Virus record (IMG/VR): IMGVR_UViG_3300045988_014198 | Length of the DNA stretch: 42,402 nt | Reading direction: 5' to 3' (one strand) | Origin: a virus | Shown here: piece by piece, positions 1 through 42,402 of the stretch | How positions within the stretch are numbered: the stretch's first letter is position 1 | How the letters are laid out: every line of letters begins with the position of its first letter | Position numbers and translations under genes: made by a program | Notes under the pieces: generated by a model | The model's input: only the letters and a program-made list of their open reading frames with translations | The model's database searches: none | Told to the model about the DNA's origin: nothing

Positions 1-163
1 CTACGGCGACGGCTCCGGCGACGGCTCCGGCGACGGCTCCGGCGACGGCTACGGCGACGGCTCCGGCTACGGCGACGGCTACGGCTACGGCTACGGCTAC
101 GGCGACGGCTCCGGCGACGGCTCCGGCGACGGCTCCGGCGACGGCTACGGCTCCGGCGACGGC
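1..163 (+). repeat. Coding hexanucleotide/dodecanucleotide microsatellite (GGC-TAC / GGC-GAC / GGC-TCC units), part of repeat protein copy B
   Basis: Only four codons (GGC, TAC, GAC, TCC) are used from nt 2 to 163. The same array type occurs at 39818-40045 and 42324-42402. Confidence 0.9.
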
Positions 164-628
164 ATAAGATCCTTTAACGGCGAACTGGTGTATAACATCG
201 ACGGTGTGCCCACGATCCTCCGCCACGTGCGGGGGAACGTGGCGCACGGCGTGATCCTGAACCGCGACCTGACCACCACGAACTGCTACGTTGCCAAACA
301 GGATAACATCTTTGCCCACGGCGAAACGCTGGCAAAGGCGATGGAGGCTCTTAGGGACAAGCTGTTTGGAGATATGCCGGTGGAGGAGCGCATCGCGGCA
401 TTTTTGAAAGAGACGGAGGACGGCAGGGCATACCCTGCGCAGTATTTTTACGACTGGCATCACCGCCTTACCGGAAGCTGCGACATGGGCCGCCGTCAGT
501 TTGCACGGGACCACGGAATAGACGTGGACAGCGACACCATGACCCTGCGGGAGTTTCTGGCCCTGACCAAGGATGCCTACGGCGGCAGTGTGATCCGGAA
601 GGCGATGGAAAAACTGGAGGCGAAGTAA
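2..628 (+). CDS. G-(Y/D/S) repeat protein, copy B, 3' part (5' end cut by the window edge; its N-terminus is at 42283-42402)
   Basis: Frame 2 is open from nt 2 (YGDGSGDGSG...) to the TAA at 626-628. The C-terminal ~150 aa are about two thirds identical by eye to 39776-40513 (FAHGETL, AMEALR.KLF, WHHRLTGSCDMGR.QFARDHG, AYGG.VIRK). Confidence 0.75.
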   Translation, partial: YGDGSGDGSGDGSGDGYGDGSGYGDGYGYGYGYGDGSGDGSGDGSGDGYGSGDGIRSFNGELVYNIDGVPTILRHVRGNVAHGVILNRDLTTTNCYVAKQDNIFAHGETLAKAMEALRDKLFGDMPVEERIAAFLKETEDGRAYPAQYFYDWHHRLTGSCDMGRRQFARDHGIDVDSDTMTLREFLALTKDAYGGSVIRKAMEKLEAK

Positions 629-1003
629 ATGACCATGCCATACTGGGCTGAACGCCTGCGCGTCCGGCTGATCCACGAGCTGGGCGGCTACACGGACGAG
701 GACGTGGCTGAGGAGATATACCGAGTCGCCCGCGCCACGCCGCCCTGCAAGTCCGAAACGTTCAAACTCGCGGAATATTACGGCGTTGTGAGCCTGGGCG
801 GCACGGCTTTCAATCCGCCGGCCGACCCGCACTTGATCGACAGCGCAAAGGGCGCGGTGATGCACGATATTTCCACGCATCTCAAAAGATCCAACGCCGT
901 CCAGTATCGCGTTATCCCTTGGTGGGATGGTTCGTATGCCCTGCAAGCCACCATCCGCGTCGCCGTACCAGAAGATACCAACGGAAAGCGAGGCACCCCA
1001 TGA
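629..1003 (+). CDS. Hypothetical early protein
   Basis: 124-aa ORF whose ATG directly abuts the upstream stop. Its stop overlaps the next start (ATGA at 1000-1003). No family recognised. Confidence 0.55.
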   Translation: MTMPYWAERLRVRLIHELGGYTDEDVAEEIYRVARATPPCKSETFKLAEYYGVVSLGGTAFNPPADPHLIDSAKGAVMHDISTHLKRSNAVQYRVIPWWDGSYALQATIRVAVPEDTNGKRGTP

Positions 1004-1212
1004 ACGCACGTAACCGCAAACCAATCACCGCCATGTCCCCCTGCCCCCGCTGCGGCATGGACAGCGGCGAGCGCAAGGAATCCGTCAACGTCCCCCTGCG
1101 TTACTACGTCCGCTGCGGCGGCTGCGGCTACACCGTCTCCGGTGACAGCCAGTCCGGTGCCACCAGGAAGTGGAACGCCATGAACGGGAGGCGCCGCCAT
1201 GCAGGTCGGTGA
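1000..1212 (+). CDS. Lar-like zinc-ribbon protein (putative restriction alleviation), copy B
   Basis: The internal ATG at 1000 overlaps the upstream stop. CPRCG...CGGCG pairs followed by A.RKWNAM resemble the Lar family pattern (CPFCG ... C..C ... A..WN.R) seen clearly in 41446-41640. Confidence 0.5.
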   Translation: MNARNRKPITAMSPCPRCGMDSGERKESVNVPLRYYVRCGGCGYTVSGDSQSGATRKWNAMNGRRRHAGR

Positions 1213-1492
1213 TACGGTGCGTGCGCGCTTTCTGACGATGCCGGACCCGTTCCCAGGATCTGGAAATGCCGAAAAACAGTACCCCGTGCGCAAGGCGACG
1301 GTGGTGTATGTGCATCCAAAGGGGCGCTTCATCGTGGCGGAGTGCAAGGGCGTCAGGGAAACATTTTTTCCGGAGGATATTATACAGTGCGATTTGCCGG
1401 GGCCTCCTCCGATGGATTATGACTTGGAATACGCGCTGGTTACACTGACGGAAGTGGACAAGAAGATCATGGCCGCATTGGGAATGCTATGA
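1199..1492 (+). CDS. Hypothetical protein, last gene of the early arm
   Basis: 97-aa ORF overlapping the upstream gene by 14 nt and followed by a 270-nt non-coding gap. No family recognised. Confidence 0.5.
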   Translation: MQVGDTVRARFLTMPDPFPGSGNAEKQYPVRKATVVYVHPKGRFIVAECKGVRETFFPEDIIQCDLPGPPPMDYDLEYALVTLTEVDKKIMAALGML

Positions 1493-1506
1493 GGGGAAAT
1501 CAAAAG

Positions 1507-1559
1507 AATAAAAAATTTTCCGTTTGAGGGGTGCGAGGCGGCGAGAGACAATCTATGCT
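1507..1559 (+). promoter_or_regulatory. Conserved late-operon box 1 (AT tract + TTTCCGTTTGAGGGGTGCG, then N16, then TCTATGCT)
   Basis: Near-identical to 5851-5905 (about 28 of 31 aligned positions plus the shared downstream TCTATG). It lies at the start of the gap preceding terS. Confidence 0.4.
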
Positions 1560-1762
1560 GGGTATGCAGGGGCAACCTGCCCGTGCCGATTCATTTCTTT
1601 TCCCCTCTTTTCTACCCTGTGGGGCGGGGCGGCAGCTCCGCCCTGACGGGGAAAACGCACAAAAATTAGCATTAGGGTGTGGCGAAAGCCTGGGAAAGAC
1701 GTGCCAATGACAAAGGCCAGTGGCGGGAGGCCGGTGCGTCAGGCAAGAAAGGGTGTGAGCGT

Positions 1763-2191
1763 ATGCCGGCAGGAGCGCCGAGAAAATGGAAAAGCGTAAA
1801 GGCGATGCAGGCGGCGATTGACGCTTACTTTAAGGCGTGCGAGGGAGAGCCGTTTATCGGGGATGACGGATGCGCGGTGCGGGATAAGTACGGGATACCT
1901 ATCATCATAAACGCAAAGCCTCCGACGATCACGGGGCTGGCGCTGGCATTGGGCTTTACCGGACGGCAAGCGTTGATGGATTATCAGGCAAGGCCGGAAT
2001 TCGCGGACACGGTTACGCGAGCAAAGGCGCGGTGCGAAGAATACGCAGAGGCGCGGCTGTATGACCGTGACGGCGCGAACGGCGCAAAGTTTAGTCTGAG
2101 CTGTAATTTTGGATGGCGCGAGAAAGCGCCGGAAGCAGACCGGCAGGAGATCGGCGTGGTGCTGATGCCGGAGGTAAAGACGGATGTCTGA
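1763..2191 (+). CDS. terS: Terminase small subunit
   Basis: Contains PPTITGLALALGF and AKFSLSCNFGW, typical of Firmicutes-phage small terminase, and lies immediately upstream of and overlapping terL. The start is ambiguous (GTG 1679 or ATG 1763). Confidence 0.75.
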   Translation: MPAGAPRKWKSVKAMQAAIDAYFKACEGEPFIGDDGCAVRDKYGIPIIINAKPPTITGLALALGFTGRQALMDYQARPEFADTVTRAKARCEEYAEARLYDRDGANGAKFSLSCNFGWREKAPEADRQEIGVVLMPEVKTDV

Positions 2192-3626
2192 GATCGTGTG
2201 GAAGCCGCAGGAGCGGCAGGCCGTATTTATGGCAAGGCCGGAATACGAAGCCCTGTATGGCGGGGCGGCGGGCGGCGGCAAGAGCGACGCGCTGGTCATC
2301 GAGGCGCTGCGGCAGGTGCATATCCCGTGGTACAAGGCGCTGATCCTGCGCAAGACGTTCCCACAGCTGCGGGAACTGATCGACAAGACGTTGAATTATT
2401 ACCCCCGTGCGTATCCAAAGGCGCGGTACAACGGCAGCAACCACACATGGCGGTTCCCCTCGGGTGCGCAGATCGTGTTCGGCAGCATGAACCGTCCGCA
2501 GGACAAGATACAGTATCAGGGGCAGGCGTATGACTTTATCGCTTTTGATGAGCTGACGCATTTTACCCAGGAGGAATATGACTACCTGAAATCCCGTAAT
2601 CGACCCAACGGGGCGGGGACACGGGTCTATATGCGCTCCACCGCCAACCCCGGAAACATCGGGCATGGCTGGGTCAAGGAGCGGTTTATCACGGCGGCAC
2701 CGCCGATGCAGCCCATCACGGAGGAGACGGTGTGGTACACGCCGGATGGGAAAAAGCACACGGGACAGCAGCAGCGGATATTCGTACCGTCCTCCGTATT
2801 TGACAACAAGATATTGATGGAAAATGACCCGCTGTATGTGCAGCGGCTGGCCAGTATGCCGGAGGCGGAGCGCAACGCCCTGCTGTACGGAAATTGGGAC
2901 AGCTTTGAGGGGCAGGTGTTTACGGAGTGGCGCAACGACCGGGAACACTATCTGGATCGCAAGCAGACCCACGTCATCGAGCCGTTCCGCATACCGGAGG
3001 ACTGGGTGATCTGGTGCGGGCTGGACTGGGGCTATTCCCGACCATTTTCCGTGGGATGGTACGCGGTGGACAGAAGCAGGCGGATGTACCATATCCGGGA
3101 GTTTTACGGCTGCAACGGTACGCCTAACCGTGGCGTGATGTGGGAACCGACCAAGGTGGCGCAGGAGATACGGCGCATCGAGGCGGACGACCCCAACCTG
3201 CGGGGGCGTGACATCCACCGCGTGGGTGACCCGGCCATCTGGCAAAGCGATGGCACAGAGAGCGTGGGTGCGCTGATGGAACGTGAGCGTGTCTATTTTG
3301 AAAAGGGCGACCATGCACGGATCAACGGCAAGATGCAGATCCACCACCGGCTGGCGTTCGACGCAGACGGCGTACCGATGATGTACGTGTTCGACACCTG
3401 CAAAAACTTTATCCGGACGGTGCCCAACCTGGTCTATGACCAGACAGACGTGGAGGACATCGACACGGACGGCGAGGATCATATCTACGACCAGCTGCGG
3501 TACGTCTGCATGAAAAATCCCATCGGGGCAAGGGACATGGGGCACATCGTGGAGCGGCCCTATTCGCCGCTGGACACGGAGGACGAGTACAGGCCCAGCC
3601 GGTACGCATTTTATCAGACCTATTAA
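2184..3626 (+). CDS. terL: Terminase large subunit
   Basis: 480 aa with Walker A GGAAGGGKSD and Walker B-like YDFIAFDELTHF, plus a C-terminal nuclease-like region with acidic motifs. Position is between terS and portal. Confidence 0.9.
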   Translation: MSEIVWKPQERQAVFMARPEYEALYGGAAGGGKSDALVIEALRQVHIPWYKALILRKTFPQLRELIDKTLNYYPRAYPKARYNGSNHTWRFPSGAQIVFGSMNRPQDKIQYQGQAYDFIAFDELTHFTQEEYDYLKSRNRPNGAGTRVYMRSTANPGNIGHGWVKERFITAAPPMQPITEETVWYTPDGKKHTGQQQRIFVPSSVFDNKILMENDPLYVQRLASMPEAERNALLYGNWDSFEGQVFTEWRNDREHYLDRKQTHVIEPFRIPEDWVIWCGLDWGYSRPFSVGWYAVDRSRRMYHIREFYGCNGTPNRGVMWEPTKVAQEIRRIEADDPNLRGRDIHRVGDPAIWQSDGTESVGALMERERVYFEKGDHARINGKMQIHHRLAFDADGVPMMYVFDTCKNFIRTVPNLVYDQTDVEDIDTDGEDHIYDQLRYVCMKNPIGARDMGHIVERPYSPLDTEDEYRPSRYAFYQTY

Positions 3627-3639
3627 GGGGGAAAAGGAC

Positions 3640-5571
3640 ATGGAAAGATACGGCATCCCCGGCATCGTGCCGGAGGACGGTATGCCGCCGGAGATGGCGG
3701 CGATGCTGCTGGAGCGGACGGACGACACGCCTACCATCACAGAAAAGGACGTGGAGCGCGGGATCGACCTGCTGACGCGGTACAAAAACGGTAAGAACAA
3801 TCTGGAAAGCCGCGTGGTCAACGACGAGCTGTGGTGGGAGCTGCGGCACTGGGAGGGCATCGGGCAGAGCAAGGCCAAGCTGGTGGACAAAAGCGGAAAG
3901 GAAGTCCTCTCCTCCCCTCCCCAGCCAAAGCCCACGTCGGCGTGGCTGTTTAACACCATCCAGAACAAGCACGCAGACGCGATGGACAACTACCCGGAGC
4001 CGGTGGTGCTGCCCCGGGAAAAAAGCGACGAGCAGAGCGCAAAGACGCTGAGCCAGATTTTGCCGGTGGTGCAGGAGTACAACCATTTTGAGCAGGTGTA
4101 CTCGGACAACTGGTGGGAGAAACTGAAGCACGGCACGGCGGTGTACGGTGTGTTCTGGGACAGCCGAAAGGACAACGGTCTGGGCGACATCGAGATCCGG
4201 AACATTGACCTACTGAATCTGTTCTGGGAACCGGGGATCACGGACATCCAGAAGAGCCGCAACCTGTTTATCGTGGATCTGGTGGACAACGACCTGTTGG
4301 ACAGCGAGTACCCCCAGCTCAAGGGCAAGCAGAAGGGCAAGGTCGTGGATGTGAAGGAGTACATCTACGACGACACCGTGGACACCAGCGAGAAGAGCGT
4401 GGTGGTGGACTGGTATTACAAGGTCAAGACGCCCAGCGGCAGGACGGCGCTGCACTACATCAAGTTTGTTGGCTCCACCCTGCTGTACGCCAGTGAGAAC
4501 GATCCGGAATACCGGGAGCGGGGCTTTTACGACCACGGGATGTACCCTGTTGTGCTGGACGTGATGTACCCGGAAAAGGGTACGCCTATCGGCTTTGGGT
4601 ATGTGGCGATCTGCAAAGACCCCCAGCTTTATATCGACAAGCTCAGCGCCAACATTCTGGAAAACGCGATGATGGCGACCAAAAAGCGTTTTTTCGTGTC
4701 GGAAAGTACGGCCATCAACGAGCAGGAGTTTATCGACTGGAACCGACCCCTGGTACACGTCAACGGCGAGATCGGCGACCAGCGGATCAAGGAGATCGTT
4801 ACCCAGCCGCTTTCCGATATCTACGTCACGGTGGCGCAGATGAAAATCGAGGAGATGAAGGACACGGCGGCAAACCGCGATGTGAACTCCGGCGGCACCT
4901 CCAACGTGACGGCGGCAGCGGCGATTGCCGCCTTGCAGGAGGCCGGAAACAAGGCAAGCCGGGATATGATCGCCGCCAGCTACCGCGCCTACACCCAGAT
5001 CAACACGCTGTGCGTGGAGCTGATGCGGCAGTTTTACGACGTAAGCCGCAGCTTCCGCATTACAGGCGAGGGCAACGAGTATCAGTTCGTAGATTTTGAC
5101 AACGCGGGCTTGCAGGATCAGGTGACGGGGCTGGACACAATGGGCAACGAGATGTTCCGTAAGCCGGTGTTTGACCTCAAAATCAAGGCGCAGAAAAAGA
5201 ATCCGTTTTCCCGCATGGAGCAGAACGAGCGGGCCAAGGAGCTGTACTCCCTGGGATTTTTTAATCCGGATAACGCGCAGGCCAGTCTGACGGCGCTGGA
5301 GATGATGGACTTTGAGGGCATCCAGACCGTGCGGGAAAAGGTGATGCAGGGACAGACCCTGTTGAATATGCTGATGCAAATGCAGGCGCAGATCTCCATG
5401 CTGACGGGCGCTATCCTGCCGCAGGAGGGCGCGGGCGATGCACCGGCGCAGACTGGCGGCGGCGCACCTGCGGAGGCCACCAGCCAGCTTGCAAGCGGCA
5501 TTATGCAGGCGCAGACGCCTATGACCGGATACGGGCAGGCATTGGCAAAGCGGAGCACGCCCAGCCTATGA
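3640..5571 (+). CDS. Portal protein
   Basis: 643 aa, directly downstream of terL with an RBS (GGGGGAAAAGG). Size and position are typical of a portal, and the acidic/Gly-rich C-terminal tail fits. Confidence 0.8.
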   Translation: MERYGIPGIVPEDGMPPEMAAMLLERTDDTPTITEKDVERGIDLLTRYKNGKNNLESRVVNDELWWELRHWEGIGQSKAKLVDKSGKEVLSSPPQPKPTSAWLFNTIQNKHADAMDNYPEPVVLPREKSDEQSAKTLSQILPVVQEYNHFEQVYSDNWWEKLKHGTAVYGVFWDSRKDNGLGDIEIRNIDLLNLFWEPGITDIQKSRNLFIVDLVDNDLLDSEYPQLKGKQKGKVVDVKEYIYDDTVDTSEKSVVVDWYYKVKTPSGRTALHYIKFVGSTLLYASENDPEYRERGFYDHGMYPVVLDVMYPEKGTPIGFGYVAICKDPQLYIDKLSANILENAMMATKKRFFVSESTAINEQEFIDWNRPLVHVNGEIGDQRIKEIVTQPLSDIYVTVAQMKIEEMKDTAANRDVNSGGTSNVTAAAAIAALQEAGNKASRDMIAASYRAYTQINTLCVELMRQFYDVSRSFRITGEGNEYQFVDFDNAGLQDQVTGLDTMGNEMFRKPVFDLKIKAQKKNPFSRMEQNERAKELYSLGFFNPDNAQASLTALEMMDFEGIQTVREKVMQGQTLLNMLMQMQAQISMLTGAILPQEGAGDAPAQTGGGAPAEATSQLASGIMQAQTPMTGYGQALAKRSTPSL

Positions 5572-5855
5572 CGGAGGTAACACTGCATCACGGGGACAGC
5601 TGCTCGGTTAGGTGCAAGGGACACGCCACAGGATACCCCGACGTGTGTGCGGCGGTAAGCTGCCTCTTGTACACGGCGGCGGGATGGCTGCACAACACGC
5701 AGGAGGCGGAGCTGGTGCTGGAACGGCTGGACAGCGGGGATGCGTACCTGCGCTGGCACGGCGGGAGGTGGCTGTATGATTTGCTGGAAATCGGCTTTTT
5801 GCAGCTGGAAATGGCAAAGCCGGAGGCGATCTCCGTAAAAATAGAAAAAAAATAA
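5568..5855 (+). CDS. prp: Prp-family (DUF464, ribosomal-processing-type) cysteine protease
   Basis: 95 aa with the motif KGHATGYPDVCAAVS, matching the His/Cys dyad signature GHA....D.VCAAVS of Prp. The start overlaps the portal stop, and the gene lies just upstream of scaffold and capsid. Confidence 0.75.
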   Translation: MTEVTLHHGDSCSVRCKGHATGYPDVCAAVSCLLYTAAGWLHNTQEAELVLERLDSGDAYLRWHGGRWLYDLLEIGFLQLEMAKPEAISVKIEKK

Positions 5856-5905
5856 AAATATTTTTCGTTTTAGGGGTGCGGGAGACCGCGCCCCCTTTCT
5901 ATGAT
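5851..5905 (+). promoter_or_regulatory. Conserved late-operon box 2 (AT tract + TTTTCGTTTTAGGGGTGCG, then N17, then TCTATGAT)
   Basis: Second copy of the 1507-1559 box. It starts at the prp stop codon and precedes the scaffold/capsid genes. Confidence 0.4.
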
Positions 5906-6025
5906 ATAGATACTTCCTCCCTGCCTGCGCGGTGTGACGGCGGTGAAGAACCGCCGCCCGCCGCAAGGGTGGATAGGGGGCGCTGCACGGGAGCGATATG
6001 CCCGCGAATCAAAGGAGGAACAGAT

Positions 6026-6979
6026 ATGTACCTTTACAGGATTTCCCTCTGCCTTTTTGACGGCGAGGGCGGCGATGGGGCGACAGCTGCCACCGCACAG
6101 GGCGAGACACAGGCAAGCTCCGGTACCACCCGCCAGAGCAAATCGGGCGCACTGGCTAACGTCAAGTACGGCAAACAGGCGGAGAGCCAGACGGAAGTAC
6201 AGTCCGACGCCGGGACTGAGGATAAGGTGAAGGACGTGGAGACCACGTCCGACGCGCTGGAGGCCAAGAAAAAGGCTTTCCGGGAGCTGATCAATGGGGA
6301 GTACAAAGATCTGTATACCCAGGAGACACAGCGGATGATCGACCGGCGCTTCAAGGAGGCGCGGGAGACGGAGAAGAGGCTGCAGTCCTACCAGCCGGTG
6401 CTGGATACGCTGATGGAGCGTTACGGCATCGCGGACGGGGACGCAAAGCGTCTGCTGGAGGCCGTGGACAACGACCACGCCTACTGGAGTGAAGCCGCCG
6501 AGGAGGCGGGCATGAGCGAGGAGCAGTACAAGGAGTTCCGCCGTCTGCGGCGGGAGAACGCCGAGCTGCTTCGCGGCCAGCAGATGCATCAGCAGGAGGC
6601 GCAGATCCGGGAACAGAGCGAGAAGTGGTACATGGAGGCGGAGGCCATGAGGGGCAATCCCATGTATCAGAACTTTGACCTTGTGCAGGAGCTGCAAAAC
6701 GACGAGTTTGTGAACCTGCTGAAAGCCGGTACACCGATGGAGCACGCCTACAAGGTGCTGCACTTTGACGAGCTGATGGGCAACGCGGTACAGGCCGCTG
6801 CCGCCAGCACGGAGAAGAAGGTGGCCGACAACGTCCGGGCCAAGGGAAATCGTCCCAGTGAGAACGGCACCAGCTCCAACAGCGCGTTTGTTACAAAGAC
6901 GGATCCCTCAAAGCTGACGAGAGCGGACTTTGAGGAGATCGAGCGGAGAGTAGCAAGAGGCGAACGCATTTCCTTTTGA
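6026..6979 (+). CDS. Scaffolding protein with a predicted cleavable N-terminal propeptide
   Basis: ATG 6026 is preceded by AAAGGAGGAA (6011-6020). The sequence is E/K/Q/R-rich and helical in character, and it sits between prp and the capsid gene. The N-terminus MYLYRISLCLFDGE shares YL-x4-L-x-LFD with the capsid N-terminus. Confidence 0.65.
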   Translation: MYLYRISLCLFDGEGGDGATAATAQGETQASSGTTRQSKSGALANVKYGKQAESQTEVQSDAGTEDKVKDVETTSDALEAKKKAFRELINGEYKDLYTQETQRMIDRRFKEARETEKRLQSYQPVLDTLMERYGIADGDAKRLLEAVDNDHAYWSEAAEEAGMSEEQYKEFRRLRRENAELLRGQQMHQQEAQIREQSEKWYMEAEAMRGNPMYQNFDLVQELQNDEFVNLLKAGTPMEHAYKVLHFDELMGNAVQAAAASTEKKVADNVRAKGNRPSENGTSSNSAFVTKTDPSKLTRADFEEIERRVARGERISF

Positions 6980-7018
6980 CCTACGGCTCCGCTGCGATAT
7001 GCGGAAAGGAGCTATTAC

Positions 7019-8302
7019 ATGAACGCAATTTACAACGACCTGTACCTGATGCCGGTGGTGCTGAACCTGTTTGACGCATACACCAATACCACGCTGGATC
7101 CCGGTCTGAGCGACGAGATGAAGGTGTATTACTCTATGCGCCTCATCAACCTCGCCGAGCCGGAGCTGATCCATGACCAGTTTGGCCAGAAGCACCCCAT
7201 CCCCAAGAACAGCGGTAAGACCATCGAGTTCCGGAAGTACGACAGCCTGCCCAAGGCTCTGATGCCTCTGACCGAAGGTGTGACCCCCGCCGGTCAGAAG
7301 ATGAGCATGGGCGTGATCCGCGCCACCATCAAGCAGTACGGCGGTTACATCGAGCTGTCCGACATCCTGGAGCTGACGGCCATCGACAACAACCTGGTGC
7401 AGGCCACCCGCCTGCTGGCATCTCAGGCAGGCCGTACCGCCGACACCATCACCCGCGAGGTGCTGGCTGGCGGCACCAACGTGGTGTACGCCGGTGGCGC
7501 AAAGGATCGCTCTGAGCTGGTGGGCGGCGACAGCACCGCCGAGAACAACAAGTACCTGACGGTGGACGACATCCGCAAGGCTGTACGCGCCCTGAAGGTC
7601 ATGAACGCCCAGAAGATCAACGGCTACTTTGCCGGTATCATCCATCCCGACACCGCCTACGACCTGATGAACGACAAGAAGTGGGTGGATGTGAAGACCT
7701 ACTCCGACCCCGATGGCATCTACGAGGGCGAGATCGGCAAGATCGAGGGTGTGCGCTTTGTGGAGACCACAGAGGCCAAGATTTTCCACGCCGCCCCACT
7801 GAAGATCGAGGACGGCGGCGAGGCAAGCGCCCGCAACCTGACAGTGAAGAGCGCGGCCAGCAAGGTCATTACCATCACCGAAAAGCTCTCCGCCAATCAG
7901 GCCAAGGCGCTGACCGGCAGAGACATTCTGGTGGGCGGCGAGCTGCTGGAGGTGGCGTCCGCTGCTGCCGGTGCTGCCGGTGCTGCCACCATCACCGTGA
8001 AGACCGCGCCTGCCACTACGCCTGCCGCCAGCACCGTGATCTATCCCGGCGAGGGCGGCGCAAACGGACGCGATGTGTACTCTACCCTGATCCTCGGCGC
8101 AGACGCCTACGGCGTGACGGAGCTGGAGGGCGGCGGCCTGCAGCACATCGTCAAGCAGCTGGGTTCCTCCGGTACGGCTGACCCGCTGAACCAGCGTGCC
8201 ACCGCAGGCTGGAAGCTGACCAAGGTGGCGGAGCGTCTGGTGGAGCAGTACATGGTGCGCATCGAATCCGCCTCTACCTTTGAGAGCGGCGCGATGAACT
8301 GA
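7019..8302 (+). CDS. Major capsid protein (N4-gp56-like family pattern)
   Basis: 427 aa. KNSGKTIEFRKY...LTEGVTP.G...IKQYGGYIELSD...QAGRTADTITREVL.GGTNVVYAGG matches the pattern I recall for the N4-gp56 major capsid family. A good RBS (GGAAAGGAG) is present. Confidence 0.85.
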   Translation: MNAIYNDLYLMPVVLNLFDAYTNTTLDPGLSDEMKVYYSMRLINLAEPELIHDQFGQKHPIPKNSGKTIEFRKYDSLPKALMPLTEGVTPAGQKMSMGVIRATIKQYGGYIELSDILELTAIDNNLVQATRLLASQAGRTADTITREVLAGGTNVVYAGGAKDRSELVGGDSTAENNKYLTVDDIRKAVRALKVMNAQKINGYFAGIIHPDTAYDLMNDKKWVDVKTYSDPDGIYEGEIGKIEGVRFVETTEAKIFHAAPLKIEDGGEASARNLTVKSAASKVITITEKLSANQAKALTGRDILVGGELLEVASAAAGAAGAATITVKTAPATTPAASTVIYPGEGGANGRDVYSTLILGADAYGVTELEGGGLQHIVKQLGSSGTADPLNQRATAGWKLTKVAERLVEQYMVRIESASTFESGAMN

Positions 8303-8361
8303 CGGTAACGCGGAGGGGGTCATCCCCCTCCGCATACCAAAAAATGCAAGGAGGAATGAGC

Positions 8362-8754
8362 ATGGCTGACAACAAGAAGCAGAGAACTCCGGAGGAGATG
8401 GAAAAGGCGCTGGAAGCAGCCAATGAGGCGCTGGCGCAGGCCAAGAAGGAGGCTGAGGATGCCAAGGAGGCCGCGAAAGCAGCAGAGGCCGTTATGCGCG
8501 GCATGGCGGCAGGGGAAGCCTCCGACGACGGCATGGTGCCGTTCTGGGCGTTCAAGGATGACGACCGGTACAAGGACGACATCGTGGTGGGCTGGAACGG
8601 CAAGGTGTACCGCATCCAGCGCGGCAAGCACGTCCGCATTCCCCGCGAGGTGTACAACATCATCCGCCGCTCTATGGCACAGGACGCGGCGACGGCGGAG
8701 ATGCTGGAGCAGAAGAGCCGGGAATATGAGGCGGTCAAGGCGCAGCTGAATTGA
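8362..8754 (+). CDS. Hypothetical head-associated protein (coiled-coil N-terminus)
   Basis: ATG 8362 lies 6 nt after AAGGAGGAA. The N-terminal half is A/E/K-rich. Position directly after the capsid gene suggests a decoration or head-completion role (inference only). Confidence 0.5.
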   Translation: MADNKKQRTPEEMEKALEAANEALAQAKKEAEDAKEAAKAAEAVMRGMAAGEASDDGMVPFWAFKDDDRYKDDIVVGWNGKVYRIQRGKHVRIPREVYNIIRRSMAQDAATAEMLEQKSREYEAVKAQLN

Positions 8755-8867
8755 CAACTGCATACTACCGCGAGACACGAAAATGGCTGTGACACGGCGC
8801 AGCAAGGCAGGAGGGGCGCTTCCCTTTTGACTTGCTGCGCCGTCTTTCAGCAGAAAGGACGTGAAAC

Positions 8868-9881
8868 ATGACAAGAACGATCCCGCTGAAAATACAGAAT
8901 GAATACATCGCCGGTGACAAGGTGCTGATCGGCGCGGCGGGAAGCCACAATGATGTGGTGCTGCGGATGGAGTTCTCCCCCATGTGGGAGGGGCTGGCGA
9001 AAACGGTACAGTTCTGCGATGCGCTGGGCGAGAGCACCGTGGAGGTGCTGCTGGCTGCACAAATGCTGGAGAGCGATACCACCAACGTCTACCTTGTGCC
9101 GGTGCCGAATGGAGCGAAAAAGTACGCGGGAGATATGGCGCTTGCCATCAAGGGGGCAGAGGCTTCCGGCGGCAAAGAGGCGCGGGCGACTACGGCGGTA
9201 TACGGTACCTTTACGGTGGGCGAAAGCAAGTGGAGCGGCAGCGCAGAAACGGAACAGGATGTGCCGCCTACACAGGCAGCGCAGATGCAGACACAGATCG
9301 AAGTTATCATCGGAACGATAGCGGATGCACGATCCGCCGCCGAAGATGCCGAGAAAAGCAAAAATGCCGCCAAACAAAGTGAAATCAGCGCGGCATATAA
9401 CGCCAATGCCGCAAGAGAAAGCGGAACGAAAGCGGCGGCAAGCGCGGAAAGCGCCAAACAAGATGCCGTTTCAGCAAAAAGTGACGCCGTTTCATCCGGA
9501 CAGTCCGCAGCAAAGGCGGAAAGCGCCGTTGGGAAATACCCGTATTTAGGCGGGGACGGATACTGGATGCTATGGGATCCGGAAAGCGGCAGCTTTTACA
9601 AAAGCAGCATCAGCGGAAAAGGAAAAACCGGCCCGACGGGAGCCACCGGGCAACAGGGCATCCCCGGCAAGGACGGTGCTCCGGGCAAGGACGGTGCTCC
9701 CGGCAAGGACGGTGCGCCCGGTGAAAAGGGCGATACAGGCCCAGCTGGCGCGTTGGTTGAGGCGGATGGCATGTATGGTTTTCGGATCGATGAGACCGGA
9801 CATCTGATCCTGTCTTATACGGGGAACGTACCTCCGAATCTCTCCATTAACAGCGCCGGTCATTTAATACTGACAGTGTAA
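8868..9881 (+). CDS. Collagen-like tail fibre / appendage protein
   Basis: Contains a G-x-x triplet run, GKGKTGPTGATGQQGIPGKDGAPGKDGAPGKDGAPGEKGDTGPAG. It is preceded by an A/S/E/K-rich helical stalk (SAESAKQDAVSAKSDAVSSGQSAAKAES). Confidence 0.7.
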   Translation: MTRTIPLKIQNEYIAGDKVLIGAAGSHNDVVLRMEFSPMWEGLAKTVQFCDALGESTVEVLLAAQMLESDTTNVYLVPVPNGAKKYAGDMALAIKGAEASGGKEARATTAVYGTFTVGESKWSGSAETEQDVPPTQAAQMQTQIEVIIGTIADARSAAEDAEKSKNAAKQSEISAAYNANAARESGTKAAASAESAKQDAVSAKSDAVSSGQSAAKAESAVGKYPYLGGDGYWMLWDPESGSFYKSSISGKGKTGPTGATGQQGIPGKDGAPGKDGAPGKDGAPGEKGDTGPAGALVEADGMYGFRIDETGHLILSYTGNVPPNLSINSAGHLILTV

Positions 9882-9893
9882 GGAGGAACAAAA

Positions 9894-11027
9894 ATGCCTG
9901 AAATTGATTTGGGACTGGTGGTCGGCCCAGCTGGCGCGCAAGGCGCGACAGGCCCAGCAGGTGCAGAAGGAAAACAGGGCGAACGAGGGCTTCCCGGCAA
10001 GGACGGTGCGCCCGGTGCGCAGGGAGACCCCGGTGCTGACGGGAAAAGCGCATACGAAACGGCATCTGCCAGTGGCTATGTCGGCTCAGAGACGCAATTT
10101 GGGCGTGATCTTGCAGACGTACAAAACGCCGTCAAGTACAATGCCCCGCAAACCCTGACCGACGCCCAGAAGGAGCAGGCTCGGTCAAACATCGGCGCAC
10201 CTGCACCGTATACGGCGGGAGATGGTATCGCCATCAGCGGCAGCGTCATCGCTGCCAAAGTGCAGCCCTGCAACCGGAACCTGCTGGACAACTGGTATTT
10301 CGGCAATCCGGTAAATCAGCGGGACGTCAGCGGCACCATCAGCAGCGCAGGGTATTTTCTGGACCGCTGGAAGCTGGTGAGCGGCAGCGTGACGATCAAC
10401 ACGGACGGCATCACGCTGAACGGAACCATGCAGCAGGTGTTGGAGACTGCGCCGGTCGGCACGGTGACGGCATCTGCCCTGACGCAGGCCGGAGTGGGCG
10501 AGGTGGTGCCGACTTACAACAGCGAAACCAAGACGGTCACAGTCACGGCGGAGGGGGAAAAACTCGTGGCCGTCAAACTGGAGTTGGGGACGGAGCAGAC
10601 GCTGGCCCATCAGAACAGCAGCGGCGCGTGGGTGTTGAACGAGATGCCCGACTACGGTGAGGAGCTGACCAAGTGCATGCGCTATCTCCAGATCATCTCC
10701 ACGCCCTACGACACCTCCGGCAACGGCGTGGCCATCGGGTACGCCAACAACACCGTCGACCTGTGGGTACCCATCCCGCTGGCTGTTCCCATGCGCATAT
10801 CGCCTACACCCACCATCCCAACCGGCGGCGTATCGCGTTTCAAGGCGGGCAAAACGTCCAGCGACGTGAAGGACGTCACCAGGGCCACGGGCGGCTGGGC
10901 GATGCAGACCGGCGGGGCTTGCAGCATGCGAAGCCTGATCTTTACGTCCAGCGGCCTGACGGCGGGCGAGACCTACGCCCTGTTCATGCGGCAAGGGGCA
11001 CAGATCGTGCTCAGCGCCGAGTTGTAG
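9894..11027 (+). CDS. Collagen-like tail fibre / putative receptor-binding protein
   Basis: N-terminal G-x-x run (GPAGAQGATGPAGAEGKQGERGLPGKDGAPGAQGDPGADG) followed by a ~300-aa beta-rich C-terminal domain. RBS is AAGGAGGAA. Confidence 0.7.
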   Translation: MPEIDLGLVVGPAGAQGATGPAGAEGKQGERGLPGKDGAPGAQGDPGADGKSAYETASASGYVGSETQFGRDLADVQNAVKYNAPQTLTDAQKEQARSNIGAPAPYTAGDGIAISGSVIAAKVQPCNRNLLDNWYFGNPVNQRDVSGTISSAGYFLDRWKLVSGSVTINTDGITLNGTMQQVLETAPVGTVTASALTQAGVGEVVPTYNSETKTVTVTAEGEKLVAVKLELGTEQTLAHQNSSGAWVLNEMPDYGEELTKCMRYLQIISTPYDTSGNGVAIGYANNTVDLWVPIPLAVPMRISPTPTIPTGGVSRFKAGKTSSDVKDVTRATGGWAMQTGGACSMRSLIFTSSGLTAGETYALFMRQGAQIVLSAEL

Positions 11028-11038
11028 GAGGTGACCGG

Positions 11039-11368
11039 ATGGAAGCGTGGACAAATGTCGGCGTACCGCTGATCGTGGCGCTGCTGACCTCAACCGCTTT
11101 GTGGGGCGTGGTGAGCAAGGTGATCCTCAAGCGGATGGAGCTGACGGCCAAGCGCAGCAAGGCCGACGATGCGGAGCGGAAGATGCTGGTGGGGCTTGCC
11201 CACGACCGCATCATCCACCTCGGCATGGTGTACATCGAGCGGGGCTACGTCACACAGGACGAGTATGAGAACTTGCAGGTGTATCTATATGAGCCGTATG
11301 AGGAGATGGGCGGCAACGGCAGCGCACGGCGCGTCATGGAGGAAGTGCGGAAGCTGCCCATACGGTGA
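11039..11368 (+). CDS. Single-pass membrane protein, lysis-cassette associated
   Basis: ATG 11039 follows TAGGAGGTGA. It has an N-terminal TM segment (VGVPLIVALLTSTALWGVV) and lies immediately upstream of the holin. Confidence 0.5.
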   Translation: MEAWTNVGVPLIVALLTSTALWGVVSKVILKRMELTAKRSKADDAERKMLVGLAHDRIIHLGMVYIERGYVTQDEYENLQVYLYEPYEEMGGNGSARRVMEEVRKLPIR

Positions 11369-11408
11369 GACAAAATGGAACAGGCCGACAGGCCGGAAAG
11401 GAATTGTT

Positions 11409-11624
11409 ATGAAGCTGAACAACAAGGTATACGACATTCTCAAGTGGTTGGTCATCATCGTTATGCCCGCCGTGGCCACGCTGTACGCAGCGTTGGCGGC
11501 GGTGTGGGCGTGGCCCTATGCTGACGAGGTGGTGACCACCATCACCGCCGTGGACACGTTCCTCGGCGCGGTGCTGTGCATCAGCACGGCACAGTACCAC
11601 AAGGAGGCTGGCAACAATGGCTAA
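11409..11624 (+). CDS. Holin (Dp-1 / LL-H type pattern)
   Basis: 71 aa. KLNNKVYDILKWLVIIVMPAVATLYAALAAVWAWPY..VVTTITAVDTFLGAVL matches the Dp-1-type holin pattern. It overlaps the endolysin start. Confidence 0.75.
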   Translation: MKLNNKVYDILKWLVIIVMPAVATLYAALAAVWAWPYADEVVTTITAVDTFLGAVLCISTAQYHKEAGNNG

Positions 11625-12417
11625 TAGAGTGTATCTGTCCCCCAGTAACCAGCGAAGCAACAGCTATGCGGTGGGCGACACTACCGAGGCCATCCAGTGC
11701 GGGCGCATCGCAGAGGCTTGTAAGGCCGCGCTGGAGCGCTCCGGTGTGGAGGTGATGCTGGGGCAGTACGACACTATGGCAAACCGTGTGGCGGCGTCCA
11801 ACCGCTTTGGGGCTGATTTGCACGTCCCCATCCATTCCAACGCCTGCAACGGAAAAGCCAGCGGTACGCATCTGTTCTGTTACAGCCCCGATAAGGCAAG
11901 CGCAGGGTACAAGGCGTGTAAGGCTGTGATGGATGTACTGGGACCCGTGACGCCGGGTGCGCCGGACGTTATTCGCGCTTATCCAAGCCTGTACGAAGTG
12001 AAGTACCCCGCCGCGCCAACGGTATACATCGAGGTAGATTTCCACGATGTGGTCCACATCGCGGAGTGGATTATTAACCATACGACGCTCATCGGTGAGA
12101 CCATCGCCAAGGGCCTCTGCGCGGCGCTGGGCGTACCCTTTGTGGCGAGGGATGATGCGGAGCCAGCCCCGTCACCTGCACCTGCCGAAACGGTTTCTGT
12201 GGCTGTACGCGTGCTGCGTCGCGGCATGAAAGGCGCAGATGTGAAGACCCTGCAAGCGGCGCTGATCGCCTACGGCTGCTCCTGCGGAGCTGCCGGTGCG
12301 GACGGCGACTTTGGCGGCGGCACGGAGACGGCGCTGAAGAAGTTCCAGACCAAGTACAAGCTTGGTGCGGACGGTATCGCCGGTAAAGGCACCTGGGGCA
12401 AGCTGCTGGGGGAGTAA
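11617..12417 (+). CDS. Endolysin: N-acetylmuramoyl-L-alanine amidase with C-terminal PG_binding_1 domain
   Basis: The N-terminus (VYLSPSNQ...GADLHVPIHSNA...YIEVDFHD) is Amidase_3-like. The C-terminus (LRRGMKGADVKTLQAAL...DGDFGGGTETALKKFQ...GLGADGIAGKGTW) is a classic peptidoglycan-binding repeat. Confidence 0.85.
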   Translation: MANRVYLSPSNQRSNSYAVGDTTEAIQCGRIAEACKAALERSGVEVMLGQYDTMANRVAASNRFGADLHVPIHSNACNGKASGTHLFCYSPDKASAGYKACKAVMDVLGPVTPGAPDVIRAYPSLYEVKYPAAPTVYIEVDFHDVVHIAEWIINHTTLIGETIAKGLCAALGVPFVARDDAEPAPSPAPAETVSVAVRVLRRGMKGADVKTLQAALIAYGCSCGAAGADGDFGGGTETALKKFQTKYKLGADGIAGKGTWGKLLGE

Positions 12418-12428
12418 GGAGGTGCGGC

Positions 12429-12776
12429 ATGACAGTAACGGGAACGATCTCCAAGGCGGATGAGCTGCGGATGAATACCATCAGCGACGAGCAAAAGGCG
12501 GCGTGGGTGATGGGACTGGATAAGGAGATCGCAGAACGGATATGCACAGAATCTCGCGTACACGACTGGCCCACGGGGGACGGGGAGCTGCTGCTCCCTT
12601 CCCCCTATGACCGGGTATATGTGCTGTATCTGTGCAGCCAAATTGACTACTACAACAACGAAACAGCGCTGTACGGCAACGACAAAGCCGTGTATGACGA
12701 GGCGCTGGGTGAGGCGCTGGCGTGGTGGCGGCGGAACAACTGCCCTGCGTATGGCGGAAGTGTGCAGGTGATGTGA
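12429..12776 (+). CDS. Hypothetical structural protein (possible head-tail adaptor)
   Basis: 115-aa ORF whose stop overlaps the next start (TGATG). The adaptor assignment is by position only. Confidence 0.45.
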   Translation: MTVTGTISKADELRMNTISDEQKAAWVMGLDKEIAERICTESRVHDWPTGDGELLLPSPYDRVYVLYLCSQIDYYNNETALYGNDKAVYDEALGEALAWWRRNNCPAYGGSVQVM

Positions 12777-14314
12777 TGCGAATGCCGGAATTGCCGTATG
12801 ATCTGCGGCCAAACAAAGTGGATATTGTACAGATGCGCGGCATCAACTGGTCAGATGCGCTGAAAGACGGCGATTTACGGGATAGCCTGAATGTGTCTGC
12901 CAGACGGTGGCCCTATATTACCACGCGAAAAGGCCGCGTGAAAAAAGACCCCTATAAGAACGCCACGGCAATGACGGCATGGGGAAAGCTGGTCGTGGTA
13001 CAGGGGACATCTCTGCTGTATGATGGGAAAAAGATCGGGACAGTGACAGCAGGGCAAAAGCAGTTCGCCGTGATCAACACGAAGATGGTGATATGGCCGG
13101 ACAAGGTGTATCTGGATATTAACTCCAAAAAAATAAAGCCGCTGGCGGCGACGGTGACGGGAAGCAAAGCCAAGTTTACGAAGAATAAAATGACGGTAAG
13201 CGGGTGGACGGACCTGACAACGCTTTTCAAGGCGGGCGACGGAGTTACGCTATCCGGCTGTGTGACGCAGAGCGCGAACAATAAGGATTTTGTGATCAAA
13301 ACCGTCACTGCCAAGGAAATCACCGTGGCGGACAATACCTTTACGGAGGCGACGGAAACCAGCACAAGCATCAAGATAGAGCGAAAAATTCCGGATCTTG
13401 ATTTTATCTGCGAAAGCGAAAACCGGTTATGGGGGTGCAACAGTACAACACAGACACTGTACGCCAGTGCGCTGGGAGACCCCACCAACTTTTATGTGTA
13501 CGAAGGACTTTCAACGGATTCCTATACGCTGGCGGTCGGCACGGATGGGAAATTTACAGGGTGCTGCAAGCTCAGCTCTTCCGTGTTGTTTTGGAAGGAA
13601 ACAAAACTGCACAAGATGCTGGGCGGCTATCCGGCAGAATATTCCATGTACACTTACGAGCTGGAAGGTCTGCAAGATGGGTGTCACAAGAGCCAGCAGG
13701 TCATTAACGACACGCTGTTTTACAAAGGGCCTCACGGGGTGTACGCCTATTCCGGCGGTACGCCCACGCTGATCAGCGAGAATTTCGGCGAGAAAGTTTT
13801 TTCGGACGCGGTGGCAGGAAACGACGGAGACAGATATTACCTGAGCGTAAAAGACGGTGACACAAGCCGCCTGATGGTGTACGAGACCAAAACAGGCATT
13901 TGGGTGCTGGAGGATGAGACAAAGGCGGTAGATTTTGCGCGGCTGGGTCGGCAGCTTTATATGCTGGACGGCAGCGGAAACATTTATCTGCTGGATGGAG
14001 AGGAAACGCCGCAGACGCAGATGTGGATGGTGCAATTTGCGCCGATGTATGAAACGCTGAACGGGAAAAAAGCGTATTCACGGATGCTGATGCGGGTGGA
14101 ATTGCCGGTGGGAAGCTATGTGATCGTCAAAATGCGCTGCGATGGAAAGCCGTGGAAGGAGTGCGGAAGACTGATTGGACGCGAGGTCAATGTGACGCGG
14201 ATGCGGTTTGCTGCAAACCGTTGCGATAAATTTGAGCTTCGGTTGGAGGGAAAAGGCCCGTGCGCGGTTCTCGGTATATCCAGAGAATTTATTTTGGGGA
14301 GTGATGTGACGTGA
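12776..14314 (+). CDS. Putative tail hub/nozzle-type structural protein (beta-propeller-like repeats)
   Basis: 512 aa with repeated beta-strand-rich blocks (YAYSGGTP, YYLSVKDGD, LMVYETKTGIW, LYMLDGSGNIYLLDG). Function is inferred from size, position and composition. Confidence 0.45.
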   Translation: MRMPELPYDLRPNKVDIVQMRGINWSDALKDGDLRDSLNVSARRWPYITTRKGRVKKDPYKNATAMTAWGKLVVVQGTSLLYDGKKIGTVTAGQKQFAVINTKMVIWPDKVYLDINSKKIKPLAATVTGSKAKFTKNKMTVSGWTDLTTLFKAGDGVTLSGCVTQSANNKDFVIKTVTAKEITVADNTFTEATETSTSIKIERKIPDLDFICESENRLWGCNSTTQTLYASALGDPTNFYVYEGLSTDSYTLAVGTDGKFTGCCKLSSSVLFWKETKLHKMLGGYPAEYSMYTYELEGLQDGCHKSQQVINDTLFYKGPHGVYAYSGGTPTLISENFGEKVFSDAVAGNDGDRYYLSVKDGDTSRLMVYETKTGIWVLEDETKAVDFARLGRQLYMLDGSGNIYLLDGEETPQTQMWMVQFAPMYETLNGKKAYSRMLMRVELPVGSYVIVKMRCDGKPWKECGRLIGREVNVTRMRFAANRCDKFELRLEGKGPCAVLGISREFILGSDVT

Positions 14315-14670
14315 TCGTATTTCCGGAGAGCCTAAACGCTATACCAAAATCAGACCCTGAGACTGCGTTCCAAATCATCGAGGACTATATCAGGTATATG
14401 TGTCAGCGGACAGATTGGGCCATCAGTAATGTTGGCAAAACAGTCAGTGCGGCAGGCGTTTCCAGTGCAGAGATTTACATTTTGCTGACTGCGCTTCAAA
14501 ACACAGTGTCCGCATTGCAGAGCACAGTGAACAGCCACAGTGCCAGCATATCTGCACTGCTGCAAAGCGTTACGACACTGAGCAATGACCAAACTGCGCT
14601 GGCTGGCCGCGTGACGGCACTGGAACAGCGCGTGACGGCACTGGAAAACAACAACACGGAGGGCACATAA
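14311..14670 (+). CDS. Coiled-coil structural protein
   Basis: 119 aa with heptad-like repeats (VSALQSTVNSHSASISALLQSVTTLSNDQTALAGRVTALEQRVTALEN). It overlaps both neighbours. Confidence 0.5.
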   Translation: MIVFPESLNAIPKSDPETAFQIIEDYIRYMCQRTDWAISNVGKTVSAAGVSSAEIYILLTALQNTVSALQSTVNSHSASISALLQSVTTLSNDQTALAGRVTALEQRVTALENNNTEGT

Positions 14671-15725
14671 TGGATATCAGAAAAAAATACGACGATATTG
14701 GGAAGAAAAAAACCACACTGCCGTCTTTGGCAAATGCCATTGAGAAATCTTGGGGGGTCGGCCCCTACAACATTGGCAACATCAACGGCTCCCGGAGCAC
14801 CATAACGCCCACGCCAAGCATTGCAGGGGCTGTTTCCGGTGCGGCACCTCGGAACTATTCAACCACGGGACCGACCGCAGCGGTTACTGGTGCGATTACC
14901 GGCGCTATTCCGCGAACACCGAGCGGGCTTTCCCCGGATGCTGTTCTTGCCGGGGCGATCCGTGGCGGCGCAGGCATTGCCTTCTTGCCGACGGATACCG
15001 GCAGAGGCGGGGCATCCAGCGGCGGAACTTATGGATCGAATCAGCAGGTAACCCTCCCCGCCAGCATTGACGAGCTGCCCACCTACAACAGCGAGTACAT
15101 GGACACGCTGAATGAGTTGGCCAAACAGCTGATCAGCATGAACTACGATGACTGGACAAAGGGCAGTCAGTATCAGGCGTTGGCTGACCGGTACGGGAAT
15201 AACGGGCGGATGAGCATGCAGGACGTTCTTGGGCAGGTGGCCAGCCGCACCGGCGGCCTTGCCTCCAGCTATGCCACCACGGCGGCGCAGCAGCAGTACA
15301 ACCAGTACATGGCGCAGCTGGAGGAGGTAGCGCGGCAGATGTACTCGCAGGATCGAAGCGATTTGCTGGACAACGCCAATTTGTACCGAAATCTGGCCAA
15401 TGACGAGTACGATCGGTACCGCGACAGTCTGAGCGATTACAACACGCAAAAGGCGGCGATACGGGCGGCAGGAAGTGCGTACGGAAGTGGCGGATCCAGC
15501 GGAGGCGGTGAATCAAGTATCCAGAGATTGAAGTCGCAGAGCGGAACGCAAAACTCGAAGGGCGTATCTGATTACAGCGCAACAAAAAACAACATTCTGA
15601 TGTATGCCAGCCGAGGCATGGATTCAGTTGCAAACCGGATCGTTGCTCAGGTATGGGATCAGCTGACACCAGCCCAGCAAAAGGATCTTGCCAATACGCT
15701 GGAAGGCAAGGGGTGGAAAGAGTAA
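14670..15725 (+). CDS. Hypothetical virion protein (Gly/Ala/Ser/Thr-rich N-terminal half, Q/Y-rich helical C-terminal half)
   Basis: 351-aa ORF. Its ATG overlaps the upstream TAA, and it precedes the giant virion protein. No family recognised. Confidence 0.5.
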   Translation: MDIRKKYDDIGKKKTTLPSLANAIEKSWGVGPYNIGNINGSRSTITPTPSIAGAVSGAAPRNYSTTGPTAAVTGAITGAIPRTPSGLSPDAVLAGAIRGGAGIAFLPTDTGRGGASSGGTYGSNQQVTLPASIDELPTYNSEYMDTLNELAKQLISMNYDDWTKGSQYQALADRYGNNGRMSMQDVLGQVASRTGGLASSYATTAAQQQYNQYMAQLEEVARQMYSQDRSDLLDNANLYRNLANDEYDRYRDSLSDYNTQKAAIRAAGSAYGSGGSSGGGESSIQRLKSQSGTQNSKGVSDYSATKNNILMYASRGMDSVANRIVAQVWDQLTPAQQKDLANTLEGKGWKE

Positions 15726-15740
15726 TGGGAGGAAAGGCGC

Positions 15741-18700
15741 ATGGCTAACGGAACGGTAAAAATGCCGGTGGTCAACACAAAAAAGCAGAAGCAGGGCAGC
15801 GCGCTGGAGATGCCGGTAGTCAATACAAAGAAACAACGCGCTTCCGCAGATACCGTAAAAGCAGATACGTCAGGGCAAAAAAACGCGGCGAAGCAGACGG
15901 GGCAGACAAATTACCGTGAGGTCGATCCACTTCCCAATATTGCGAATACCGGTGCTCTCGGCGCGGGAAATTATGGTGCGGACAAGCAGGCCAACGATGG
16001 GTACAACTATGGAAAGGGCCTGCTGAAAGCGGGAGGCATGGGTCTTTCGGCTATCGCACGAGATGTGACCGCGCCGCTGGCCTTTGGAGAGCGCACGGTG
16101 GCCAAGGGCTGGAACGCGCTGTTTGGAAATATCGCACCGATGAACGAGCGCGGTTTTTTCAACGCATGGGACGAAAATATTGCCCTCGAACAGGAGGGGC
16201 TGCAGCAGAAGTACGCGGAAAACACTGCCAAGGGCGGCCAGTATGCGGAGAAGGGGGAGAATCTGTTGGCGTCTGCGGTGGAGGCGCTGCCCTCGCTGGC
16301 CATCGCCTTCGCCACCGGCGGCACCAGCGCGGCGGCAAAGGCGGGCACCTTGGCAGCGCAGACGGCGGCCAAGAGTTCCCCCGCGCTGGTGCAGACGCTG
16401 AAGAATGTGGCGGCGGCCCGCGCCAAAGATCCCAACTATCTCTTCAGCGCGGCGCAGATCTTCTCCCACAGCTACAACGACGCAAAGACGGAGGGCGTAG
16501 ATGATAAGCGGGCCGCGCTGTACGCTATCGGGAACGCGCTGCTGGGGTCGGAGATCGAGATCAGCGGCGGTATTCAAAACCTGCCCGGAAAGGTGGCGAA
16601 CCAGGCGGCGTGGCGGACGCTGGTGAACACCATGCTGGACGAAGGCAAGGAGGAGGTTTTGCAGGGCATCATCGACCGAACACTGCAAAATGCGGTATAT
16701 GATGCCGATAATCCGTATTTTGGCGTAAACGAAAACGCGATTTTTGATCCAGGAACCGCTGCCGAAGAGTTTGCTGGAGGCGCGATCGTCGGCGGATTGC
16801 TGTCCGGCGGCACAATGGGCGTGAATACCCTTGCCAACCGTGTAGCGTATGGCGCAGCAAAAGCACAGTACAACCGAGACGTGCGGCAGAACACCGCGCC
16901 GGAGATGAACGAAAAGGCTTCGGAGGCGGTGGAGGCTGTGACGCGGGGCGAGACCATCACAGGCAATCAGGCGGCGGCTATCGCCCGTGACCCGGTGGCG
17001 GTGGAGGTGCTGGAGCAGCGCACCGGCGTGAAGCTGGACACGGACAAGCCGATCAGCCAGGTAAAACGGGACATTGCGGGGCTTGCAAGCCGCGAGGCGG
17101 CGCATGAAACGCAGAGAGCTACACCTCCCTCCCCTGCTGTGCAGAAACGCGCAGAGAAGCGCGTAGGCGGCTTTTTGGAAAACGGGCAAAAGGCGTATCA
17201 GGAAATGAGCCGGACGGCAGAGGATGCACCTTCCCTGTATGCAGGATTTTCCAGCGTGTACAACGCGGGACTGAACGGCATCGAAGCGGACAAGGCCAAG
17301 GGCAAGTACGCGGCGATGCTGACGCCGGAGCAGCGGTACGCGGCGTACAATGCTGGGCTGGAGGACGCACGGGCGCAAGTGGCACGGGAGAACGCGGAGG
17401 TAGCATCCGTGACAACCACGGCGGGTGCCGGTCTGGCGGACAACGAGTACAGCCGGGCCATTATTGCCAAAAGCAAGAACACGGCGTCCGTTTTTAATGC
17501 TGTCGGCAAAAAGCTGGGCGTGCGCATTGAATTTGTGGATAAGGTCATGGGCGGCAAAGCCAACGGCCAGTACATCCGGGAGCAGAACCTAATCCAGATC
17601 GCAACCGACAGGAAAAAACCGTATCTGCCGGTGGCGGCGCACGAGATCACCCACCGGATGCAGGACCTTGCGCCCAACGAATACCGGGAGTTCCGCAAGG
17701 CGGCTCTGGAATACCGGATGCGGGAAAACGGCGCGGACACCGAGGCTGAATGGGTCGATACATACATCGAAATCGCGGAACAGGACGGCGTGACGCTGAC
17801 GCAGGACGAAGCGATGGACGAGATCGCGGCGGACTTCGCCGGGGAAATGCTGGACAATATCGACTTGTTCGAGCGCTTCACCAAGGAAAACCGCACCGTG
17901 GCGCAAAAGCTGCTGGACAGTCTGAAGGAGTTTATTGGCAAGGTCAAGTCTATCTTTACCGGCAACGCCAGAGAAAAGGCGGCGCAGGATGCCTACGGCA
18001 AGAGCTTTGGCGAACTGGAAGCCGTGGCACAGAAATGGCAGACGGCCTTTGACGCGGCGGCGAAACGTGCTATAATCAACACAGAAAAGACTTTTACGGA
18101 GGGCGCAGAATATGAACGAGAAGGACGAGCTGGTAAAGAAGCTTATGGACGCGGCGAAGAAGAAGGGCGAGCAGCCGGACGAGGAGAGGATCAAACAGTT
18201 CGTGGAGAGTTTTCTTCTTCTTCTGGACGACACGGAGAAATAGGCGCAGATTTTGGAGAGAAACCTTATCGCGCATGGGTAAGCGGCAATACTATTGCAC
18301 CGGGCGTCGGTTCTGTATCTTATGATGCGCAGAAAACGGCGGCGGAATTTCGCGTGCCCAGTTTTGTGGTATCCGATACTGCATGGGTAAAGGAACGTGG
18401 CGCCAATTCTTCGCCAGCGTTTTCCGTTCACGGGCAGATATATTTCCGCGAAACCGCACCGGAGAGAAACCGTGGTATGCTGGCACCGCACGAAATTACA
18501 CACGTCATGGCTCAGACGGGGTTTTCGCCCTATATTGATTTTGTTGAACGCACCCCGAGTATGCTGAACATGAGTGATCCGGTCACGCAAATTCTGCTTG
18601 AGCAGGTGGCCGCGCATCAAGGTGCGACAATAGAAACGGCAGACCCCGCACACCTGTACGACGAGTTTAACGCCACGATGTATGGGCACATTGCCTCTGG

Positions 18701-21596
18701 CAAAACCGAGTTGTTCACAAGCGGTGAGGGAAAGGGCGTATTTAACGACTATGCCGCCTATGAACAGGAGCTGCGCAGCATCCACGAACAATTCAGAACC
18801 AGAAACGATTCAGACGGGCGCCGACAGCTGCGGAGCACGGAACGGCTTTCCGACGAGCTGGAGGATCTGCGCGACACCTATATCCGCAGGTACGGCGAGA
18901 TACCGGAGGGTGAAAACGCCACGCGCAAGGTGAGGATGCCGCGCAAAACGAGCGACAACAAAAAAGTGTCGCAAACGGTGCGCACCATTCTGGAGGCAAA
19001 AGCCACACCGGATGATCTGACACCTACCATTGAGGAAATGGCGCTGCGCGGTGAGTTCTCGTATGAGGCATATTCCGACAAGAACGCCATTGCTGACGCG
19101 ACGGCAGAGATCAAGCGCGTGGGGTGGGCGCAGGCACTCACGGATTGGACGAGCAGCGTCCAAAAAGGCAACGTTTCCAAGAAGAATACCGCAATGGGCT
19201 GGGCGCTGTATAACAATGCCGCCAACAGCGGCGACACAGCGACTGCGCTGACTGTGCTGAACAATATGGTCGAGCATCAGCGAAGCGCAGCACAAGCACT
19301 GCAAGCCACGCGCATACTGAAAAAGCTTAGTCCCGAAACACAGCTCTATCAGGTGCAGCGCAGCGTTGAAAACTTGCAGGAGGAAATGAACAAGCGCTAT
19401 GGCGACAAAAAATCTCCTAAGCTGAAAATCGACCCGGAGCTGGCGGAGCGATTTATGCGGGCAAAGAATCAGACCGAGCGAGATAAAGCGCTGACTGATA
19501 TCTACCGAGACATTGGCCGTCAGATGCCGTCGAGATTGATCGACAAATGGAACGCATGGCGATATCTTGCGATGCTCGGAAACGCGAGAACTCATGTGCG
19601 AAACATTGTCGGCAATGCTGGGTTCGCCCCGGTCGTCGCCCTTAAAAACACGATTGCCATCGGCATTGAAGCGGGAACAAGCCGCGTTACTGGCGGAAAA
19701 CTTGAGCGAAGCAAAACATTTGCTGGCGGCGCAGAGGGCAAGGCTCTCAGAAAAGCGGCGTCTGCGGATTTTGCAAAAATCCAAGATGCGGTAATGGGCG
19801 GCGGAAAGTACAGCGAGTTCCAAAATGCCAATAAGCATATAGAGGAAGGCCGCGTAATTTTCCAGAGTAAAATTCCCGGTCTAAAGCAAGTCAGCAAGGG
19901 TCTGGAGTGGGCAAGAAAGGCAAACAGCGTTGCGCTGGATGCGGAGGATATGTGGTTTTCTAAGCCGCATTACGCCCACGCAATGGCGCAATACTGCAAG
20001 GCACACGGCATCACGGCAGAAATGATCGCCAAGGGCGAAAACATTGAGAAGGCCAGACAATACGCAATCAAGGAAGCGCAAAAAGCGACATACCGCGACA
20101 CGAACGCTTTTTCTCAGTTCGCAAGCGAGATCGGAAGACGAAGCAGGCAGGGAAACAGAACAGGCGTGGAAAAAGTGGCAAGTGGTATTGTGGAGGGTAT
20201 TCTCCCGTTCCGCAAAACGCCTGCCAACATTTTAGTACGCGGCGTGGAATACAGCCCCATCGGTCTGATGCGCGGCATAAAGCAAGCAGTGTTTGATGTG
20301 AGAGCCGGGAAAATAACGGGCGCAGAAGCCATTGATACGATCTCTGCCGGATTGACCGGCACGGCGTTGGTTGGGCTTGGTGCGTTTCTCGCGGCGCAAG
20401 CTCTTTTGCGTGGACACGGCGGAGATGATGATGATAAGAACAAGTTCGACGAACTGCAAGGGCATCAGGCCTATTCGCTTGAGCTGCCGGATGGGACAAG
20501 CATCACGCTTGATTGGCTGGCTCCGGAGTGTCTCCCGTTGTTTATTGGCGTAAACCTGTGGGAACAGACAAATGGTGGAAAAAGCTCTTTAACGCTGGCG
20601 GAACTGCTGGAAGCAATCTCCAACGTGTCCGAGCCTCTTTTGGAAATGAGCTGTCTGCAAAGCCTAAACGACGTGCTTGACGTAGTGGGATACGCAAAAA
20701 GCGACGGTTTGGCGGCACTTCCAAAGGCTATGGCTAACGCGGCCACCAGTTATCTGACGCAGGCGCTTCCCACGCTTTTAGGTCAGGCAGAACGAACCGG
20801 CGAGGACAAGCGGTATACAACATATACAGACAAGAATGCGTTTTTGACAACGGATATGCAGTATACCCTTGGCCGAGCCAGCGCCCGCATTCCGGGGTGG
20901 GATTATAAGCAGATCCCGTTTATCGACGCATGGGGTCGTACAGAATACACGGGAAAGACCGCAGCGCGTGCCTTTAACAATTTCCTGAATCCCGCTTTTG
21001 TTTCCGAAGTCAATAAAAGCCCGATGGAAACGGAGCTAATGCGGCTATATAACGCAACGGGCGAATCTGTTTTCCCCAGCAGAGCCGGTAAGACAATTAC
21101 TGTCAACGGAGAACGTGTCAATCTGACCGCAGAGGAGTATGTGAAGTACGCCGAAAAGAAAGGGAAGGGAGCATATGACCGGCTTACAAACCTGACAAAG
21201 GACGCGGAGTATAAGAAACTGACGGATGCCGAAAAGGTGCAGTGCGTGGATCTTATTTACACCTTTACTGACCAGATGGCAAAGACAAGCGTCAGCAAGT
21301 ACACGCCTGATTCGTGGGTCAAAAAGGCATCTGAAGCGGAAAAAAAGGGCATCAGCGTCACCGATTTTGTCATTGCAAAGACAAAAGTATCGCCGGTCGA
21401 ATCGCTTAAAGACAGCAAGGGAAATTCGATTCAATACAGCAAAAGCCTTTTGATCATGGAGCGGCTATACACGATTCCCGGATTGACCAGTGAGCAAAGA
21501 CGTATTTTGTTCATTGACTTGGGTGTGAGTGAAAAGGTTGCGCATTACAACAAGGCGCTTGTGCAGCAGGAATTGAATAAGATGCGAAATAAATAA
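15741..21596 (+). CDS. Giant (1951 aa) multidomain virion/ejection-type protein with two zincin HExxH motifs and C-terminal TM segments
   Basis: Uninterrupted 5.9-kb ORF. HEITH occurs at 17640-17654 (aa 634-638) and again at 18489-18503 (aa 917-921). A hydrophobic segment GLTGTALVGLGAFLAAQALL lies near 20347-20406, and MPVVNTKKQ is duplicated at the N-terminus. Confidence 0.8.
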   Translation: MANGTVKMPVVNTKKQKQGSALEMPVVNTKKQRASADTVKADTSGQKNAAKQTGQTNYREVDPLPNIANTGALGAGNYGADKQANDGYNYGKGLLKAGGMGLSAIARDVTAPLAFGERTVAKGWNALFGNIAPMNERGFFNAWDENIALEQEGLQQKYAENTAKGGQYAEKGENLLASAVEALPSLAIAFATGGTSAAAKAGTLAAQTAAKSSPALVQTLKNVAAARAKDPNYLFSAAQIFSHSYNDAKTEGVDDKRAALYAIGNALLGSEIEISGGIQNLPGKVANQAAWRTLVNTMLDEGKEEVLQGIIDRTLQNAVYDADNPYFGVNENAIFDPGTAAEEFAGGAIVGGLLSGGTMGVNTLANRVAYGAAKAQYNRDVRQNTAPEMNEKASEAVEAVTRGETITGNQAAAIARDPVAVEVLEQRTGVKLDTDKPISQVKRDIAGLASREAAHETQRATPPSPAVQKRAEKRVGGFLENGQKAYQEMSRTAEDAPSLYAGFSSVYNAGLNGIEADKAKGKYAAMLTPEQRYAAYNAGLEDARAQVARENAEVASVTTTAGAGLADNEYSRAIIAKSKNTASVFNAVGKKLGVRIEFVDKVMGGKANGQYIREQNLIQIATDRKKPYLPVAAHEITHRMQDLAPNEYREFRKAALEYRMRENGADTEAEWVDTYIEIAEQDGVTLTQDEAMDEIAADFAGEMLDNIDLFERFTKENRTVAQKLLDSLKEFIGKVKSIFTGNAREKAAQDAYGKSFGELEAVAQKWQTAFDAAAKRAIINTEKTFTEGAEYEREGRAGKEAYGRGEEEGRAAGRGEDQTVRGEFSSSSGRHGEIGADFGEKPYRAWVSGNTIAPGVGSVSYDAQKTAAEFRVPSFVVSDTAWVKERGANSSPAFSVHGQIYFRETAPERNRGMLAPHEITHVMAQTGFSPYIDFVERTPSMLNMSDPVTQILLEQVAAHQGATIETADPAHLYDEFNATMYGHIASGKTELFTSGEGKGVFNDYAAYEQELRSIHEQFRTRNDSDGRRQLRSTERLSDELEDLRDTYIRRYGEIPEGENATRKVRMPRKTSDNKKVSQTVRTILEAKATPDDLTPTIEEMALRGEFSYEAYSDKNAIADATAEIKRVGWAQALTDWTSSVQKGNVSKKNTAMGWALYNNAANSGDTATALTVLNNMVEHQRSAAQALQATRILKKLSPETQLYQVQRSVENLQEEMNKRYGDKKSPKLKIDPELAERFMRAKNQTERDKALTDIYRDIGRQMPSRLIDKWNAWRYLAMLGNARTHVRNIVGNAGFAPVVALKNTIAIGIEAGTSRVTGGKLERSKTFAGGAEGKALRKAASADFAKIQDAVMGGGKYSEFQNANKHIEEGRVIFQSKIPGLKQVSKGLEWARKANSVALDAEDMWFSKPHYAHAMAQYCKAHGITAEMIAKGENIEKARQYAIKEAQKATYRDTNAFSQFASEIGRRSRQGNRTGVEKVASGIVEGILPFRKTPANILVRGVEYSPIGLMRGIKQAVFDVRAGKITGAEAIDTISAGLTGTALVGLGAFLAAQALLRGHGGDDDDKNKFDELQGHQAYSLELPDGTSITLDWLAPECLPLFIGVNLWEQTNGGKSSLTLAELLEAISNVSEPLLEMSCLQSLNDVLDVVGYAKSDGLAALPKAMANAATSYLTQALPTLLGQAERTGEDKRYTTYTDKNAFLTTDMQYTLGRASARIPGWDYKQIPFIDAWGRTEYTGKTAARAFNNFLNPAFVSEVNKSPMETELMRLYNATGESVFPSRAGKTITVNGERVNLTAEEYVKYAEKKGKGAYDRLTNLTKDAEYKKLTDAEKVQCVDLIYTFTDQMAKTSVSKYTPDSWVKKASEAEKKGISVTDFVIAKTKVSPVESLKDSKGNSIQYSKSLLIMERLYTIPGLTSEQRRILFIDLGVSEKVAHYNKALVQQELNKMRNK

Positions 21597-21679
21597 AAGA
21601 AAGGAGCAACGGGCGATAGGGCAACCATCCTATGGCACCATCCCGCCGCAAGGCGATCCGCAAGCCTGCGTAACGCAGG

Positions 21680-21925
21680 ATGAATCAGGAGCACCGTAAA
21701 ATACGGGCTATGCTGCATAGCATGGCACCCAAGAGAGCTATCGCGTGGATCCAATCTTTTGACTTGCCGCAGGAGGAGGCACAGTGTATCGCGGAATGCG
21801 ATGTGCGGGGACGAAGCTGCGTGGAAGCGGCTTTCTCCCTCCACGTTTCGCCGGAGACGGTGAAAAAGTACCGCAGACGGGCATACGGAAAAATAGCGGA
21901 CGGAATGAAATTTTACGGAGAATAA
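21680..21925 (+). CDS. Small HTH regulator, sigma-70 region-4-like
   Basis: 81 aa. The C-terminal SLHVSPETVKKYRRRAYGKI resembles a region-4/LuxR-type HTH. The start is abutted by a 6-bp hairpin (21665-21679). The start codon choice is uncertain. Confidence 0.45.
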   Translation: MNQEHRKIRAMLHSMAPKRAIAWIQSFDLPQEEAQCIAECDVRGRSCVEAAFSLHVSPETVKKYRRRAYGKIADGMKFYGE

Positions 21926-21930
21926 AAGAA

Positions 21931-21965
21931 CTGCCAGCACAAGCTGGCAGTCTCTTTATTTTTTT
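21931..21965. terminator. Bidirectional intrinsic terminator between convergent genes
   Basis: CTGCCAGC-ACAA-GCTGGCAG hairpin flanked by an A-run upstream and a T-run downstream (TCTCTTTATTTTTTT). Confidence 0.7.
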
Positions 21966-22330
21966 GGCTGCTTCTTTAGCCACACAATGTAGCATATAAG
22001 ACCTGAAAGCACAGCGCCAATTATGTATTTTGCCTCGTCCGGCATATACCAACCAAGTTTATCTATCAAAACCGAAATTCCAAGTGTTCCATAGTACAAC
22101 CCATAAGAAATCCAACTCACACAGTCCTCTGAAATATTTGTAATCAGCAATAATATTCCCATAAGAGTTAGAGGGGCGCAAAAAAGCAGGTACATTGCAA
22201 GAGACAAATTTACAAACCTATGAAATCCGCCACCGCATAAAGCGACTACCGCCCCCAAAAACAATGCAACCAATGCAGATATAATTGCATAAAAAAATGC
22301 AGACCCTTTTCTTGATGTAAAAAACTTCAC
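21956..22330 (-). CDS. AT-rich cargo gene: small polytopic membrane protein (possible superinfection exclusion)
   Basis: A GTG at 22330 follows GGGGGA. About four hydrophobic segments (FFYAIISALVALFLGAVVAL, LAMYLLFCAPLTLMGILLLI, YGLYYGTLGISVLI, IIGAVLSGLICYIVW). The longer ORF call (to 22546) would run through a consensus promoter on the other strand. Confidence 0.55.
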   Translation of the reverse strand: MKFFTSRKGSAFFYAIISALVALFLGAVVALCGGGFHRFVNLSLAMYLLFCAPLTLMGILLLITNISEDCVSWISYGLYYGTLGISVLIDKLGWYMPDEAKYIIGAVLSGLICYIVWLKKQPKK

Positions 22331-22380
22331 GCGCAATTCCCCCGCTTTCAGCAAATATATTACACGAGGAATAAATATCC

Positions 22381-22426
22381 TTGACTTTTGGCAGACAAAT
22401 GTTATAATAGCATTATGGCAGACAAA
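22381..22426 (+). promoter_or_regulatory. Near-consensus sigma-70 promoter flanked by an 11-nt direct repeat (putative operator)
   Basis: TTGACT (22381-22386), 16-nt spacer, TATAAT (22403-22408). TGGCAGACAAA occurs at 22389-22399 and 22416-22426, bracketing the -10 element. Confidence 0.6.
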
Positions 22427-22441
22427 AGTGAGGTGATGATA

Positions 22442-22615
22442 ATGTCGCCAAGAACAGGCCGACCTACTGACAATCCCAAACAAGATCGAATTACCGTCAG
22501 GCTGGACAACGAGGCAAATCAAATACTGCGATTGTACTGCGAACAAAAATTAGTAGACAAGGCAGAAGCTATACGCAGAGGGATTAAAAAGTTGGCCGGA
22601 GAAATTGAGAAATGA
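22442..22615 (+). CDS. Ribbon-helix-helix (Arc/CopG-like) repressor
   Basis: 57 aa. The ATG follows GTGAGGTGA. KQDRITVRLDNEANQILRLYCEQKLVDKAEAIRRGIKKL fits the beta-strand plus two-helix RHH pattern. Confidence 0.7.
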   Translation: MSPRTGRPTDNPKQDRITVRLDNEANQILRLYCEQKLVDKAEAIRRGIKKLAGEIEK

Positions 22616-22738
22616 AACAGCCCGTCACCCTCAGAAAGTCACGGACTGTCTCTATACCCCCAGCCGCCGCAGCGGATGGTTAAATCTATTATAACCGGCG
22701 CTGCGGTGAAAATCAACTGAAAAGAGAGGATTTTTACC

Positions 22739-22966
22739 ATGACTGTTAAGGAAATTTGCGATGTTCTCCAAAATCCCCGTGAGGTCAACCTGTCGGCAGA
22801 CGGCTTCTGCTACCCCGTGATGCGGGACGGCGAAAAGGAATACGATCTTGTGATGATGGCCGCGTTTGGCGACTGCAAGGTGCGGAATCTGATATCCTGC
22901 AGGAACAAGGACGGATGCTTTGAAATCGCGCTGGCGATGGATCTGGTGAAGGAGGTGCAGTCATGA
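22739..22966 (+). CDS. Hypothetical small protein
   Basis: 75-aa ORF with an RBS (AGAGAGGA). Its stop overlaps the antirepressor start (ATGA). Confidence 0.5.
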   Translation: MTVKEICDVLQNPREVNLSADGFCYPVMRDGEKEYDLVMMAAFGDCKVRNLISCRNKDGCFEIALAMDLVKEVQS

Positions 22967-23700
22967 GCGAGCTGATGATCTTCAACAACCCGTATTTCGG
23001 GGATGTGCGCATCGTGGAGCAGAAGGGCGAGCCGTGGTTTGTGGGGAAGGACGTGGCGACGGCGCTGGGGTATAAGAACAGCAGGCAGGCCCTTGCAACG
23101 AATGTGGACGTTGACGATAGGGGCGTCCAAGAAATGGACACCCCCTCCGGAACGCAGGAGATGACCATCATCAACGAGAGCGGCTTGTACTCCCTTATCC
23201 TTGGCTCCAAGCTGCCCACGGCGAAGGAGTTCAAGCGGTGGGTGACGGGTGAGGTGCTGCCCGCTATCCGCAAGCACGGAGGCTACGTGAACGGGCAGGA
23301 AAGCATGACGCCGGAGGAGCTGATGGCGGCGGCGCTGCTGATGGCGCAGAGAACCATCGCAGACAGGGACGCGCGTATCTCCACGCTGACTGTGGAAAAT
23401 CAGATCATGGCACCAAAGGCAGACTACTTCGACCAGCTGGTGGAGCGGAACACGCTGACGAACTTCCGGGAGACGGCCAAGGCGCTGGAGGTATCGCCGA
23501 AGAAGTTTGTATCGTTCCTACTGGAGAAGAAGTATATCTATCGGGACAGCAAGGGCAAACTGCTGCCCTATGAGGCGAAGAACGACGGTCTTTTCGAGGT
23601 GAAGGAGTGTTTGAACGAAAAGACGAAGTGGAGCGGCGTACAGACGCTGATCACGCCGAAGGGGCGGGAGACATTCCGGCTTCTGTTTCCTGCGGCATAA
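22963..23700 (+). CDS. Antirepressor (BRO-N domain + KilA-C/ANT domain)
   Basis: The N-terminus (IFNNPYFGDVRIVEQKGEPWFVGKDVATALGY...SGLYSLILGSKLP.AKEFKRWVT.EVLPAIRKHG) is a classic Bro-N. The C-terminus (KADYFDQLV...NFRETAKAL...KKFVSFLLEKKYIYRD) is KilAC-like. Confidence 0.8.
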   Translation: MSELMIFNNPYFGDVRIVEQKGEPWFVGKDVATALGYKNSRQALATNVDVDDRGVQEMDTPSGTQEMTIINESGLYSLILGSKLPTAKEFKRWVTGEVLPAIRKHGGYVNGQESMTPEELMAAALLMAQRTIADRDARISTLTVENQIMAPKADYFDQLVERNTLTNFRETAKALEVSPKKFVSFLLEKKYIYRDSKGKLLPYEAKNDGLFEVKECLNEKTKWSGVQTLITPKGRETFRLLFPAA

Positions 23701-23716
23701 GGCACTTTCCATACGC

Positions 23717-23747
23717 AAAGCAGACCCTTCCGGGGGTCTGCTTTTTT
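23717..23747 (+). terminator. Intrinsic terminator after the ant operon
   Basis: GCAGACCC (23720-23727) pairs with GGGTCTGC (23734-23741), followed by TTTTTT (23742-23747). Confidence 0.75.
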
Positions 23748-23777
23748 GTATGCTTATAGAGAAGAGAGGTGGTCGTG

Positions 23778-24161
23778 ATGTTCGTATGGTATAACCCGAA
23801 TCCCTCCGGCAAGAACGTGGGAGACTGTCCTGTTCGCGCGATCTGCCGCGCCACGGGGCAGGGCTGGCATGAGACGTATGTGCAGCTTTGTATGCAGGGT
23901 CTGGCTCTTGCGGATATGCCCAGCGCCAACAACGTGTGGGGCGCGTATCTCAAGAAGCTGGGCTTTTCACGGCATATCATCCCGGAGGACTGCTCGGACA
24001 GCTATTCCGTGAGTGATTTTGCAATGGATCACCCGCGTGGTACATATCTGCTGGCGCTGGCGTCCCATGTGGTGTGCGTGATAGACGGAGACTGGCACGA
24101 CACATGGGATTCCGGAGCCGAAACACCCTTGTATTACTGGGAAAGGACGGATGAAGCATGA
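23778..24161 (+). CDS. Cargo gene a: hypothetical protein with papain-like Cys...His...Asp order
   Basis: The ATG follows GAGAGGTGG. NVGDCPVRAI (Cys) ... ASHVVCVIDGDWHDTWDSG (His, Asp) is arranged as in papain/NlpC-type thiol hydrolases. This is pattern only, with no family match confirmed. Confidence 0.45.
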   Translation: MFVWYNPNPSGKNVGDCPVRAICRATGQGWHETYVQLCMQGLALADMPSANNVWGAYLKKLGFSRHIIPEDCSDSYSVSDFAMDHPRGTYLLALASHVVCVIDGDWHDTWDSGAETPLYYWERTDEA

Positions 24162-24568
24162 ACTATCCATACTACGGAAACCCCTATATGCCGCCGATGC
24201 AGGACAACCTCGCCCAGCTGAGGCAGCAGCAGATGCAGGCCATTCCGCCGATGCCGCAAAATCCTCTGCCGCAGAGCGGCGTGCAGTGGGTATCCGGCGA
24301 ACAGGAGGCAAGAAGCTGGATGGTCGCGCCCAATGCGGCGGTGGCGCTGTGGGACTCGACGGCTCCCACGGTGTATCTGAAACAGGCCGATGCAAGCGGC
24401 AAGCCGACGCTCAAGGTGTACGACCTTGTGGAGCGGCTTGCAAGCGCTCCTGATACGCAGAAAGCGCCCGCTGCGGAATATGTGACCCGTAAGGAGTTCG
24501 ACGCGCTGGCGGCGCTTGTGAGCGAAATGAAGGGCAAGAAGCGCAAGGAGGAAAAGAGCGATGAATAA
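24158..24568 (+). CDS. Cargo gene b: hypothetical protein with a P/Q/Y-rich N-terminus
   Basis: The start overlaps the gene a stop (ATGA). MNYPYYGNPYMPPMQ...QQQMQAIPPMPQNPLPQ is followed by a compact domain (GVQWVSGEQEARSWMVAPNAAVALWDS...) and a K/E-rich tail. Confidence 0.5.
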   Translation: MNYPYYGNPYMPPMQDNLAQLRQQQMQAIPPMPQNPLPQSGVQWVSGEQEARSWMVAPNAAVALWDSTAPTVYLKQADASGKPTLKVYDLVERLASAPDTQKAPAAEYVTRKEFDALAALVSEMKGKKRKEEKSDE

Positions 24569-24761
24569 TCCGTTTTTCGGTGCAATGGGCGGCGGCAACG
24601 GCTTTATGCAGATGGTGCAGCAGTTCAAGCAGTTCAAGGCGAATTTCCAAGGCGACCCAAAAGCAGAGGTGGAAAAGCTATTGCAAAGCGGCAAGCTCAC
24701 GCAGCAGCAGTTGAACCAGCTCCAGCAGATGGCGAAGCAATTTCAAAGTCTAATGGAATAA
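24561..24761 (+). CDS. Cargo gene c: small Q-rich helical protein
   Basis: 66 aa, overlapping the gene b stop by 8 nt. It has a Gly-rich N-terminus (FFGAMGGGNGFMQ) and then a Q/K-rich helix. Confidence 0.45.
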   Translation: MNNPFFGAMGGGNGFMQMVQQFKQFKANFQGDPKAEVEKLLQSGKLTQQQLNQLQQMAKQFQSLME

Positions 24762-24766
24762 GCAAA

Positions 24767-24809
24767 ACATAAGACGAAACGTAAGACGAAACGTAAGACA
24801 AAACGTAAC
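24767..24809. repeat. 12-bp tandem repeat x3.6 (ACGTAAGACGAA consensus), intergenic
   Basis: ACATAAGACGAA / ACGTAAGACGAA / ACGTAAGACAAA / ACGTAAC read directly from the sequence, located between cargo genes c and d. Confidence 0.9.
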
Positions 24810-24866
24810 TTGTTTCTTGATCGTGGCCGCGATTCAGATAAATTACAACTACAAAGGAGTGATACT

Positions 24867-25559
24867 ATGTCTATTTCCGAGGGTATGCCCACCATGACCA
24901 TGCCTGTGGCCCCTGCCAATGGCAGCGGTAACGGCTTTGGCTTTGGCGGTGACGGCGCGTGGTTCCTCATCATCCTGTTCCTGTTCGCGTTCTGCGGCTG
25001 GGGCGGAAATGGCTGGGGCAACAGCGGCAATTCCGGTGGTGTGGTGGACGGCTATGTGCTGGCCTCCGACTTCTCCAACATCGAGCGCAAAATGGATCTC
25101 ATCAACGGCGGGCTGTGCGACGGCTTTTATGCCGTGAACAACACGCTGTTGACCGGTTTCGGCAATGCCGAGCTGTCCCGCGCCAACCAGCAGGCCGCAC
25201 TGATGCAGCAGCTCAGCGCTATGCAGATGCAGGCGGCAAACTGCTGCTGCGAGAACAGAGCCGCCATTGCGCAGGTGCGCTACGACATGGCGACGCAGGC
25301 GTGTGACACGCGGAACACCGTGCAGAACGCCACCCGCGACATCGTGGAGAACCAGAACGCCAACAGCCGCGCCATCCTGGACTTCCTGACCAACTCCAAG
25401 ATGCGCGATCTGGAGAGCGCAAATCAGGAGCTGCGTCTGGCCGCGTCTCAGGCTGCGCAGAACAACTACCTGATCTCCCAGCTGCGGCCTACGCCCATCC
25501 CGGCGTATGCATCCTGCAATCCGTGGGCTGGCAGCTACACCGGCTGCTCCGGCTGCTGA
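24867..25559 (+). CDS. Cargo gene d: Gly/Asn-rich membrane protein with Q/N/A-rich helical domain and Cys-rich C-terminus
   Basis: The ATG follows AAAGGAGTGA. GNGFGFGGDG-AWFLIILFLFAFCGW-GGNGWGNSGNSGG is one TM segment flanked by G/N tracts. There is an internal CCC and a C-terminal CNPWAGSYTGCSGC. Confidence 0.55.
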   Translation: MSISEGMPTMTMPVAPANGSGNGFGFGGDGAWFLIILFLFAFCGWGGNGWGNSGNSGGVVDGYVLASDFSNIERKMDLINGGLCDGFYAVNNTLLTGFGNAELSRANQQAALMQQLSAMQMQAANCCCENRAAIAQVRYDMATQACDTRNTVQNATRDIVENQNANSRAILDFLTNSKMRDLESANQELRLAASQAAQNNYLISQLRPTPIPAYASCNPWAGSYTGCSGC

Positions 25560-25619
25560 CAACTGCATAGGAATCTATTTCCAAAACGGAAATTGTTCAG
25601 CTCCGGGCTGATATTAAAA

Positions 25620-25654
25620 GGCGGCGGGGCAATAGCTCCGCCGTCTGCATTTTT
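25620..25654 (+). terminator. Intrinsic terminator after cargo gene d
   Basis: An 11-bp stem, GGCGGCGGGGC / GCTCCGCCGTC (two G-U pairs), with loop AATA, followed by TGCATTTTT. Confidence 0.55.
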
Positions 25655-25670
25655 GAAAGGAGTGAGTATT

Positions 25671-26093
25671 TTGGCTGAATATGTAAATACCAACATTGTT
25701 ACCGTACCTGCTGGACAGAATGTACCGCTGACGGAAACTGCCGTTGCGGGCAAGTCCTGCATCGTACACCGCGAGGGGAGCGGGCAGGTGTTCTTGCGTG
25801 GCCTGACAAACCAGTGCAAGGCGCGTTTCCGTGTGTCCTTCGGCGGAAACATTGCCATCCCCACCGGTGGCACGGTGGGCGCAATCTCCGCCGCGCTGGC
25901 TATCAACGGAGAGCCGCTGACCAGCGCCGTGGCGACAGTAACGCCCGCCGCCGTGGAGAACTATTTTAACATCTTTGTCGCTGCCAATGTGGACGTGCCG
26001 AAGGGCTGCTGCGTAACGGTAGCGATGGAGAACACCAGCGCTCAGGCGATCAGCTTTGCCAATAGCAACATGATCGTGGAGCGCGTCTGCTGA
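25671..26093 (+). CDS. Cargo gene e: all-beta protein, possibly a C1q/TNF/BclA-CTD-like jelly roll
   Basis: A TTG start follows AAAGGAGTGAG (start uncertain). The composition suggests alternating beta strands. LAINGEPLTSAVATV...NIFVAANVDVPKGCCVTVAMENTS...ISFANSNMIVERVC resembles the pattern of BclA-type C-terminal domains. Confidence 0.45.
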   Translation: MAEYVNTNIVTVPAGQNVPLTETAVAGKSCIVHREGSGQVFLRGLTNQCKARFRVSFGGNIAIPTGGTVGAISAALAINGEPLTSAVATVTPAAVENYFNIFVAANVDVPKGCCVTVAMENTSAQAISFANSNMIVERVC

Positions 26094-26106
26094 AAGGAGG
26101 GGCAAC

Positions 26107-26502
26107 ATGAACATGAAGGAGCTTTTCGGCATCCGGGAGATGCTGTGCGAGGAGCTGTCTGAGTTTTCCGGCCAGCGGGAGCTGAGCGCTGCTGAACTGG
26201 ACGCCATCCACAAACTGGCATCGTCCATCAAAAACATTGACAAAATTGCCATGTTTGAAAGCGGCGACTACAGCCGCGACGATGGGTATTCCCGCGATGA
26301 TGGCTATTCCCGTGACTGGTCTTCCGGTCGCACCGCCTACAACAGAGGCAGCTCGTATCGGCGCAAGAGGGATTCTATGGGCCGGTACAGCCGCGATGAG
26401 GGCAAGGCAAAGGATCTGATCGAGCGCATGATGCAGGACACCGACGATCCCAACGTAAAGGAAGCGCTGCGGCAGGCAATGCACGTTGTTGAGAACGGGT
26501 GA
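26107..26502 (+). CDS. Cargo gene f: hypothetical protein with (D)DGYSRD repeats
   Basis: 131 aa. A helical N-terminus (LSAAELDAIHKLASSIKNIDKI) is followed by GDYSRDDGYSRDDGYSRD, an R/S/Y-rich linker and a helical C-terminus. Confidence 0.5.
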   Translation: MNMKELFGIREMLCEELSEFSGQRELSAAELDAIHKLASSIKNIDKIAMFESGDYSRDDGYSRDDGYSRDWSSGRTAYNRGSSYRRKRDSMGRYSRDEGKAKDLIERMMQDTDDPNVKEALRQAMHVVENG

Positions 26503-26546
26503 CGTTGCTTACACGTTACTTACAAACGTGTTTTGGAGGAAATAAG

Positions 26547-26581
26547 AAAATCCCTGTAACCGTTGTGGTTACAGGGATTTT
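26547..26581. terminator. Bidirectional intrinsic terminator
   Basis: AAAATCCCTGTAACC-GTTGT-GGTTACAGGGATTTT: a perfect 10-bp GC-containing stem extended by A/T runs on both sides. Confidence 0.75.
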
Positions 26582-26583
26582 TG

Positions 26584-26638
26584 TGGTGCGCGGTACAGGA
26601 CTCGAACCTGTGACCCCATGCACGTCAAATATGGACAA
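26584..26638 (-). other. attP core: 3' portion of a tRNA gene (T-arm, acceptor 3' strand, CCA; reads as Val-GAC if homology reaches the anticodon loop)
   Basis: The reverse complement reads TTGACGT-GCATG-GGGTC-ACAGG-TTCGAGT-CCTGT-ACCGCGC-A-CCA. No matching 5' acceptor strand or D-arm is present, so this is a fragment. It is adjacent to the integrase. Confidence 0.7.
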
Positions 26639-26744
26639 TATAATTTCGCAACGTTTTTGCGCGGTTTTCGCGGTGTTTTGATTGTGTTTCACGGAAAACA
26701 ATAACCAGAATCCTTGTTGAGCGTTTTTGGGTTTTTTCGGTTAC

Positions 26745-27830
26745 TTACAAATTACTTGCAGATTCAACGGCGGAGATGAGCTTTTCCGCGTCTGCATGGA
26801 TGTAAATGTCCGCCGTGGTGGAGAAGTTTGCGTGACCGATGATCTTCTGCAAGATCTCCGGCTGGATGCCTGAACTTCTCGCCCATGTTGCGTAAGTGTG
26901 GCGCGTGGCGTGGGGTGTGTGCTTTGGGATACCGAGCTTTTCCAGCAACGGATAGAAATCACGTTTGCGGTAATTGGCGGGGATGCGCTGCCCATCGTAG
27001 CCGGAAATGAGCAGGTCGCCGGTGGCGCGGGAGGCGAAGTATGCAAAATACTTCCTACCATCCGGGCGGATGGGAATGACGCGGTCTCTACCGGCTTTTG
27101 TCTTTTCGCCGCCGATCACATACGATTCATGGTAGTCTTTCAGCGGCAGGGAGAACAATTCACCGATGCGCATACCGGTGTAAATCATCATAAGGGCGAT
27201 TTTGGCGGCGTCGGAGCCGTCTTTTTCCAATAGCGCGATCTCGTCATCTGTAAAGATGGCTTTTTCTTTTTTTACCTGCTGGGGCAGCTTGACGTATTTG
27301 GCAAAGTCGGTTGTGGCGATCTCCTCACGGACAGCCCAGCGGGCCATCTGGGTCATGAGCTGCTTGTATTTGGACAGCGTGGAGTTGGACTTTGCCATGT
27401 TGCTGTCGATGATGGCTTGAAAGTCCTTTGTGCGCAGGTCGCGGAATTTCTTGTTGTGCAGCGGAGCACATACGGCGTAGGCTCTGTCATAGGATTCTAC
27501 GCCCTTCTCCCCTATCTCCCGATAGTGTTCGGCTTTCCATTCGGTGAACACTTCGGAAAAGGTCATATTGAACTTTTCCTCCAGCGGACGGCCTGCCAGC
27601 CGATCCAGTGCGGCCAGCGCGTCCGTCTTCCGCTCGTAGTACCCGATATATACGCCGTCTTTTGCGGCGACCCAAGGCCGGGACCGCCGCCCACCCAGCT
27701 TATACACCGTGCCGGACCCGTTGGGGCGTTTCAGCGCCTTGCGGGAGGCCGTGACCTGCTTTTTCCCGCAGATATGGCAATAAACGGCATCCGGTACCAG
27801 GGGGACGCCGCATTTAATACAAGTAGACAT
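26745..27830 (-). CDS. int: Tyrosine integrase with N-terminal zinc ribbon
   Basis: 361 aa. The C-terminal HATRHTYATWA...LQKIIGHANFSTTADIYIH carries the R-H-R-Y catalytic signature. The N-terminus is CIKCG...CHICG. RBS is GTGAGGTG. Confidence 0.9.
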   Translation of the reverse strand: MSTCIKCGVPLVPDAVYCHICGKKQVTASRKALKRPNGSGTVYKLGGRRSRPWVAAKDGVYIGYYERKTDALAALDRLAGRPLEEKFNMTFSEVFTEWKAEHYREIGEKGVESYDRAYAVCAPLHNKKFRDLRTKDFQAIIDSNMAKSNSTLSKYKQLMTQMARWAVREEIATTDFAKYVKLPQQVKKEKAIFTDDEIALLEKDGSDAAKIALMMIYTGMRIGELFSLPLKDYHESYVIGGEKTKAGRDRVIPIRPDGRKYFAYFASRATGDLLISGYDGQRIPANYRKRDFYPLLEKLGIPKHTPHATRHTYATWARSSGIQPEILQKIIGHANFSTTADIYIHADAEKLISAVESASNL

Positions 27831-27932
27831 AGGGACACCTCACAAAGAAAAAGCAAGAATCTTGTAAATTTTGTCGATTGAAAACAAGGAACTTGTCATA
27901 TACAATGGTAGCAAACAAGTAGAACAAATGTT

Positions 27933-28322
27933 TTATTTCTGGAACAGGCCCATATCGGGGTTCAGCATATCAATGGTGATGCCGTATGCCAGGGCGAGAG
28001 CAAGCAGGATCATCAGGCCGAGGATCAGCTGATTCTTGTGGCGTATGGCTTTGGCGAGGATATGATTCATTTCCTGCTCGTGGGCAAGCTGCGCTTCAAG
28101 GGACGGATCGGGCGTTGGCTGAATATGAAAAAAAGCGTCTATCGACACACCGAGGACGCGGCAGATGGGTCCCGCTGTGTAGATAGACGGCATTTTGGAC
28201 GACGATGAAAAAAAGTTGTTGACGCTGGACAGCGGAACGTCGGAATTGTCGGATATGTCCTGCGCCGTCATCTTTTCTCGGTATTTGGCTTCTCTGCAAA
28301 TTTCCTGTAAAGATTCTTCCAT
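27933..28322 (-). CDS. Membrane-anchored XRE-family HTH protein
   Basis: The N-terminus (KMTAQDISDNSDVPLSSVNNFFSS...ICRVLGVSIDAFF) is XRE-type HTH. The C-terminus has a TM segment (LILGLMILLALALAYGITI). RBS is GAGGGAGGAA. Confidence 0.65.
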   Translation of the reverse strand: MEESLQEICREAKYREKMTAQDISDNSDVPLSSVNNFFSSSSKMPSIYTAGPICRVLGVSIDAFFHIQPTPDPSLEAQLAHEQEMNHILAKAIRHKNQLILGLMILLALALAYGITIDMLNPDMGLFQK

Positions 28323-28526
28323 TTGTATTCATTCCTCCCTCAACTGGGCGCGGCCTGCCCCGTTTCGGTTTGGCGCGGCGGGGCGGTCTGCCTTGTTCCG
28401 GCGTTGACCTGCCTAATGCGGTTTTGTTACGGTGAAACCGCAGCAGGTGCGCGTGATGGTTGGTGTGTCTGCTGTAAGCCCCCGCCGCCGTTGCGGAGGC
28501 GGCGGGGGCGCTTTGGTCGGTAAGTT

Positions 28527-28844
28527 TCATTTTTTCATCTCTGATTGCTCAAGTTTTCCTCTTTTTTTCAATATGGAAAAACCAATCGTTTTTAATAGCC
28601 AGTATTCAGCGATACCCCATGTAATGGAAAATACAATTAGAATTACGGTATCGATTTGCTGGTTGGCGTTAATCGAGGATGTGTATGTACCAAGCGCGGA
28701 ATACACGGCAAAAACAATACAAAGCTTTTTATACCATGAACCGGAAGTCGGCTTTTTGACGACCGCAGCTATAATCCACGGTATAACTCCAAGTGCAAAA
28801 AATGGTAATACGGTTGAAAGTATCAAAAATAGCACTCTTTTCAC
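28527..28844 (-). CDS. AT-rich cargo gene: small membrane protein
   Basis: Three hydrophobic segments (VLFLILSTVLPFFALGVIPWIIAAVV, LCIVFAVYSALGTY, VILIVFSITWGIAEYWLL). A GTG at 28844 follows GGAGG. The alternative TTG start at 28868 lacks an RBS. Confidence 0.5.
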   Translation of the reverse strand: MKRVLFLILSTVLPFFALGVIPWIIAAVVKKPTSGSWYKKLCIVFAVYSALGTYTSSINANQQIDTVILIVFSITWGIAEYWLLKTIGFSILKKRGKLEQSEMKK

Positions 28845-29045
28845 CCCCCTCCGGACAACATTATACAAACTGCACGGAATGTAAACAAGTTAAGAAAATG
28901 AATTTGGATATATAGCCAAACGCGGAGCAAAAAACTATACAATTTGACGAAAGAAGGGGAAAGAAAATGGGGAAAACACAGATTGCGGAACAGGAGATCA
29001 ACGCGGTGATCGACCTATACCGTAAGCTCACACCAGAGCGGAAAG

Positions 29046-29465
29046 TTACTTATCTTGCCCATCTGCGGCAGCTTGACGCAGATACGCCAGCTCCCGCGCA
29101 AGCTGCTCAGGAGACATCTTGCGAAGAATAGAGACAATTTCAAGCTCCTCGGCGCTCAAGTCCTCGGCCATGCGGCCGGGGGCTTTTTCTTTTTCATGAT
29201 ACCTTTTCACGCCCATCAAATTATTATCCCTTGCTGTCAAATCCAAAATATTTGAAAAAGCATCGGGCGCAACTAACAATTCATCGGTTGTTATATTTAG
29301 GGCAGAAGCTATTTTGAGCAAGCGGTCAATGGGAATCTTTTCCGTCTTTCCGGCCCCATATCTCTGTAATGTAGCTGGGCTAATTCCAGTTGCCTGCGAG
29401 AGATCGTTATAATTCATGTTGGCAAAAAACATAGCCCTTCTGATATTCTCGCTGATATATGACAT
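29046..29465 (-). CDS. CI-like repressor (XRE HTH)
   Basis: ATG 29465 follows AAAGAGGTGA. MNYNDLSQATGISPATLQRYGAGKTEKIPIDRLLKIASALNITTDELL is a canonical XRE HTH. It is divergent from the cro-like gene. Confidence 0.75.
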   Translation of the reverse strand: MSYISENIRRAMFFANMNYNDLSQATGISPATLQRYGAGKTEKIPIDRLLKIASALNITTDELLVAPDAFSNILDLTARDNNLMGVKRYHEKEKAPGRMAEDLSAEELEIVSILRKMSPEQLARELAYLRQAAADGQDK

Positions 29466-29490
29466 ATATTTCACCTCTTTCCTTAACAAC

Positions 29491-29519
29491 ATTAAAACAA
29501 AACAAGTTTGCTGTGTCAA
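29491..29519 (-). promoter_or_regulatory. Putative repressor-maintenance promoter
   Basis: On the minus strand: TTGACA (29519-29514), 17-nt spacer, TTTAAT (29496-29491), upstream of the repressor RBS. Confidence 0.45.
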
Positions 29520-29573
29520 CATCAAAATTGAGACACGTTGTAAAATTTCTATGAAAAAACATCAAAAACGATA

Positions 29574-29602
29574 TTGACAGAACGCTTGTTGAGTTTTATA
29601 AT
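29574..29602 (+). promoter_or_regulatory. Consensus early rightward promoter (PR-like)
   Basis: TTGACA (29574-29579), 17-nt spacer, TATAAT (29597-29602), 40 nt upstream of the cro-like start. Confidence 0.65.
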
Positions 29603-29642
29603 CAGTTTATCTCATTATTGATTGAGAAAGGAGGAGGTATAA

Positions 29643-29849
29643 GTGGTTGACTGCAAGAAGCTGCGCGGAAAGATTGCGGAGGCAGGCATGACCAAAACAA
29701 AGTTCGCACACTGCATCGGAATGACATATAACTCGCTTGCTGCAAAAATGAATGGTAACAGCCCATTCAAGGTAAGCGAAGCCGCGGAAATAGCAAGTTT
29801 GCTTAATTTGACAAATGAAGAAATTGTTTCAATTTTTTTTACCCGATAA
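29643..29849 (+). CDS. Cro-like XRE HTH regulator
   Basis: A GTG start lies 5 nt after GGAGGAGG. 68 aa, with MTKTKFAHCIGMTYNSLAAKMNG as the HTH. Confidence 0.7.
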   Translation: MVDCKKLRGKIAEAGMTKTKFAHCIGMTYNSLAAKMNGNSPFKVSEAAEIASLLNLTNEEIVSIFFTR

Positions 29850-29907
29850 AACTCAAAACTGAGTTTTATAATCAATAGCGGCAAAAATGGATATAGAGGA
29901 GGACGAA

Positions 29908-30642
29908 ATGAACGAACTAATCAAAGTTACCTACGACAACGACCGCCCCGCCGTCTCCGCGCGAGACTTACACGACTTTCTGGAAGTCAAGACGGCCTAC
30001 AAGGACTGGTTCCCCAGAATGTGTGAGTACGGTTTTACGATGGGCGAGGACTTCAACCCGCTCAAAAATGAGCGGGTTCAGATGGAGGGCAACAGATACG
30101 TTTCCAGAACGGTAGATGATGCCATCCTGACCATCGACATGGCGAAGGAGCTGTGCATGATCCAGCGCAACGAAAAGGGCAAACAGGCACGGCAGTACTT
30201 CATCCAGATCGAGAAGGACTGGAACAGTCCCGAAAAGATCATGGCGCGGGCGCTGCAAATTGCAAAGGACAAAATCATGCGGCTGGAAACCAAAGTAGAG
30301 GCTGACAGGCCAAAGGTGCTATTTGCCGATGCCGTCAGCGCGTCTCACACATCCATTCTGGTGGGAGAGTTGGCAAAACTGCTTCGGCAGAACGGCGCGG
30401 ACATCGGGCAAAACAGGCTGTTCGCATGGTTGCGGGACAACGGGTATCTCATCCGGCGAGGTGGCACCGACTACAATATGCCCACCCAGCGGTCTATGGA
30501 GATGGGCTTGTTTGACATCAAGGAGACTGCCATCACCCGCAGCGACGGGTCTATTACCATCAGCAAGACTGTAAAGGTAACGGGCAAAGGCCAGACGTAC
30601 TTTGTCAATAAGTTCTTGGGTGGATGCCGTGGCGAGGTGTGA
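29908..30642 (+). CDS. Antirepressor (AntA-type N-terminal domain + KilA-C/ANT C-terminal domain)
   Basis: VSARDLHDFLEVKTAYKDWFPRMCEYGF..GEDF and QRNEKGKQARQYFIQIEKDW are AntA-like. ADAVSASHTSILVGELAKLL..NG.DIGQNRLFAWLRDNGYL is ANT/KilAC-like. Confidence 0.8.
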   Translation: MNELIKVTYDNDRPAVSARDLHDFLEVKTAYKDWFPRMCEYGFTMGEDFNPLKNERVQMEGNRYVSRTVDDAILTIDMAKELCMIQRNEKGKQARQYFIQIEKDWNSPEKIMARALQIAKDKIMRLETKVEADRPKVLFADAVSASHTSILVGELAKLLRQNGADIGQNRLFAWLRDNGYLIRRGGTDYNMPTQRSMEMGLFDIKETAITRSDGSITISKTVKVTGKGQTYFVNKFLGGCRGEV

Positions 30643-30643
30643 T

Positions 30644-31000
30644 ATGGATGCGGAGCTGTTCAGTTTATTTTGCAGCCTGTGCGAAAAAGATAAAGACCTG
30701 GTGCTTGAACGGGCACGGGAGATGTCGACATCGGAGGACAGAAGTACTGAAAACCTCCTCCGTAAGCTGCGTGAGAGAGCCGGTCTGACGGCGGCAGGCG
30801 TTGCCAGAGCAGCCAGTATAAGCGAGGAAGCGTATCGGCGATACGAGCAGGGAGACACGACATATCTCTCATGGATTAAGTGTAAGCGGATAGCACAGGT
30901 GTTTGGATGTAACGTGTACTGGCTATGGGATGCTTTGCAGGGCATGGGACACGAGTTTACGGGGTACACCGGCAACGGCTGGATGACCCCACACAAATAA
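30644..31000 (+). CDS. XRE-type HTH protein
   Basis: LRKLRERAGLTAAGVARAASISEEAYRRYEQGDTT...RIAQVFGCNVYWL is HTH_XRE-like. The start overlaps the upstream stop. Confidence 0.6.
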   Translation: MDAELFSLFCSLCEKDKDLVLERAREMSTSEDRSTENLLRKLRERAGLTAAGVARAASISEEAYRRYEQGDTTYLSWIKCKRIAQVFGCNVYWLWDALQGMGHEFTGYTGNGWMTPHK

Positions 31001-31015
31001 AAGGAGGAGAAAGAA

Positions 31016-31225
31016 ATGAGCAGGATCGCAACGCTGACCGTGCAGGACGCCGCGCAGTACCTGCGAGATCGCGGGTTGAGCATATCGCCGGATACGCTGC
31101 GGCAGGGCATCAAGCAGGGGGTGTATCCTTTCGGGATCGTGATCGAAATGGAGCGAAGCCCTGTGTTCCAGATCTTCAAGAAGCAGCTGGACGCATGGAT
31201 CGCGGAAAGGACGGTGGAGGAATGA
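31016..31225 (+). CDS. Excisionase-type (HTH_17/MerR-like) DNA-binding protein
   Basis: 69 aa. LTVQDAAQYLRDRGLSISPDTLRQGIKQG matches the pattern of small phage excisionase/AlpA-type HTHs. The role as Xis is inferred. Confidence 0.5.
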   Translation: MSRIATLTVQDAAQYLRDRGLSISPDTLRQGIKQGVYPFGIVIEMERSPVFQIFKKQLDAWIAERTVEE

Positions 31226-31311
31226 GCGCGTTTGCATGGACGCTGACGTTTATCGGCGCGGCATGGCTGAGCTGGGCCATCGTCAAGAGCGTGGAGGCGC
31301 TGGGGAGATGA
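31222..31311 (+). CDS. Possible 29-aa membrane peptide
   Basis: The ATG overlaps the upstream stop and follows GGTGGAGGAA. MSAFAWTLTFIGAAWLSWAIV is hydrophobic. It is too short to support strongly. Confidence 0.3.
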   Translation: MSAFAWTLTFIGAAWLSWAIVKSVEALGR

Positions 31312-31592
31312 ACGGAACGACAATCGAAACGATGTTGTACCGCAGGTACAAGACGTCTTTCTCCGATTGCGAAACGGTACTCGGAAGCTACGACAAAGAG
31401 CGAAAGACAATTGATGTGATACTCCCGGATGGGCGCATGAAGCCGTCCGGCGTTCGCGGGAAATCTTATCACTGGATGGAGTTTTCCGGCGTAGAAAACG
31501 CTACAGGACGGCCGGTGCGATGCACAATCAAGGCAATTTGCAGGGACAACGCAGTTAAGCGTCTGGCAAAGAGCTGCACCTGGAACATTTAG
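31308..31592 (+). CDS. Hypothetical protein
   Basis: 94 aa from ATG 31308 (follows GGGGAG). No family recognised. Confidence 0.45.
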   Translation: MNGTTIETMLYRRYKTSFSDCETVLGSYDKERKTIDVILPDGRMKPSGVRGKSYHWMEFSGVENATGRPVRCTIKAICRDNAVKRLAKSCTWNI

Positions 31593-31612
31593 GCCACATG
31601 GAGGTAACGGGT

Positions 31613-32128
31613 ATGAGAGAGCGGAACAGGCGGGCGCGGGAGTATTCCCAGCGCTGCTGGGAGCGGCGGTGGAACAGGCGGCTCTGGATCCTCAACGCTT
31701 TGATGATCCTGCTGATCATCGGTATCCTCCTCTGGGCGCTGACGCTGCCGGAGGCACAGGAGCCGGAGGACGCACCCCCTCCTCTGTCCACTGCGGTGCA
31801 GGCGGCGGTGCTGTCCGCCGCAAAGCCGCCGGAGAATCTGCTGGTATGCGACATCACCGGCTATTGCGCCTGCTGCACGCCCTATGCGGACATCAACCGC
31901 AACGAGGCAGGGCAGGTGCTGACGGCCTCTGGACGGTGGGTCTGCATCGGCGAGGCGGTGGCAGTTGACCCGGACATTATCCCCCTGGGCAGCACCGTGA
32001 CTATCGGAGGCAAGGAGTACATAGCAGCCGACACCGGAGTGTACGGCTACACGGTGGACGTGCTGATGACCCACGAGGAGGCGGCGCAGGCTGGTGTGGT
32101 GAAAGCAATGGTGCAGTGGGAATGGTAG
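31613..32128 (+). CDS. Membrane-anchored 3D-domain (MltA/RlpA-like double-psi beta-barrel) protein
   Basis: ATG 31613 lies 7 nt after GGAGGT. It has an N-terminal TM (LWILNALMILLIIGILLWAL). ITGYCACC...LTASG...GEAVAVDPDIIPLGSTVTI.GKEYIAADTG...VDVLM..EEAAQAGV matches the 3D-domain pattern. Confidence 0.7.
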   Translation: MRERNRRAREYSQRCWERRWNRRLWILNALMILLIIGILLWALTLPEAQEPEDAPPPLSTAVQAAVLSAAKPPENLLVCDITGYCACCTPYADINRNEAGQVLTASGRWVCIGEAVAVDPDIIPLGSTVTIGGKEYIAADTGVYGYTVDVLMTHEEAAQAGVVKAMVQWEW

Positions 32129-32346
32129 GTCTGACGAACAGGGTGGGCACGCCCTGCAAGGACTGCCGGAGCAGGCACCCGAAGTGCCACGGACAGTGCG
32201 AGGAGTACGCGGCGTATCTGGAGGCCACCAAGGCTGACAAGGCCAAGCGCTACGCGGCGTACAGCGAGATCGACTTTTACAGCATAAACAACGCAAGGCG
32301 CGAGAGGGCCAAAATGGTGATAAAAAGAAAGAGGGAAGGACGATGA
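32116..32346 (+). CDS. Hypothetical Cys/His-rich basic protein
   Basis: 76-aa ORF with CKDCRSRHPKCHGQC and a K/R-rich tail. It overlaps both neighbours. Confidence 0.45.
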   Translation: MGMVGLTNRVGTPCKDCRSRHPKCHGQCEEYAAYLEATKADKAKRYAAYSEIDFYSINNARRERAKMVIKRKREGR

Positions 32347-32861
32347 ACCGATTGAAGGAACGGCGGATGGAGCTGGGCCTGACGCAGGAGGCGGTCAGCG
32401 GGGTGCTGAAGCTGGTGGACCCCCGTATCGACACCTGCATGGTGAGCCGGTTTGAAAACGGCGTGTGTCTGCCCACGGAGGAGGTCATGACAGCGCTGGA
32501 GGCGGCACTGCGTACCAGCCGCGCATATCTGTACGGCGACGAGGACAAGGCCGACATCCCCCAGCGGACGGCGGAAACAGAGCGCATCGCGGCGCTGATC
32601 CCCCACGGGCGGCGAAACGCCATCAGCCGTGCGGAGCTGGCGGCGGCGATGCAGACCTCTGACCGGATGATGCGAAAGGCCGTCAGCGAAGCCAAGCGGC
32701 AGGGCGTGATGATCTGCAACGACGGCGAGGGATACTACCAGACGGAGGATCTGGGAGACTTGTACCGGCAGTACAGGCGGGACACGGCGCGGGCCATGTC
32801 CATCCTCAAGGCCAGAAAGCCGATGCGGGACGTGCTGAAAGCGGCGGGTCGACCGGTATGA
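32343..32861 (+). CDS. XRE HTH protein with a winged-helix-like C-terminal domain
   Basis: LKERRMELGLTQEAVSGVL...VSRFENG is an HTH. The C-terminal ISRAELAAAMQTSDRMMRKAVSEAKRQGVMICN is wHTH-like. Confidence 0.6.
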   Translation: MNRLKERRMELGLTQEAVSGVLKLVDPRIDTCMVSRFENGVCLPTEEVMTALEAALRTSRAYLYGDEDKADIPQRTAETERIAALIPHGRRNAISRAELAAAMQTSDRMMRKAVSEAKRQGVMICNDGEGYYQTEDLGDLYRQYRRDTARAMSILKARKPMRDVLKAAGRPV

Positions 32862-33037
32862 GAAGCGTGATGCAGTATTGGGAACCGGAGCGGCCCTTAG
32901 AGCCGAAGGACTACGATCTGCCCGTCTGCCCCGTGTGTGGGGAGGAGACGGACACCTACTACAAGAACAAGGACGGCGTCATCGTGGGGTGCGATTGCTG
33001 CATTGAAGCGAGGGACGCATGGGAGGAACAGAAATGA
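32858..33037 (+). CDS. Small zinc-ribbon protein (59 aa; below the ORF-track cutoff)
   Basis: The ATG overlaps the upstream TGA. MRSVMQYWEPERPLEPKDYDLPVCPVCGEETDTYYKNKDGVIVGCDCCIEARDAWEEQK was read directly from the sequence and contains CxxC...CxCC. Confidence 0.4.
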   Translation: MRSVMQYWEPERPLEPKDYDLPVCPVCGEETDTYYKNKDGVIVGCDCCIEARDAWEEQK

Positions 33038-33061
33038 GTATGTGGGAAAGGCGGAAGAATA

Positions 33062-33706
33062 ATGCTGAAATCATTTAACGAGTTGATACAGGTGGATGTA
33101 AAGCCGTTTTGCGATCTTCGAGACGCAAAGGACGAGAAGGGTAATGTTATCAAGGTCCCTTATTTGAGCTGGGCAAAGTGCGCGAAGTTGCTCCACGAAA
33201 ACGGAGCATCCAGCGTGTGGTATGCCCCTCGTAGGTGCCCGGAAACGAATACATACCTGTGGCCGCAGGCCAAAATTACTACCAGTAAAGGAAGGATTAC
33301 AGAATGCTGGTTTGTGTCTGTTGAAATCCACATTGACGATTTGGAGTTTTCTTACGACATGCCTCTGCTGAACGGGTCCCTTGTGGTATATGAGGATACG
33401 TTGAACCAACTTCGCATAAACAACGCGCTGGCGAGAGCTTTCGTTAAAGGTGTTGCCGTGCGTACCGGTCTTGGGTTTGACCTTTGGGCAGAAGGTGACG
33501 GAGACGATGGTGAGGACGATTTGAGCCGTCACAGTATCTTTGCCATAAAGGAGAGACTGGAAAGACTAATCACCATGAAAGAACGAAACGGGCTTGACCA
33601 CAACGACCTGCTTCGGGGACTTGGGATCAACGAAAAACAGCTTGTGCAGTTGATGGGCTATTTTGCAAAACTGGACGCGCTTGAAAAGGCTGTGAGTAAA
33701 CTATGA
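33062..33706 (+). CDS. Single-strand annealing protein, Sak/DUF1071 (Rad52-like) pattern
   Basis: VPYLSWAKCAKLLHENGA... and an acidic region (EGDGDDGEDD) resemble Sak-type SSAPs. It is paired with a downstream YqaJ-like exonuclease. Confidence 0.55.
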   Translation: MLKSFNELIQVDVKPFCDLRDAKDEKGNVIKVPYLSWAKCAKLLHENGASSVWYAPRRCPETNTYLWPQAKITTSKGRITECWFVSVEIHIDDLEFSYDMPLLNGSLVVYEDTLNQLRINNALARAFVKGVAVRTGLGFDLWAEGDGDDGEDDLSRHSIFAIKERLERLITMKERNGLDHNDLLRGLGINEKQLVQLMGYFAKLDALEKAVSKL

Positions 33707-34287
33707 TAGGAAACCACGACAGAAGCGGATGGTTTGGTGCAAGCGACACCGCCACCATCATGGGGAACTGGAATACAGATACGTTTCGAAGATGGTGGCT
33801 GGTGAAGCTTGGGGTCAGGAAGGACAGGTTTATTACGCCGGCAATGCAGTGCGGCACGGCTTACGAGCACAAGATACTTGATGCGCTGCGCGTAAAGACA
33901 CGAGACAGACAGATACGCATCCGTTCGCTCCGTTTGCGGGTGAACTATGACGGGGAAAGCAGACAACTTATTACCGAAGTGAAAACGCACAGCAAACCTG
34001 TGTTCAAGGTTACGAAAGCGTATTGGCAGCAGTGCCAGGTGGAGATGTTTGCCAGCGGATGCGGATTGTTCCGAAAGAGGAAGTTTTGCAGGATCGTGGC
34101 ATACCGCGTTACAGAAGACGAATTGTTTAATTTTTTTCTGCCAATAGACGAAAACAGGTTGACACAGCACAAGGTTGATTATGACGCGGAGTGGGTCGAG
34201 GGGTGTTATCTACCTCGCCTTAGGTATTTGGCAAAATGCCTACGAACAGGACATTGGCCGCAGGAGGAAGAATTATGCGGCAGGTAA
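33703..34287 (+). CDS. YqaJ-like PD-(D/E)xK recombination exonuclease
   Basis: GASDTATIMG...W..KLG...MQCGTAYEHKI...VNYDGE...TEVKT follows the YqaJ motif order (SD..G, E, D, E.K). Confidence 0.6.
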   Translation: MIGNHDRSGWFGASDTATIMGNWNTDTFRRWWLVKLGVRKDRFITPAMQCGTAYEHKILDALRVKTRDRQIRIRSLRLRVNYDGESRQLITEVKTHSKPVFKVTKAYWQQCQVEMFASGCGLFRKRKFCRIVAYRVTEDELFNFFLPIDENRLTQHKVDYDAEWVEGCYLPRLRYLAKCLRTGHWPQEEELCGR

Positions 34288-34814
34288 CGGTTAACGCGGC
34301 GCGGTGGTCGCAGGACAGCGAGGGCGCGTGGCTCTGCCTGCGGGTGAAGTCGCCGGAGGCGGCGAGGGAGGTCTGTGATGCGCTGAAGCCGGGCAAGGAG
34401 TACACCGCCACCATCAAGGGCAAAGGGCGGAGCCTGGATGCCAACGGGTATGCGTGGGTGCTGCTGGACAAGCTGGCGGCGCACTACGGCGTTGCGAGAG
34501 AGAAGGTATACCGGCAGGAGATACAGAGCATCGGCGGCGTGAGCGAGGTACTGTGCCTGCGGGAAAAGGCGGCGGAGGCGTTCTGCCGGAGCTGGGAACG
34601 GAACGGTATCGGCTGGATGACCGATACCGGCCCCAGCAAAATCAAGGGCTGCGTAAACGTGACCGTCTGGTACGGCAGCTCCGTATACGACACGGAGCAG
34701 ATGGCGCGGCTGATAGATGCCATCGTGCAGGACTGCCGGGATGTCGGCATCGAGACCATGACGCCGCGAGAGCTGGATGCCCTTGTGAGCCGGTGGGGAG
34801 AAGTGAGCGTATGA
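34275..34814 (+). CDS. Phage recombination/nuclease-associated protein (resembles the N-terminal half of the 'putative HNHc nuclease' architecture; NinB-like RS..N..W motif)
   Basis: The ATG follows CAGGAGGAAG. GRSLDANGYAWVLLDKLA is similar to the RS..QN...W motif of NinB/HNHc_6-type proteins. Low certainty. Confidence 0.4.
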   Translation: MRQVTVNAARWSQDSEGAWLCLRVKSPEAAREVCDALKPGKEYTATIKGKGRSLDANGYAWVLLDKLAAHYGVAREKVYRQEIQSIGGVSEVLCLREKAAEAFCRSWERNGIGWMTDTGPSKIKGCVNVTVWYGSSVYDTEQMARLIDAIVQDCRDVGIETMTPRELDALVSRWGEVSV

Positions 34815-35089
34815 ACGACAAGCGATGCTTTTTGTGCGGGCGGAACGACCCAAGTGACCCGCTGGAGCGCCACCACATTCTCGGCGGCGCAAACCGTAAG
34901 AAGAGCGAGAAGTACGGTCTTGTGGTGTACCTGTGCGGCAATCGCTGCCACCGGAACGGGCGCGGCGCGGTACACAAGAACGGCGACCAGATGCGGCGTC
35001 TGAGGCGGTACGGGCAGCTCAAGGCAATGGAGGAGCAGGGCTGGACGGAGGATGACTTCCGCCGCGAGTTCGGAAAAAGTTATTTATGA
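34811..35089 (+). CDS. HNH-like zinc-finger protein
   Basis: 92 aa. CFLCG...LERHHILGGANRKKSEKYGLVVYLCGNRCHRNGRGAVH...FGKSYL is a conserved small phage HNH-type module. The start overlaps the upstream stop. Confidence 0.5.
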   Translation: MNDKRCFLCGRNDPSDPLERHHILGGANRKKSEKYGLVVYLCGNRCHRNGRGAVHKNGDQMRRLRRYGQLKAMEEQGWTEDDFRREFGKSYL

Positions 35090-35108
35090 GAGGAATGGGT
35101 GAAAAGAA

Positions 35109-35435
35109 ATGAAACGAATCAAGGTTGATATCCCGGCTATAAAAAAGCATATTCGGGAGCACGGTATGACGCAATCTGATGTGTGTAGGCGCATCGGTCG
35201 CAACTCAAACTTTCTGTGCTCTTGCACAGGCGATATGGCTGACTACACATACGACCTGTTAGTGCGAGAGCTTGGAGTGGAGAATGGCGCGTTTCAGAAA
35301 AAGGAAGACGTTCAACCTACAAAAGCCAGCAGTCAGGCTGGGCTGTATACGCTGGGGTTGGATGTTTCTCCAGAAAAAGTTGTATTGCATATGTATTTCC
35401 AGGGGACGGAGATATGCAAGGCGATTCCAAGGTGA
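35109..35435 (+). CDS. Hypothetical protein with an N-terminal HTH-like segment
   Basis: 108 aa. IREHGMTQSDVCRRIGRNSNFL is HTH-like. The block is lower in GC by eye. Confidence 0.45.
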   Translation: MKRIKVDIPAIKKHIREHGMTQSDVCRRIGRNSNFLCSCTGDMADYTYDLLVRELGVENGAFQKKEDVQPTKASSQAGLYTLGLDVSPEKVVLHMYFQGTEICKAIPR

Positions 35436-35534
35436 AAGGCACACGGGAACTGGATCTAATGCAGGCCATTTCGTATGCAGCACATATGATGTACAAGTTT
35501 GCGGAACAAAAAGAATTGGATAAGGAGATTTGAA

Positions 35535-35927
35535 ATGCTGAACAAGATTTTCATTATGGGACGCCTGACCCGCGATCCGGAGCTGCGCAGGACGCAGAAC
35601 GGCACCGCTGTCACCAGTTTCACGCTGGCGGTAGACCGGGACTTTAAGAACGCGGACGGCACCAAGGACACGGATTTTATTGACGTGGTGGCGTGGCGCA
35701 ACACTGCCGAGTTCGTATCCAAGTATTTCTCCAAGGGGCGCATGGCCGTGGTGGAGGGGCGCTTGCAGCTGCGGGACTGGACGGACAAGGACGGCAACAA
35801 GCGCCGGAACGCCGAGGTGCTGGCGGACAACATCTACTTTGGCGATGCCAAAAAGGACGCGGACAGCGGCGCGGCGCGAACCACCGGCTTTGCCGAGATC
35901 GAGGACGACGGCGACCTGCCGTTCTGA
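35535..35927 (+). CDS. ssb: Single-stranded DNA-binding protein
   Basis: MLNKIFIMGRLTRDPELRRTQNGTAVTSFTLAV.R.........DFIDVVAWRNTAEFVSKYFSKG..V.VEGRLQ.R.W is a canonical OB fold. The acidic tip is DDGDLPF. Confidence 0.9.
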   Translation: MLNKIFIMGRLTRDPELRRTQNGTAVTSFTLAVDRDFKNADGTKDTDFIDVVAWRNTAEFVSKYFSKGRMAVVEGRLQLRDWTDKDGNKRRNAEVLADNIYFGDAKKDADSGAARTTGFAEIEDDGDLPF

Positions 35928-35944
35928 TGGGAGGGGTAAGCGGC

Positions 35945-36169
35945 ATGGATTACTGGCACAAGCGGTACACCTGCCCCTACTTCACCAGCAGCGAGAAACG
36001 GCGGGTCTGCTGCGAGGGCGGAAGCCGCGTCAGCTTCGAGACGGGCGGCGCGGCATCCCGCTTCATGGATCAATTCTGTGCCGGTGCGTGGGAGCATTGC
36101 ACCATCGCACGGAACCTGACGGACGAGTACGAGAGAAAGGAAGAAAAGAATGGGAAAGATGCAGGATGA
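35945..36169 (+). CDS. Hypothetical Cys-rich protein
   Basis: 74 aa from ATG 35945. No family recognised. Confidence 0.4.
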   Translation: MDYWHKRYTCPYFTSSEKRRVCCEGGSRVSFETGGAASRFMDQFCAGAWEHCTIARNLTDEYERKEEKNGKDAG

Positions 36170-36464
36170 AATCAAGGGTCTGCGGCGGCAGAATCGGCAC
36201 CTGGAAAACATCGTACAGCGCCAGAGGCAGCACATCGAGGACGCGGAGAGCGTGAACGAGGCGTTCAGGCGCGGCATGGATGCGCACTACGCTGCCTGTG
36301 CCGTACAGTTCGGCGAGAAGCGTGAGGACTGCGACACACTGTGGGGCTACCATCTGGAGATCCCTGCGAAGCTGGTGACGCAGGCACTGACGGACTACAC
36401 CGTGCAGGTGGCGTTGGACAAGGAGCGCGGCGTTTACGTCATCGGGGCGATGAAGAAGGAGTGA
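36150..36464 (+). CDS. Hypothetical protein (coiled-coil N-terminus)
   Basis: 104-aa ORF overlapping the upstream gene by 20 nt. Confidence 0.45.
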   Translation: MGKMQDEIKGLRRQNRHLENIVQRQRQHIEDAESVNEAFRRGMDAHYAACAVQFGEKREDCDTLWGYHLEIPAKLVTQALTDYTVQVALDKERGVYVIGAMKKE

Positions 36465-36470
36465 GGCGGC

Positions 36471-36707
36471 GTGAAGCGCAAACAATTCACGTTTTACAGC
36501 TCCTACTGGGATGCGATACAGCCTCTCCCCAAAAAGCAGCAGGCGGAGATTCTTCTGGCGATCTGCGACTATGCGCTGAACGAAACGGAGCCGTCCAGCA
36601 GTCTCTCCCCCGCCGCCAGTGTCGCGTTTAATTTGATTCGCCCCACACTGGACAGCGGCAGAAATAAAGCCGCCAACCGCCAGAACAAATCAGAATCAAA
36701 CGGATAA
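36471..36707 (+). CDS. DUF6291-like protein (N-terminal module common in phage replisome-organiser regions)
   Basis: FTFYSSYWDAIQPLPKKQQAEILLAICDYALNETEP...AFNLIRPTLDSGRNKAANRQN follows the pattern I recall for DUF6291. GTG start. Confidence 0.5.
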   Translation: MKRKQFTFYSSYWDAIQPLPKKQQAEILLAICDYALNETEPSSSLSPAASVAFNLIRPTLDSGRNKAANRQNKSESNG

Positions 36708-36738
36708 CAAACGCAAAACAAACGCGCAACAAAGGCGC

Positions 36739-36794
36739 AAGGAGAAAGAGGGGGAGAAAGAGAGAGAGTAAGAGGGAGAGGGAGAGTAAGAGAA
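36739..36794 (+). repeat. 56-nt polypurine tract (two T interruptions) containing GAGAGTAAGAG twice
   Basis: Read directly: GGAGAAAGAGGGGGAGAAAGAGAGAGAGTAAGAGGGAGAGGGAGAGTAAGAGAA. The 11-mer occurs at 36764-36774 and 36782-36792. It is preceded by an A/C-rich tract free of T from about 36707. Confidence 0.85.
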
Positions 36795-36846
36795 CGAATG
36801 TTATATATTACGGCGGCGGGAGTATGTACTACCGGAGGAGGAAGAA

Positions 36847-37212
36847 ATGGACAGAAGCGAAGTCGAGAAGCTTTTTACCCTGTTTTCGCAGTTCTGGCCG
36901 AACAAGCAGGTCACGGCAAAAATGAAGCTGGCGTGGGAGATCGCTTTAGAGTCTTACAGCTACGCGGACGTAAGAGCCGCCGCCGTCGCCTATGCCAGAC
37001 GCAATAAATTTTTTCCCGATGTGGCGGATATCACGATGGGCATTGAGCCGCAGGAGGAGCAGGCGCAGGAAGAACAGGCACAGGATACGATGGAGCGTTT
37101 TGCTTGGATGCGGGACTACATCAACAAGGAACACAAGTGGGGACGTATCTCCCGCTATGCAAGGGAACACGGGATGACGTGGCAGGAGGCCAAGGAGGCG
37201 CTGGATGGATAA
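36847..37212 (+). CDS. G39P-like helicase-loader domain protein
   Basis: LFTLFSQFWPNKQVT...LAWEIALESYSYADVRAAAVAYARRNKFFPDVADI resembles the 'loader and inhibitor of G40P' pattern (Yp...W...L..y....v..al.....kf.P.iaei). Confidence 0.45.
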   Translation: MDRSEVEKLFTLFSQFWPNKQVTAKMKLAWEIALESYSYADVRAAAVAYARRNKFFPDVADITMGIEPQEEQAQEEQAQDTMERFAWMRDYINKEHKWGRISRYAREHGMTWQEAKEALDG

Positions 37213-37417
37213 AGGCATCTGGCGCGTGGCCAGAGCGCGGCTGTGCGTGACCTGTTTGCAGGAGATGGCGGAGGATTACATCATCGAGCCAGCGTTCCAC
37301 GGCTGGGCGCAGGGCGTGTGCCAGCGCTGCGGAAAAGCGCAGAAAATGACGACGGTCAAGCGCTACACCATGAGTAGGCGCGGACTGGAGAAAAGAGGGT
37401 TGTTGGATGAACAGTGA
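37205..37417 (+). CDS. Hypothetical Cys-containing protein
   Basis: 70-aa ORF overlapping both neighbours, with CVTC...CQRCG pairs. Confidence 0.4.
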   Translation: MDKGIWRVARARLCVTCLQEMAEDYIIEPAFHGWAQGVCQRCGKAQKMTTVKRYTMSRRGLEKRGLLDEQ

Positions 37418-37832
37418 GGATCTGATGCGGCTGGGGCCTGCGGCACAGAAGCAGGTCATGGAGAAGATGCAGAAGCAGGGGAAGTACAAGGCACAGAAGA
37501 CGCGGCGCGGCAAGCTGACCTTTGACAGCAAGAAGGAGGCGGAGCGCTACGATGCGCTGATGATGCTGCAAAAGGCTGGGGAGATACGCGGGCTGAAATT
37601 GCAGGTGCGATACTGCTTGCAAGAGGCGTACACGACGTTTGAGGGCGACCGCGTGAAAAGTATCGACTACATCGCGGACTTCGTGTACGAGCGCAGAACG
37701 GCGCCTGACAGCTACGGACAGCGGCACTGGTTGCCGGTGGTGGAGGACGTGAAGGGTGTGCGGACGCGGGAGTATGCTATGAAAGCAAAGCTGTTCCGCA
37801 ATCGGTACGGCTACGCCATCCGGGAGGTGTGA
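37407..37832 (+). CDS. DUF1064 family protein (PD-(D/E)xK, putative Holliday-junction resolvase-type)
   Basis: KYKAQKT...FDSKKEAERYDALMMLQKAGEIRGLKLQV...IDYIADFVYE...VVEDVKG..T.EYAMKAKLF matches the DUF1064 pattern. Confidence 0.65.
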   Translation: MNSEDLMRLGPAAQKQVMEKMQKQGKYKAQKTRRGKLTFDSKKEAERYDALMMLQKAGEIRGLKLQVRYCLQEAYTTFEGDRVKSIDYIADFVYERRTAPDSYGQRHWLPVVEDVKGVRTREYAMKAKLFRNRYGYAIREV

Positions 37833-38026
37833 GCATGACCACGGTATACATGATCGTGACCCGTGATAAGTACCGCCTGCCCCGCTGGTGGGGTACGACG
37901 GCGGCGGAACTGGCGCGGCTTTCCGGGCGGAATTATCAGAATGTTCGTTCGTCGATTTGCAAGGCATTCCGGCACGGAGGCAGCTACGGCTGCTACGAGG
38001 TGGTGCGCATACAGGAGGGCGAGTGA
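37829..38026 (+). CDS. Hypothetical small protein
   Basis: 65-aa ORF with ATGA/TGATG overlaps on both sides. Confidence 0.4.
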   Translation: MSMTTVYMIVTRDKYRLPRWWGTTAAELARLSGRNYQNVRSSICKAFRHGGSYGCYEVVRIQEGE

Positions 38027-38301
38027 TGGGCAAGAAGCATTTGAGCCGTGATGACCGGATTTTTATGGACGGCAAGCGCAGAGGTACGCAGGAGTGCATG
38101 GACATGGTGGCAATGGCGCTGATCGACAAGTGCGGCTGGCACGTCCAGGAGGAGACACCCGACAGCCGGGACACCCACAGTATCGCGTACCTGTATGCGT
38201 GTCTTGAGAAGATTACGCAGGAGATCAACGAAGGCCGCATCAAGCGTAAGCACATCAAGGATATGCTGAAGGACGAGTGCGGCGTGGTGTTTGGAGGTTG
38301 A
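38026..38301 (+). CDS. Hypothetical protein
   Basis: 91 aa from ATG 38026, which overlaps the upstream TGA. Confidence 0.4.
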   Translation: MGKKHLSRDDRIFMDGKRRGTQECMDMVAMALIDKCGWHVQEETPDSRDTHSIAYLYACLEKITQEINEGRIKRKHIKDMLKDECGVVFGG

Positions 38302-38302
38302 G

Positions 38303-38959
38303 ATGAAAGTTTTATGTGCGTGTGAGGAAAGCCAAGAGGTGTGCAAGGCGTTTCGCGAGTTGGGGCATGAAGCATATTCCTGCGACATACAGGAGCCGTC
38401 TGGCGGACATCCGGAGTGGCATATCCTCGGTGACGCTCTCGAAGCCGTTAAAGGCGGGAGCGTGACTACGATGGACGGACAAGTTCATGAAGTCGGTAAA
38501 TGGGATTTGCTGATTGCACATCCACCTTGCACACATCTTAGCGTGTCCGGTGCGCGTTGGTTCGCGGAAGGGAAAAAGCCTTTGAGTTTGCGTTATGACG
38601 CAGCTGCGTTCTTCCTTCGTTTTATTGAAGCAGATATACCGAGAATTGCAGTCGAGAACCCGGTGAGTGTTATGTCATCGCTGTATCGGAAGTCGGATCA
38701 GTGTGTTCACCCGTGGCAGTTTGGGCATTTGGAAGAAAAAAGCACCTGCCTGTGGTTGAAGGGGCTTCCGCTGCTGGAAGAAACGAATAATGTGAAAGAA
38801 GAGTTTTTGAAGTTGCCAGATCGGGAGAGAAATAGGTTGCATTGGCTTTCTCCAAGTAAAGAAAGAGCAAAAGCCAGGAGCAAGACCTTCCCCGGCATTG
38901 CCAAAGCAATGGCGGAGCAATGGGGCGGAGACATTAGGGACTGTGAGGGGAGACAATGA
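38303..38959 (+). CDS. Compact DNA cytosine-C5 methyltransferase-like protein
   Basis: The ATG follows TTGGAGGTTGAG. LLIAHPPCTHLSVSG (PC motif IV) and IAVENP (ENV motif VI) are present. The N-terminal KVLCACEESQ replaces the usual FxGxG. About 218 aa with no long target-recognition domain. Confidence 0.6.
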   Translation: MKVLCACEESQEVCKAFRELGHEAYSCDIQEPSGGHPEWHILGDALEAVKGGSVTTMDGQVHEVGKWDLLIAHPPCTHLSVSGARWFAEGKKPLSLRYDAAAFFLRFIEADIPRIAVENPVSVMSSLYRKSDQCVHPWQFGHLEEKSTCLWLKGLPLLEETNNVKEEFLKLPDRERNRLHWLSPSKERAKARSKTFPGIAKAMAEQWGGDIRDCEGRQ

Positions 38960-39402
38960 ACAACGATTTAATGTTTTCGTCAAAATCTGAAATGTGGGAG
39001 ACCCCGCAAGCCTTCTTTGACGACCTCAACAACCTCTTCCAATTTACGCTGGATGCCTGCGCAACGCCAGAAAACGCGAAATGCGAACGCTATTTCACCC
39101 CGGAGATGGACGGACTGAAACAGGACTGGGACGGCGTTGTGTGGTGCAATCCCCCATACGGACGCGGCGTTGGGGCGTGGGTAGAGAAAGCGCATCGAAC
39201 CGCCGAGGAATCAGACGCAACGGTTGTTATGCTGCTTCCGGCGAGGACGGATACCGCTTGGTTCCACGATTACTGCTACAACGACAAATATGCAACCATC
39301 AATTTCGTGCGTGGGAGATTAAAGTTCGGCGGAGAAAAGAACAGTGCCCCATTCCCAAGCATGGTGGTGATTTTTCGCCGCCCCGCGAAAGCGCTACATT
39401 AG
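38956..39402 (+). CDS. Phage Dam-type DNA N6-adenine methyltransferase
   Basis: WETPQAFFDDLNNLFQFTLDACA...N.....YFT...DGL.Q.W.G.VWCNPPYGR...WV.KA.......VVMLLPARTDT.WFH......A..INFVRGRLKF: the NPPY motif and the full family pattern are present. Confidence 0.85.
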   Translation: MNNDLMFSSKSEMWETPQAFFDDLNNLFQFTLDACATPENAKCERYFTPEMDGLKQDWDGVVWCNPPYGRGVGAWVEKAHRTAEESDATVVMLLPARTDTAWFHDYCYNDKYATINFVRGRLKFGGEKNSAPFPSMVVIFRRPAKALH

Positions 39403-39488
39403 GGAGGAATGACCATGTACGCGGATATCAACGGGCAGAGGCTCAGAGAGAACTTTTAATTTTAACAAAAATCAGGAGGAATTTCATC

Positions 39489-39779
39489 ATGAACAACAAT
39501 CAGGACTACATCGTTCGCTGTGACCGCGCAGGCGTGTTTTTCGGCAAGATCAAAGAGAGAAGCGGCTCCGAGGTCACCATGACCGAGGTGCGTAAGCTGT
39601 GGAGCTGGGACGGCGCGTGTGCCGTGGAGCAGCTGGCGCAAGACGGCACAAAAGCACAGGGCAACTGCCACTTTACCGTGACGATCCCGGAAATGACCGT
39701 GCTGGGCGCGATCCAGATCATCCCGTGCACGGATGATGCATCGGTATCGCTTCGCGGCGTAAAGGAGTGGAAGAGATGA
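39489..39779 (+). CDS. Small conserved phage protein, cassette copy A, first gene
   Basis: 96 aa. The ATG follows AATCAGGAGGAA. YIVRCDRAGVFFGKI...VRKLWSWDGACAVEQLAQDGTK is about two thirds identical to 41990-42286. It resembles a widespread small early phage protein family whose name I cannot confirm. Confidence 0.65.
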   Translation: MNNNQDYIVRCDRAGVFFGKIKERSGSEVTMTEVRKLWSWDGACAVEQLAQDGTKAQGNCHFTVTIPEMTVLGAIQIIPCTDDASVSLRGVKEWKR

Positions 39780-40513
39780 CGCTTGATGATAAGATCAAGG
39801 CCTTTCTGACTGTGAGCTACGGCTCCGGCGACGGCGACGGCTACGGCTACGGCTACGGCTACGGCTCCGGCGACGGCTCCGGCGACGGCTCCGGCGACGG
39901 CTCCGGCGACGGCTCCGGCGACGGCGACGGCTACGGCTACGGCTACGGCTACGGCTACGGCTACGGCTACGGCGACGGCTCCGGCGACGGCTCCGGCGAC
40001 GGCTCCGGCTACGGCTCCGGCTACGGCTCCGGCGACGGCTACGGAATTAAGCGATTCAACCGGGAAATGGTCTATCAAATTGACGGGATAAACACGCTGA
40101 TTCGTTCCGTGCGCGGAAACACTGCGCACGGGGCAATCGTGAATAATGATTTGACGACCACGCAGTGTTACATCGTCAAGCAGGGCGACATTTTCGCACA
40201 CGGCGAAACGCTGCGCGAGGCAATGGAAGCACTGCGAGAAAAGCTATTTGAGGATATGCCGGAAGATGAACGCATCGACACGTTCCTGCGTGAAACAGAC
40301 CGAGAGAAAGCATATCCGACGCAGTATTTTTACGAATGGCATCATCGCTTGACCGGATCGTGTGACATGGGACGAAAGCAGTTCGCCCGTGACCACGGTG
40401 TTGATCTTGAGCGCGGCGTGATGACACTTACGGAGTTTTTGGAGTTGACAAAAAGTGCTTACGGTGGCGACGTGATTCGAAAAGTGATTAGTAAGATGCA
40501 GGAGGTCGAGTGA
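39776..40513 (+). CDS. G-(Y/D/S) repeat protein, cassette copy A, second gene
   Basis: The ATG overlaps the upstream TGA. It has a short N-terminal segment, a 76-aa G-(Y/D/S) array and a ~165-aa unassigned C-terminal domain. Paralogous to 42283-42402 plus 2-628. Confidence 0.75.
   Translation: MTLDDKIKAFLTVSYGSGDGDGYGYGYGYGSGDGSGDGSGDGSGDGSGDGDGYGYGYGYGYGYGYGDGSGDGSGDGSGYGSGYGSGDGYGIKRFNREMVYQIDGINTLIRSVRGNTAHGAIVNNDLTTTQCYIVKQGDIFAHGETLREAMEALREKLFEDMPEDERIDTFLRETDREKAYPTQYFYEWHHRLTGSCDMGRKQFARDHGVDLERGVMTLTEFLELTKSAYGGDVIRKVISKMQEVE
39818..40045 (+). repeat. Coding microsatellite array (GGC-TAC/GAC/TCC), 76 codons
   Basis: It contains 5 consecutive GGCTCCGGCGAC units and 7 consecutive GGCTAC units. 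Only four codons are used. Confidence 0.9.
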
Positions 40514-40908
40514 TGGTTTCGGACGAAGCATTGAAAAAGCTGCAAGAGCAGATTGCGGCGTGGCCGATGACGCAGCGGTTCGTGGTGCAGCAGCTAATTC
40601 GGGATTATTTGAGGGACCGGGAAGACCTGCGCGCCTACAAGGACACGGGGCTGACACCGAACGATGTGACCGACATGATGGCGGCAAACGGCAATGCAAT
40701 TTGCGAAATCGTGAAACTGAAAGAGGAACTGCAGGGTGTAAAGAACACCGTCGAGCAGTACGCCGCCATCAATGAAACGCTGTTTGACAGCAACATGAAG
40801 CTGGGCGCAGACCGGAAAGCACTTATCAACGAGCTATGCCAATACTGCGGGAAGTACAAACAAGCACACGAGGGCGCCTGTGACGGGTGCAGATGGAGGG
40901 AAATGTGA
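40513..40908 (+). CDS. Hypothetical protein (helical; C-terminal CxxC..CxxC)
   Basis: ATG 40513 lies 7 nt after GGAGG (GTG 40510 is also possible). The C-terminus contains CQYCGKYKQAHEGACDGC. Confidence 0.45.
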   Translation: MVSDEALKKLQEQIAAWPMTQRFVVQQLIRDYLRDREDLRAYKDTGLTPNDVTDMMAANGNAICEIVKLKEELQGVKNTVEQYAAINETLFDSNMKLGADRKALINELCQYCGKYKQAHEGACDGCRWREM

Positions 40909-41453
40909 TGGAACGTCTGACAAAACGCGGCACCGACGGACAGGCAATGATGGACTGTGAGAAGTGCAAAGCGGATTGGACGGGTAAGCATGGCAAGCCG
41001 ATGGCTGACTGCACCGCGCTGTACTGCCGCAATCGCCTCAAGGATCGCCTCGCCGCCTACGAGGACAGAGAGTGTGCGCCGGAGGAAGTTCTACCGAAGG
41101 ACAAGGCAGACGAGATTGCGCTGAAGCTCATGCGTTTTGCTGATTTAGAAAGCCTTTGCAACTATACCCGCCTGAGGGAGCTTGCCGAGGCCGACAAGGA
41201 TGGTCGGGTGGTGGTGCTACCGTGCAAGGTGGGCGATACGGTGTGGATGTACGGAGAAGATTTCGGGACAGTTCTTCCGTACACAATCGACTTGATTTCT
41301 TTTGTGGGCAAAGGCTGCGGTTATTCTGCAAACTACAATCACAATGGTGAACTGATAGATGGCATTGATTTTGAAGATGACGACATCGGCAAGACCGTAT
41401 TCCTGGCCCGCGAGGAGGCGGAGAAAGCGTTGGAGGAGATGAAGGATGACTAA
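40908..41453 (+). CDS. Hypothetical protein (MERLTKR-type N-terminus)
   Basis: 181 aa from an ATG overlapping the upstream TGA. Cys-rich N-terminal part and acidic C-terminus. No family recognised. Confidence 0.45.
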   Translation: MERLTKRGTDGQAMMDCEKCKADWTGKHGKPMADCTALYCRNRLKDRLAAYEDRECAPEEVLPKDKADEIALKLMRFADLESLCNYTRLRELAEADKDGRVVVLPCKVGDTVWMYGEDFGTVLPYTIDLISFVGKGCGYSANYNHNGELIDGIDFEDDDIGKTVFLAREEAEKALEEMKDD

Positions 41454-41640
41454 CTTAAAACCGTGCCCGTTTTGCGGAGGTGAAGCGGTCATAAGCGTCG
41501 ACCCGGATGCAGTGGAGGACACGCAAGGCCGACGTTGGGCGTATAATGCCGTGTGCATTAGGTGTTGTGCAACGTCAGGACTTACGTATACGCCCCGAAA
41601 AGCGAAAGAAGCATGGAACAGGAGGGCTGACAATGGCTGA
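41446..41640 (+). CDS. lar: Lar-family restriction alleviation protein, copy A
   Basis: 64 aa. LKPCPFCGGEAV......C..CCA.....T...A.EAWNRR is the canonical Lar family pattern. Confidence 0.75.
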   Translation: MTNLKPCPFCGGEAVISVDPDAVEDTQGRRWAYNAVCIRCCATSGLTYTPRKAKEAWNRRADNG

Positions 41641-41944
41641 ATACATTGACAAGGAAGCGTTTAAGGAAAGCGTCGAGGAGCGTTATTGCAAGCCGTGCAA
41701 GGCGGATGGAAAAGACCACAACGGATGCTGGTGTCGTGCCTGTTGGGTTGACGATATGATCGATGAGGTAGAGTGTTTCCAGCCCGCTGATGTTGCTCCG
41801 GTGGTACGCTGCAAGGATTGCAAGCACCGTGACATGGGTGTCTGCCTGAAAATTTACTCGGACGGCAACGTACACTCAGCGGCATGGCAGAAGCGAAAGC
41901 CGGAGGACTGCTGCTCCTACGGCGAACGAAATCAAAACCAGTAA
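41633..41944 (+). CDS. Hypothetical Cys-rich protein
   Basis: 103 aa with 11 Cys (CKPC, CWCRAC, CKDC, CC). It overlaps the lar stop. Confidence 0.45.
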   Translation: MAEYIDKEAFKESVEERYCKPCKADGKDHNGCWCRACWVDDMIDEVECFQPADVAPVVRCKDCKHRDMGVCLKIYSDGNVHSAAWQKRKPEDCCSYGERNQNQ

Positions 41945-41989
41945 AATGCCGGCATGCCGGTGAAATAAAAAATACGGAGGAAAGATACC

Positions 41990-42286
41990 ATGAATGAGAA
42001 GAACGAGCAGATGTACATTGTCCGCTGCGACCGCGCAGGCGTGTTTTTCGGTGGCATCAAGGACCGACGCGGCACGGAAGCGACCATGACCAATGTGCGC
42101 AAGCTGTGGTACTGGAACGGTGCCTGCGCCATCGAGCAACTGGCTATGGACGGCACCAAGACCCCCGGTGACTGCAAGTTTACTGTGACGGTACCGTTGA
42201 TGGAAGTGACCGGGGTGATCCAGGTGATCCCCTGCACCGAAAAGGCCACGGCATCCATCAGCGGCGTGAAGGAGTGGAAGCGATGA
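41990..42286 (+). CDS. Small conserved phage protein, cassette copy B, first gene
   Basis: 98 aa with RBS ACGGAGGAAAG. Paralogue of 39489-39779. Confidence 0.65.
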   Translation: MNEKNEQMYIVRCDRAGVFFGGIKDRRGTEATMTNVRKLWYWNGACAIEQLAMDGTKTPGDCKFTVTVPLMEVTGVIQVIPCTEKATASISGVKEWKR

Positions 42287-42402
42287 GCGCGCTGGATGAG
42301 AAAGTCAAAGCATTTTTGTCTGTAAGCTCCGGCTCCGGCTACGGCTCCGGCTACGGCGACGGCTCCGGCGACGGCTCCGGCGACGGCTCCGGCGACGGCT
42401 AC
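42283..42402 (+). CDS. G-(Y/D/S) repeat protein, copy B, 5' part (3'-truncated by the window edge; continues at 2-628)
   Basis: The ATG overlaps the upstream TGA. MSALDEKVKAFLSVSSGSGYGSGYGDGSG... parallels the copy A N-terminus MTLDDKIKAFLTVSYGSGDG. Confidence 0.7.
   Translation, partial: MSALDEKVKAFLSVSSGSGYGSGYGDGSGDGSGDGSGDGY
42324..42402 (+). repeat. Coding microsatellite array (start of the copy B array)
   Basis: Same four-codon vocabulary. The window ends inside it. Confidence 0.9.

Follow-up and report, generated by a model that had tools for sequence, protein, structure and literature searches.

The middle promoters of phage T4 combine a TAnnnT -10 hexamer with no proper -35 and a MotA box centred at -30, and are served by MotA and AsiA through sigma appropriation, a phage protein taking over box recognition from sigma region 4. 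In lambdoid phages, the Q regulator gene and its target promoter PR' are exchanged as one module at the early/late junction, Q being an antiterminator that acts at a promoter-proximal pause. UP elements are not known to be joined, as a rule, by an additional 15-nt G-rich box that is invariant and covers the -35 region. RinA phages carry activator-dependent promoters directly upstream of terS, and these diverge together with the activator (Ferrer et al. 2011, PMC3152322). The activators P2 Ogr, Mu C and P1 Lpa act at a short site repeated before each late transcription unit; Mu C binds from -30 to -55, Ogr acts at inverted repeats centred near -55 and the site of Lpa is at -22 (PMC3152322).

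We analysed a temperate phage genome (hereafter the window, meaning the whole stretch of DNA under analysis, ~42.4 kb, ~57% GC) in which a cassette of ~55 bp precedes the DNA-packaging genes and again the scaffold/capsid genes. As in RinA/ArpU phages, a promoter-like element lies directly upstream of terS and the morphogenesis genes, the point of regulation in RinA phages. The RinA/ArpU arrangement of an activator gene just upstream also recurs in two sister forms of the cassette, types B and C below. Unlike RinA/ArpU phages, the window has no RinA/ArpU homologue beside its conserved box (box A) and two putative promoters instead of one; in the sister cassettes the regulator would be an HTH_3 protein or a small protein of region-4-like type, and the window's own cassette, type A, stands without an adjacent regulator. 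With T4 middle promoters it shares the TAnnnT -10, a weak or missing -35 and an asymmetric conserved box at -30 to -45, but box A is unrelated to the MotA box, the expected timing is late and not middle, and this phage is temperate. The position of box A resembles that bound by Mu C, and its repetition before each late unit recalls P2. It differs from the Ogr and Lpa sites in being asymmetric and placed at -31 to -45, the hosts of P2, Mu and P1 are Gram-negative, and we found no homologous regulator here. Types B and C are exchanged as regulator-cassette modules, much as lambdoid Q is, but we saw no sign of antitermination, and type A lacks a linked gene. Finally, the weak core is preceded at about -46 to -60 by an A-tract and then a T-tract, much as in a UP-assisted sigma-70 promoter, from which the cassette differs by adding an invariant 15-nt G-rich box over the -35. 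With a different box sequence, two putative promoters and no homologous regulator found, the cassette appears to belong to none of the named families compared. The motif sequence is new, and a literature search for it returned unrelated primer sequences only; its kind, most likely a phage late promoter, is well known, and the cassette leaves the current understanding of phage gene regulation unchallenged.

The window encodes an integrase, a repressor and two Ant genes, in keeping with a temperate lifestyle. Its relatives are uncultured human-gut phages and prophages in metagenome-assembled genomes of Clostridia / Oscillospiraceae, and the closest named phages are the Page-like podoviruses of Bacillus megaterium, with capsid identity of ~39%. 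The genes that frame the two cassettes are as follows.

ATG at 1763, + strand: terS (Pfam GP3_package)
2184-3626, + strand: terL
3640-5571, + strand: portal, P22-like
5568-5855, + strand: Prp-type cysteine protease
6026-6979, + strand: scaffold protein
7019-8302, + strand: major capsid protein

Beyond the major capsid gene lie genes for tail fibres, holin, endolysin, an internal virion protein and a 1951-aa protein. The last has no match in Pfam, PHROG or PDB sequences, which leaves its identification as a virion RNA polymerase unsupported. A moron promoter in the window, TTGACT-17-TATAAT at 22381-22410, is near consensus, so the host appears to use the standard consensus, from which box A departs at the -35. 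The window contains no tRNA genes.

Anatomy of the repeated cassette

Both copies of the repeat lie where the preliminary description placed them, copy 1 (AATAAAAAATTTTCCGTTTGAGGGGTGCGAGG) at 1507-1538 and copy 2 (AATAAAAATATTTTTCGTTTTAGGGGTGCGGGA) at 5851-5883, and the gaps that hold them are, as it stated, the two largest within the + strand block from terS to the tail genes. Its count of two mismatches and one indel holds from AATAAA to GCG; over the full 32-33 nt there are four mismatches and one indel, the final three bases being different (AGG vs GGA). A repeat search grouped the two copies into one 34-nt family, 82% identical without gaps. Aligned locally, the two gaps gave a best score of 48, against a mean of 17.8 (sd 2.4, max 30) for dinucleotide-preserving shuffles, none of which reached 48 (0/1000). 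Within the window, the 15-nt core CGTTTNAGGGGTGCG occurs exactly at 1521-1535 and 5866-5880 only.

We also trained a position-weight matrix on 17 distinct sites from relatives and scanned the window on both strands. The two copies scored 42.9 and 48.5, and scores elsewhere did not exceed 5.9 on either strand, so the window holds no third copy, even a degenerate one. Pattern scans of the window likewise returned none, in agreement with the earlier inspection by eye. The cassette parts are listed below, with positions relative to the predicted start.

1502-1520, + strand: copy 1 A-tract then T-tract, AAAAGAATAAAAAATTTTC, about -64 to -46, UP-element-like
1521-1535, + strand: copy 1 box core, CGTTTGAGGGGTGCG, about -45 to -31
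1536-1553, + strand: copy 1 spacer, 18 nt; among relatives its sequence is free and its length fixed at 18-19 nt
1554-1559, + strand: copy 1 -10-like hexamer TATGCT; predicted start at ~1564-1566
5840-5865, + strand: copy 2 A-tract then T-tract, overlapping the Prp stop codon TAA at 5853-5855
5866-5880, + strand: copy 2 box core, CGTTTTAGGGGTGCG
5900-5905, + strand: copy 2 -10-like hexamer TATGAT, 19 nt past the box; predicted start at ~5910-5912

The preliminary description took TCTATG as the second shared element. That string is present at 1552-1557, 16 nt past GCG, and at 5898-5903, 17 nt past GCG, but its TC varies in relatives (GGTATGCT, ATATATGAT, CTACGAT); what relatives keep is the hexamer TA[T/C]G[A/C]T, found in the window at 1554-1559 and 5900-5905. 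Both hexamers have the T1, A2 and T6 of a sigma-A-type -10, and that of copy 1 is followed by a GGG discriminator. The absence of a sigma-70-like -35 is roughly true: a weak -35-like GTGCGA at 1531-1536, overlapping the copy 1 box core and 17 nt upstream of its hexamer, matches TTGACA at 3/6 positions, and copy 2 has TGCGGG or GTGCGG in this place. Apart from GTGCGA, the box A part reads CGTTTNAGG. A consensus scan for promoters with a near-TTGACA -35 calls neither copy, yet it calls the canonical sites of a distant relative (L086, below).

Three other assignments of these letters were discarded. A TTGAGG-17-GACAAT pairing exists in some copy 1 variants only and is absent from copy 2 and from the CGGGAGATATACATATAGG variant. 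TATGCA at 1564-1569, a second -10-like hexamer of copy 1 that might have marked a sigma-dependent pause, lacks conservation (L004 has GACGCA there). CGTTTGA was likened to the SPO1 late -35 CGTTAGA, but its spacing to any GATATT-like element is wrong.

Conservation and exchange among relatives

We scanned IMG/VR for exact occurrences of TTTYCGTTTNAGGGGTGCG. The scan yielded 63 sites in 50 stretches, all within the window's phage family and none outside it, and every site (63/63) precedes a terS-type leader or scaffold/capsid genes. The boxes thus occupy equivalent positions in relatives, as the promoter reading of the preliminary description anticipates. For closer comparison we assembled distinct 150-mers, 30 covering the terS position and 17 the scaffold position. 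The box core shows six variants among the 30, each a single substitution, and two among the 17. The spacers behave differently. The terS position has eight, in two unrelated families (...GACAAT[C/A] vs ...GATATACATATAGG), the first comprising AGGCGGCGAGAGACAATC and its relatives GGGCGGAGAAAGACAATA and TAGCGGCAAAAGACAATC and the second CGGGAGATATACATATAGG, and the scaffold position has a third unrelated sequence, GGAGACCGCGCCCCCTTTC. Spacer length is nevertheless 18 or 19 nt throughout the 47 type A sequences. The hexamer is TATGCT (26/30) or TATGAT (4/30) at the terS position and TATGAT (16/17) or TACGAT (1/17) at the scaffold position; TAnnnT is kept in all 47 and in every other cassette type.

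If transcription starts 7 nt past the hexamer, conservation covers about -60 to -31 and -12 to -7, with a gap of fixed length and free sequence between them. A position of about -60 is the upstream extent of the RNA polymerase footprint. A free spacer of fixed length between conserved parts points to a bipartite DNA site within that footprint and not to an RNA structure. Upstream of the conserved block the sequences are mosaic: at least five unrelated flanks join it at the A-tract of copy 1 among relatives.

Other cassettes can take the place of type A at the same two positions.

Type B (terL 84-91% identical): TTCCACTT(AA/TT)AAGTGGAA, 19-20 nt, then TATCAT/TATGAT/TACCGT/TACTGT
Type C: GTTGCAcaacgaaaTGCAAC, 17 nt, then TAACGT
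Type D (terL ~73% identical): CCCGTGGTGAGA, 17 nt, then TACCGT or TACGCT, with TGn before the hexamer
Type E: AAGGGGTGATAAC..., ending in TATTGT

Anchored on the conserved downstream leader, the hexamers of types A-E share one register. Types D and E carry GTGAGA and GTGATA where type A has GTGCGA, 17-18 nt upstream of the hexamer, and several non-A cassettes have a TGn extended -10. We classified 82 genomes by their cassettes at the terS and scaffold positions, in that order.

A/A: 22 genomes
B/B: 31 genomes
D/D: 19 genomes
B/A: 2 genomes
C/A: 1 genome
E/A: 1 genome
cut by a contig end or unclassified: 6 genomes

The same type thus stands at both positions in 72 of the 76 genomes covered at both, as expected if one factor reads both promoters. 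Cassette types are also exchanged between near-identical phages (L001, L002, L008, L019), types B and C having been swapped into phages that are otherwise 98-99% identical (L001, L002, L019).

A more distant relative, L086 (terL 61% identical), has near-consensus sigma-70-type promoters at these places. The terS ORF is preceded at a distance of 29 nt by TTTACA-17-TACAAT, the scaffold ORF at 6 nt by TTTACA-17-TATAAT, and these are the two best sigma-70-type matches in its whole 6.5-kb locus. TTGACA-17-TATACT (L095, L097) and TTGACA-17-TATTAT (L085) lie in the region 800-840 nt upstream of terL, where terS would be expected.

With at least five cassette types, two of them having an obvious linked DNA-binding partner, swapped between near-identical genomes, the family offers a natural swap experiment. 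The swaps could be used for dissecting late-gene control, or the cassettes taken as orthogonal promoter/regulator parts for Clostridia. The comparison also supplies a candidate promoter model, with box, spacing and -10, for abundant uncultured temperate gut phages of Clostridia (~170 IMG/VR contigs).

Promoter reading and candidate readers of the box

We favour the reading in which each copy is a late promoter, used twice, and give it a probability of about 0.6. It draws on the conserved box, the free spacer of fixed length, the invariant T1/A2/T6, the register shared across types and the near-consensus promoters of L086. The twice-used promoter proposed in the preliminary description is thus the best fit to the comparative data, while its TCTATG unit and absent -35 call for revision and the gene at 21680 finds no support as the regulator. 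The copy 1 promoter would drive terS, terL, portal and Prp; that of copy 2 would drive the scaffold, capsid and tail genes, the embedded holin and endolysin and the rest of the block to 21925. Packaging genes and scaffold/capsid genes are probably separate late transcription units. Each promoter would comprise a sigma-A-type -10, TA[T/C]G[A/C]T, a weak -35-like GTGCGA 17-18 nt upstream and, where a UP element would lie (about -46 to -60), an A-tract with a T-tract. The non-palindromic 15-nt box at about -31 to -45 would dock a trans-acting factor, which would recruit or license host RNA polymerase late in infection. Because the box is conserved far more tightly than a -35 needs, it is probably such a docking site, and activator dependence is plausible. 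We infer a transcription start ~7 nt past the hexamer, a protein as reader of the box and, as a result, late timing.

With GTGCGA 17 nt from the hexamer and GTGAGA or GTGATA in types D and E, a weak sigma-A -35 assisted by an UP-like tract is a live alternative. Host sigma-A would then use the -10, the weak GTGCGA and the A/T tract at -46 to -60 as an UP element, with no dedicated activator. Late timing would come from repressor release, replication-dependent copy number or read-through control, and the box would be conserved solely via recombinational homogenisation between the two copies. The -35-like hexamers stand 17-18 nt before the -10 in types A, D and E, and the GGG discriminator of copy 1 and the lack of any box-A-specific regulator gene in the searches below also agree with this account. 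We find it doubtful on three grounds. The phage is temperate and would pay a price for leaving a promoter unregulated ahead of its terminase and capsid genes. A box that is near-invariant over 47 distinct sequences, beside a spacer replaced wholesale, exceeds what a 3/6 -35 needs. And the sister types B and C have dedicated DNA-binding partners.

These partners are closely linked. The type B cassette lies directly past a ~78-aa HTH_3 gene (40.9 bits) in 40/40 distinct contexts, and type C directly past a small Sigma70_r4 + HTH_23 gene in 5/5. Both types contain a palindrome centred at about -40, the classic site for an activator or repressor overlapping the -35. For type A, an adjacent helix-turn-helix gene was found in 0/38 distinct terS-position contexts. 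Type A at the scaffold position coexists with type A, B, C or E at terS, so any reader of box A would be encoded elsewhere in the phage or by the host.

Searches for such a reader in the window covered the neighbourhood of the box and further ORFs. Pfam and PHROG gave no matches, RinA/ArpU included, for the ORFs at 188-628, 629-1003 and 1199-1492, and the ORF at 919-1212 is Lar-like. Across ~60 window ORFs, Pfam and PHROG returned no RinA, ArpU, Q, full-length sigma, MotA or AsiA, and a PDB sequence search with the ORFs 188-628 (146 aa), 1199-1492 (97 aa), 41507-41944 and 21680-21925 (81 aa) returned nothing. No gene other than the 97-aa ORF at 1199-1492 is retained immediately before the putative late promoter by both clades, A and B; its 147 homologues all belong to the window's phage family, and it has no Pfam domain and an AlphaFold model with a pLDDT of 42. 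We also took 44 loci, with the SSB gene (35499-35927) as anchor, and tested the + strand ORF clusters within the ~8-10 kb upstream for association with cassette type; no cluster was present in all 24 box-A loci while absent from box-B/box-C loci. The same test recovered the B-HTH_3 and C-region-4 linkages, so it had power.

Could a small protein stand in for sigma at the box? A small phage or host protein may take over the role of sigma-A region 4 at a -35-less box A, as a Firmicutes counterpart of T4 appropriation; we regard this as speculative and rather unlikely. If it were true, the family would run on interchangeable reader-cassette pairs (HTH_3 with B, a region-4-like protein with C, another reader with A), and concerted evolution would keep the cassettes at the two promoters of each genome identical.

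The preliminary description pointed to one gene as the candidate regulator.

21680-21925, + strand: 81-aa protein, sigma-70 region 4-like, a putative member of the system

Acting by sigma appropriation, as a split sigma or as a GerE-like activator, this protein might read the box. Its match to Sigma70_r4_2 (23.7 bits) is below the 25.7 cutoff, it matches phrog_3512 at E=2.5e-5, and it has a weak GerE helix-turn-helix match too. In its favour, the asymmetric box A covers the -35 region, to which region 4 binds, and in relatives a different region-4-like gene is welded to the type C cassette. We nevertheless judge the protein unlikely as box reader. Its recognition helix does not covary with box type: it reads SPETVKKYRRRA in the window, SVDGVKRRRRTA in other box-A phages and SVDVVKRCRRRA in box-B phages, so that the window differs more from other box-A phages than these do from box-B phages. 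A/A and B/B phages alike carry the gene, at 75-85% identity. It is last, after the giant tail protein or a CHAP-domain gene, in the window and in all relatives examined, and has no A/T-rich promoter-like gap of its own; in the window a strong terminator follows it. As the last gene of the late operon, it would be transcribed from the operon that needs its activation. Finally, it has no detectable similarity to the type-C-linked protein.

Hairpins, possible termination and predicted leaders

The following elements surround the two hexamers.

1560-1762, + strand: predicted terS-operon leader, with a small hairpin at 1566-1580, a pyrimidine tract at 1590-1616 and a GC stem-loop at 1621-1643
5873-5894, + strand: copy 2 hairpin, 9-bp GC, GGGGTGCGG-GAGA-CCGCGCCCC, overlapping box and spacer
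5906-6025, + strand: predicted scaffold/capsid-operon leader, ending before the scaffold ATG at 6026

In copy 2, AGGGGTGCG is the 5' arm of the 9-bp GC hairpin. A terminator scan shows the hairpin to be followed by CTTTCT / CTTTCTAT, a weak U-run, and the predicted fold of the 81-nt segment 5845-5925, hairpin included, has an energy of -23.0 kcal/mol. In copy 1, and in each of its four spacer variants, an arm complementary to GGGGTGCG is missing and the box is part of no hairpin, so the hairpin is not what both copies share. In L086, a real-looking terminator between portal and scaffold opens with the same 12 nt, AGGGGTGCGGGG, and type B has a strong hairpin and T-run after the hexamer at both positions.

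One could read these structures as punctuation, box, hairpin and T-rich run together forming an intrinsic terminator or insulator in which the hexamer is incidental. The copy 2 hairpin with its CTTTCTAT, the type B hairpins and the L086 terminator would all fit. That reading is very unlikely, given that copy 1 and the spacer variants lack the hairpin arm, that the hairpin stands past the hexamer in type B and before it in copy 2, and that the part common to both copies is upstream of any hairpin; an invariant TAnnnT at fixed spacing is also unexplained by a terminator. A terminating role may, within the promoter reading, be an addition in some cassettes. Copy 2 may double as the terminator of the terS-to-Prp unit while starting the scaffold/capsid unit. 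In type B, a start at the hexamer would drop most of the hairpin's 5' arm, and read-through from upstream would keep the hairpin and terminate, a placement that would give compact insulation of the late genes from upstream transcription.

A non-regulatory role, as a module-boundary linker acting as a recombination joint or as an RNA element in a read-through transcript, is highly improbable: the box lies exactly where upstream sequences turn mosaic and cassettes are exchanged between near-identical phages, but promoters are where mosaic joints are expected in any case, replacing whole spacers while a DNA-style bipartite spacing is kept would not be tolerated in an RNA element, and distant relatives have canonical promoters in the same places. 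Rfam 15 gave no match at gathering thresholds for the whole window and none at E<=1 for 1400-6100, and we rejected a known RNA element on these empty searches.

The predicted leaders are themselves conserved. In the terS leader, the segment 1564-1649 is conserved across the 99%, 90% and 84% terL clades, and in relatives a tRNA gene lies between cassette and terS, directly past the stem-loop, an observation that also favours the promoter reading. In the scaffold leader, base pairing is predicted between CTTCCTCC at 5913-5920 and the ribosome-binding site, GGAGG at 6014-6018. The 3' half of this leader is conserved between box-A and box-B clades, with changes falling in loops and paired changes in stems.

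The gene upstream of the probable late promoter and its neighbours

Lying directly upstream of the late promoter, ORF 1199-1492 (97 aa) is the sole gene kept at that place in lineages carrying cassette types A, B, C and E, the alternative promoter-like sequences of related clades (the window is type A). The type-D clade is without a homologue. All 147 homologues fall within this phage family, and the protein comes in two forms, a short one of ~63 aa and a long one of ~98 aa. It has no known domain, and its structure prediction gave a pLDDT of 42. Because the gene sits just upstream of the late promoter, we consider its product a candidate late regulator.

Two kinds of additional sequence occur near this gene in related phages.

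Inserts and cassette modules in related loci
L005 1342-2190, - strand: two-gene insert
L003 4069-4920, - strand: two-gene insert
L030 4879-5157 with 5110-5220: cassette module
L002 4595-4864 with about 4870-4960: cassette module

The two-gene insert lies between the box and the homologue of ORF 1199-1492 in some box-A relatives, and one of its genes encodes an antitoxin-like helix-turn-helix protein. In these insert-bearing relatives, the hairpin ACCACGCATTGCGTGGT adjoins the A-tract. Types B and C are modules that combine a regulator gene with its probable operator and promoter. Type B couples an HTH_3 gene to the palindrome TTCCACTTAAAAGTGGAA, and type C couples a region-4-like gene to GTTGCA-N8-TGCAAC. 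These modules sit between terS and the homologue of ORF 1199-1492, and have been exchanged into phages that are elsewhere 98-99% identical to the window.

Leaders of terS and the scaffold gene

The terS leader (1566-1762) contains several distinct elements. In many relatives, the stretch separating terS from the cassette and its GC stem-loop also holds a tRNA gene (Rfam RF00005, 49-51 bits).

Elements of the terS leader
1590-1616: pyrimidine tract
1621-1643: very stable stem-loop, GGGGCGGGGC-GGCA-GCTCCGCCC
L001 2571-2640, L010 5143-5212 and L054 5377-5456: tRNA gene (RF00005), at the place corresponding to just after window position 1643

In relatives, the loop of the stem-loop at 1621-1643 is UUCG. 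Further conserved hairpins in this leader include GGCGAAAGCC and GGCCAGTGGCGGGAGGCC. ARAGORN called only the L054 copy of the tRNA gene, as an 83-nt tRNA-Gly with anticodon ccc, and missed the rest; the window itself lacks tRNA genes.

The scaffold leader (5906-6025), which we also looked at in the corresponding place of L027-L058, is structured and high in GC. In the predicted fold, its 5' CTTCCTCC (5913-5920) is base-paired to GGAGG (6014-6018), the ribosome-binding site. Paired changes between clades occur in its stems, such as GGCGGTG...CCGCC against GGCGGCAACGAGCCGCC. The sequence CACGGGAGCGAYATGCCCGCG is kept across box types. The structure could exert translational control over the scaffold and capsid genes. 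In L086, a distant relative without the Prp protease gene, portal and scaffold are separated by 444 non-coding nt (4002-4446) holding several hairpins and an intrinsic terminator at 4272-4305. The start of this terminator, AGGGGTGCGGGG, is the same 12 nt found in the window's copy-2 hairpin (5873-5894).

Coding repeats and a moron

Repeats with a 12-nt period encode four-residue units rich in G, D, Y and S, and lie inside ORF 39767-40513 and again across both window ends. This distribution suggests that the genome is circularly permuted, with its arbitrary start falling within a paralogous gene. Collagen-like Gly-X-Y repeats are common to two neighbouring tail-fibre genes (8868-9881 and 9894-11027).

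Repeats and moron features in the window
3-314, 39768-40184 and 42290-42400: 12-nt-period repeats
9644-10035: Gly-X-Y repeats, 18-nt and 9-nt periods
22381-22410: near-consensus promoter TTGACT-17-TATAAT, ahead of the small moron ORF
22443-22615: small moron ORF from ATG 22443 (22388-22615 in the ORF listing, from an upstream TTG)

The low-GC moron (21956-22700, about 45%) follows the late-operon terminator (21931-21965). Its small ORF looks like a ribbon-helix-helix protein, and ORF 21956-22546 on the - strand likely encodes a membrane protein.

Follow-up and report, generated by a model that had tools for sequence, protein, structure and literature searches.

The window, by which we mean the whole 42,402-nucleotide stretch of viral DNA analysed here, is a closed circle whose two ends overlap exactly over 52 bp. 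According to the ORF listing and translation, a single ATG-started open reading frame at 15741..21596 on the plus strand encodes a protein of 1951 amino acids and takes up 13.8% of the 42.4-kb window, which agrees with the share of about 14% given in a preliminary description of this locus. The gene begins 16 nt past the preceding gene and is co-oriented with a late operon that comprises TerS, TerL, a P22-type portal, the major capsid protein, collagen-like fibres and a phrog_511 protein, followed by the 1951-aa gene. Its position in the locus is kept in all relatives examined, and its product has 971 homologues (E ≤ 1e-3). A large multidomain protein is thus encoded here in a virion-gene context, in the late operon of a temperate phage with a 42-kb genome. 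The following features were assigned, with their basis in brackets:

12722..15725, plus strand: three upstream genes of the same operon, for 530, 119 and 351 aa, which may encode additional internal or tail-hub proteins
15725-15735, plus strand: strong ribosome-binding site GGGAGGAAAGG, ending 6 nt ahead of the ATG of the 1951-aa gene
15741..21596, plus strand: whole gene for a predicted polyvalent/internal-virion-type protein of 1951 aa (ORF, ribosome-binding site, homologues)
15741..18071, plus strand: module A, aa 1-777, N-terminal scaffold kept in relatives (architecture of 120 relatives mapped by BLAST, DNA homology)
15762..15836, plus strand: N-terminal tandem peptide MPVVNTKKQ, aa 8-16 and 24-32 (copies differ only synonymously)
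17418..18020, plus strand: zincin module 1, aa ~560-760 (alignment, AF2, presence in relatives)
17640-17654 and 17820-17822, plus strand: putative metal-site residues of zincin 1, H634-E635-x-x-H638 and E694 (invariant columns)
18061..18824, plus strand: exchangeable cassette, aa ~774-1028, consisting of a linker and zincin module 2 (break in nucleotide homology)
18321..18806, plus strand: zincin module 2, aa 861-1022, DUF4157/eCIS_core-like (conservation, AF2, Pfam)
18489-18503 and 18660-18665, plus strand: putative metal-site residues of zincin 2, H917-E918-x-x-H921 and D974-E975 (invariant columns)
18813..21593, plus strand: module C, aa 1025-1951, conserved, mostly helical and 'internal virion protein'-like (family spread, AF2, Foldseek)
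18819..18836, plus strand: degenerate inter-module junction RRQLRS, aa 1027-1032 (relatives read [FY][SQ][LM][KR])
20340..20435, plus strand: Gly-rich hydrophobic helix, aa 1534-1556, followed by acidic DDDD, aa 1562-1565 (hydropathy, conservation)

The genes for the 530-, 119-, 351- and 1951-aa products are arranged in tandem (12722-21596), and this order is kept in relatives. While the 530-aa product matched phrog_511, annotated as 'internal virion protein' (E 3e-59), family searches with the 119- and 351-aa products gave no confident family. Candidates for a tail tube, sheath, terminator, frameshifted chaperone or tape measure were absent from the whole 42-kb circle, and it is from gene content alone that we infer a short-tailed or tail-tube-less morphology. 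The 1951-aa translation showed no signal peptide-like N-terminus.

Module A was delimited in a set of 120 close relatives with 35-99% identity. Its first 390 residues are Ala/Gly-rich, helical and poorly modelled (AF2 pLDDT <50), and they include the previously described tandem of MPVVNTKKQ, which is indeed present at aa 8 and 24. The two 27-nt copies differ at five sites, all of them synonymous, and the peptide is therefore conserved rather than freshly duplicated. Short N-terminal duplicated peptides of other sequence are present in other lineages. A scan of the whole protein found exactly two HExxH motifs, at aa 634 and aa 917, where 0.017 would be expected from composition; as had been reported, both read HEITH and lie 283 residues apart. 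Around the first motif, no columns other than H634, E635, H638 and E694 were invariant when 15 sequences spanning 17-39% identity were aligned; E694 is located 56 residues past the second His. The AF2 model of zincin 1 (pLDDT 60-85) consists of a helix (569-592), three strands (595-599, 609-612 and 617-621), the HExxH helix (628-643) and a Glu-bearing helix (688-705). Zincin 1 was kept in 120 of the 120 close relatives. Of 136 distant full-length relatives with module C, 75 retain it, and 20 of the 136 are devoid of any HExxH. In comparisons with curated zincin families no match above threshold was obtained for zincin 1, and its members gave sub-threshold matches only, to DUF6782, eCIS_core, M90, Zincin_2, SprT and Tox-MPTase2.

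The second motif lies in a cassette of 250 aa. Syntenic relatives with 87-97% nucleotide identity elsewhere show a homology break exactly at nt 18060..18825, where they hold 1.3-2.2 kb of unrelated DNA instead of the cassette. Among the 120 relatives, the slot between aa 777 and 1025 accommodates at least 12 unrelated insert types of 193-786 aa; ART-PolyVal, LPD3 plus PBECR5, MuF_C and at least eight other non-homologous cassettes were found as occupants. In the present phage, the slot starts with the E/G/R low-complexity linker that had been noticed between the two motifs; it was found at aa 790, spans aa 778-860 and was modelled with pLDDT <50 (AF2), and continues with zincin 2. In 40 zincin 2 sequences at 29-100% identity, the invariant residues were G898, R903, H917, E918, H921, M923, Q925, P930, Y931, F934, D974, E975, Y981 and Y1007, E975 being located 54 residues past the second His. 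Its AF2 model (pLDDT 70-94) comprises a helix (861-869), strands 874-877, 893-896 and 899-903, the HExxH helix (908-925) and the Glu helix (969-985). The Pfam family eCIS_core (PF13699) matched 8 of 11 divergent zincin 2 members at E ≤ 1 (best E 6.1e-6), which indicates that zincin 2 is related to it. Zincin 2 of the query itself scored 15-18 bits, below the 22-bit gathering threshold for formal membership, so that by profile comparison it is a borderline member of DUF4157/eCIS_core.

Both HExxH motifs are thus conserved in relatives and lie on modelled helices, and the distal Glu residues that are candidates for the third metal ligand (E694 and E975) are invariant and located on downstream modelled helices. 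In both AF2 modules a three-stranded sheet follows the N-terminal helix and precedes the HExxH helix, and as modelled the two share a zincin-like topology of helix, three-stranded sheet, HExxH helix and Glu helix. Together with the eCIS_core/DUF4157 matches of the second module, this agrees with the view that the HExxH strings belong to zincin-like modules. The two modules had also been described as an internal duplication. Marginal mutual similarity was indeed found, both by BLAST (E 0.008 over 45 aa) and by hhalign (probability 44-55%); in the hhalign alignment at 55% probability (E 1.2e-4) the two HExxH motifs are paired with each other, and so are the two Glu helices. A recent duplication was, however, ruled out by this merely marginal similarity, and the modules differ in evolutionary status, zincin 1 being fixed in the scaffold whereas zincin 2 resides in a horizontally exchanged cassette.

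Searches for solved structures gave no match to any part of the 1951-aa protein, neither by sequence nor by fold. Foldseek with a 1030-aa model, half of which was of low confidence, retrieved nothing significant from the PDB but spurious helical matches, with the zincin PprI at rank 24 (E 2.5). PDB profile searches with zincin 1, zincin 2 and module C yielded only artefacts (RecA concatemers and designed repeats), and nothing usable came from Pfam, PHROGs and PDB sequence searches with the whole protein.

Module C encompasses the C-terminal 927 aa and forms a family of 7173 clusters at 50% identity, in which it is always located at the C-terminus of giant proteins. Its carriers are prophages of Oscillospiraceae/Clostridia, and the proteins range from 1100 to 3973 aa through inserted enzymatic cassettes. 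Cultured lysogens with a relative include Lawsonibacter hominis NSJ-51, Pseudoflavonifractor phocaeensis and Intestinimonas massiliensis. The AF2 model of module C (mean pLDDT 79.4, pTM 0.65) was matched by Foldseek in BFVD to internal virion proteins of T7-like cyanophages and a pelagiphage, with E-values from 5e-11 to 4e-8 and TM-scores of only 0.3-0.45 in what is a comparison of predicted with predicted structures. The matched 'internal virion proteins' are whole-length and stem from cultured T7-like phages, and the matched protein of Synechococcus phage S-RIP1 occupies the gp16 position. Profile comparison of module C with this S-RIP1 protein gave no signal, Foldseek against the PDB library gave no match to a solved structure, and Pfam and PHROG searches with module C of the query found no family. 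Of 20 divergent module C members, two matched phrog_6651, 'internal virion protein'; ten divergent members were rescanned for this family, none of them identical with either of the two earlier matchers. The alternative C-terminal tails of P0091-P0120 were unlike module C, with no similarity found. When module C was compared by tblastn with 50,697 GenBank phages no record matched, and further queries were the whole protein, a distant homologue, the 530-aa neighbour and the portal. No cultured relative was found in this way, as the tblastn matches were confined to faecal contigs lacking annotation and to the portal of Bacillus phage PK1 (25% identity), whose giant protein is unrelated to module C.

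The C-terminal half had been called membrane-active on account of several hydrophobic helices. One such helix, GLTGTALVGLGAFLAAQALL at aa 1537, is present; only the segment aa 1534-1556 passes the hydropathy threshold in this half of the protein (peak 1.7), and this one conserved Gly-rich helix is the sole basis for the membrane-active designation. The segment falls inside the modelled helix 503-528 (module C numbering). In 95 sequences G1540 and G1547 are invariant and G1537, L1538, T1539 and D1563 nearly so, the last of these within the previously noticed DDDD tract, which was confirmed and lies at aa 1562.

We propose that the 1951-aa protein is probably packed into the phage head and injected with the DNA, and that it is a protein of the polyvalent class with one fixed and one exchangeable zinc-protease-like module. 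Homology and structural models favor, as the best reading, a 'polyvalent' protein that is internal to the virion and ejected, in a phage with a P22-type portal and no tail tube. Module C would be the structural chassis, a helical internal-virion (ejection or pilot) module that resembles the T7-like core protein at the gp16 position in location and predicted fold, and its Gly-rich hydrophobic helix could insert into a membrane. Module A would carry a resident gluzincin-type metallopeptidase domain (H634, E635, H638, E694), which would most likely act in processing, either during maturation or once ejection has taken place, with the polyprotein itself or a partner from the virion or the host as its substrate. 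Between modules A and C there would be a plug-in slot where recombination swaps effector cassettes, the payload here being a presumably disordered E/G/R linker with a DUF4157/eCIS_core-type zincin (H917, E918, H921, E975), and in sister phages a predicted ADP-ribosyltransferase or BECR-fold RNase. The proposal presumes packaging and ejection, catalytic activity and a division of labour between the two zincins.

The suggestion of an ejected polyvalent protein in the preliminary description is supported by the relatives: where the second HEITH module lies in the query, they carry ART-PolyVal, PBECR5, LPD3 and MuF_C, domains that define polyvalent proteins (Iyer et al. 2017, J Bacteriol, PMC5512222). 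Like the latter, the product is a giant late-operon protein combining zincin-like MPTase and effector domains, and it is most likely a new member of this known class. MPTase is the commonest domain of polyvalent proteins, occurring in 36% of members in 1-5 copies, with more than one copy in ~8% of those, and mosaicism between orthologues is extensive (PMC5512222). Here, orthologous relatives combine zincin 1 with ART-PolyVal, PBECR5/LPD3 or MuF_C. The query itself contains, besides structural modules, peptidase-like modules only and no biochemically disparate enzymes, and its module C and N-terminal scaffold match no searched Pfam family, the LPD and MPTase-PolyVal families included. The fixed-chassis-plus-slot layout and the [FY]SLK junction motif were not found by a term search in Iyer et al. 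2017 (PMC5512222).

An alternative would be that the HExxH modules lack catalytic activity and serve in packaging, as chaperones or as adaptors, by which cargo is marked for loading and injection. The domain eCIS_core/DUF4157, of which zincin 2 is a marginal member, is characteristic of injected eCIS cargo. For DUF4157 a chaperone role was proposed, and its HExxH was reported to be dispensable for the toxicity of one eCIS effector (PMC11297309), so that the motifs need not be catalytic. Iyer et al. (PMC5512222) also note that encapsidation of the N4 virion RNA polymerase depends on its MPTase region. We nevertheless regard this alternative as unlikely: the HExxH Glu and the distal Glu are invariant in both modules down to 17-29% identity, for which reason an active metal site is to be expected rather than a mere binding surface, and the invariant positions of zincin 1 are the metal-site set alone. 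The zincins could also be virion-borne cell-wall or envelope hydrolases that open the Gram-positive peptidoglycan in the manner of the lytic transglycosylase domain of T7 gp16. Podovirus ejection proteins often bear a domain that degrades the cell wall (review PMC8954989). In phi24B gp47 the metallopeptidase region has been suggested to act likewise (bioRxiv 10.64898/2026.04.10.717836), and the fixation of zincin 1 in the scaffold is as expected of a housekeeping entry function. Yet the retention of zincin 1 in only 75 of 136 distant relatives, with 20 of the 136 HExxH-free, suggests that it is not required for entry, and the slot of zincin 2 elsewhere holds cytoplasm-acting enzymes (ART, RNase). 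To our knowledge, phage peptidoglycan peptidases have LAS/M23, M15, NlpC/P60 or amidase folds and not that of HExxH gluzincins. Since the Pfam search also detected no wall-binding domain, we consider this role improbable.

That the prophage makes a non-virion product here, for instance a toxin acting inside or outside the cell or a factor against host defence, from a gene that merely adjoins the structural genes, is very improbable. ART and RNase domains do occur in polymorphic toxins too, but the 16-nt spacing and common orientation within the late operon, the position conserved in all relatives examined, an N-terminus unlike a signal peptide and the resemblance of the conserved half to internal virion proteins argue against it. 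As for a tape measure of a long-tailed phage, decorated with enzymatic domains, the protein is very long and helix-rich, has a hydrophobic segment and is encoded at the end of the structural operon. Tape measures can bear peptidase domains, and the zincin 2 profile weakly matched a PDB tape measure (E 0.11, not significant). We judge this reading to be extremely improbable. The circle has a P22-type portal and none of the tail tube, sheath, terminator and frameshifted chaperone genes; module C was modelled as a compact multi-helix body (pTM 0.65) instead of an extended coil; no tape-measure annotation appears among the 50 BFVD matches listed; and no tape-measure family of Pfam or PHROG was matched. 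Moreover, relatives range from 1100 to 3973 aa, and a protein whose length varies with the insertion of enzymatic cassettes is ill-suited as a length ruler. The structural match of the C-terminal half to predicted 'internal virion proteins', and phrog_6651 in 2 of 20 divergent members, favor the earlier view of an internal protein over a tape measure.

The internal, ejected protein that we favor can be compared with several known systems. As with T7 gp16, the 1951-aa product is the largest of its operon and follows smaller internal-protein candidates, an enzymatic N-terminal part is joined to a structural C-terminal part (PMC8954989), and module C matches predicted gp16-position proteins of S-RIP1 and relatives. 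It differs from gp16 in showing no sequence or profile similarity and no Foldseek match in the PDB library, in having a zincin instead of the transglycosylase, and in its monoderm host, a Clostridium-class bacterium; in phi29-like podoviruses infecting Gram-positive bacteria, ejection proteins were not found (review PMC8954989). The 2811-aa gp47 of the short-tailed Stx phage phi24B is a polyvalent protein that was detected in virions by proteomics and proposed as an ejection protein (bioRxiv 10.64898/2026.04.10.717836). By description it resembles the present protein in its giant size and in combining LPD domains with a metallopeptidase region, but its domains are LPD5/1/38 and MuF-C and its host is Gram-negative. 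Zincin 2 matches the HExxH domain DUF4157/eCIS_core (PF13699) of eCIS and T6SS effectors, and both would mark cargo of phage-derived injection devices (PMC11297309). Unlike DUF4157, zincin 2 is internal to a polyprotein rather than N-terminal, and its conservation extends over ~100 more residues, among them the distal D974-E975 helix. Temperate Firmicutes phages also encode MuF-anchored polymorphic toxins, in which exchangeable toxin modules are joined to a conserved domain for virion targeting. The present protein resembles these, with a likely virion-targeting domain and exchangeable modules in Firmicutes prophages; their MuF anchor is N-terminal and the toxin C-terminal, whereas here the anchor would be the C-terminal 927 aa and the variable part is internal.

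A fixed delivery chassis and an exchangeable payload would thus be joined in one phage protein, and near-identical gut phages would differ almost only in the payload they inject, be it a second zincin, an ADP-ribosyltransferase or an RNase. Once named, the module C family with its >7000 clusters would provide annotation for a large part of the gut-virome 'dark matter', and module C may point to the proteins with which phages of Clostridia manipulate their hosts as soon as infection begins. For mutation, precise residues are available in the invariant H-E-H-E quartets and in the junction motif.

As a tentative and rather unlikely extension, module C may represent a very large unannotated family of ejection-protein chassis in temperate phages of monoderm gut Clostridia that have no tail tube. 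Effector cassettes would recombine into its slot, which would be bounded by [FY][SQ][LM][KR] junctions serving as protease sites. The polyprotein would then be cut into separate effectors after injection, the protease being zincin 1 or a different one of phage or host origin. In that case phages would have, with the capsid as the route, an equivalent of polymorphic-toxin systems, and ejectosome-type DNA delivery would extend to Gram-positive hosts. The junction motif does not track the presence of HExxH, and HExxH-less relatives have more motifs, not fewer. This independence lends no support to self-cleavage by zincin 1, and the motif as its cleavage site was therefore set aside.

Lastly, relatives read HEVTH or HELTH at the first site and HEIMH, HEVTH or HELTH at the second. 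As they differ at both positions, the sameness of the two HEITH pentapeptides is incidental.

The giant open reading frame at 15741..21596 (plus strand) has an ATG start codon with a strong Shine-Dalgarno sequence ahead of it, which supports the single gene proposed in the preliminary description. The sequence features quoted for its product were retrieved by script: an E/G/R-rich linker (aa 790), a hydrophobic stretch (aa 1537), a DDDD tract (aa 1562), MPVVNTKKQ copies at aa 8 and 24 near the N-terminus, and two HEITH motifs at aa 634 and 917, which are the only HExxH motifs in the protein against 0.017 expected from its composition. The hydrophobic helices described for the C-terminal half were reduced to one, as one segment passed the hydropathy threshold and no second one did.

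To map the architecture, the best 120 of 971 homologues of the giant protein found in a first homology search were aligned onto the query. Among these 120, aa 1-777 (module A, 35-99% identity) and aa 1025-1951 (module C, 64-100% identity) are conserved, and in most of them the two are separated by unrelated sequence of 193-786 aa. Clustering of the relatives' inserts gave at least 12 types, three of which are named by Pfam (ART-PolyVal, LPD3+PBECR5 and MuF_C). In nucleotide sequence, three syntenic relatives share 87-97% identity with the window across most of the structural and lysogeny regions that align. This homology ends at nt 18060 and restarts at nt 18825, and the relatives have foreign DNA of 1.3 kb (ART) or 2.2 kb (LPD3+PBECR5) at the break. 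The protein is thus a fixed chassis with an exchangeable cassette (aa ~774-1028). The second HEITH module (zincin 2) lies wholly within the cassette and the first (zincin 1) in the fixed scaffold; the first HExxH is present in 120/120 close relatives and the second in 20/120, always 283 residues downstream of the first. In another group of relatives (P0091-P0120), module A with zincin 1 is fused to a different C-terminal half of 1383-2168 aa without detectable similarity to module C. We therefore conclude that two alternative chassis share one common N-terminal module.

Every module boundary in the relatives is marked by a short motif, [FY][SQ][LMI][KR], typically of the form (R/K)(F/Y)SLK(G/D)S, such as RFSLKG, as noted in P0013, P0018, P0092 and others; P0013 has the motif three times, at aa 787, 992 and 1517. 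Across 136 full-length representatives, the sequence before module C had 1.08 motifs per 1000 aa and module C itself 0.066, a 16-fold difference, with 1.85 motifs per protein versus 0.57 in shuffled sequences. The query has a degenerate RRQLRS at its cassette/module C boundary (aa 1027-1032, nt 18819-18836), where its nearest zincin 2-bearing cousins have DFQL or QFSLK. The motif is not tied to a zincin in cis: the 20 relatives that lack HExxH altogether have more junction motifs, not fewer. It may be cleaved by another protease, mark the limits of folding units or be a joint left by recombination.

In zincin 1, an alignment of 15 homologous sequences sharing 17-39% identity with the query had only four invariant columns, H634, E635, H638 and E694, which correspond to the metal-site quartet of gluzincins. 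In zincin 2, H917, E918, H921, D974, E975 and a few structural residues were kept in 40 sequences (29-100% identity). The AlphaFold2 model of aa 1-1030 was poor overall (mean pLDDT 53.5), usable at aa 540-777 (pLDDT 60-85) and good at aa 860-1022 (pLDDT 70-94). In both modules it has, in this order, a helix at the N-terminus, a sheet of three strands, the helix with HExxH, two inserted helices and a distal-Glu helix; exactly such a layout, with inserts of variable kind separating the two catalytic helices, is known from the MPTases of polyvalent proteins (Iyer et al., PMC5512222). Of 11 divergent members of zincin 2, 8 matched Pfam eCIS_core (DUF4157; best E 6.1e-6); the score of the query, 18 bits, is below the 22-bit cut-off. 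Zincin 1 gave sub-threshold matches only to curated families, among them six zincin families (DUF6782, eCIS_core, M90, Zincin_2, SprT-like and Tox-MPTase2). No significant structural neighbour was returned by searching the PDB with sequences and profiles or by a single Foldseek search. An internal duplication, as suggested previously, was rejected, since the two zincins are only remotely related by BLAST (E 0.008 over 45 residues) and hhalign (probability 44-55%, with HExxH aligned on HExxH and Glu helix on Glu helix). They are members of one superfamily with separate histories, and the identical pentapeptide is a coincidence of the query's lineage.

An exhaustive HMMER search of 1.84 billion cluster representatives detected module C in 7173 cluster representatives, 3481 of them at E<=1e-30. 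In the 150 best hits of the 7173, proteins 878-3973 aa long, it was always C-terminal or nearly so. The query's module C matched no Pfam or PHROGs family, and the module was found in none of 50,697 GenBank phage records. Modelled by AlphaFold2 from a 95-sequence alignment (33-95% identity), it was confidently predicted and mostly helical (mean pLDDT 79.4, pTM 0.65). Foldseek gave no match in the PDB (best E 0.77); in a set of predicted viral structures, 53 matched at E<=1e-3. The top matches, metagenomic phage proteins named for LPD3, PolyVal-ART, MuF_C or nuclease domains, are the module C family itself. The next, at 12-16% identity and E 5e-11 to 4e-8, were 'internal virion proteins' of Pelagibacter phage Eyrgjafa and Synechococcus phages S-RIP1, S-CBP3 and S-CBP2, that of S-RIP1 being a 1067-aa gene product at the T7 gp16 position. 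As module C has no detectable profile similarity to the S-RIP1 protein, this link is structural and rests on predicted models; the 'internal virion protein' family phrog_6651 was matched by 2 of 20 divergent module C sequences (E 1.2e-8). A conserved, Gly-rich hydrophobic helix at aa 1534-1556, with G1540 and G1547 invariant and an acidic tract after it, could plausibly insert into a membrane.

The window ends share an exact 52-bp overlap, and the genome is therefore a complete circle of 42.35 kb, with the following features besides the giant gene, which is located in the late operon.

1679-2191, plus: small terminase
2184-3626, plus: large terminase
3640-5571, plus: P22-type portal
5568-5855, plus: Prp-like small peptidase, 95 aa (phrog_4478; weak Peptidase_Prp match in the relative locus L078)
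between the Prp-like peptidase and the major capsid protein, plus: scaffold-position gene
7019-8302, plus: major capsid protein
after the major capsid protein, before the lysis genes, plus: two collagen-like fibre genes
11169-12417, plus: lysis cassette, holin and Amidase_3/PG_binding_1 endolysin
after the lysis genes, plus: 530-aa product matching phrog_511 'internal virion protein'
between the 530-aa gene and the giant gene, plus: two small genes
22963-23700: Bro-N/ANT antirepressor
26745-27830, minus: 361-aa ORF, 92.5% nucleotide identity and synteny to the Phage_integrase gene of the relative locus L077
39767-40513: second Gly-Tyr repeat gene (TRF array 39816-40044, period 6, 38 copies)
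1-628 + 42276-42402, across the circle junction: short N-terminal helix, long (S/D)G(S/Y)G repeat, globular C-terminus

The relatives have the same gene order and a tyrosine integrase. The integrase counterpart, the HTH repressor-like genes adjoining it and the antirepressor indicate a temperate lifestyle. Genomes of Lawsonibacter, Pseudoflavonifractor, Yeguia, Massiliimalia and Intestinimonas and many Oscillospiraceae/Acutalibacteraceae MAGs contain integrated homologous loci, which, together with the syntenic integrase-bearing relatives, identifies a temperate phage of gut Clostridia. A few module C loci are in diderm-assigned bins (L075, Selenomonadales; L062, Bacteroidales; L042, Pseudomonadota; all MAGs), which may be due to misbinning or mean that the family infects a broader set of hosts.

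From what is known of polyvalent proteins (Iyer et al. 2017, PMC5512222), podovirus ejection proteins (PMC8954989) and the virion proteomics of phi24B gp47 (bioRxiv 10.64898/2026.04.10.717836), we propose that the giant protein would be packaged in the head and then ejected. Module C would have a structural or translocon role, zincin 1 could be a resident processing or maturation protease, and zincin 2 the payload carried here, occupying the slot that holds an ART or RNase in sister phages. The Prp-like peptidase, the gene of which follows the portal gene and precedes the scaffold-position gene, is a candidate for a protease that matures head or internal proteins in trans. Among the rival readings, the first ranked takes the zincin modules, in both of which the metal-site residues are conserved, as non-catalytic adaptor domains and the second takes them as a cell-wall hydrolase; behind these come the readings of the giant protein as a tape measure or a non-virion toxin. 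As described before, no tape-measure, tube or sheath gene is recognisable, and the whole circle has no candidate for these or for a chaperone.

As polyvalent proteins containing between one and five MPTase domains have been described (Iyer et al. 2017, PMC5512222), twin zincins are not new in kind; 19 of the 136 distant relatives analysed have at least two HExxH motifs upstream of module C. What goes beyond the published descriptions found is, first, that phages of monoderm hosts have a conserved 927-aa C-terminal chassis, which forms a large family and in its predicted structure resembles internal virion proteins at the gp16 position; second, the single cassette slot with sharp limits; and third, the junction motif.

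The lysis cassette lies mid-operon, between the collagen-like fibre and internal-virion-protein genes rather than at the operon end, and this position is kept in relatives. The two DNA copies of the N-terminal MPVVNTKKQ (15762-15836) differ at synonymous sites only. Giant proteins of the family begin with two or three copies of a short peptide, the sequence of which differs by lineage (P0003, P0015, P0086, P0136 and P0137), for example MPVINN/MPVLKE in P0003, KVTYVG three times in P0015 and RLDRIQ twice in P0136; it may be a packaging or portal-docking signal. A counterpart of the Gly-Tyr repeat gene at 39767-40513 in a relative matches DUF7666.

Follow-up and report, generated by a model that had tools for sequence, protein, structure and literature searches.

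Six plus-strand genes, here called a to f, lie at positions 23778-26502 of the viral DNA analysed (the window, 42,402 nucleotides), and a small regulator-like protein, m81, is encoded upstream of them. We read a-f together with m81 as a single phage module that is conserved, regulates itself and moves horizontally, and that would serve the phage's own infection cycle rather than convert the host, a reading to which we give a probability of roughly one in three. At the centre of the module are a Cys-rich, predicted membrane-anchored coiled-coil protein (d) and a TNF/C1q-like protein (e). The best explanation of the gene products is a phage-intrinsic, membrane-tethered, cysteine-linked complex acting during infection; its anatomy is described below, and the remainder we infer. 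Because a characterised homologue was found for none of a-f, this functional reading is drawn from their architecture.

Gene content of the cassette

A first-pass annotation of this DNA had described six open reading frames with overlaps between the first three, and all were found again at the same coordinates on the plus strand. Genes a and b overlap by ATGA, and b and c by 8 nt. For gene a, the ATG at 23778 was preferred over the GTG at 23769, as it agrees with the ribosome-binding site (RBS) and with the N-termini of the homologues. All six proteins match PHROG families of unknown function, and a-f are therefore real genes rather than chance open reading frames. The three terminators proposed earlier were located as hairpins at 23717-23744, 25619-25646 and 26547-26581, the last of which closes the cassette. 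The 12-bp tandem repeat before d (24765-24808, 3.7 copies) and the DGYSRD repeats within f (26274-26316, period 18) were likewise recovered. The description of the cluster as compositionally odd holds for the proteins, which are of low complexity, but not for the DNA, whose GC content (0.55-0.60) is similar to that of the remaining phage DNA.

Searches of Pfam, NCBIfam, PADLOC, PDB sequences and Rfam gave no match that accounts for the cassette, in agreement with the earlier failure to place it in a characterised system. No nucleic-acid-targeting family and no known defence family was matched either, which upholds the view that this is not a nucleic-acid-targeting system. An assignment of a-f to a known anti-phage defence system was rejected, as PADLOC returned a single insignificant match (E 0.021).

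Conservation and genomic position

The first-pass annotation had asked whether a-f travel together elsewhere. They do: a tblastn comparison of 92 related loci showed a-f to be collinear in nearly all of them, at 33-100% identity, and the order b-c-d-e-f was maintained down to 30-45% identity, also across unrelated phage backbones. The same cassette occurs with different att sites and on both podovirus-type and HK97/siphovirus-type backbones, the capsid of the window phage being podovirus-type. The Butyrivibrio phage Ceridwen, a lytic isolate that its authors judge to be probably virulent (PMC7372960), carries it too.

The position of the cassette varied between phages. In the window it is preceded by internal-virion and giant-protein genes, and in Dulem virus 35 it lies within the head module, distant from the lysin and integrase genes. 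It adjoins or follows the lysis genes in Ceridwen, bajarodcaudo virus 5 and a Vescimonas prophage; in the last it occupies the right-hand end, downstream of the holin and amidase genes. In the early region of the Clostridium perfringens phage CPD1, the cassette is reduced to b, c, d and a Cys-rich beta protein. Replication and recombination genes surround the d gene in Dulem virus 39. A d-like gene occurs alone among recombination genes in the cultured Bacteroides phage C3_41T2LP, and alone in the tail-gene region of the crAss-like phage cr52_1. The proteins that occupy the slots of e and f in CPD1, bajarodcaudo virus 5 and the Bacteroidota phages could not be recognised as their homologues. 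In several phages, a homing endonuclease or an IS element has inserted inside or beside the cassette and has left the coding genes intact. The cassette is a conserved feature, found repeatedly in both temperate and lytic phages that infect gut anaerobes, and is not strain-specific cargo.

Because a and f each occur in two allelic forms next to near-identical b-e, recombination breakpoints must lie inside the cluster. Such breakpoints, together with the lack of a functional family assignment for any of the six, would fit an assemblage of unrelated small phage open reading frames that are neighbours by chance. We regard this as very improbable, however, given the gene order kept at 30-45% identity on unrelated backbones, the translational coupling, the a-b gene fusions and the shared cassette-specific regulatory elements described below.

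The integration site and the question of lysogenic cargo

The attP core was mapped to 26583-26628 (minus strand) and exactly matches a host tRNA gene over its 3' half; the integrase gene follows at 26745-27830 (minus strand). Three lysogen contigs (L099, L101 and L102) follow the window as far as 26628, a position within a complete host tRNA gene, and continue into host genes, which bears out the earlier placement of attP beside the cluster. In the lysogens, the cassette immediately adjoins attR, and in the window phage and several Oscillospiraceae prophages it occupies the attR end with its own terminators. In L099 and L102, a truncated prophage seems to keep the cassette.

These observations bear on the interpretation of the first-pass annotation, in which a-f are prophage-expressed conversion or defence cargo whose products form a structure that is secreted or on the cell surface, or a module acting on the envelope, to the benefit or protection of the lysogen. 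The location beside attR in lysogens, the right-hand terminal position in the Vescimonas prophage, the terminators and promoter-like element (autonomous signals at a prophage end, as in a moron), the apparent retention by truncated prophages and the resemblance of e to spore surface proteins all speak for it. The distribution, however, is not the patchy one of a moron, as the cassette is present in nearly all of the 92 loci. It is carried by a phage isolated as lytic, d extends to crAss-like phages (Crassvirales), and in other phages the cassette sits in head or early modules, as in Dulem virus 35 and, in reduced form, CPD1; the idea of cargo parked at attP finds no support. Apart from d, which alone has an export signal, none of the proteins (a, b, c, e and f) begins with a hydrophobic segment or contains a lipobox or signal peptide, and the N-terminal tail of d is acidic, which makes a secreted or surface-assembled structure doubtful. 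With no significant PADLOC match in addition, we consider the cargo interpretation unlikely.

The upstream regulator and an inserted island

Gene m81 (21680-21925, plus strand) encodes an 81-residue helix-turn-helix protein resembling sigma-70 region 4 (Pfam Sigma70_r4_2, E 3.9e-5; PHROG 3512, "sigma factor"). In most of the 92 loci searched by tblastn, a homologue of m81 was found 100-450 nt upstream of a. A Sigma70_r4 protein gene also precedes the cassette of bajarodcaudo virus 5, and a gene of this type was found upstream of the cassette in three lineages. Judged by its sequence and placement, m81 is likely the regulator of the cassette.

In the window, m81 and a are separated by an island (21956-23700) that is not part of the cassette. 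It comprises a minus-strand open reading frame for a 124-residue multi-transmembrane protein (21956-22330), a repressor-like 75-residue frame (22388-22615), a further 75-residue frame (22739-22966) and the Ant anti-repressor gene (22963-23700), and GC content falls to 0.45 at 22001-23000. Among the 92 loci, the repressor-like frame, the 75-residue frame and the cassette-adjacent ant were matched only in two (L047 and L048). One other locus (L071) has a distant ant match elsewhere. PHROG matches were also obtained in the island. The intrinsic terminator of the ant unit (23717-23744, plus strand) lies 30 nt before the RBS of a.

Gene a and its partners b and c

Papain-fold enzymes have a nucleophile Cys at the start of a helix, a His on a later beta strand and a third polar residue (Asp or Asn) on the strand after that; a papain-like Cys-His-Asp order had been noted in gene a (23778-24161), which encodes 127 residues with no export signal. 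An alignment of 61 sequences showed C17, H97 and D108 to be invariant. In the AlphaFold2 (AF2) model (pLDDT 94.5), C17 opens a helix (residues 17-26), H97 starts the strand 98-102, and H97 and D108, 11 residues apart, border the strands 98-102 and 105-108. The fold order and the invariant residues support the earlier reading: a is predicted to be a papain-fold protein with Cys-His-Asp and a thiol enzyme. It shares the helix-start Cys, the strand-start His and the Asp with papain-fold enzymes of the Josephin, NlpC/P60, Tae4 and transglutaminase types, and differs from them in having only 127 residues and a peculiar conserved loop, YNPNP.GK.VGDC. Foldseek placed Josephin-2 first among PDB entries (E 0.16, TM 0.45, not significant), with a weak match to Tae4 (TM 0.34), and no Pfam, MEROPS-type or PDB-sequence match was obtained. 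In BFVD, 22 phage structural relatives had E <= 0.001, and an Orpheovirus Josephin-domain protein had E 0.014. The family is large (3387 representatives at 50% identity). Phages of unrelated hosts also encode small proteins of this fold, and the b-f cassette was not detected there.

Gene b (24158-24568, plus strand; PHROG 21718) is translationally coupled to a. Its product has a P/Q/Y-rich N-terminal region, a conserved domain of about 50 residues (WV.GE..A..Y.V.PN..V.LWD....Y.K..D.SG.P) and, at its C-terminus, a helix bearing a K/E tail, and shows a faint YppG-like match. Natural fusions of a to b were found in two proteins (P0429 and P0484), in which Q/N-rich linkers join the parts. Gene c (24561-24761, plus strand), coupled to b through the 8-nt overlap, encodes a basic protein of 66 residues (pI 9.3) with 21% Gln, and is kept in the same slot in Ceridwen, Dulem viruses 35 and 39, CPD1 and bajarodcaudo virus 5.

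Gene d and its upstream signals

Gene d (24867-25559, plus strand; PHROG 16490) encodes a predicted bitopic protein of 230 residues. An acidic N-terminal tail of about 30 residues is followed by a hydrophobic helix flanked by Gly and Trp and by a Q/N/A-rich helical domain, and the protein also carries an invariant CCC (C126-128), the string SQ..Q...RP.P.PAY and a C-terminal Cys cluster. The single transmembrane helix and Cys-rich character noted earlier correspond to one hydrophobic core (residues 30-45) and a Cys content of 3.9%. These hallmarks are invariant across 21 diverse homologues, 20 of which have 0-1 K/R and 1-5 D/E in the N-terminal tail; the C-terminal side of the helix likewise has no clear positive cluster. 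Because the short tail is acidic and almost free of K/R, this charge bias suggests that the large domain stays cytoplasmic. The family comprises at least 7986 clusters at 90% identity, with homologues in phages of C. perfringens and Bacteroides and in crAss-like phages. Existing annotations name d-like proteins "viral fiber" or "spike".

The 12-nt repeat upstream of d has 2 to 4 copies in close relatives and is absent from distant ones. After it, at 24817-24843 (plus strand), lie TTGATC, an imperfect palindrome (TGATCGTGGCCGCGATTCA) and GATAAAT, an element that occurs only once in the window. Conservation of the palindrome, with co-varying arms, and of the -10-like box extends to relatives whose d is only 40-75% identical, and the element is a putative promoter/operator of d.

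Genes e and f and the d-e leader

Between d and e lies a structured leader (25577-25662, plus strand). Hairpin 1 (25577-25593) is followed by TGTTC, hairpin 2 (25597-25611) by GATATT, and hairpin 3 is the intrinsic terminator with its T-run, after which comes the RBS GAAAGGAG at 25655-25662. Of 40 distinct relatives, 39 retain all three hairpins, hairpin 1 being formed by at least 10 unrelated stems, and the leader had no Rfam match. This leader and the palindrome with its -10 box are unique to the cassette. As e and f follow a three-hairpin leader that ends in the d terminator, their output looks separately gated.

Gene e (25671-26093, plus strand, TTG start) encodes 140 residues and is the most conserved protein of the cassette, with a family of 7532 clusters at 90% identity and conserved cysteines at C30, C49 and C113-C114. 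Its AF2 model is all-beta (pLDDT 89), with the jelly roll starting at residue 2. Foldseek placed F-BclA, BclA, EDA-A1, ExsFA and BxpB at the head of 91 PDB matches that reached E <= 0.001. The predicted structure superposes on F-BclA, BclA, ExsFA and BxpB with TM 0.69-0.79 (E 3e-7 to 1e-5), as the earlier mention of a BclA/C1q-like beta domain had anticipated, and on the strength of this model we are confident that e has a TNF/C1q jelly-roll fold. The beta proteins encoded after d in two Bacteroidota phages have C-I-W-R strings similar to those of e, and that of C3_41T2LP also has a CC pair.

Gene f (26107-26502, plus strand) encodes an acidic N-terminal helix, a disordered centre rich in Y, S, R and D (three DGYSRD repeats and RDSMGRYSRD) and a C-terminal helix. 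Its two allelic forms in close relatives are 98-100% or about 42% identical.

The TNF/C1q-like trimers of the Bacillus cereus-group exosporium (the BclA C-terminal domain, F-BclA, ExsFA and BxpB) share with e the fold, the size and the lack of a signal peptide, whereas e is phage-encoded, has no Pfam match and is only 8-14% identical to them. An identity of e as BclA or an exosporium nap protein was rejected, since it has neither an exosporium-targeting N-terminus nor collagen-like GXX repeats. A role confined to spore-forming hosts was also rejected, since the cassette occurs in a Butyrivibrio phage and d in Bacteroides and crAss-like phages, whose hosts are non-spore-forming.

Exosporium proteins of the BclA/ExsFA type assemble in the mother-cell cytoplasm with Cys-rich partners. 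By analogy, the cassette might build a cross-linked layer or condensate in the infected cell, where a would act as a transglutaminase- or deamidase-type enzyme on the Gln-rich b, c and d, and the Cys-rich d and e would self-assemble like spore coat or exosporium proteins. The Cys-His-Asp triad of a, the Gln content of c, the P/Q/Y head and faint YppG-like match of b, the Q/N-rich fusion linkers, the low complexity of f and c and the cytoplasmic assembly of the structures nearest to e are all consistent with such a layer. Yet a has no sequence match and no significant structural match to a transglutaminase or deamidase, proteins of its fold occur in phages of unrelated hosts where b-f were not detected, and some hosts do not form spores, so that we hold this analogy to be improbable.

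The same jelly roll raises the question of virion parts. Knobs of the TNF type are found at the ends of phage fibres and spikes, and the Foldseek matches of e include the phi812 central spike and cyanophage fibres. In the tail needle of Sf6-type podoviruses, in PRD1 P5 and in the phi812 central spike, a coiled-coil shaft carries a TNF-like knob; d could correspondingly be the trimeric shaft and e the knob of a tail needle or of a central or head fibre, with a, b, c and f as assembly factors. The internal-virion and giant-protein genes before the cassette, its place in the head module of Dulem virus 35, the tail genes around d in cr52_1 and the fibre and spike annotations fit this proposal. Here, however, shaft and knob would be separate proteins, and a fibre would not usually come with a membrane-type helix, a dedicated regulator and a thiol enzyme. 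The cassette also has no fixed position relative to structural or tail genes: lysis genes precede it in Ceridwen, bajarodcaudo virus 5 and Vescimonas, its neighbours are recombination or early genes in CPD1, C3_41T2LP and Dulem virus 39, and podovirus-type and HK97/siphovirus-type backbones carry the same cassette. A virion role is accordingly rated as quite unlikely.

Comparison with membrane proteins of other phages

The architecture of d, a single N-proximal transmembrane domain with a large C-terminal domain, is of the holin/spanin type, and a-f had no holin or spanin match in PHROG or Pfam. The holin and endolysin genes of the window lie at 11169-12417, 12 kb from the cassette. A role of a-f as a holin/endolysin lysis cassette was rejected, given this lack of a family match and an adjacency to lysis genes in some phages only. 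The T4 holin T, a class III holin with the antiholins RI and RIII, is similar to d in length (about 220-230 residues), in its short N-terminal segment and single N-proximal membrane helix, in its large Cys-containing C-terminal domain and in having small partner proteins encoded nearby. The cassette likewise neighbours lysis genes in Ceridwen, bajarodcaudo virus 5 and the Vescimonas prophage. In contrast, there is no sequence similarity, several phages carry the cassette far from their lysis genes, and the topology is probably opposite, with the C-terminal domain of d inside.

The phi29 proteins p16.7 and p1 are non-structural membrane organisers of replication. They are anchored in the membrane near the N-terminus and have a coiled coil and a C-terminal domain that lies in the cytoplasm, as predicted for d, whose gene has replication and recombination genes around it in CPD1, C3_41T2LP and Dulem virus 39. 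They differ in that no homology was found, d has no recognisable DNA-binding domain, and its Cys motifs and TNF-like partner have no phi29 counterpart.

Proposed function

In the membrane-tethered complex that we favour, d would insert in the cytoplasmic membrane by its single Gly/Trp-flanked helix, with the acidic tail outside and the long Q/N-rich helical domain inside, where it would oligomerise. The CCC and C-terminal Cys cluster of d may join the Cys and CC positions of e through metal or disulfide links, which would give a membrane-tethered stalk capped by the jelly roll. The low-complexity proteins f and c could be cofactors, and the predicted thiol enzyme a may act on or through b. Separate expression signals would serve the a-b-c unit and the terminator-ended d unit.

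Several points weigh against this explanation. Five to seven genes would be many for superinfection exclusion, the attR-end position with its own terminators would also be expected of a lysogen-expressed moron, and homologues of e and f were not recognised in the corresponding slots of CPD1, bajarodcaudo virus 5 and the Bacteroidota phages. The topology proposed for d comes from charge bias, and the C-terminal side of its helix offers no clear positive cluster.

The target of the complex would be the infected cell's membrane. As its task, the blocking of superinfecting phages is put forward tentatively within this explanation; the timing of lysis is somewhat more doubtful, and to the same degree so is the tethering of replication or assembly.

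Organization of the cassette in the window phage

The window was found to be a complete temperate phage of ~42 kb, with genes for a terminase, a portal, collagen-like fibres and a capsid protein akin to that of Bacillus Page-type podoviruses. The holin (11169-11624) and endolysin (11617-12417) genes are followed by those of internal-virion proteins and of a 1951-aa protein with two HExxH motifs, after which come a gene for an 81-aa sigma-70 region-4-like protein (21680-21925), a low-GC island, six plus-strand genes (a, 23778-24161; b, 24158-24568; c, 24561-24761; d, 24867-25559; e, 25671-26093; f, 26107-26502), attP and the integrase gene. We refer to a–f together with the sigma-like gene as the cassette. 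Given the location of the holin and endolysin elsewhere, the cassette was rejected as the lysis cassette of this phage.

The six reading frames are present as the first-pass annotation described them, including the ATGA overlap of a with b, the 8-nt overlap of b with c, and the terminator-like hairpins (23717-23744, 25619-25646 and 26547-26581). A 12-nt tandem repeat (24765-24808) and an 18-nt repeat encoding DGYSRD (26274-26316) were likewise recovered, and gene e starts at a TTG codon at 25671, preceded by the ribosome-binding site GAAAGGAG. The proteins had also been called compositionally odd, and they are indeed of low complexity; the DNA is not unusual, its GC content (0.55-0.60) being as elsewhere in the window. 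The proposed attP was borne out by four lysogen contigs, which track the window as far as 26615-26628, a point within a complete host tRNA gene, and carry host genes beyond it.

The island between the sigma-like gene and a (21956-23700; GC 0.45) encodes a minus-strand 124-aa protein with several transmembrane segments, a 75-aa repressor-like protein, a further 75-aa ORF and Ant. The repressor-like ORF, the 75-aa ORF and the cassette-adjacent ant were detected in only two of the 92 loci fetched for comparison, namely the closest relatives L047 and L048, and the island therefore reads as an insertion. We take its layout to be like that of the sieA/immI region of P22.

Several other features of the phage were observed. 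The giant 1951-aa protein (15741-21596) carries its HEITH motifs at residues 634 and 917, and its counterparts in relatives (L099-L101) are between 1075 and at least 2727 aa long, one of them including a PBECR5 nuclease domain. The protein appears to be polyvalent and is probably injected. Adjoining the integrase, a minus-strand gene (27933-28322) encodes a 129-aa protein in which an HTH_3 domain is combined with a hydrophobic helix at the C-terminus; this protein may be a membrane-anchored repressor. Each of two paralogous genes (39767-40513, and ~42286 across the window ends to 628) codes for a long head of (GDGS)n/(GY)n repeats and, after it, a conserved ~150-aa domain. Tandem arrays with periods of 6, 12 and 18 nt (39816-40044, 42326-42402 and 3-163) are the coding sequence of these repeats.

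Conservation among related loci

A search with e returned at least 577 IMG/VR contigs and 12 bacterial-genome loci, the latter mainly in metagenome-assembled genomes of Oscillospiraceae and other Clostridia. In public data, the clusters at 90% identity number more than 7,500 for d and likewise for e, and none of them is named; the homologue search with d returned near-identical sequences only, with no functional name among them. All six proteins matched PHROG families, every one of which is of unknown function.

The order a–f was constant in nearly all of the 92 loci, at identities of 33-100% (tblastn), and in most of them a is immediately preceded by the sigma-like gene. Two allelic forms exist of a, and two of f, flanking nearly identical b–e; recombination therefore shuffles the edges of the cassette and leaves the core in place. 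The cassette also changes its surroundings: in L101 it lies behind an HK97-type capsid backbone, with d 98% identical, and in L100 it lies at a different tRNA att site. The genes a–f thus form a conserved, mobile and self-contained unit. That they are unrelated neighbours is hard to credit, since this reading would have to accommodate the constant order.

Mobile elements recur within or beside the cassette. The c–d spacer holds insertions of 0.7-1.0 kb in L026, L068 and L077, and homing-endonuclease genes adjoin d or e in Butyrivibrio phage Ceridwen, C. perfringens phage CPD1 and Bacteroides phage C3_41T2LP (L093, 6518-7312; L094, 4044-4667; L103, 3763-4383). Small additional ORFs were also seen. 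One of ~45 aa (...RLLxxGYTxxMAxDI...), missing from the window, shows translational coupling to a in many relatives and lies just upstream of it in L003, L011, L017, L054, L057 and L093; in L002, L005, L008, L072 and L077 another, of ~70 aa, separates the terminator from e. In two loci, L099 and L102, host genes (amidohydrolase, glyoxalase) at positions 1-1007 directly adjoin a giant-protein gene that lacks its 5' end, and an intact cassette and attR come after this gene. This arrangement, of which the search reported seven more similar places, represents either a decayed prophage that retains the cassette or an assembly chimera.

Distribution in unrelated phages

The position of the cassette varies widely between phages. 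In Ceridwen, the sigma-like gene, a, b, c, d, e, a homing endonuclease gene and f follow the endolysin, and in the prophage of the cultured strain Vescimonas fastidiosa MM35 b–f come directly after the holin and amidase. Bajarodcaudo virus 5 carries a Sigma70_r4 gene, b, c, d, a Cys-rich beta protein and a long f-like protein after its holin and lysin. Dulem virus 35 has a, two membrane proteins and b–f inside the head module, 15 kb away from its own lysin and integrase. Dulem virus 39 has b, c, d and e after an integrase, beside replication genes. In CPD1, b, c, an HNH gene, d and a Cys-rich beta protein lie among early genes.

The d family extends further, to two Bacteroidota phages. Its member in C3_41T2LP lies beside RecT/YqaJ genes and that of the crAss-like phage cr52_1 lies among tail genes; both proteins retain the CCC motif, the string SQQAQ...RP.P.PAY and the C-terminal CGCG tail. 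A beta-rich protein with a C-I-W-R string is encoded after the d-like gene in both, that of C3_41T2LP also having a CC pair, and both loci encode an RD/YD-repeat segment and a DUF7841 domain. The Cys-rich beta proteins that occupy the slot of e in CPD1, bajarodcaudo virus 5 and cr52_1 had no detectable homology to e, and what f has in common with the RD/YD-repeat proteins or with DUF7841 in the Bacteroidota phages is composition only.

The first-pass annotation had read a–f as lysogenic-conversion or defence cargo beside attP. The spread over unrelated phages at such varied positions argues against lysogen-specific cargo, and equally against a fixed part of the virion, and suggests instead a mobile accessory unit whose role is intrinsic to the phage. 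Ceridwen was isolated as a lytic phage and is probably virulent in the view of its authors (PMC7372960). Envelope cargo expressed by the lysogen, for which the attP-adjacent position in the window can be cited, is accordingly judged unlikely. PADLOC returned nothing significant with a–f, and a known defence system was rejected on this basis.

Regulatory elements

Upstream of d, a conserved element (24817-24843) comprises a palindrome of the ATCGTGGCCACGAT type followed by GATAAAT or TATAAA, placed ~25 nt before the ribosome-binding site of d. The palindrome arms co-vary between lineages. The neighbouring 12-nt tandem repeat was found in close relatives only, with two to four copies among near-identical phages.

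The d–e intergenic leader (25577-25662) contains three hairpins, which 39 of the 40 distinct relatives share and in which compensatory changes are numerous. Hairpin 1 is always present and variable in sequence (at least 10 unrelated stem sequences), hairpin 2 lies between the conserved strings TGNTC and GATAYT, and hairpin 3 is an intrinsic terminator immediately 5' of the ribosome-binding site of e. The leader had no match in Rfam; it may be an attenuator, an antitermination element or a protein-binding site. Therefore, the cassette has its own control elements, and the output of e and f appears to be gated separately from that of d. Neither the palindrome nor the three-hairpin element has a second copy within the window, so these motifs provide no link to the late operon.

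Proteins a, b and c

Structural models were generated with AF2 for proteins a and e. The model of a (pLDDT 94.5) places a Cys at the opening of a helix and a His and an Asp on the following hairpin, and the corresponding residues C17, H97 and D108 are invariant in the alignment. This predicted architecture agrees with that of papain-fold thiol enzymes, yet a has no significant characterised relative: nothing significant was found among solved structures (Josephin-2 at E 0.16), and the fold is common to 22 uncharacterised phage proteins (BFVD, E ≤ 0.001). The family counts 3387 representatives at 50% identity.

In protein b, a conserved domain of ~50 aa lies between a head rich in P/Q/Y and a C-terminal helix, and protein c is a basic protein of 66 aa with 21% Gln. 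In two natural fusion proteins (P0429 and P0484), a Q/N/P-rich linker connects an a domain to a b domain, which ties a functionally to b. Regarding fusions that might name the substrate of a, only these and a–a tandems were found, with no Pfam domain attached. The tandem duplications occur in P0418 and P0470, one of which has an N-terminal hydrophobic segment, and some members of the a family may therefore be membrane-anchored or exported. A transglutaminase-like a acting on Gln-rich partners might build an intracellular cross-linked coat or condensate; the composition of c is compatible with this, and we regard it as improbable.

Proteins d, e and f

Protein d is of the membrane type and its Cys motifs are invariant. 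An acidic N-terminal tail of ~30 aa, nearly without Lys or Arg, precedes a hydrophobic helix flanked by Gly/Trp, which is followed by a Q/N-rich helical domain; the Cys motifs are a CCC string and a cluster at the terminus. Among a–f, d alone has a membrane-type hydrophobic segment, and none of the six has a signal-peptide-like N-terminus. Protein f has a Y/S/R/D-rich centre between two conserved helices.

Protein e is predicted to be a jelly roll (pLDDT 89) of the TNF/C1q fold, in which C30, C49, C113 and C114 are invariant. F-BclA, BclA, ExsFA and BxpB were its best structural matches, ahead of TNF-family ligands and the knobs of phage fibres. The last of these would suit a virion fibre, a reading that we consider quite unlikely given the varied positions of the cassette. 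The BclA/ExsFA fold and a faint YppG-like composition had prompted a spore-specific function, which was rejected because the cassette or the d core occurs in Butyrivibrio and Bacteroides phages.

Searches of Pfam and NCBIfam with a–f gave sub-threshold noise only, and PDB sequence searches found nothing (single sequences of a, b, d and e; profiles of b, d and f). Literature searches on DUF7841, BclA/exosporium in phages, crAss lysis and C. perfringens phage proteomics yielded nothing that concerns the cassette proteins.

A putative membrane-tethered complex

The features of d and e suggest a model, to which we give a probability of roughly 0.35, in which d would lie in the membrane with its N-terminus outside and its C-terminus inside. 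Joined through their Cys positions, d and e would then form a membrane-tethered stalk and cap, and the complex would act on the membrane of the infected cell. Its role in this stalk-and-cap model is divided among superinfection exclusion, lysis timing and the tethering of replication or assembly.

Comparison with known systems gave no match of the cassette to any family of defence, lysis, spanin or fibre proteins. Protein e resembles the TNF/C1q domain in predicted fold; it differs from BclA in having neither collagen repeats nor a targeting motif and in having hosts that include non-spore-formers, and membership of the BclA group was not upheld. The likeness of d to the T4 class III holin and to phi29 p16.7 is one of layout only. 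Therefore, the cassette was rated as outside the known kinds of system, with a putative function.

A broader and quite speculative reading, which we would not expect to hold in full, joins these features: a widespread but so far unrecognised machinery of gut-anaerobe phages, from Clostridia to Bacteroidota, with d as a Cys- or metal-linked membrane stalk, e as a TNF-like trimer cap, maturation by a papain-fold enzyme on Gln-rich partners, and activation by its own sigma-like regulator and a structured RNA leader. If true, it would mean exosporium-like assembly inside infected, non-sporulating cells, and it might provide a redox- or oxygen-sensitive device for exclusion or release.

A conserved multi-gene cassette with its own regulator, abundant in human-gut phages and with a d family that reaches Bacteroidota phages including crAss-like ones, marks a clear gap in phage biology. 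It also corrects a shortcut, as attP-adjacent genes need not be host-conversion cargo. The cassette can now be tested in a cultured lysogen, Vescimonas fastidiosa MM35, and in a cultured lytic phage, Ceridwen.

Follow-up and report, generated by a model that had tools for sequence, protein, structure and literature searches.

The window analysed here, a gut phage contig of 42,402 nt (IMG/VR record IMGVR_UViG_3300045988_014198), carries two versions of a two-gene cassette, A followed by B, with both cassettes and the neighbouring methyltransferase and Lar genes on the plus strand. In cassette 1 the first gene, A1 (39489..39779, 96 aa), lies downstream of an AGGAGG ribosome-binding site and encodes a DUF6948 protein predicted to be an Sm-like small beta-barrel. 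The second gene, B1 (39776-40513, 245 aa), begins at a start codon overlapping the A1 stop (ATGA) and comprises three parts: a conserved N-terminal helix (MTLDDKIKAFLTVSY, 39776..39820), an array of 38 Gly-X dipeptides in which X is Tyr, Asp or Ser (39821..40048; predicted disordered, DNA of the form (GGC-KMC)n), and a C-terminal alpha/beta domain of ~155 aa from an uncurated family (40040..40513). In cassette 2, A2 (41990..42286, 98 aa, also DUF6948) is joined by ATGA to B2, whose 5' part (42283..42402; N-terminal helix and array start) runs off the window end and whose 3' part (1..628) holds the remaining Gly-X array, to ~166, and the C-terminal domain. All four reading frames lie at the coordinates given in the original prediction, and the stop/start overlap that it described is present at both junctions.

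Window positions 1-52 are identical to 42351-42402 over all 52 nt, duplicating the window end, and the window is thus a circularly closed contig with its join inside the B2 repeat. B2 does continue past the window end as had been proposed, but not from position 2; the proper join is 42283-42402 + 53-628. The product is 231 aa with this join and 248 aa with the 2-628 join, both in frame, and the assembly cannot fix the true repeat length. A2-B2 runs uninterrupted across the join in independent contigs (e.g. L081, L084, L091, L097 and L161-L166), so B2 is a real, intact gene.

Two DNA methyltransferase genes lie directly upstream of cassette 1 (38303..39402), as originally reported, with profile matches at 38303-38959 (phrog_757, E 6e-69) and 38956-39402 (Pfam Dam PF05869, E 1.5e-31). 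A Lar-type zinc-ribbon gene is located between the cassettes (41446..41640; Pfam PF14354 E 3.9e-10; phrog_599 E 1.7e-12) and a weaker Lar-like zinc-ribbon ORF downstream of cassette 2 (1000..1212; PF14354 E 2.6e-5, 24.8 bits against a cut-off of 28.6; phrog_599 E 3.9e-7). Lar-like genes are therefore downstream of both copies, as claimed, but at a distance of 0.4-0.9 kb rather than directly after them. Scanning the window for Rfam families and tRNA genes gave no match.

The small first gene, earlier taken as unassigned, belongs to a Pfam family. Profile searches place A1 and A2 in PF22253 (DUF6948) at E 1.3e-22 and 1.4e-22, respectively, each matching the full-length model at 80.1 bits, well above the curated cut-off of 27, and PF22253 is precomputed on all 120 homologues listed. 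DUF6948 is a family without assigned function, and a full-text literature search for DUF6948 returned no paper naming it. The AlphaFold2 model of A1 has a pLDDT of 94.3. The best 50 Foldseek matches of this model in the PDB are all Sm/LSm or Sm-like proteins, with probability 0.98-1.0, target-normalised TM 0.37-0.66 and E 6e-3 to 4e-2. The model shows the bent five-stranded beta-barrel of the Sm fold; it is without the canonical Sm N-terminal helix and has an extra helix between strands 3 and 4. At the sequence level, Pfam gave A no match but DUF6948 at E<=1, with no Sm1/Sm2 motif or LSM/Hfq profile, and PDB searches with A as a single sequence and as a profile returned no Sm or Hfq protein even at E<=10. 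As modelled, the gene A product is a small Sm-like beta-barrel, with the similarity at fold level only. The protein is not basic (pI 6.6 for A1 and 8.8 for A2), and the exact A2 protein sequence is present in 363 blocks of a public collection. The phrog_18306 profile matches both the Gly-X array and DUF6948, which hints that a fused A-array form may exist.

The N-terminal ME..IK.FL.V pattern of B is kept across family representatives, and in the B1 structure model it includes a helix at residues 3-11 (pLDDT 88). The strict Gly-X repeat proposed from the letters of B1 is borne out: residues 16-91 contain 38 Gly, 14 Tyr, 12 Asp and 11 Ser, TRF reports a period of 6 with 38.2 copies, and residues 15-89 have pLDDT <50, i.e. 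predicted disorder. Its codons are GGC for 37/38 Gly, TCC for 11/11 Ser, TAC for 14/14 Tyr and GAC for 12/12 Asp. In the arrays compared, every second residue is Gly in 99% of cases, while the X position is filled by Ser (38%), Tyr (34%) or Asp (26%). Arrays carry a net negative charge with no Lys or Arg and essentially no basic residues; Ala, Pro, Lys, Arg, Glu and Gln are avoided, with Ala almost absent and Asp abundant. Where C-terminal domains are at least 86% identical, the array can be as short as 12 aa or as long as 88 aa, and over a wider set of B proteins it spans 5 to >100 residues with no conserved order. Selection on the array keeps its composition, and keeps neither its order nor its length. 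In the proteobacterial clade Ser is drawn from both AGY and TCY codons, which argues for selection at the protein level. A RiPP precursor, with a leader helix and a Gly/Ser/Cys core, was considered and rejected, there being no modifying enzyme nearby and a folded domain following the array.

The C-terminal domain of B1 is well folded in the model (pLDDT 86-96) and belongs to a family of at least 794 clusters at E<=1e-3. Residues invariant in the family are, in B1 numbering, D103, T107, H142, G143, T145, K156, W188, H189, LTGSC192-196 and R200. The domain was originally said to fit no family, and it matched nothing above noise in sequence and profile searches of Pfam, PHROGs, NCBIfam, PADLOC and the PDB; PHROG matches to B are confined to the low-complexity array. 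The Foldseek comparison proposed with the original prediction leaves it unplaced as well, with no PDB match to the B model at E<=0.001. Against BFVD the model matches three gut-phage proteins at family level, one of them misnamed 'Lamprin', and gives a weak match to a 519-aa protein labelled E3 ubiquitin ligase (E 2.2e-4, 14% identity). A HicB/UPF0150-like domain, prompted by the FAHGxTxxEA segment, was unsupported by profile scores: UPF0150 was touched by 2 of 37 members (best E 0.089) and DUF5678 by 2 of 37 (best E 0.042), all below cut-offs. The names 'fibroin heavy chain-like', 'Lamprin' and 'colicin E3' that annotators have placed on family members are low-complexity artefacts, not homology; likewise the source names 'colicin E3', 'fibroin' and 'ribonuclease inhibitor' reflect low complexity or, in Riemerella, a leucine-rich-repeat N-terminus. 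In that Riemerella phage the C-terminal domain is joined to the leucine-rich repeats and there is no A gene. Conversely, two loci (L128 and L148) have helix and array without the C-terminal domain.

The pairing of A with the array is conserved well beyond the window. A Gly-X ORF follows the DUF6948 gene in 132/132 gut-phage loci with enough downstream DNA and in 65 of 67 proteobacterial-type loci, 54 of these 65 ORFs being pure repeat proteins. Six annotated or isolated phages from outside the gut clade were inspected as well, and each has such an ORF after A (Ralstonia NK-7, Pectobacterium Koroua, Iodobacter phiPLPE, Vibrio IKEMa6-1, Chlorobiaceae CV-1-33 and a spring-water podovirus). In the first four of these the protein consists of nothing but the array; in gut Clostridia phages it sits between the short conserved N-terminal helix and the folded 155-aa domain. 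The two genes are joined by ATGA or by 13-nt overlaps. The coupling is thus not incidental, being kept in every relative where it is testable. Judged from these gene arrangements, the conserved partner of A is the Gly-X array and not the C-terminal domain, which is the main revision of the original prediction, and the 155-aa domain is a lineage-specific addition to the array. The two genes are not strictly co-evolving, since one locus (L080) carries an A at 58% identity next to a B at 86% identity. Literature searches for Gly-Tyr repeats in phages and for 'fibroin heavy chain-like' proteins found nothing, and the obligatory Gly-X neighbour of DUF6948 appears to be previously undescribed.

The pair resembles Sm, LSm and Hfq proteins with Gly-rich tails in combining a small bent beta-barrel with a disordered Gly-rich repeat. 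It differs from them in that A has no sequence similarity to these proteins, the repeat is encoded by a separate, translationally coupled gene, and the array is a strict dipeptide repeat that is acidic-aromatic rather than basic. The eukaryotic SmD1 and SmD3 proteins bear Arg-Gly tails. Silk-fibroin-type (Gly-Ala/Ser/Tyr)n repeats are alike in alternating Gly with small or aromatic residues, but the arrays described here have almost no Ala and abundant Asp, and are predicted to be disordered.

From these comparisons we tentatively put forward, as a fair possibility short of a probable one, that early in infection the acidic-aromatic repeat is bound by an oligomer of the Sm-like protein, for which it would be a multivalent ligand resembling nucleic acid, with the C-terminal domain tethered to it. 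A would form an Sm-type oligomer, and the array would serve as its multivalent ligand by mimicking flexible single-stranded nucleic acid, Asp taking the place of phosphate and Tyr that of stacked bases. It might then gate nucleic-acid binding by A, in the manner of the Hfq acidic tail, or link A rings to one another in a larger assembly; in the window lineage it would tether to the complex the C-terminal domain, probably an effector that acts as an enzyme or binds a ligand. Precedents come from Hfq, whose disordered acidic tail imitates nucleic acid and autoregulates the Sm ring (PMC5606850), and which in Acinetobacter has functional GGFGGQ repeats (PMC11617691). The module may act on ssDNA or RNA transactions early in infection. 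Early recombination and replication regions house it: one locus reads RecT-A-B-SSB (L118), and Erf, SSB, RecE or Bet lie near the module in Koroua, phiPLPE and CV-1-33. Such a position carries little weight, since temperate phages keep most of their accessory genes in these regions. Against the ligand model also count the purely fold-level likeness of A to Sm proteins, its lack of basic character, and the loose co-evolution of the two genes seen in L080.

The array may instead be, as originally suggested, a counter-defence decoy, in which a polyanionic Asp/Tyr tract, alone or on A, titrates a host restriction or nucleic-acid-sensing defence protein and the C-terminal domain supplies a second anti-defence activity. 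We regard this as somewhat unlikely. The methyltransferase and Lar genes surrounding the cassettes suit such a role, as do the translational coupling of A2-B2-Lar, with a 13-nt overlap, in type-2 genomes, the net negative charge of an array without Lys or Arg, and a strongly mosaic region with two alternative versions, as in arms-race genes. PADLOC, however, gave no match to a defence system, and proteobacterial phages have recombination genes beside the pair rather than methyltransferase or Lar. A composition kept across hosts of several phyla also argues against one specific defence target. The acidic DNA mimics Ocr and ArdA share net negative charge and a methyltransferase/Lar vicinity with the array, by analogy only; no homology to them was found, and they are rigid and folded, unlike a Gly-rich coil.

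The wide range of array length and the unconserved order would also be expected of a passive linker, a flexible, slippage-prone tether without binding, in which case A and the C-terminal domain would carry the function. The monotonous codon use would suit fast turnover by slippage, and some arrays shrink to only 5-9 residues, which fits a linker better than a multivalent ligand. The domain is, moreover, rich in invariant polar residues (D103, H142, T145, K156, H189, S195, C196 and R200) and could hold a Cys/His/Asp enzyme or metal site. This account is nonetheless doubtful: there is nothing to tether in the 54 pure repeat proteins of the 65 proteobacterial-type loci or in NK-7, Koroua, phiPLPE and the Vibrio phage, the composition of X (Ser, Tyr, Asp, Asn) is kept across phyla and across two Ser codon families, and the six residues named above are avoided.

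Quite unlikely, in our estimate, is a two-component, multivalent scaffold in which the (Gly-Ser/Tyr/Asp)n array, as a sticker-spacer chain, and a ring of the Sm-like protein offering several sites for aromatic residues would form a condensate or gel in the infected cell with the C-terminal domain as client; the same estimate covers a dual use of the array, in which the Sm-like protein would bind the unusually unstructured (GGC-KMC)n mRNA as its RNA ligand while the peptide translated from it would compete for the same site.

The repeat might, lastly, act as nucleic acid, translation of (GGC-KMC)n being secondary to a role such as attachment site, iteron array or RNA platform for the Sm-like protein, which we consider improbable. 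Sm rings typically read short periodic RNA motifs. Of the Gly codons in arrays from widely differing hosts, 91-96% are GGC, vs 43% in the window's other genes, GCC is observed 7 times vs ~293 expected, and the repeat RNA is less stably folded than all 200 shuffles (z = +4.1). A GC-rich (KMGCCG)35 tract in Iodobacter phiPLPE has been described as non-coding and as a possible attachment site (Comeau et al. 2012, PMC3391216). It has the same hexamer unit and the same place, directly after the DUF6948 gene gp84, but here it reads as an unannotated ORF for (Gly-Ser/Tyr/Asp)n, homologous in position and composition to the window arrays. The window repeat agrees with that tract in unit and location, but it is coding and is not adjacent to integration machinery; the window integrase (26745-27830) is 12 kb from the array, ill-suited to an attachment site. 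Against a nucleic-acid role also stand the in-frame fusion of the Gly-X frame to the conserved helix and C-terminal domain in hundreds of clusters and the use of both AGY and TCY for Ser. One array (L132) alternates GGT and GGC, so GGC is not obligatory.

Each cassette is one copy of this widespread early-region module, and the two differ clearly. The predicted identity of roughly two thirds agrees with 70% between A1 and A2 (E 2e-52) and 67% between the B C-terminal domains (E 6e-84). With dS ~1.0 for A and saturated for the B domain, dN 0.22-0.24 and dN/dS ~0.2 between the cassettes, both are, on these substitution rates, under purifying selection. Of the 'old duplication kept intact' originally proposed, age, divergence and intactness of both copies are upheld by dS and dN; duplication is not, relatives carrying a single cassette. 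Both cassette types occur within 4-5 kb in none of 108 IMG/VR loci, and a second A gene is absent from all other loci with A except one ENA scaffold (L159). Each type has orthologues 92-100% identical in single-cassette phages, vs 67-70% between the two copies, and the copies are neither shared by relatives nor each other's closest relatives, as tandem duplication within the genome would have them. Since the surveyed relatives carry one cassette, the distribution points to acquisition of the second version by recombination as likelier than in-place duplication.

The original view that the double cassette is not an assembly artefact also holds. L159 has the same double arrangement; it is nearly the window's length and may be the same assembly, and so offers weak independent support, while cassette 2 is contiguous in many other contigs. 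That the double cassette is a chimera of two co-occurring phage strains is hardly credible, even though the contig join falls inside a low-complexity repeat, the array is the break point in 24 of 108 related contigs (22%) and, L159 apart, both cassettes occur together in no other surveyed genome, because the sequence from cassette 1 to the start of cassette 2 is uninterrupted with 1.5 kb of unique genes between, L159 repeats the arrangement (though possibly as the window's own assembly), a contig from a different ENA sample (L160, 42,167 nt) has the exact A1 and the same upstream genes although it breaks in the B1 array, and single-cassette relatives place the two cassettes differently relative to flanking genes.

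A strictly conserved gene pair found in phages of Firmicutes, Proteobacteria, Chlorobi and other hosts appears to have gone undescribed, its first member being a DUF and its repeat ORF mostly left unannotated, called in an incorrect frame, or given the name of silk or lamprin. The Gly-X array breaks short-read assemblies and gives shadow ORFs and spurious annotation; the window itself ends in one. Numbering at least 794 clusters, and having a confident fold but no structural relative, the family of the C-terminal domain merits curation of its own. Cultured carriers (Pectobacterium Koroua and Ymer, Ralstonia NK-7 and Iodobacter phiPLPE) make the function of the pair directly testable. A scaffold or dual use of the array, if true, would be a new kind of phage organiser arising from a coding microsatellite. 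If the array is the ligand or regulator of an Sm-like ring, the pair would represent a trans-encoded version of the Hfq tail mechanism, and a rare case in a bacterial virus of function residing in a pure dipeptide repeat.

The four reading frames of the two cassettes that were named in the original prediction are all present in the ORF list and by direct translation. Cassette 1 comprises A1 (39489-39779, 96 aa) and B1 (39776-40513, 245 aa), and cassette 2 comprises A2 (41990-42286, 98 aa) and B2, whose start lies at 42283 and which continues past the window end. Each A gene is preceded by a good ribosome-binding site, the expected ATGA overlap is seen at both A/B junctions, and A and B are strictly translationally coupled. 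The copies are clearly diverged, as had been judged by eye, with 70% identity between A1 and A2 (E 2e-52) and 67% between the B1 and B2 C-terminal domains (E 6e-84). Likewise borne out was the strict Gly-X repeat, which in B1 occupies residues 16-91 (38 Gly, 14 Tyr, 12 Asp, 11 Ser). Positions 1-52 of the window are identical to 42351-42402 (52 nt); the window is a closed circle with its join inside the Gly-X array of B2. Joining B2 at base 2, as proposed earlier, keeps the frame and counts 17 codons twice; the proper gene is 42283-42402 plus 53-628, giving 231 aa. Because independent contigs hold A2-B2 and the downstream genes unbroken, B2 is a real gene, and its only uncertain feature is the length of the array, which is an assembly estimate since the join lies within it.

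Among curated families, A belongs to Pfam DUF6948 (80 bits) and the C-terminal domain of B to none. A literature search found no papers naming DUF6948. The AlphaFold2 model of A is confident (pLDDT 94.3) and predicts an Sm-like fold: the best 50 Foldseek matches in the PDB are all Sm, LSm, archaeal Sm or Sm-like structural-genomics entries (probability 0.98-1.0, target-normalised TM 0.37-0.66, E 6e-3 to 4e-2). Pfam profile and PDB sequence searches gave no Sm/Hfq sequence signal, and A is therefore called Sm-like in fold only; judged by sequence, it does not qualify as an Sm or Hfq member. Residues conserved across clades are R10, A14-G15-V16, F18-G19, G26, E28, R35, W40, A50, G53, I75 and P79.

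The B model consists of an N-terminal helix (residues 3-11, pLDDT 88), an array modelled as disordered (residues 15-89, pLDDT below 50) and a confident alpha/beta domain (pLDDT 86-96) in which a helical bundle comes after five strands. The family of this domain includes 794 clusters (50% identity) at E<=1e-3 and 447 at E<=1e-10. At least 10 residues of (Gly-X)n follow a conserved N-terminal ME..IK.FL.V helix in 92 of 108 full-length representatives. In another representative, P0132 (272 aa), a signal-peptide-like N-terminus and a Tyr/Asn/Ser/Gly-rich region stand in place of helix and array. The invariant residues are D103, T107, H142, G143, T145, K156, W188, H189, LTGSC192-196 and R200, and so many fixed polar residues suggest a catalytic or metal/ligand-binding site. 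The earlier failure to place the domain agrees with searches of Pfam, PHROGs, NCBIfam, PADLOC, PDB sequences and Foldseek-PDB, which returned no match; BFVD gave three family-level matches and a weak one (E 2.2e-4) to a 519-aa protein whose name is unreliable.

The gene content is that of a temperate tailed phage of ~42 kb, with an integrase (26745-27830, minus strand), an antirepressor, Sak annealing protein, YqaJ exonuclease, NinB/Orf, DUF1064, two methyltransferases, Lar and a second Lar-like ORF, and both small and large terminase subunits. The neighbourhood had been described accurately, and the module lies among early recombination, replication or modification genes. In four relatives carrying only the type of cassette 2 (L161, L162, L164, L165; ~5294-6250) the end of B2 shares 13 nt with the Lar-like gene, so that A, B and Lar are coupled as three; in the window B2 and the Lar-like ORF are separated by an inserted ORF of 124 aa (629-1003). 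The relatives come from human faeces, and their contigs are mostly binned with genomes of Oscillospiraceae or other Clostridia, metagenome bins being weak host evidence. Short in-frame-sized tandem repeats also occur in the structural-gene region (9663-9721, 18 nt x 3.3; 7959-7987, 9 nt x 3.2), unrelated to the cassettes. A host-directed decoy or counter-defence role, as first proposed for the array, has this gene neighbourhood as its one line of support and is rather unlikely.

The adjacency of the two families that was anticipated for related phages holds widely. Among gut Clostridia phage loci that extend 150 nt or more beyond the A gene, a Gly-X ORF follows A in 132/132 and the C-terminal domain is present in 122/132. 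The pair also persists, overlapping by 13 nt, in distant relatives (45-59% identity) whose phages are quite different. DUF6948 is also found in phages of Ralstonia, Pectobacterium, Dickeya, Iodobacter, Vibrio and Chlorobiaceae. In all six non-gut phage records examined the ORF after DUF6948 encodes a (Gly-Ser/Tyr/Asp)n protein of ~80-140 aa, five being essentially pure array without the C-terminal domain; a spring-water podovirus has a looser Gly-rich version. Proteobacterial-type IMG/VR loci have the array in 65 of the 67 with enough sequence, and in 54 of those 65 the protein is pure repeat and begins with a conserved MSKLNKP or MSYLDKP. In the two lacking it (L239, L241) the frame runs from the end of A into a sequence that includes ...CLGMFGLGLYIYAGEDLPE... 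and may be a single-strand annealing protein. Variant architectures occur as well: two gut loci (L128, ~3270-3430; L148, ~3260-3430) have helix and array, then a stop or short unrelated tail, without the C-terminal domain, and in L112 (4750-5456) B is divided over two ORFs, one of 84 aa with helix and array and one of 151 aa with the C-terminal domain. In Riemerella phages the domain sits behind a leucine-rich repeat and the A gene is absent; the 'ribonuclease inhibitor' of phage CRP6 (L151, OQ789245, 3794-4402) joins such an N-terminus to a distant B-domain homologue (28% identity), in a module of Erf, a YqaJ-like protein, a 98-aa protein ending DDDDLPF and a replicative helicase, without a DUF6948 gene. 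From these distributions, A plus array form the invariant core, and the 155-aa domain is an addition in gut Clostridia phages. That the array is a passive linker is contradicted by the pure-repeat proteins and is improbable. A PHROGs profile, phrog_18306 (242 positions), matches the Gly-X array at 52-138 and DUF6948 at 157-237, which hints at fused proteins and could alternatively be a low-complexity artefact.

The closest literature record is the 'GC-rich repeat' of Iodobacter phage phiPLPE (L154, EU876853), which sits directly after gp84, its DUF6948 gene, and was described in 2012 as a (KMGCCG)35 repeat that does not code for protein and might be an attachment site (PMC3391216). The repeat ORF (~1190-1430) is unannotated in GenBank. 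Gene 25 of Chlorobiaceae phage CV-1-33 (L156, 2774-3019) is annotated in the wrong frame, as 'MAMAMALAMA...'; its Gly-X frame reads GYGDGDGSGDGSG....

Array DNA has the form (GGC-KMC)n in the window (39821-40048, 42331-42402 and 1-166) and in 146 arrays of the related loci L001-L158. GGC accounts for 68/69 Gly codons in the window's arrays, where Ser, Tyr and Asp have TCC, TAC and GAC as their sole codons; in its other genes GGC makes up 43% of Gly codons and TCC 20% of Ser codons. Across the 146 arrays GGC is 96% of Gly codons, and GCC (Ala) occurs 7 times against ~293 expected with independence of the two variable bases. With GCC avoided, GGCGCC and GCCGGC palindromes are avoided too. Some use TCT, TAT and GAT throughout, and in L132 GGT and GGC alternate in a 12-nt unit. 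Proteins that share at least 86% identity in the C-terminal domain have arrays of 12 to 88 residues, in which alternate positions are 99% Gly and X is Ser (38%), Tyr (34%) or Asp (26%) in unconserved order; some B proteins go down to 5-9 residues. The array is disordered, acidic-aromatic and length-tolerant. Codon monotony would fit a DNA- or RNA-level element, which is nonetheless very unlikely given the in-frame fusions and the two Ser codon families: the Gly-X frame is fused to conserved domains on both sides, and Ser is encoded by TCY only in gut phages and by both AGY and TCY in the proteobacterial clade, which argues for selection at the protein level. The repeat RNA (39816-40044, 76% G+C) folds less stably than 200 of 200 dinucleotide shuffles (MFE -89 vs mean -108 kcal/mol, z = +4.1). 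The pattern of codon use and composition in the arrays is read as concerted evolution by replication slippage together with selection on amino-acid type.

Short-read assemblies break systematically at the array. Among related IMG/VR contigs, 24/108 end within ~250 nt upstream of the C-terminal domain, and many retrieved via gene A stop just past A. Breaks in or beside the array affect L006, L018, L019, L022, L035, L079, L090, L092, L102 and others among the 24; further contigs (L119, L123, L125, L160, L171, L189) start or stop there. A 231-aa 'AVAGAV...' ORF (39506-40201, minus strand) is the array's opposite-strand shadow; translation in other frames gives 'ATAPAT' or 'LRLRRR', and gene mis-calls are possible.

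The original prediction of an old duplication kept intact stands as to age: dS between the cassettes reaches ~1.0 in A and is saturated in the B domain, with a dN of 0.22-0.24, which places both copies under purifying selection. In-place duplication kept through the lineage is not upheld, both types occurring within 4-5 kb in 0/108 IMG/VR loci. Each single-cassette locus is of type 1 or type 2, and orthologues of each type are far closer than A1/B1 to A2/B2 (B1-type identity up to 93%; proteins 100% identical to A2 in 363 blocks of the collection). In these relatives type 1 follows the methyltransferases and type 2 a homologue of 41630-41944, slightly different positions in a strongly mosaic region. 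When every locus carrying an A gene was scanned, a second one turned up only in ENA scaffold L159 (42,427 nt), which shares the double arrangement and is possibly the same assembly. The window is read as two diverged versions probably combined by recombination; an assembly chimera is scarcely credible, cassette 1 being contiguous into cassette 2. In L080 (849-1726) a recombinant-looking pair has A 58% identical to A1 and a B C-terminal domain 86% identical to B1, which suggests that recombination may occur between A and B, perhaps within the array.

The closest functional analogy is with Sm proteins bearing low-complexity tails. The acidic tail of Hfq gates nucleic-acid binding (PMC5606850), and in Acinetobacter Hfq Gly-rich repeats matter (PMC11617691). 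A would oligomerise as other Sm-fold proteins do, and the array would serve it as a multivalent, nucleic-acid-like ligand, either gating ssDNA or RNA binding by A, as the Hfq tail does, or cross-linking several A rings to build a larger complex. A further role of the array in this lineage would be to tether the C-terminal domain, probably an enzyme or a ligand-binding domain. Taken as a whole, this mechanism is a tentative possibility. No described system is known to combine an Sm-like A, a Gly-X array and the B domain.
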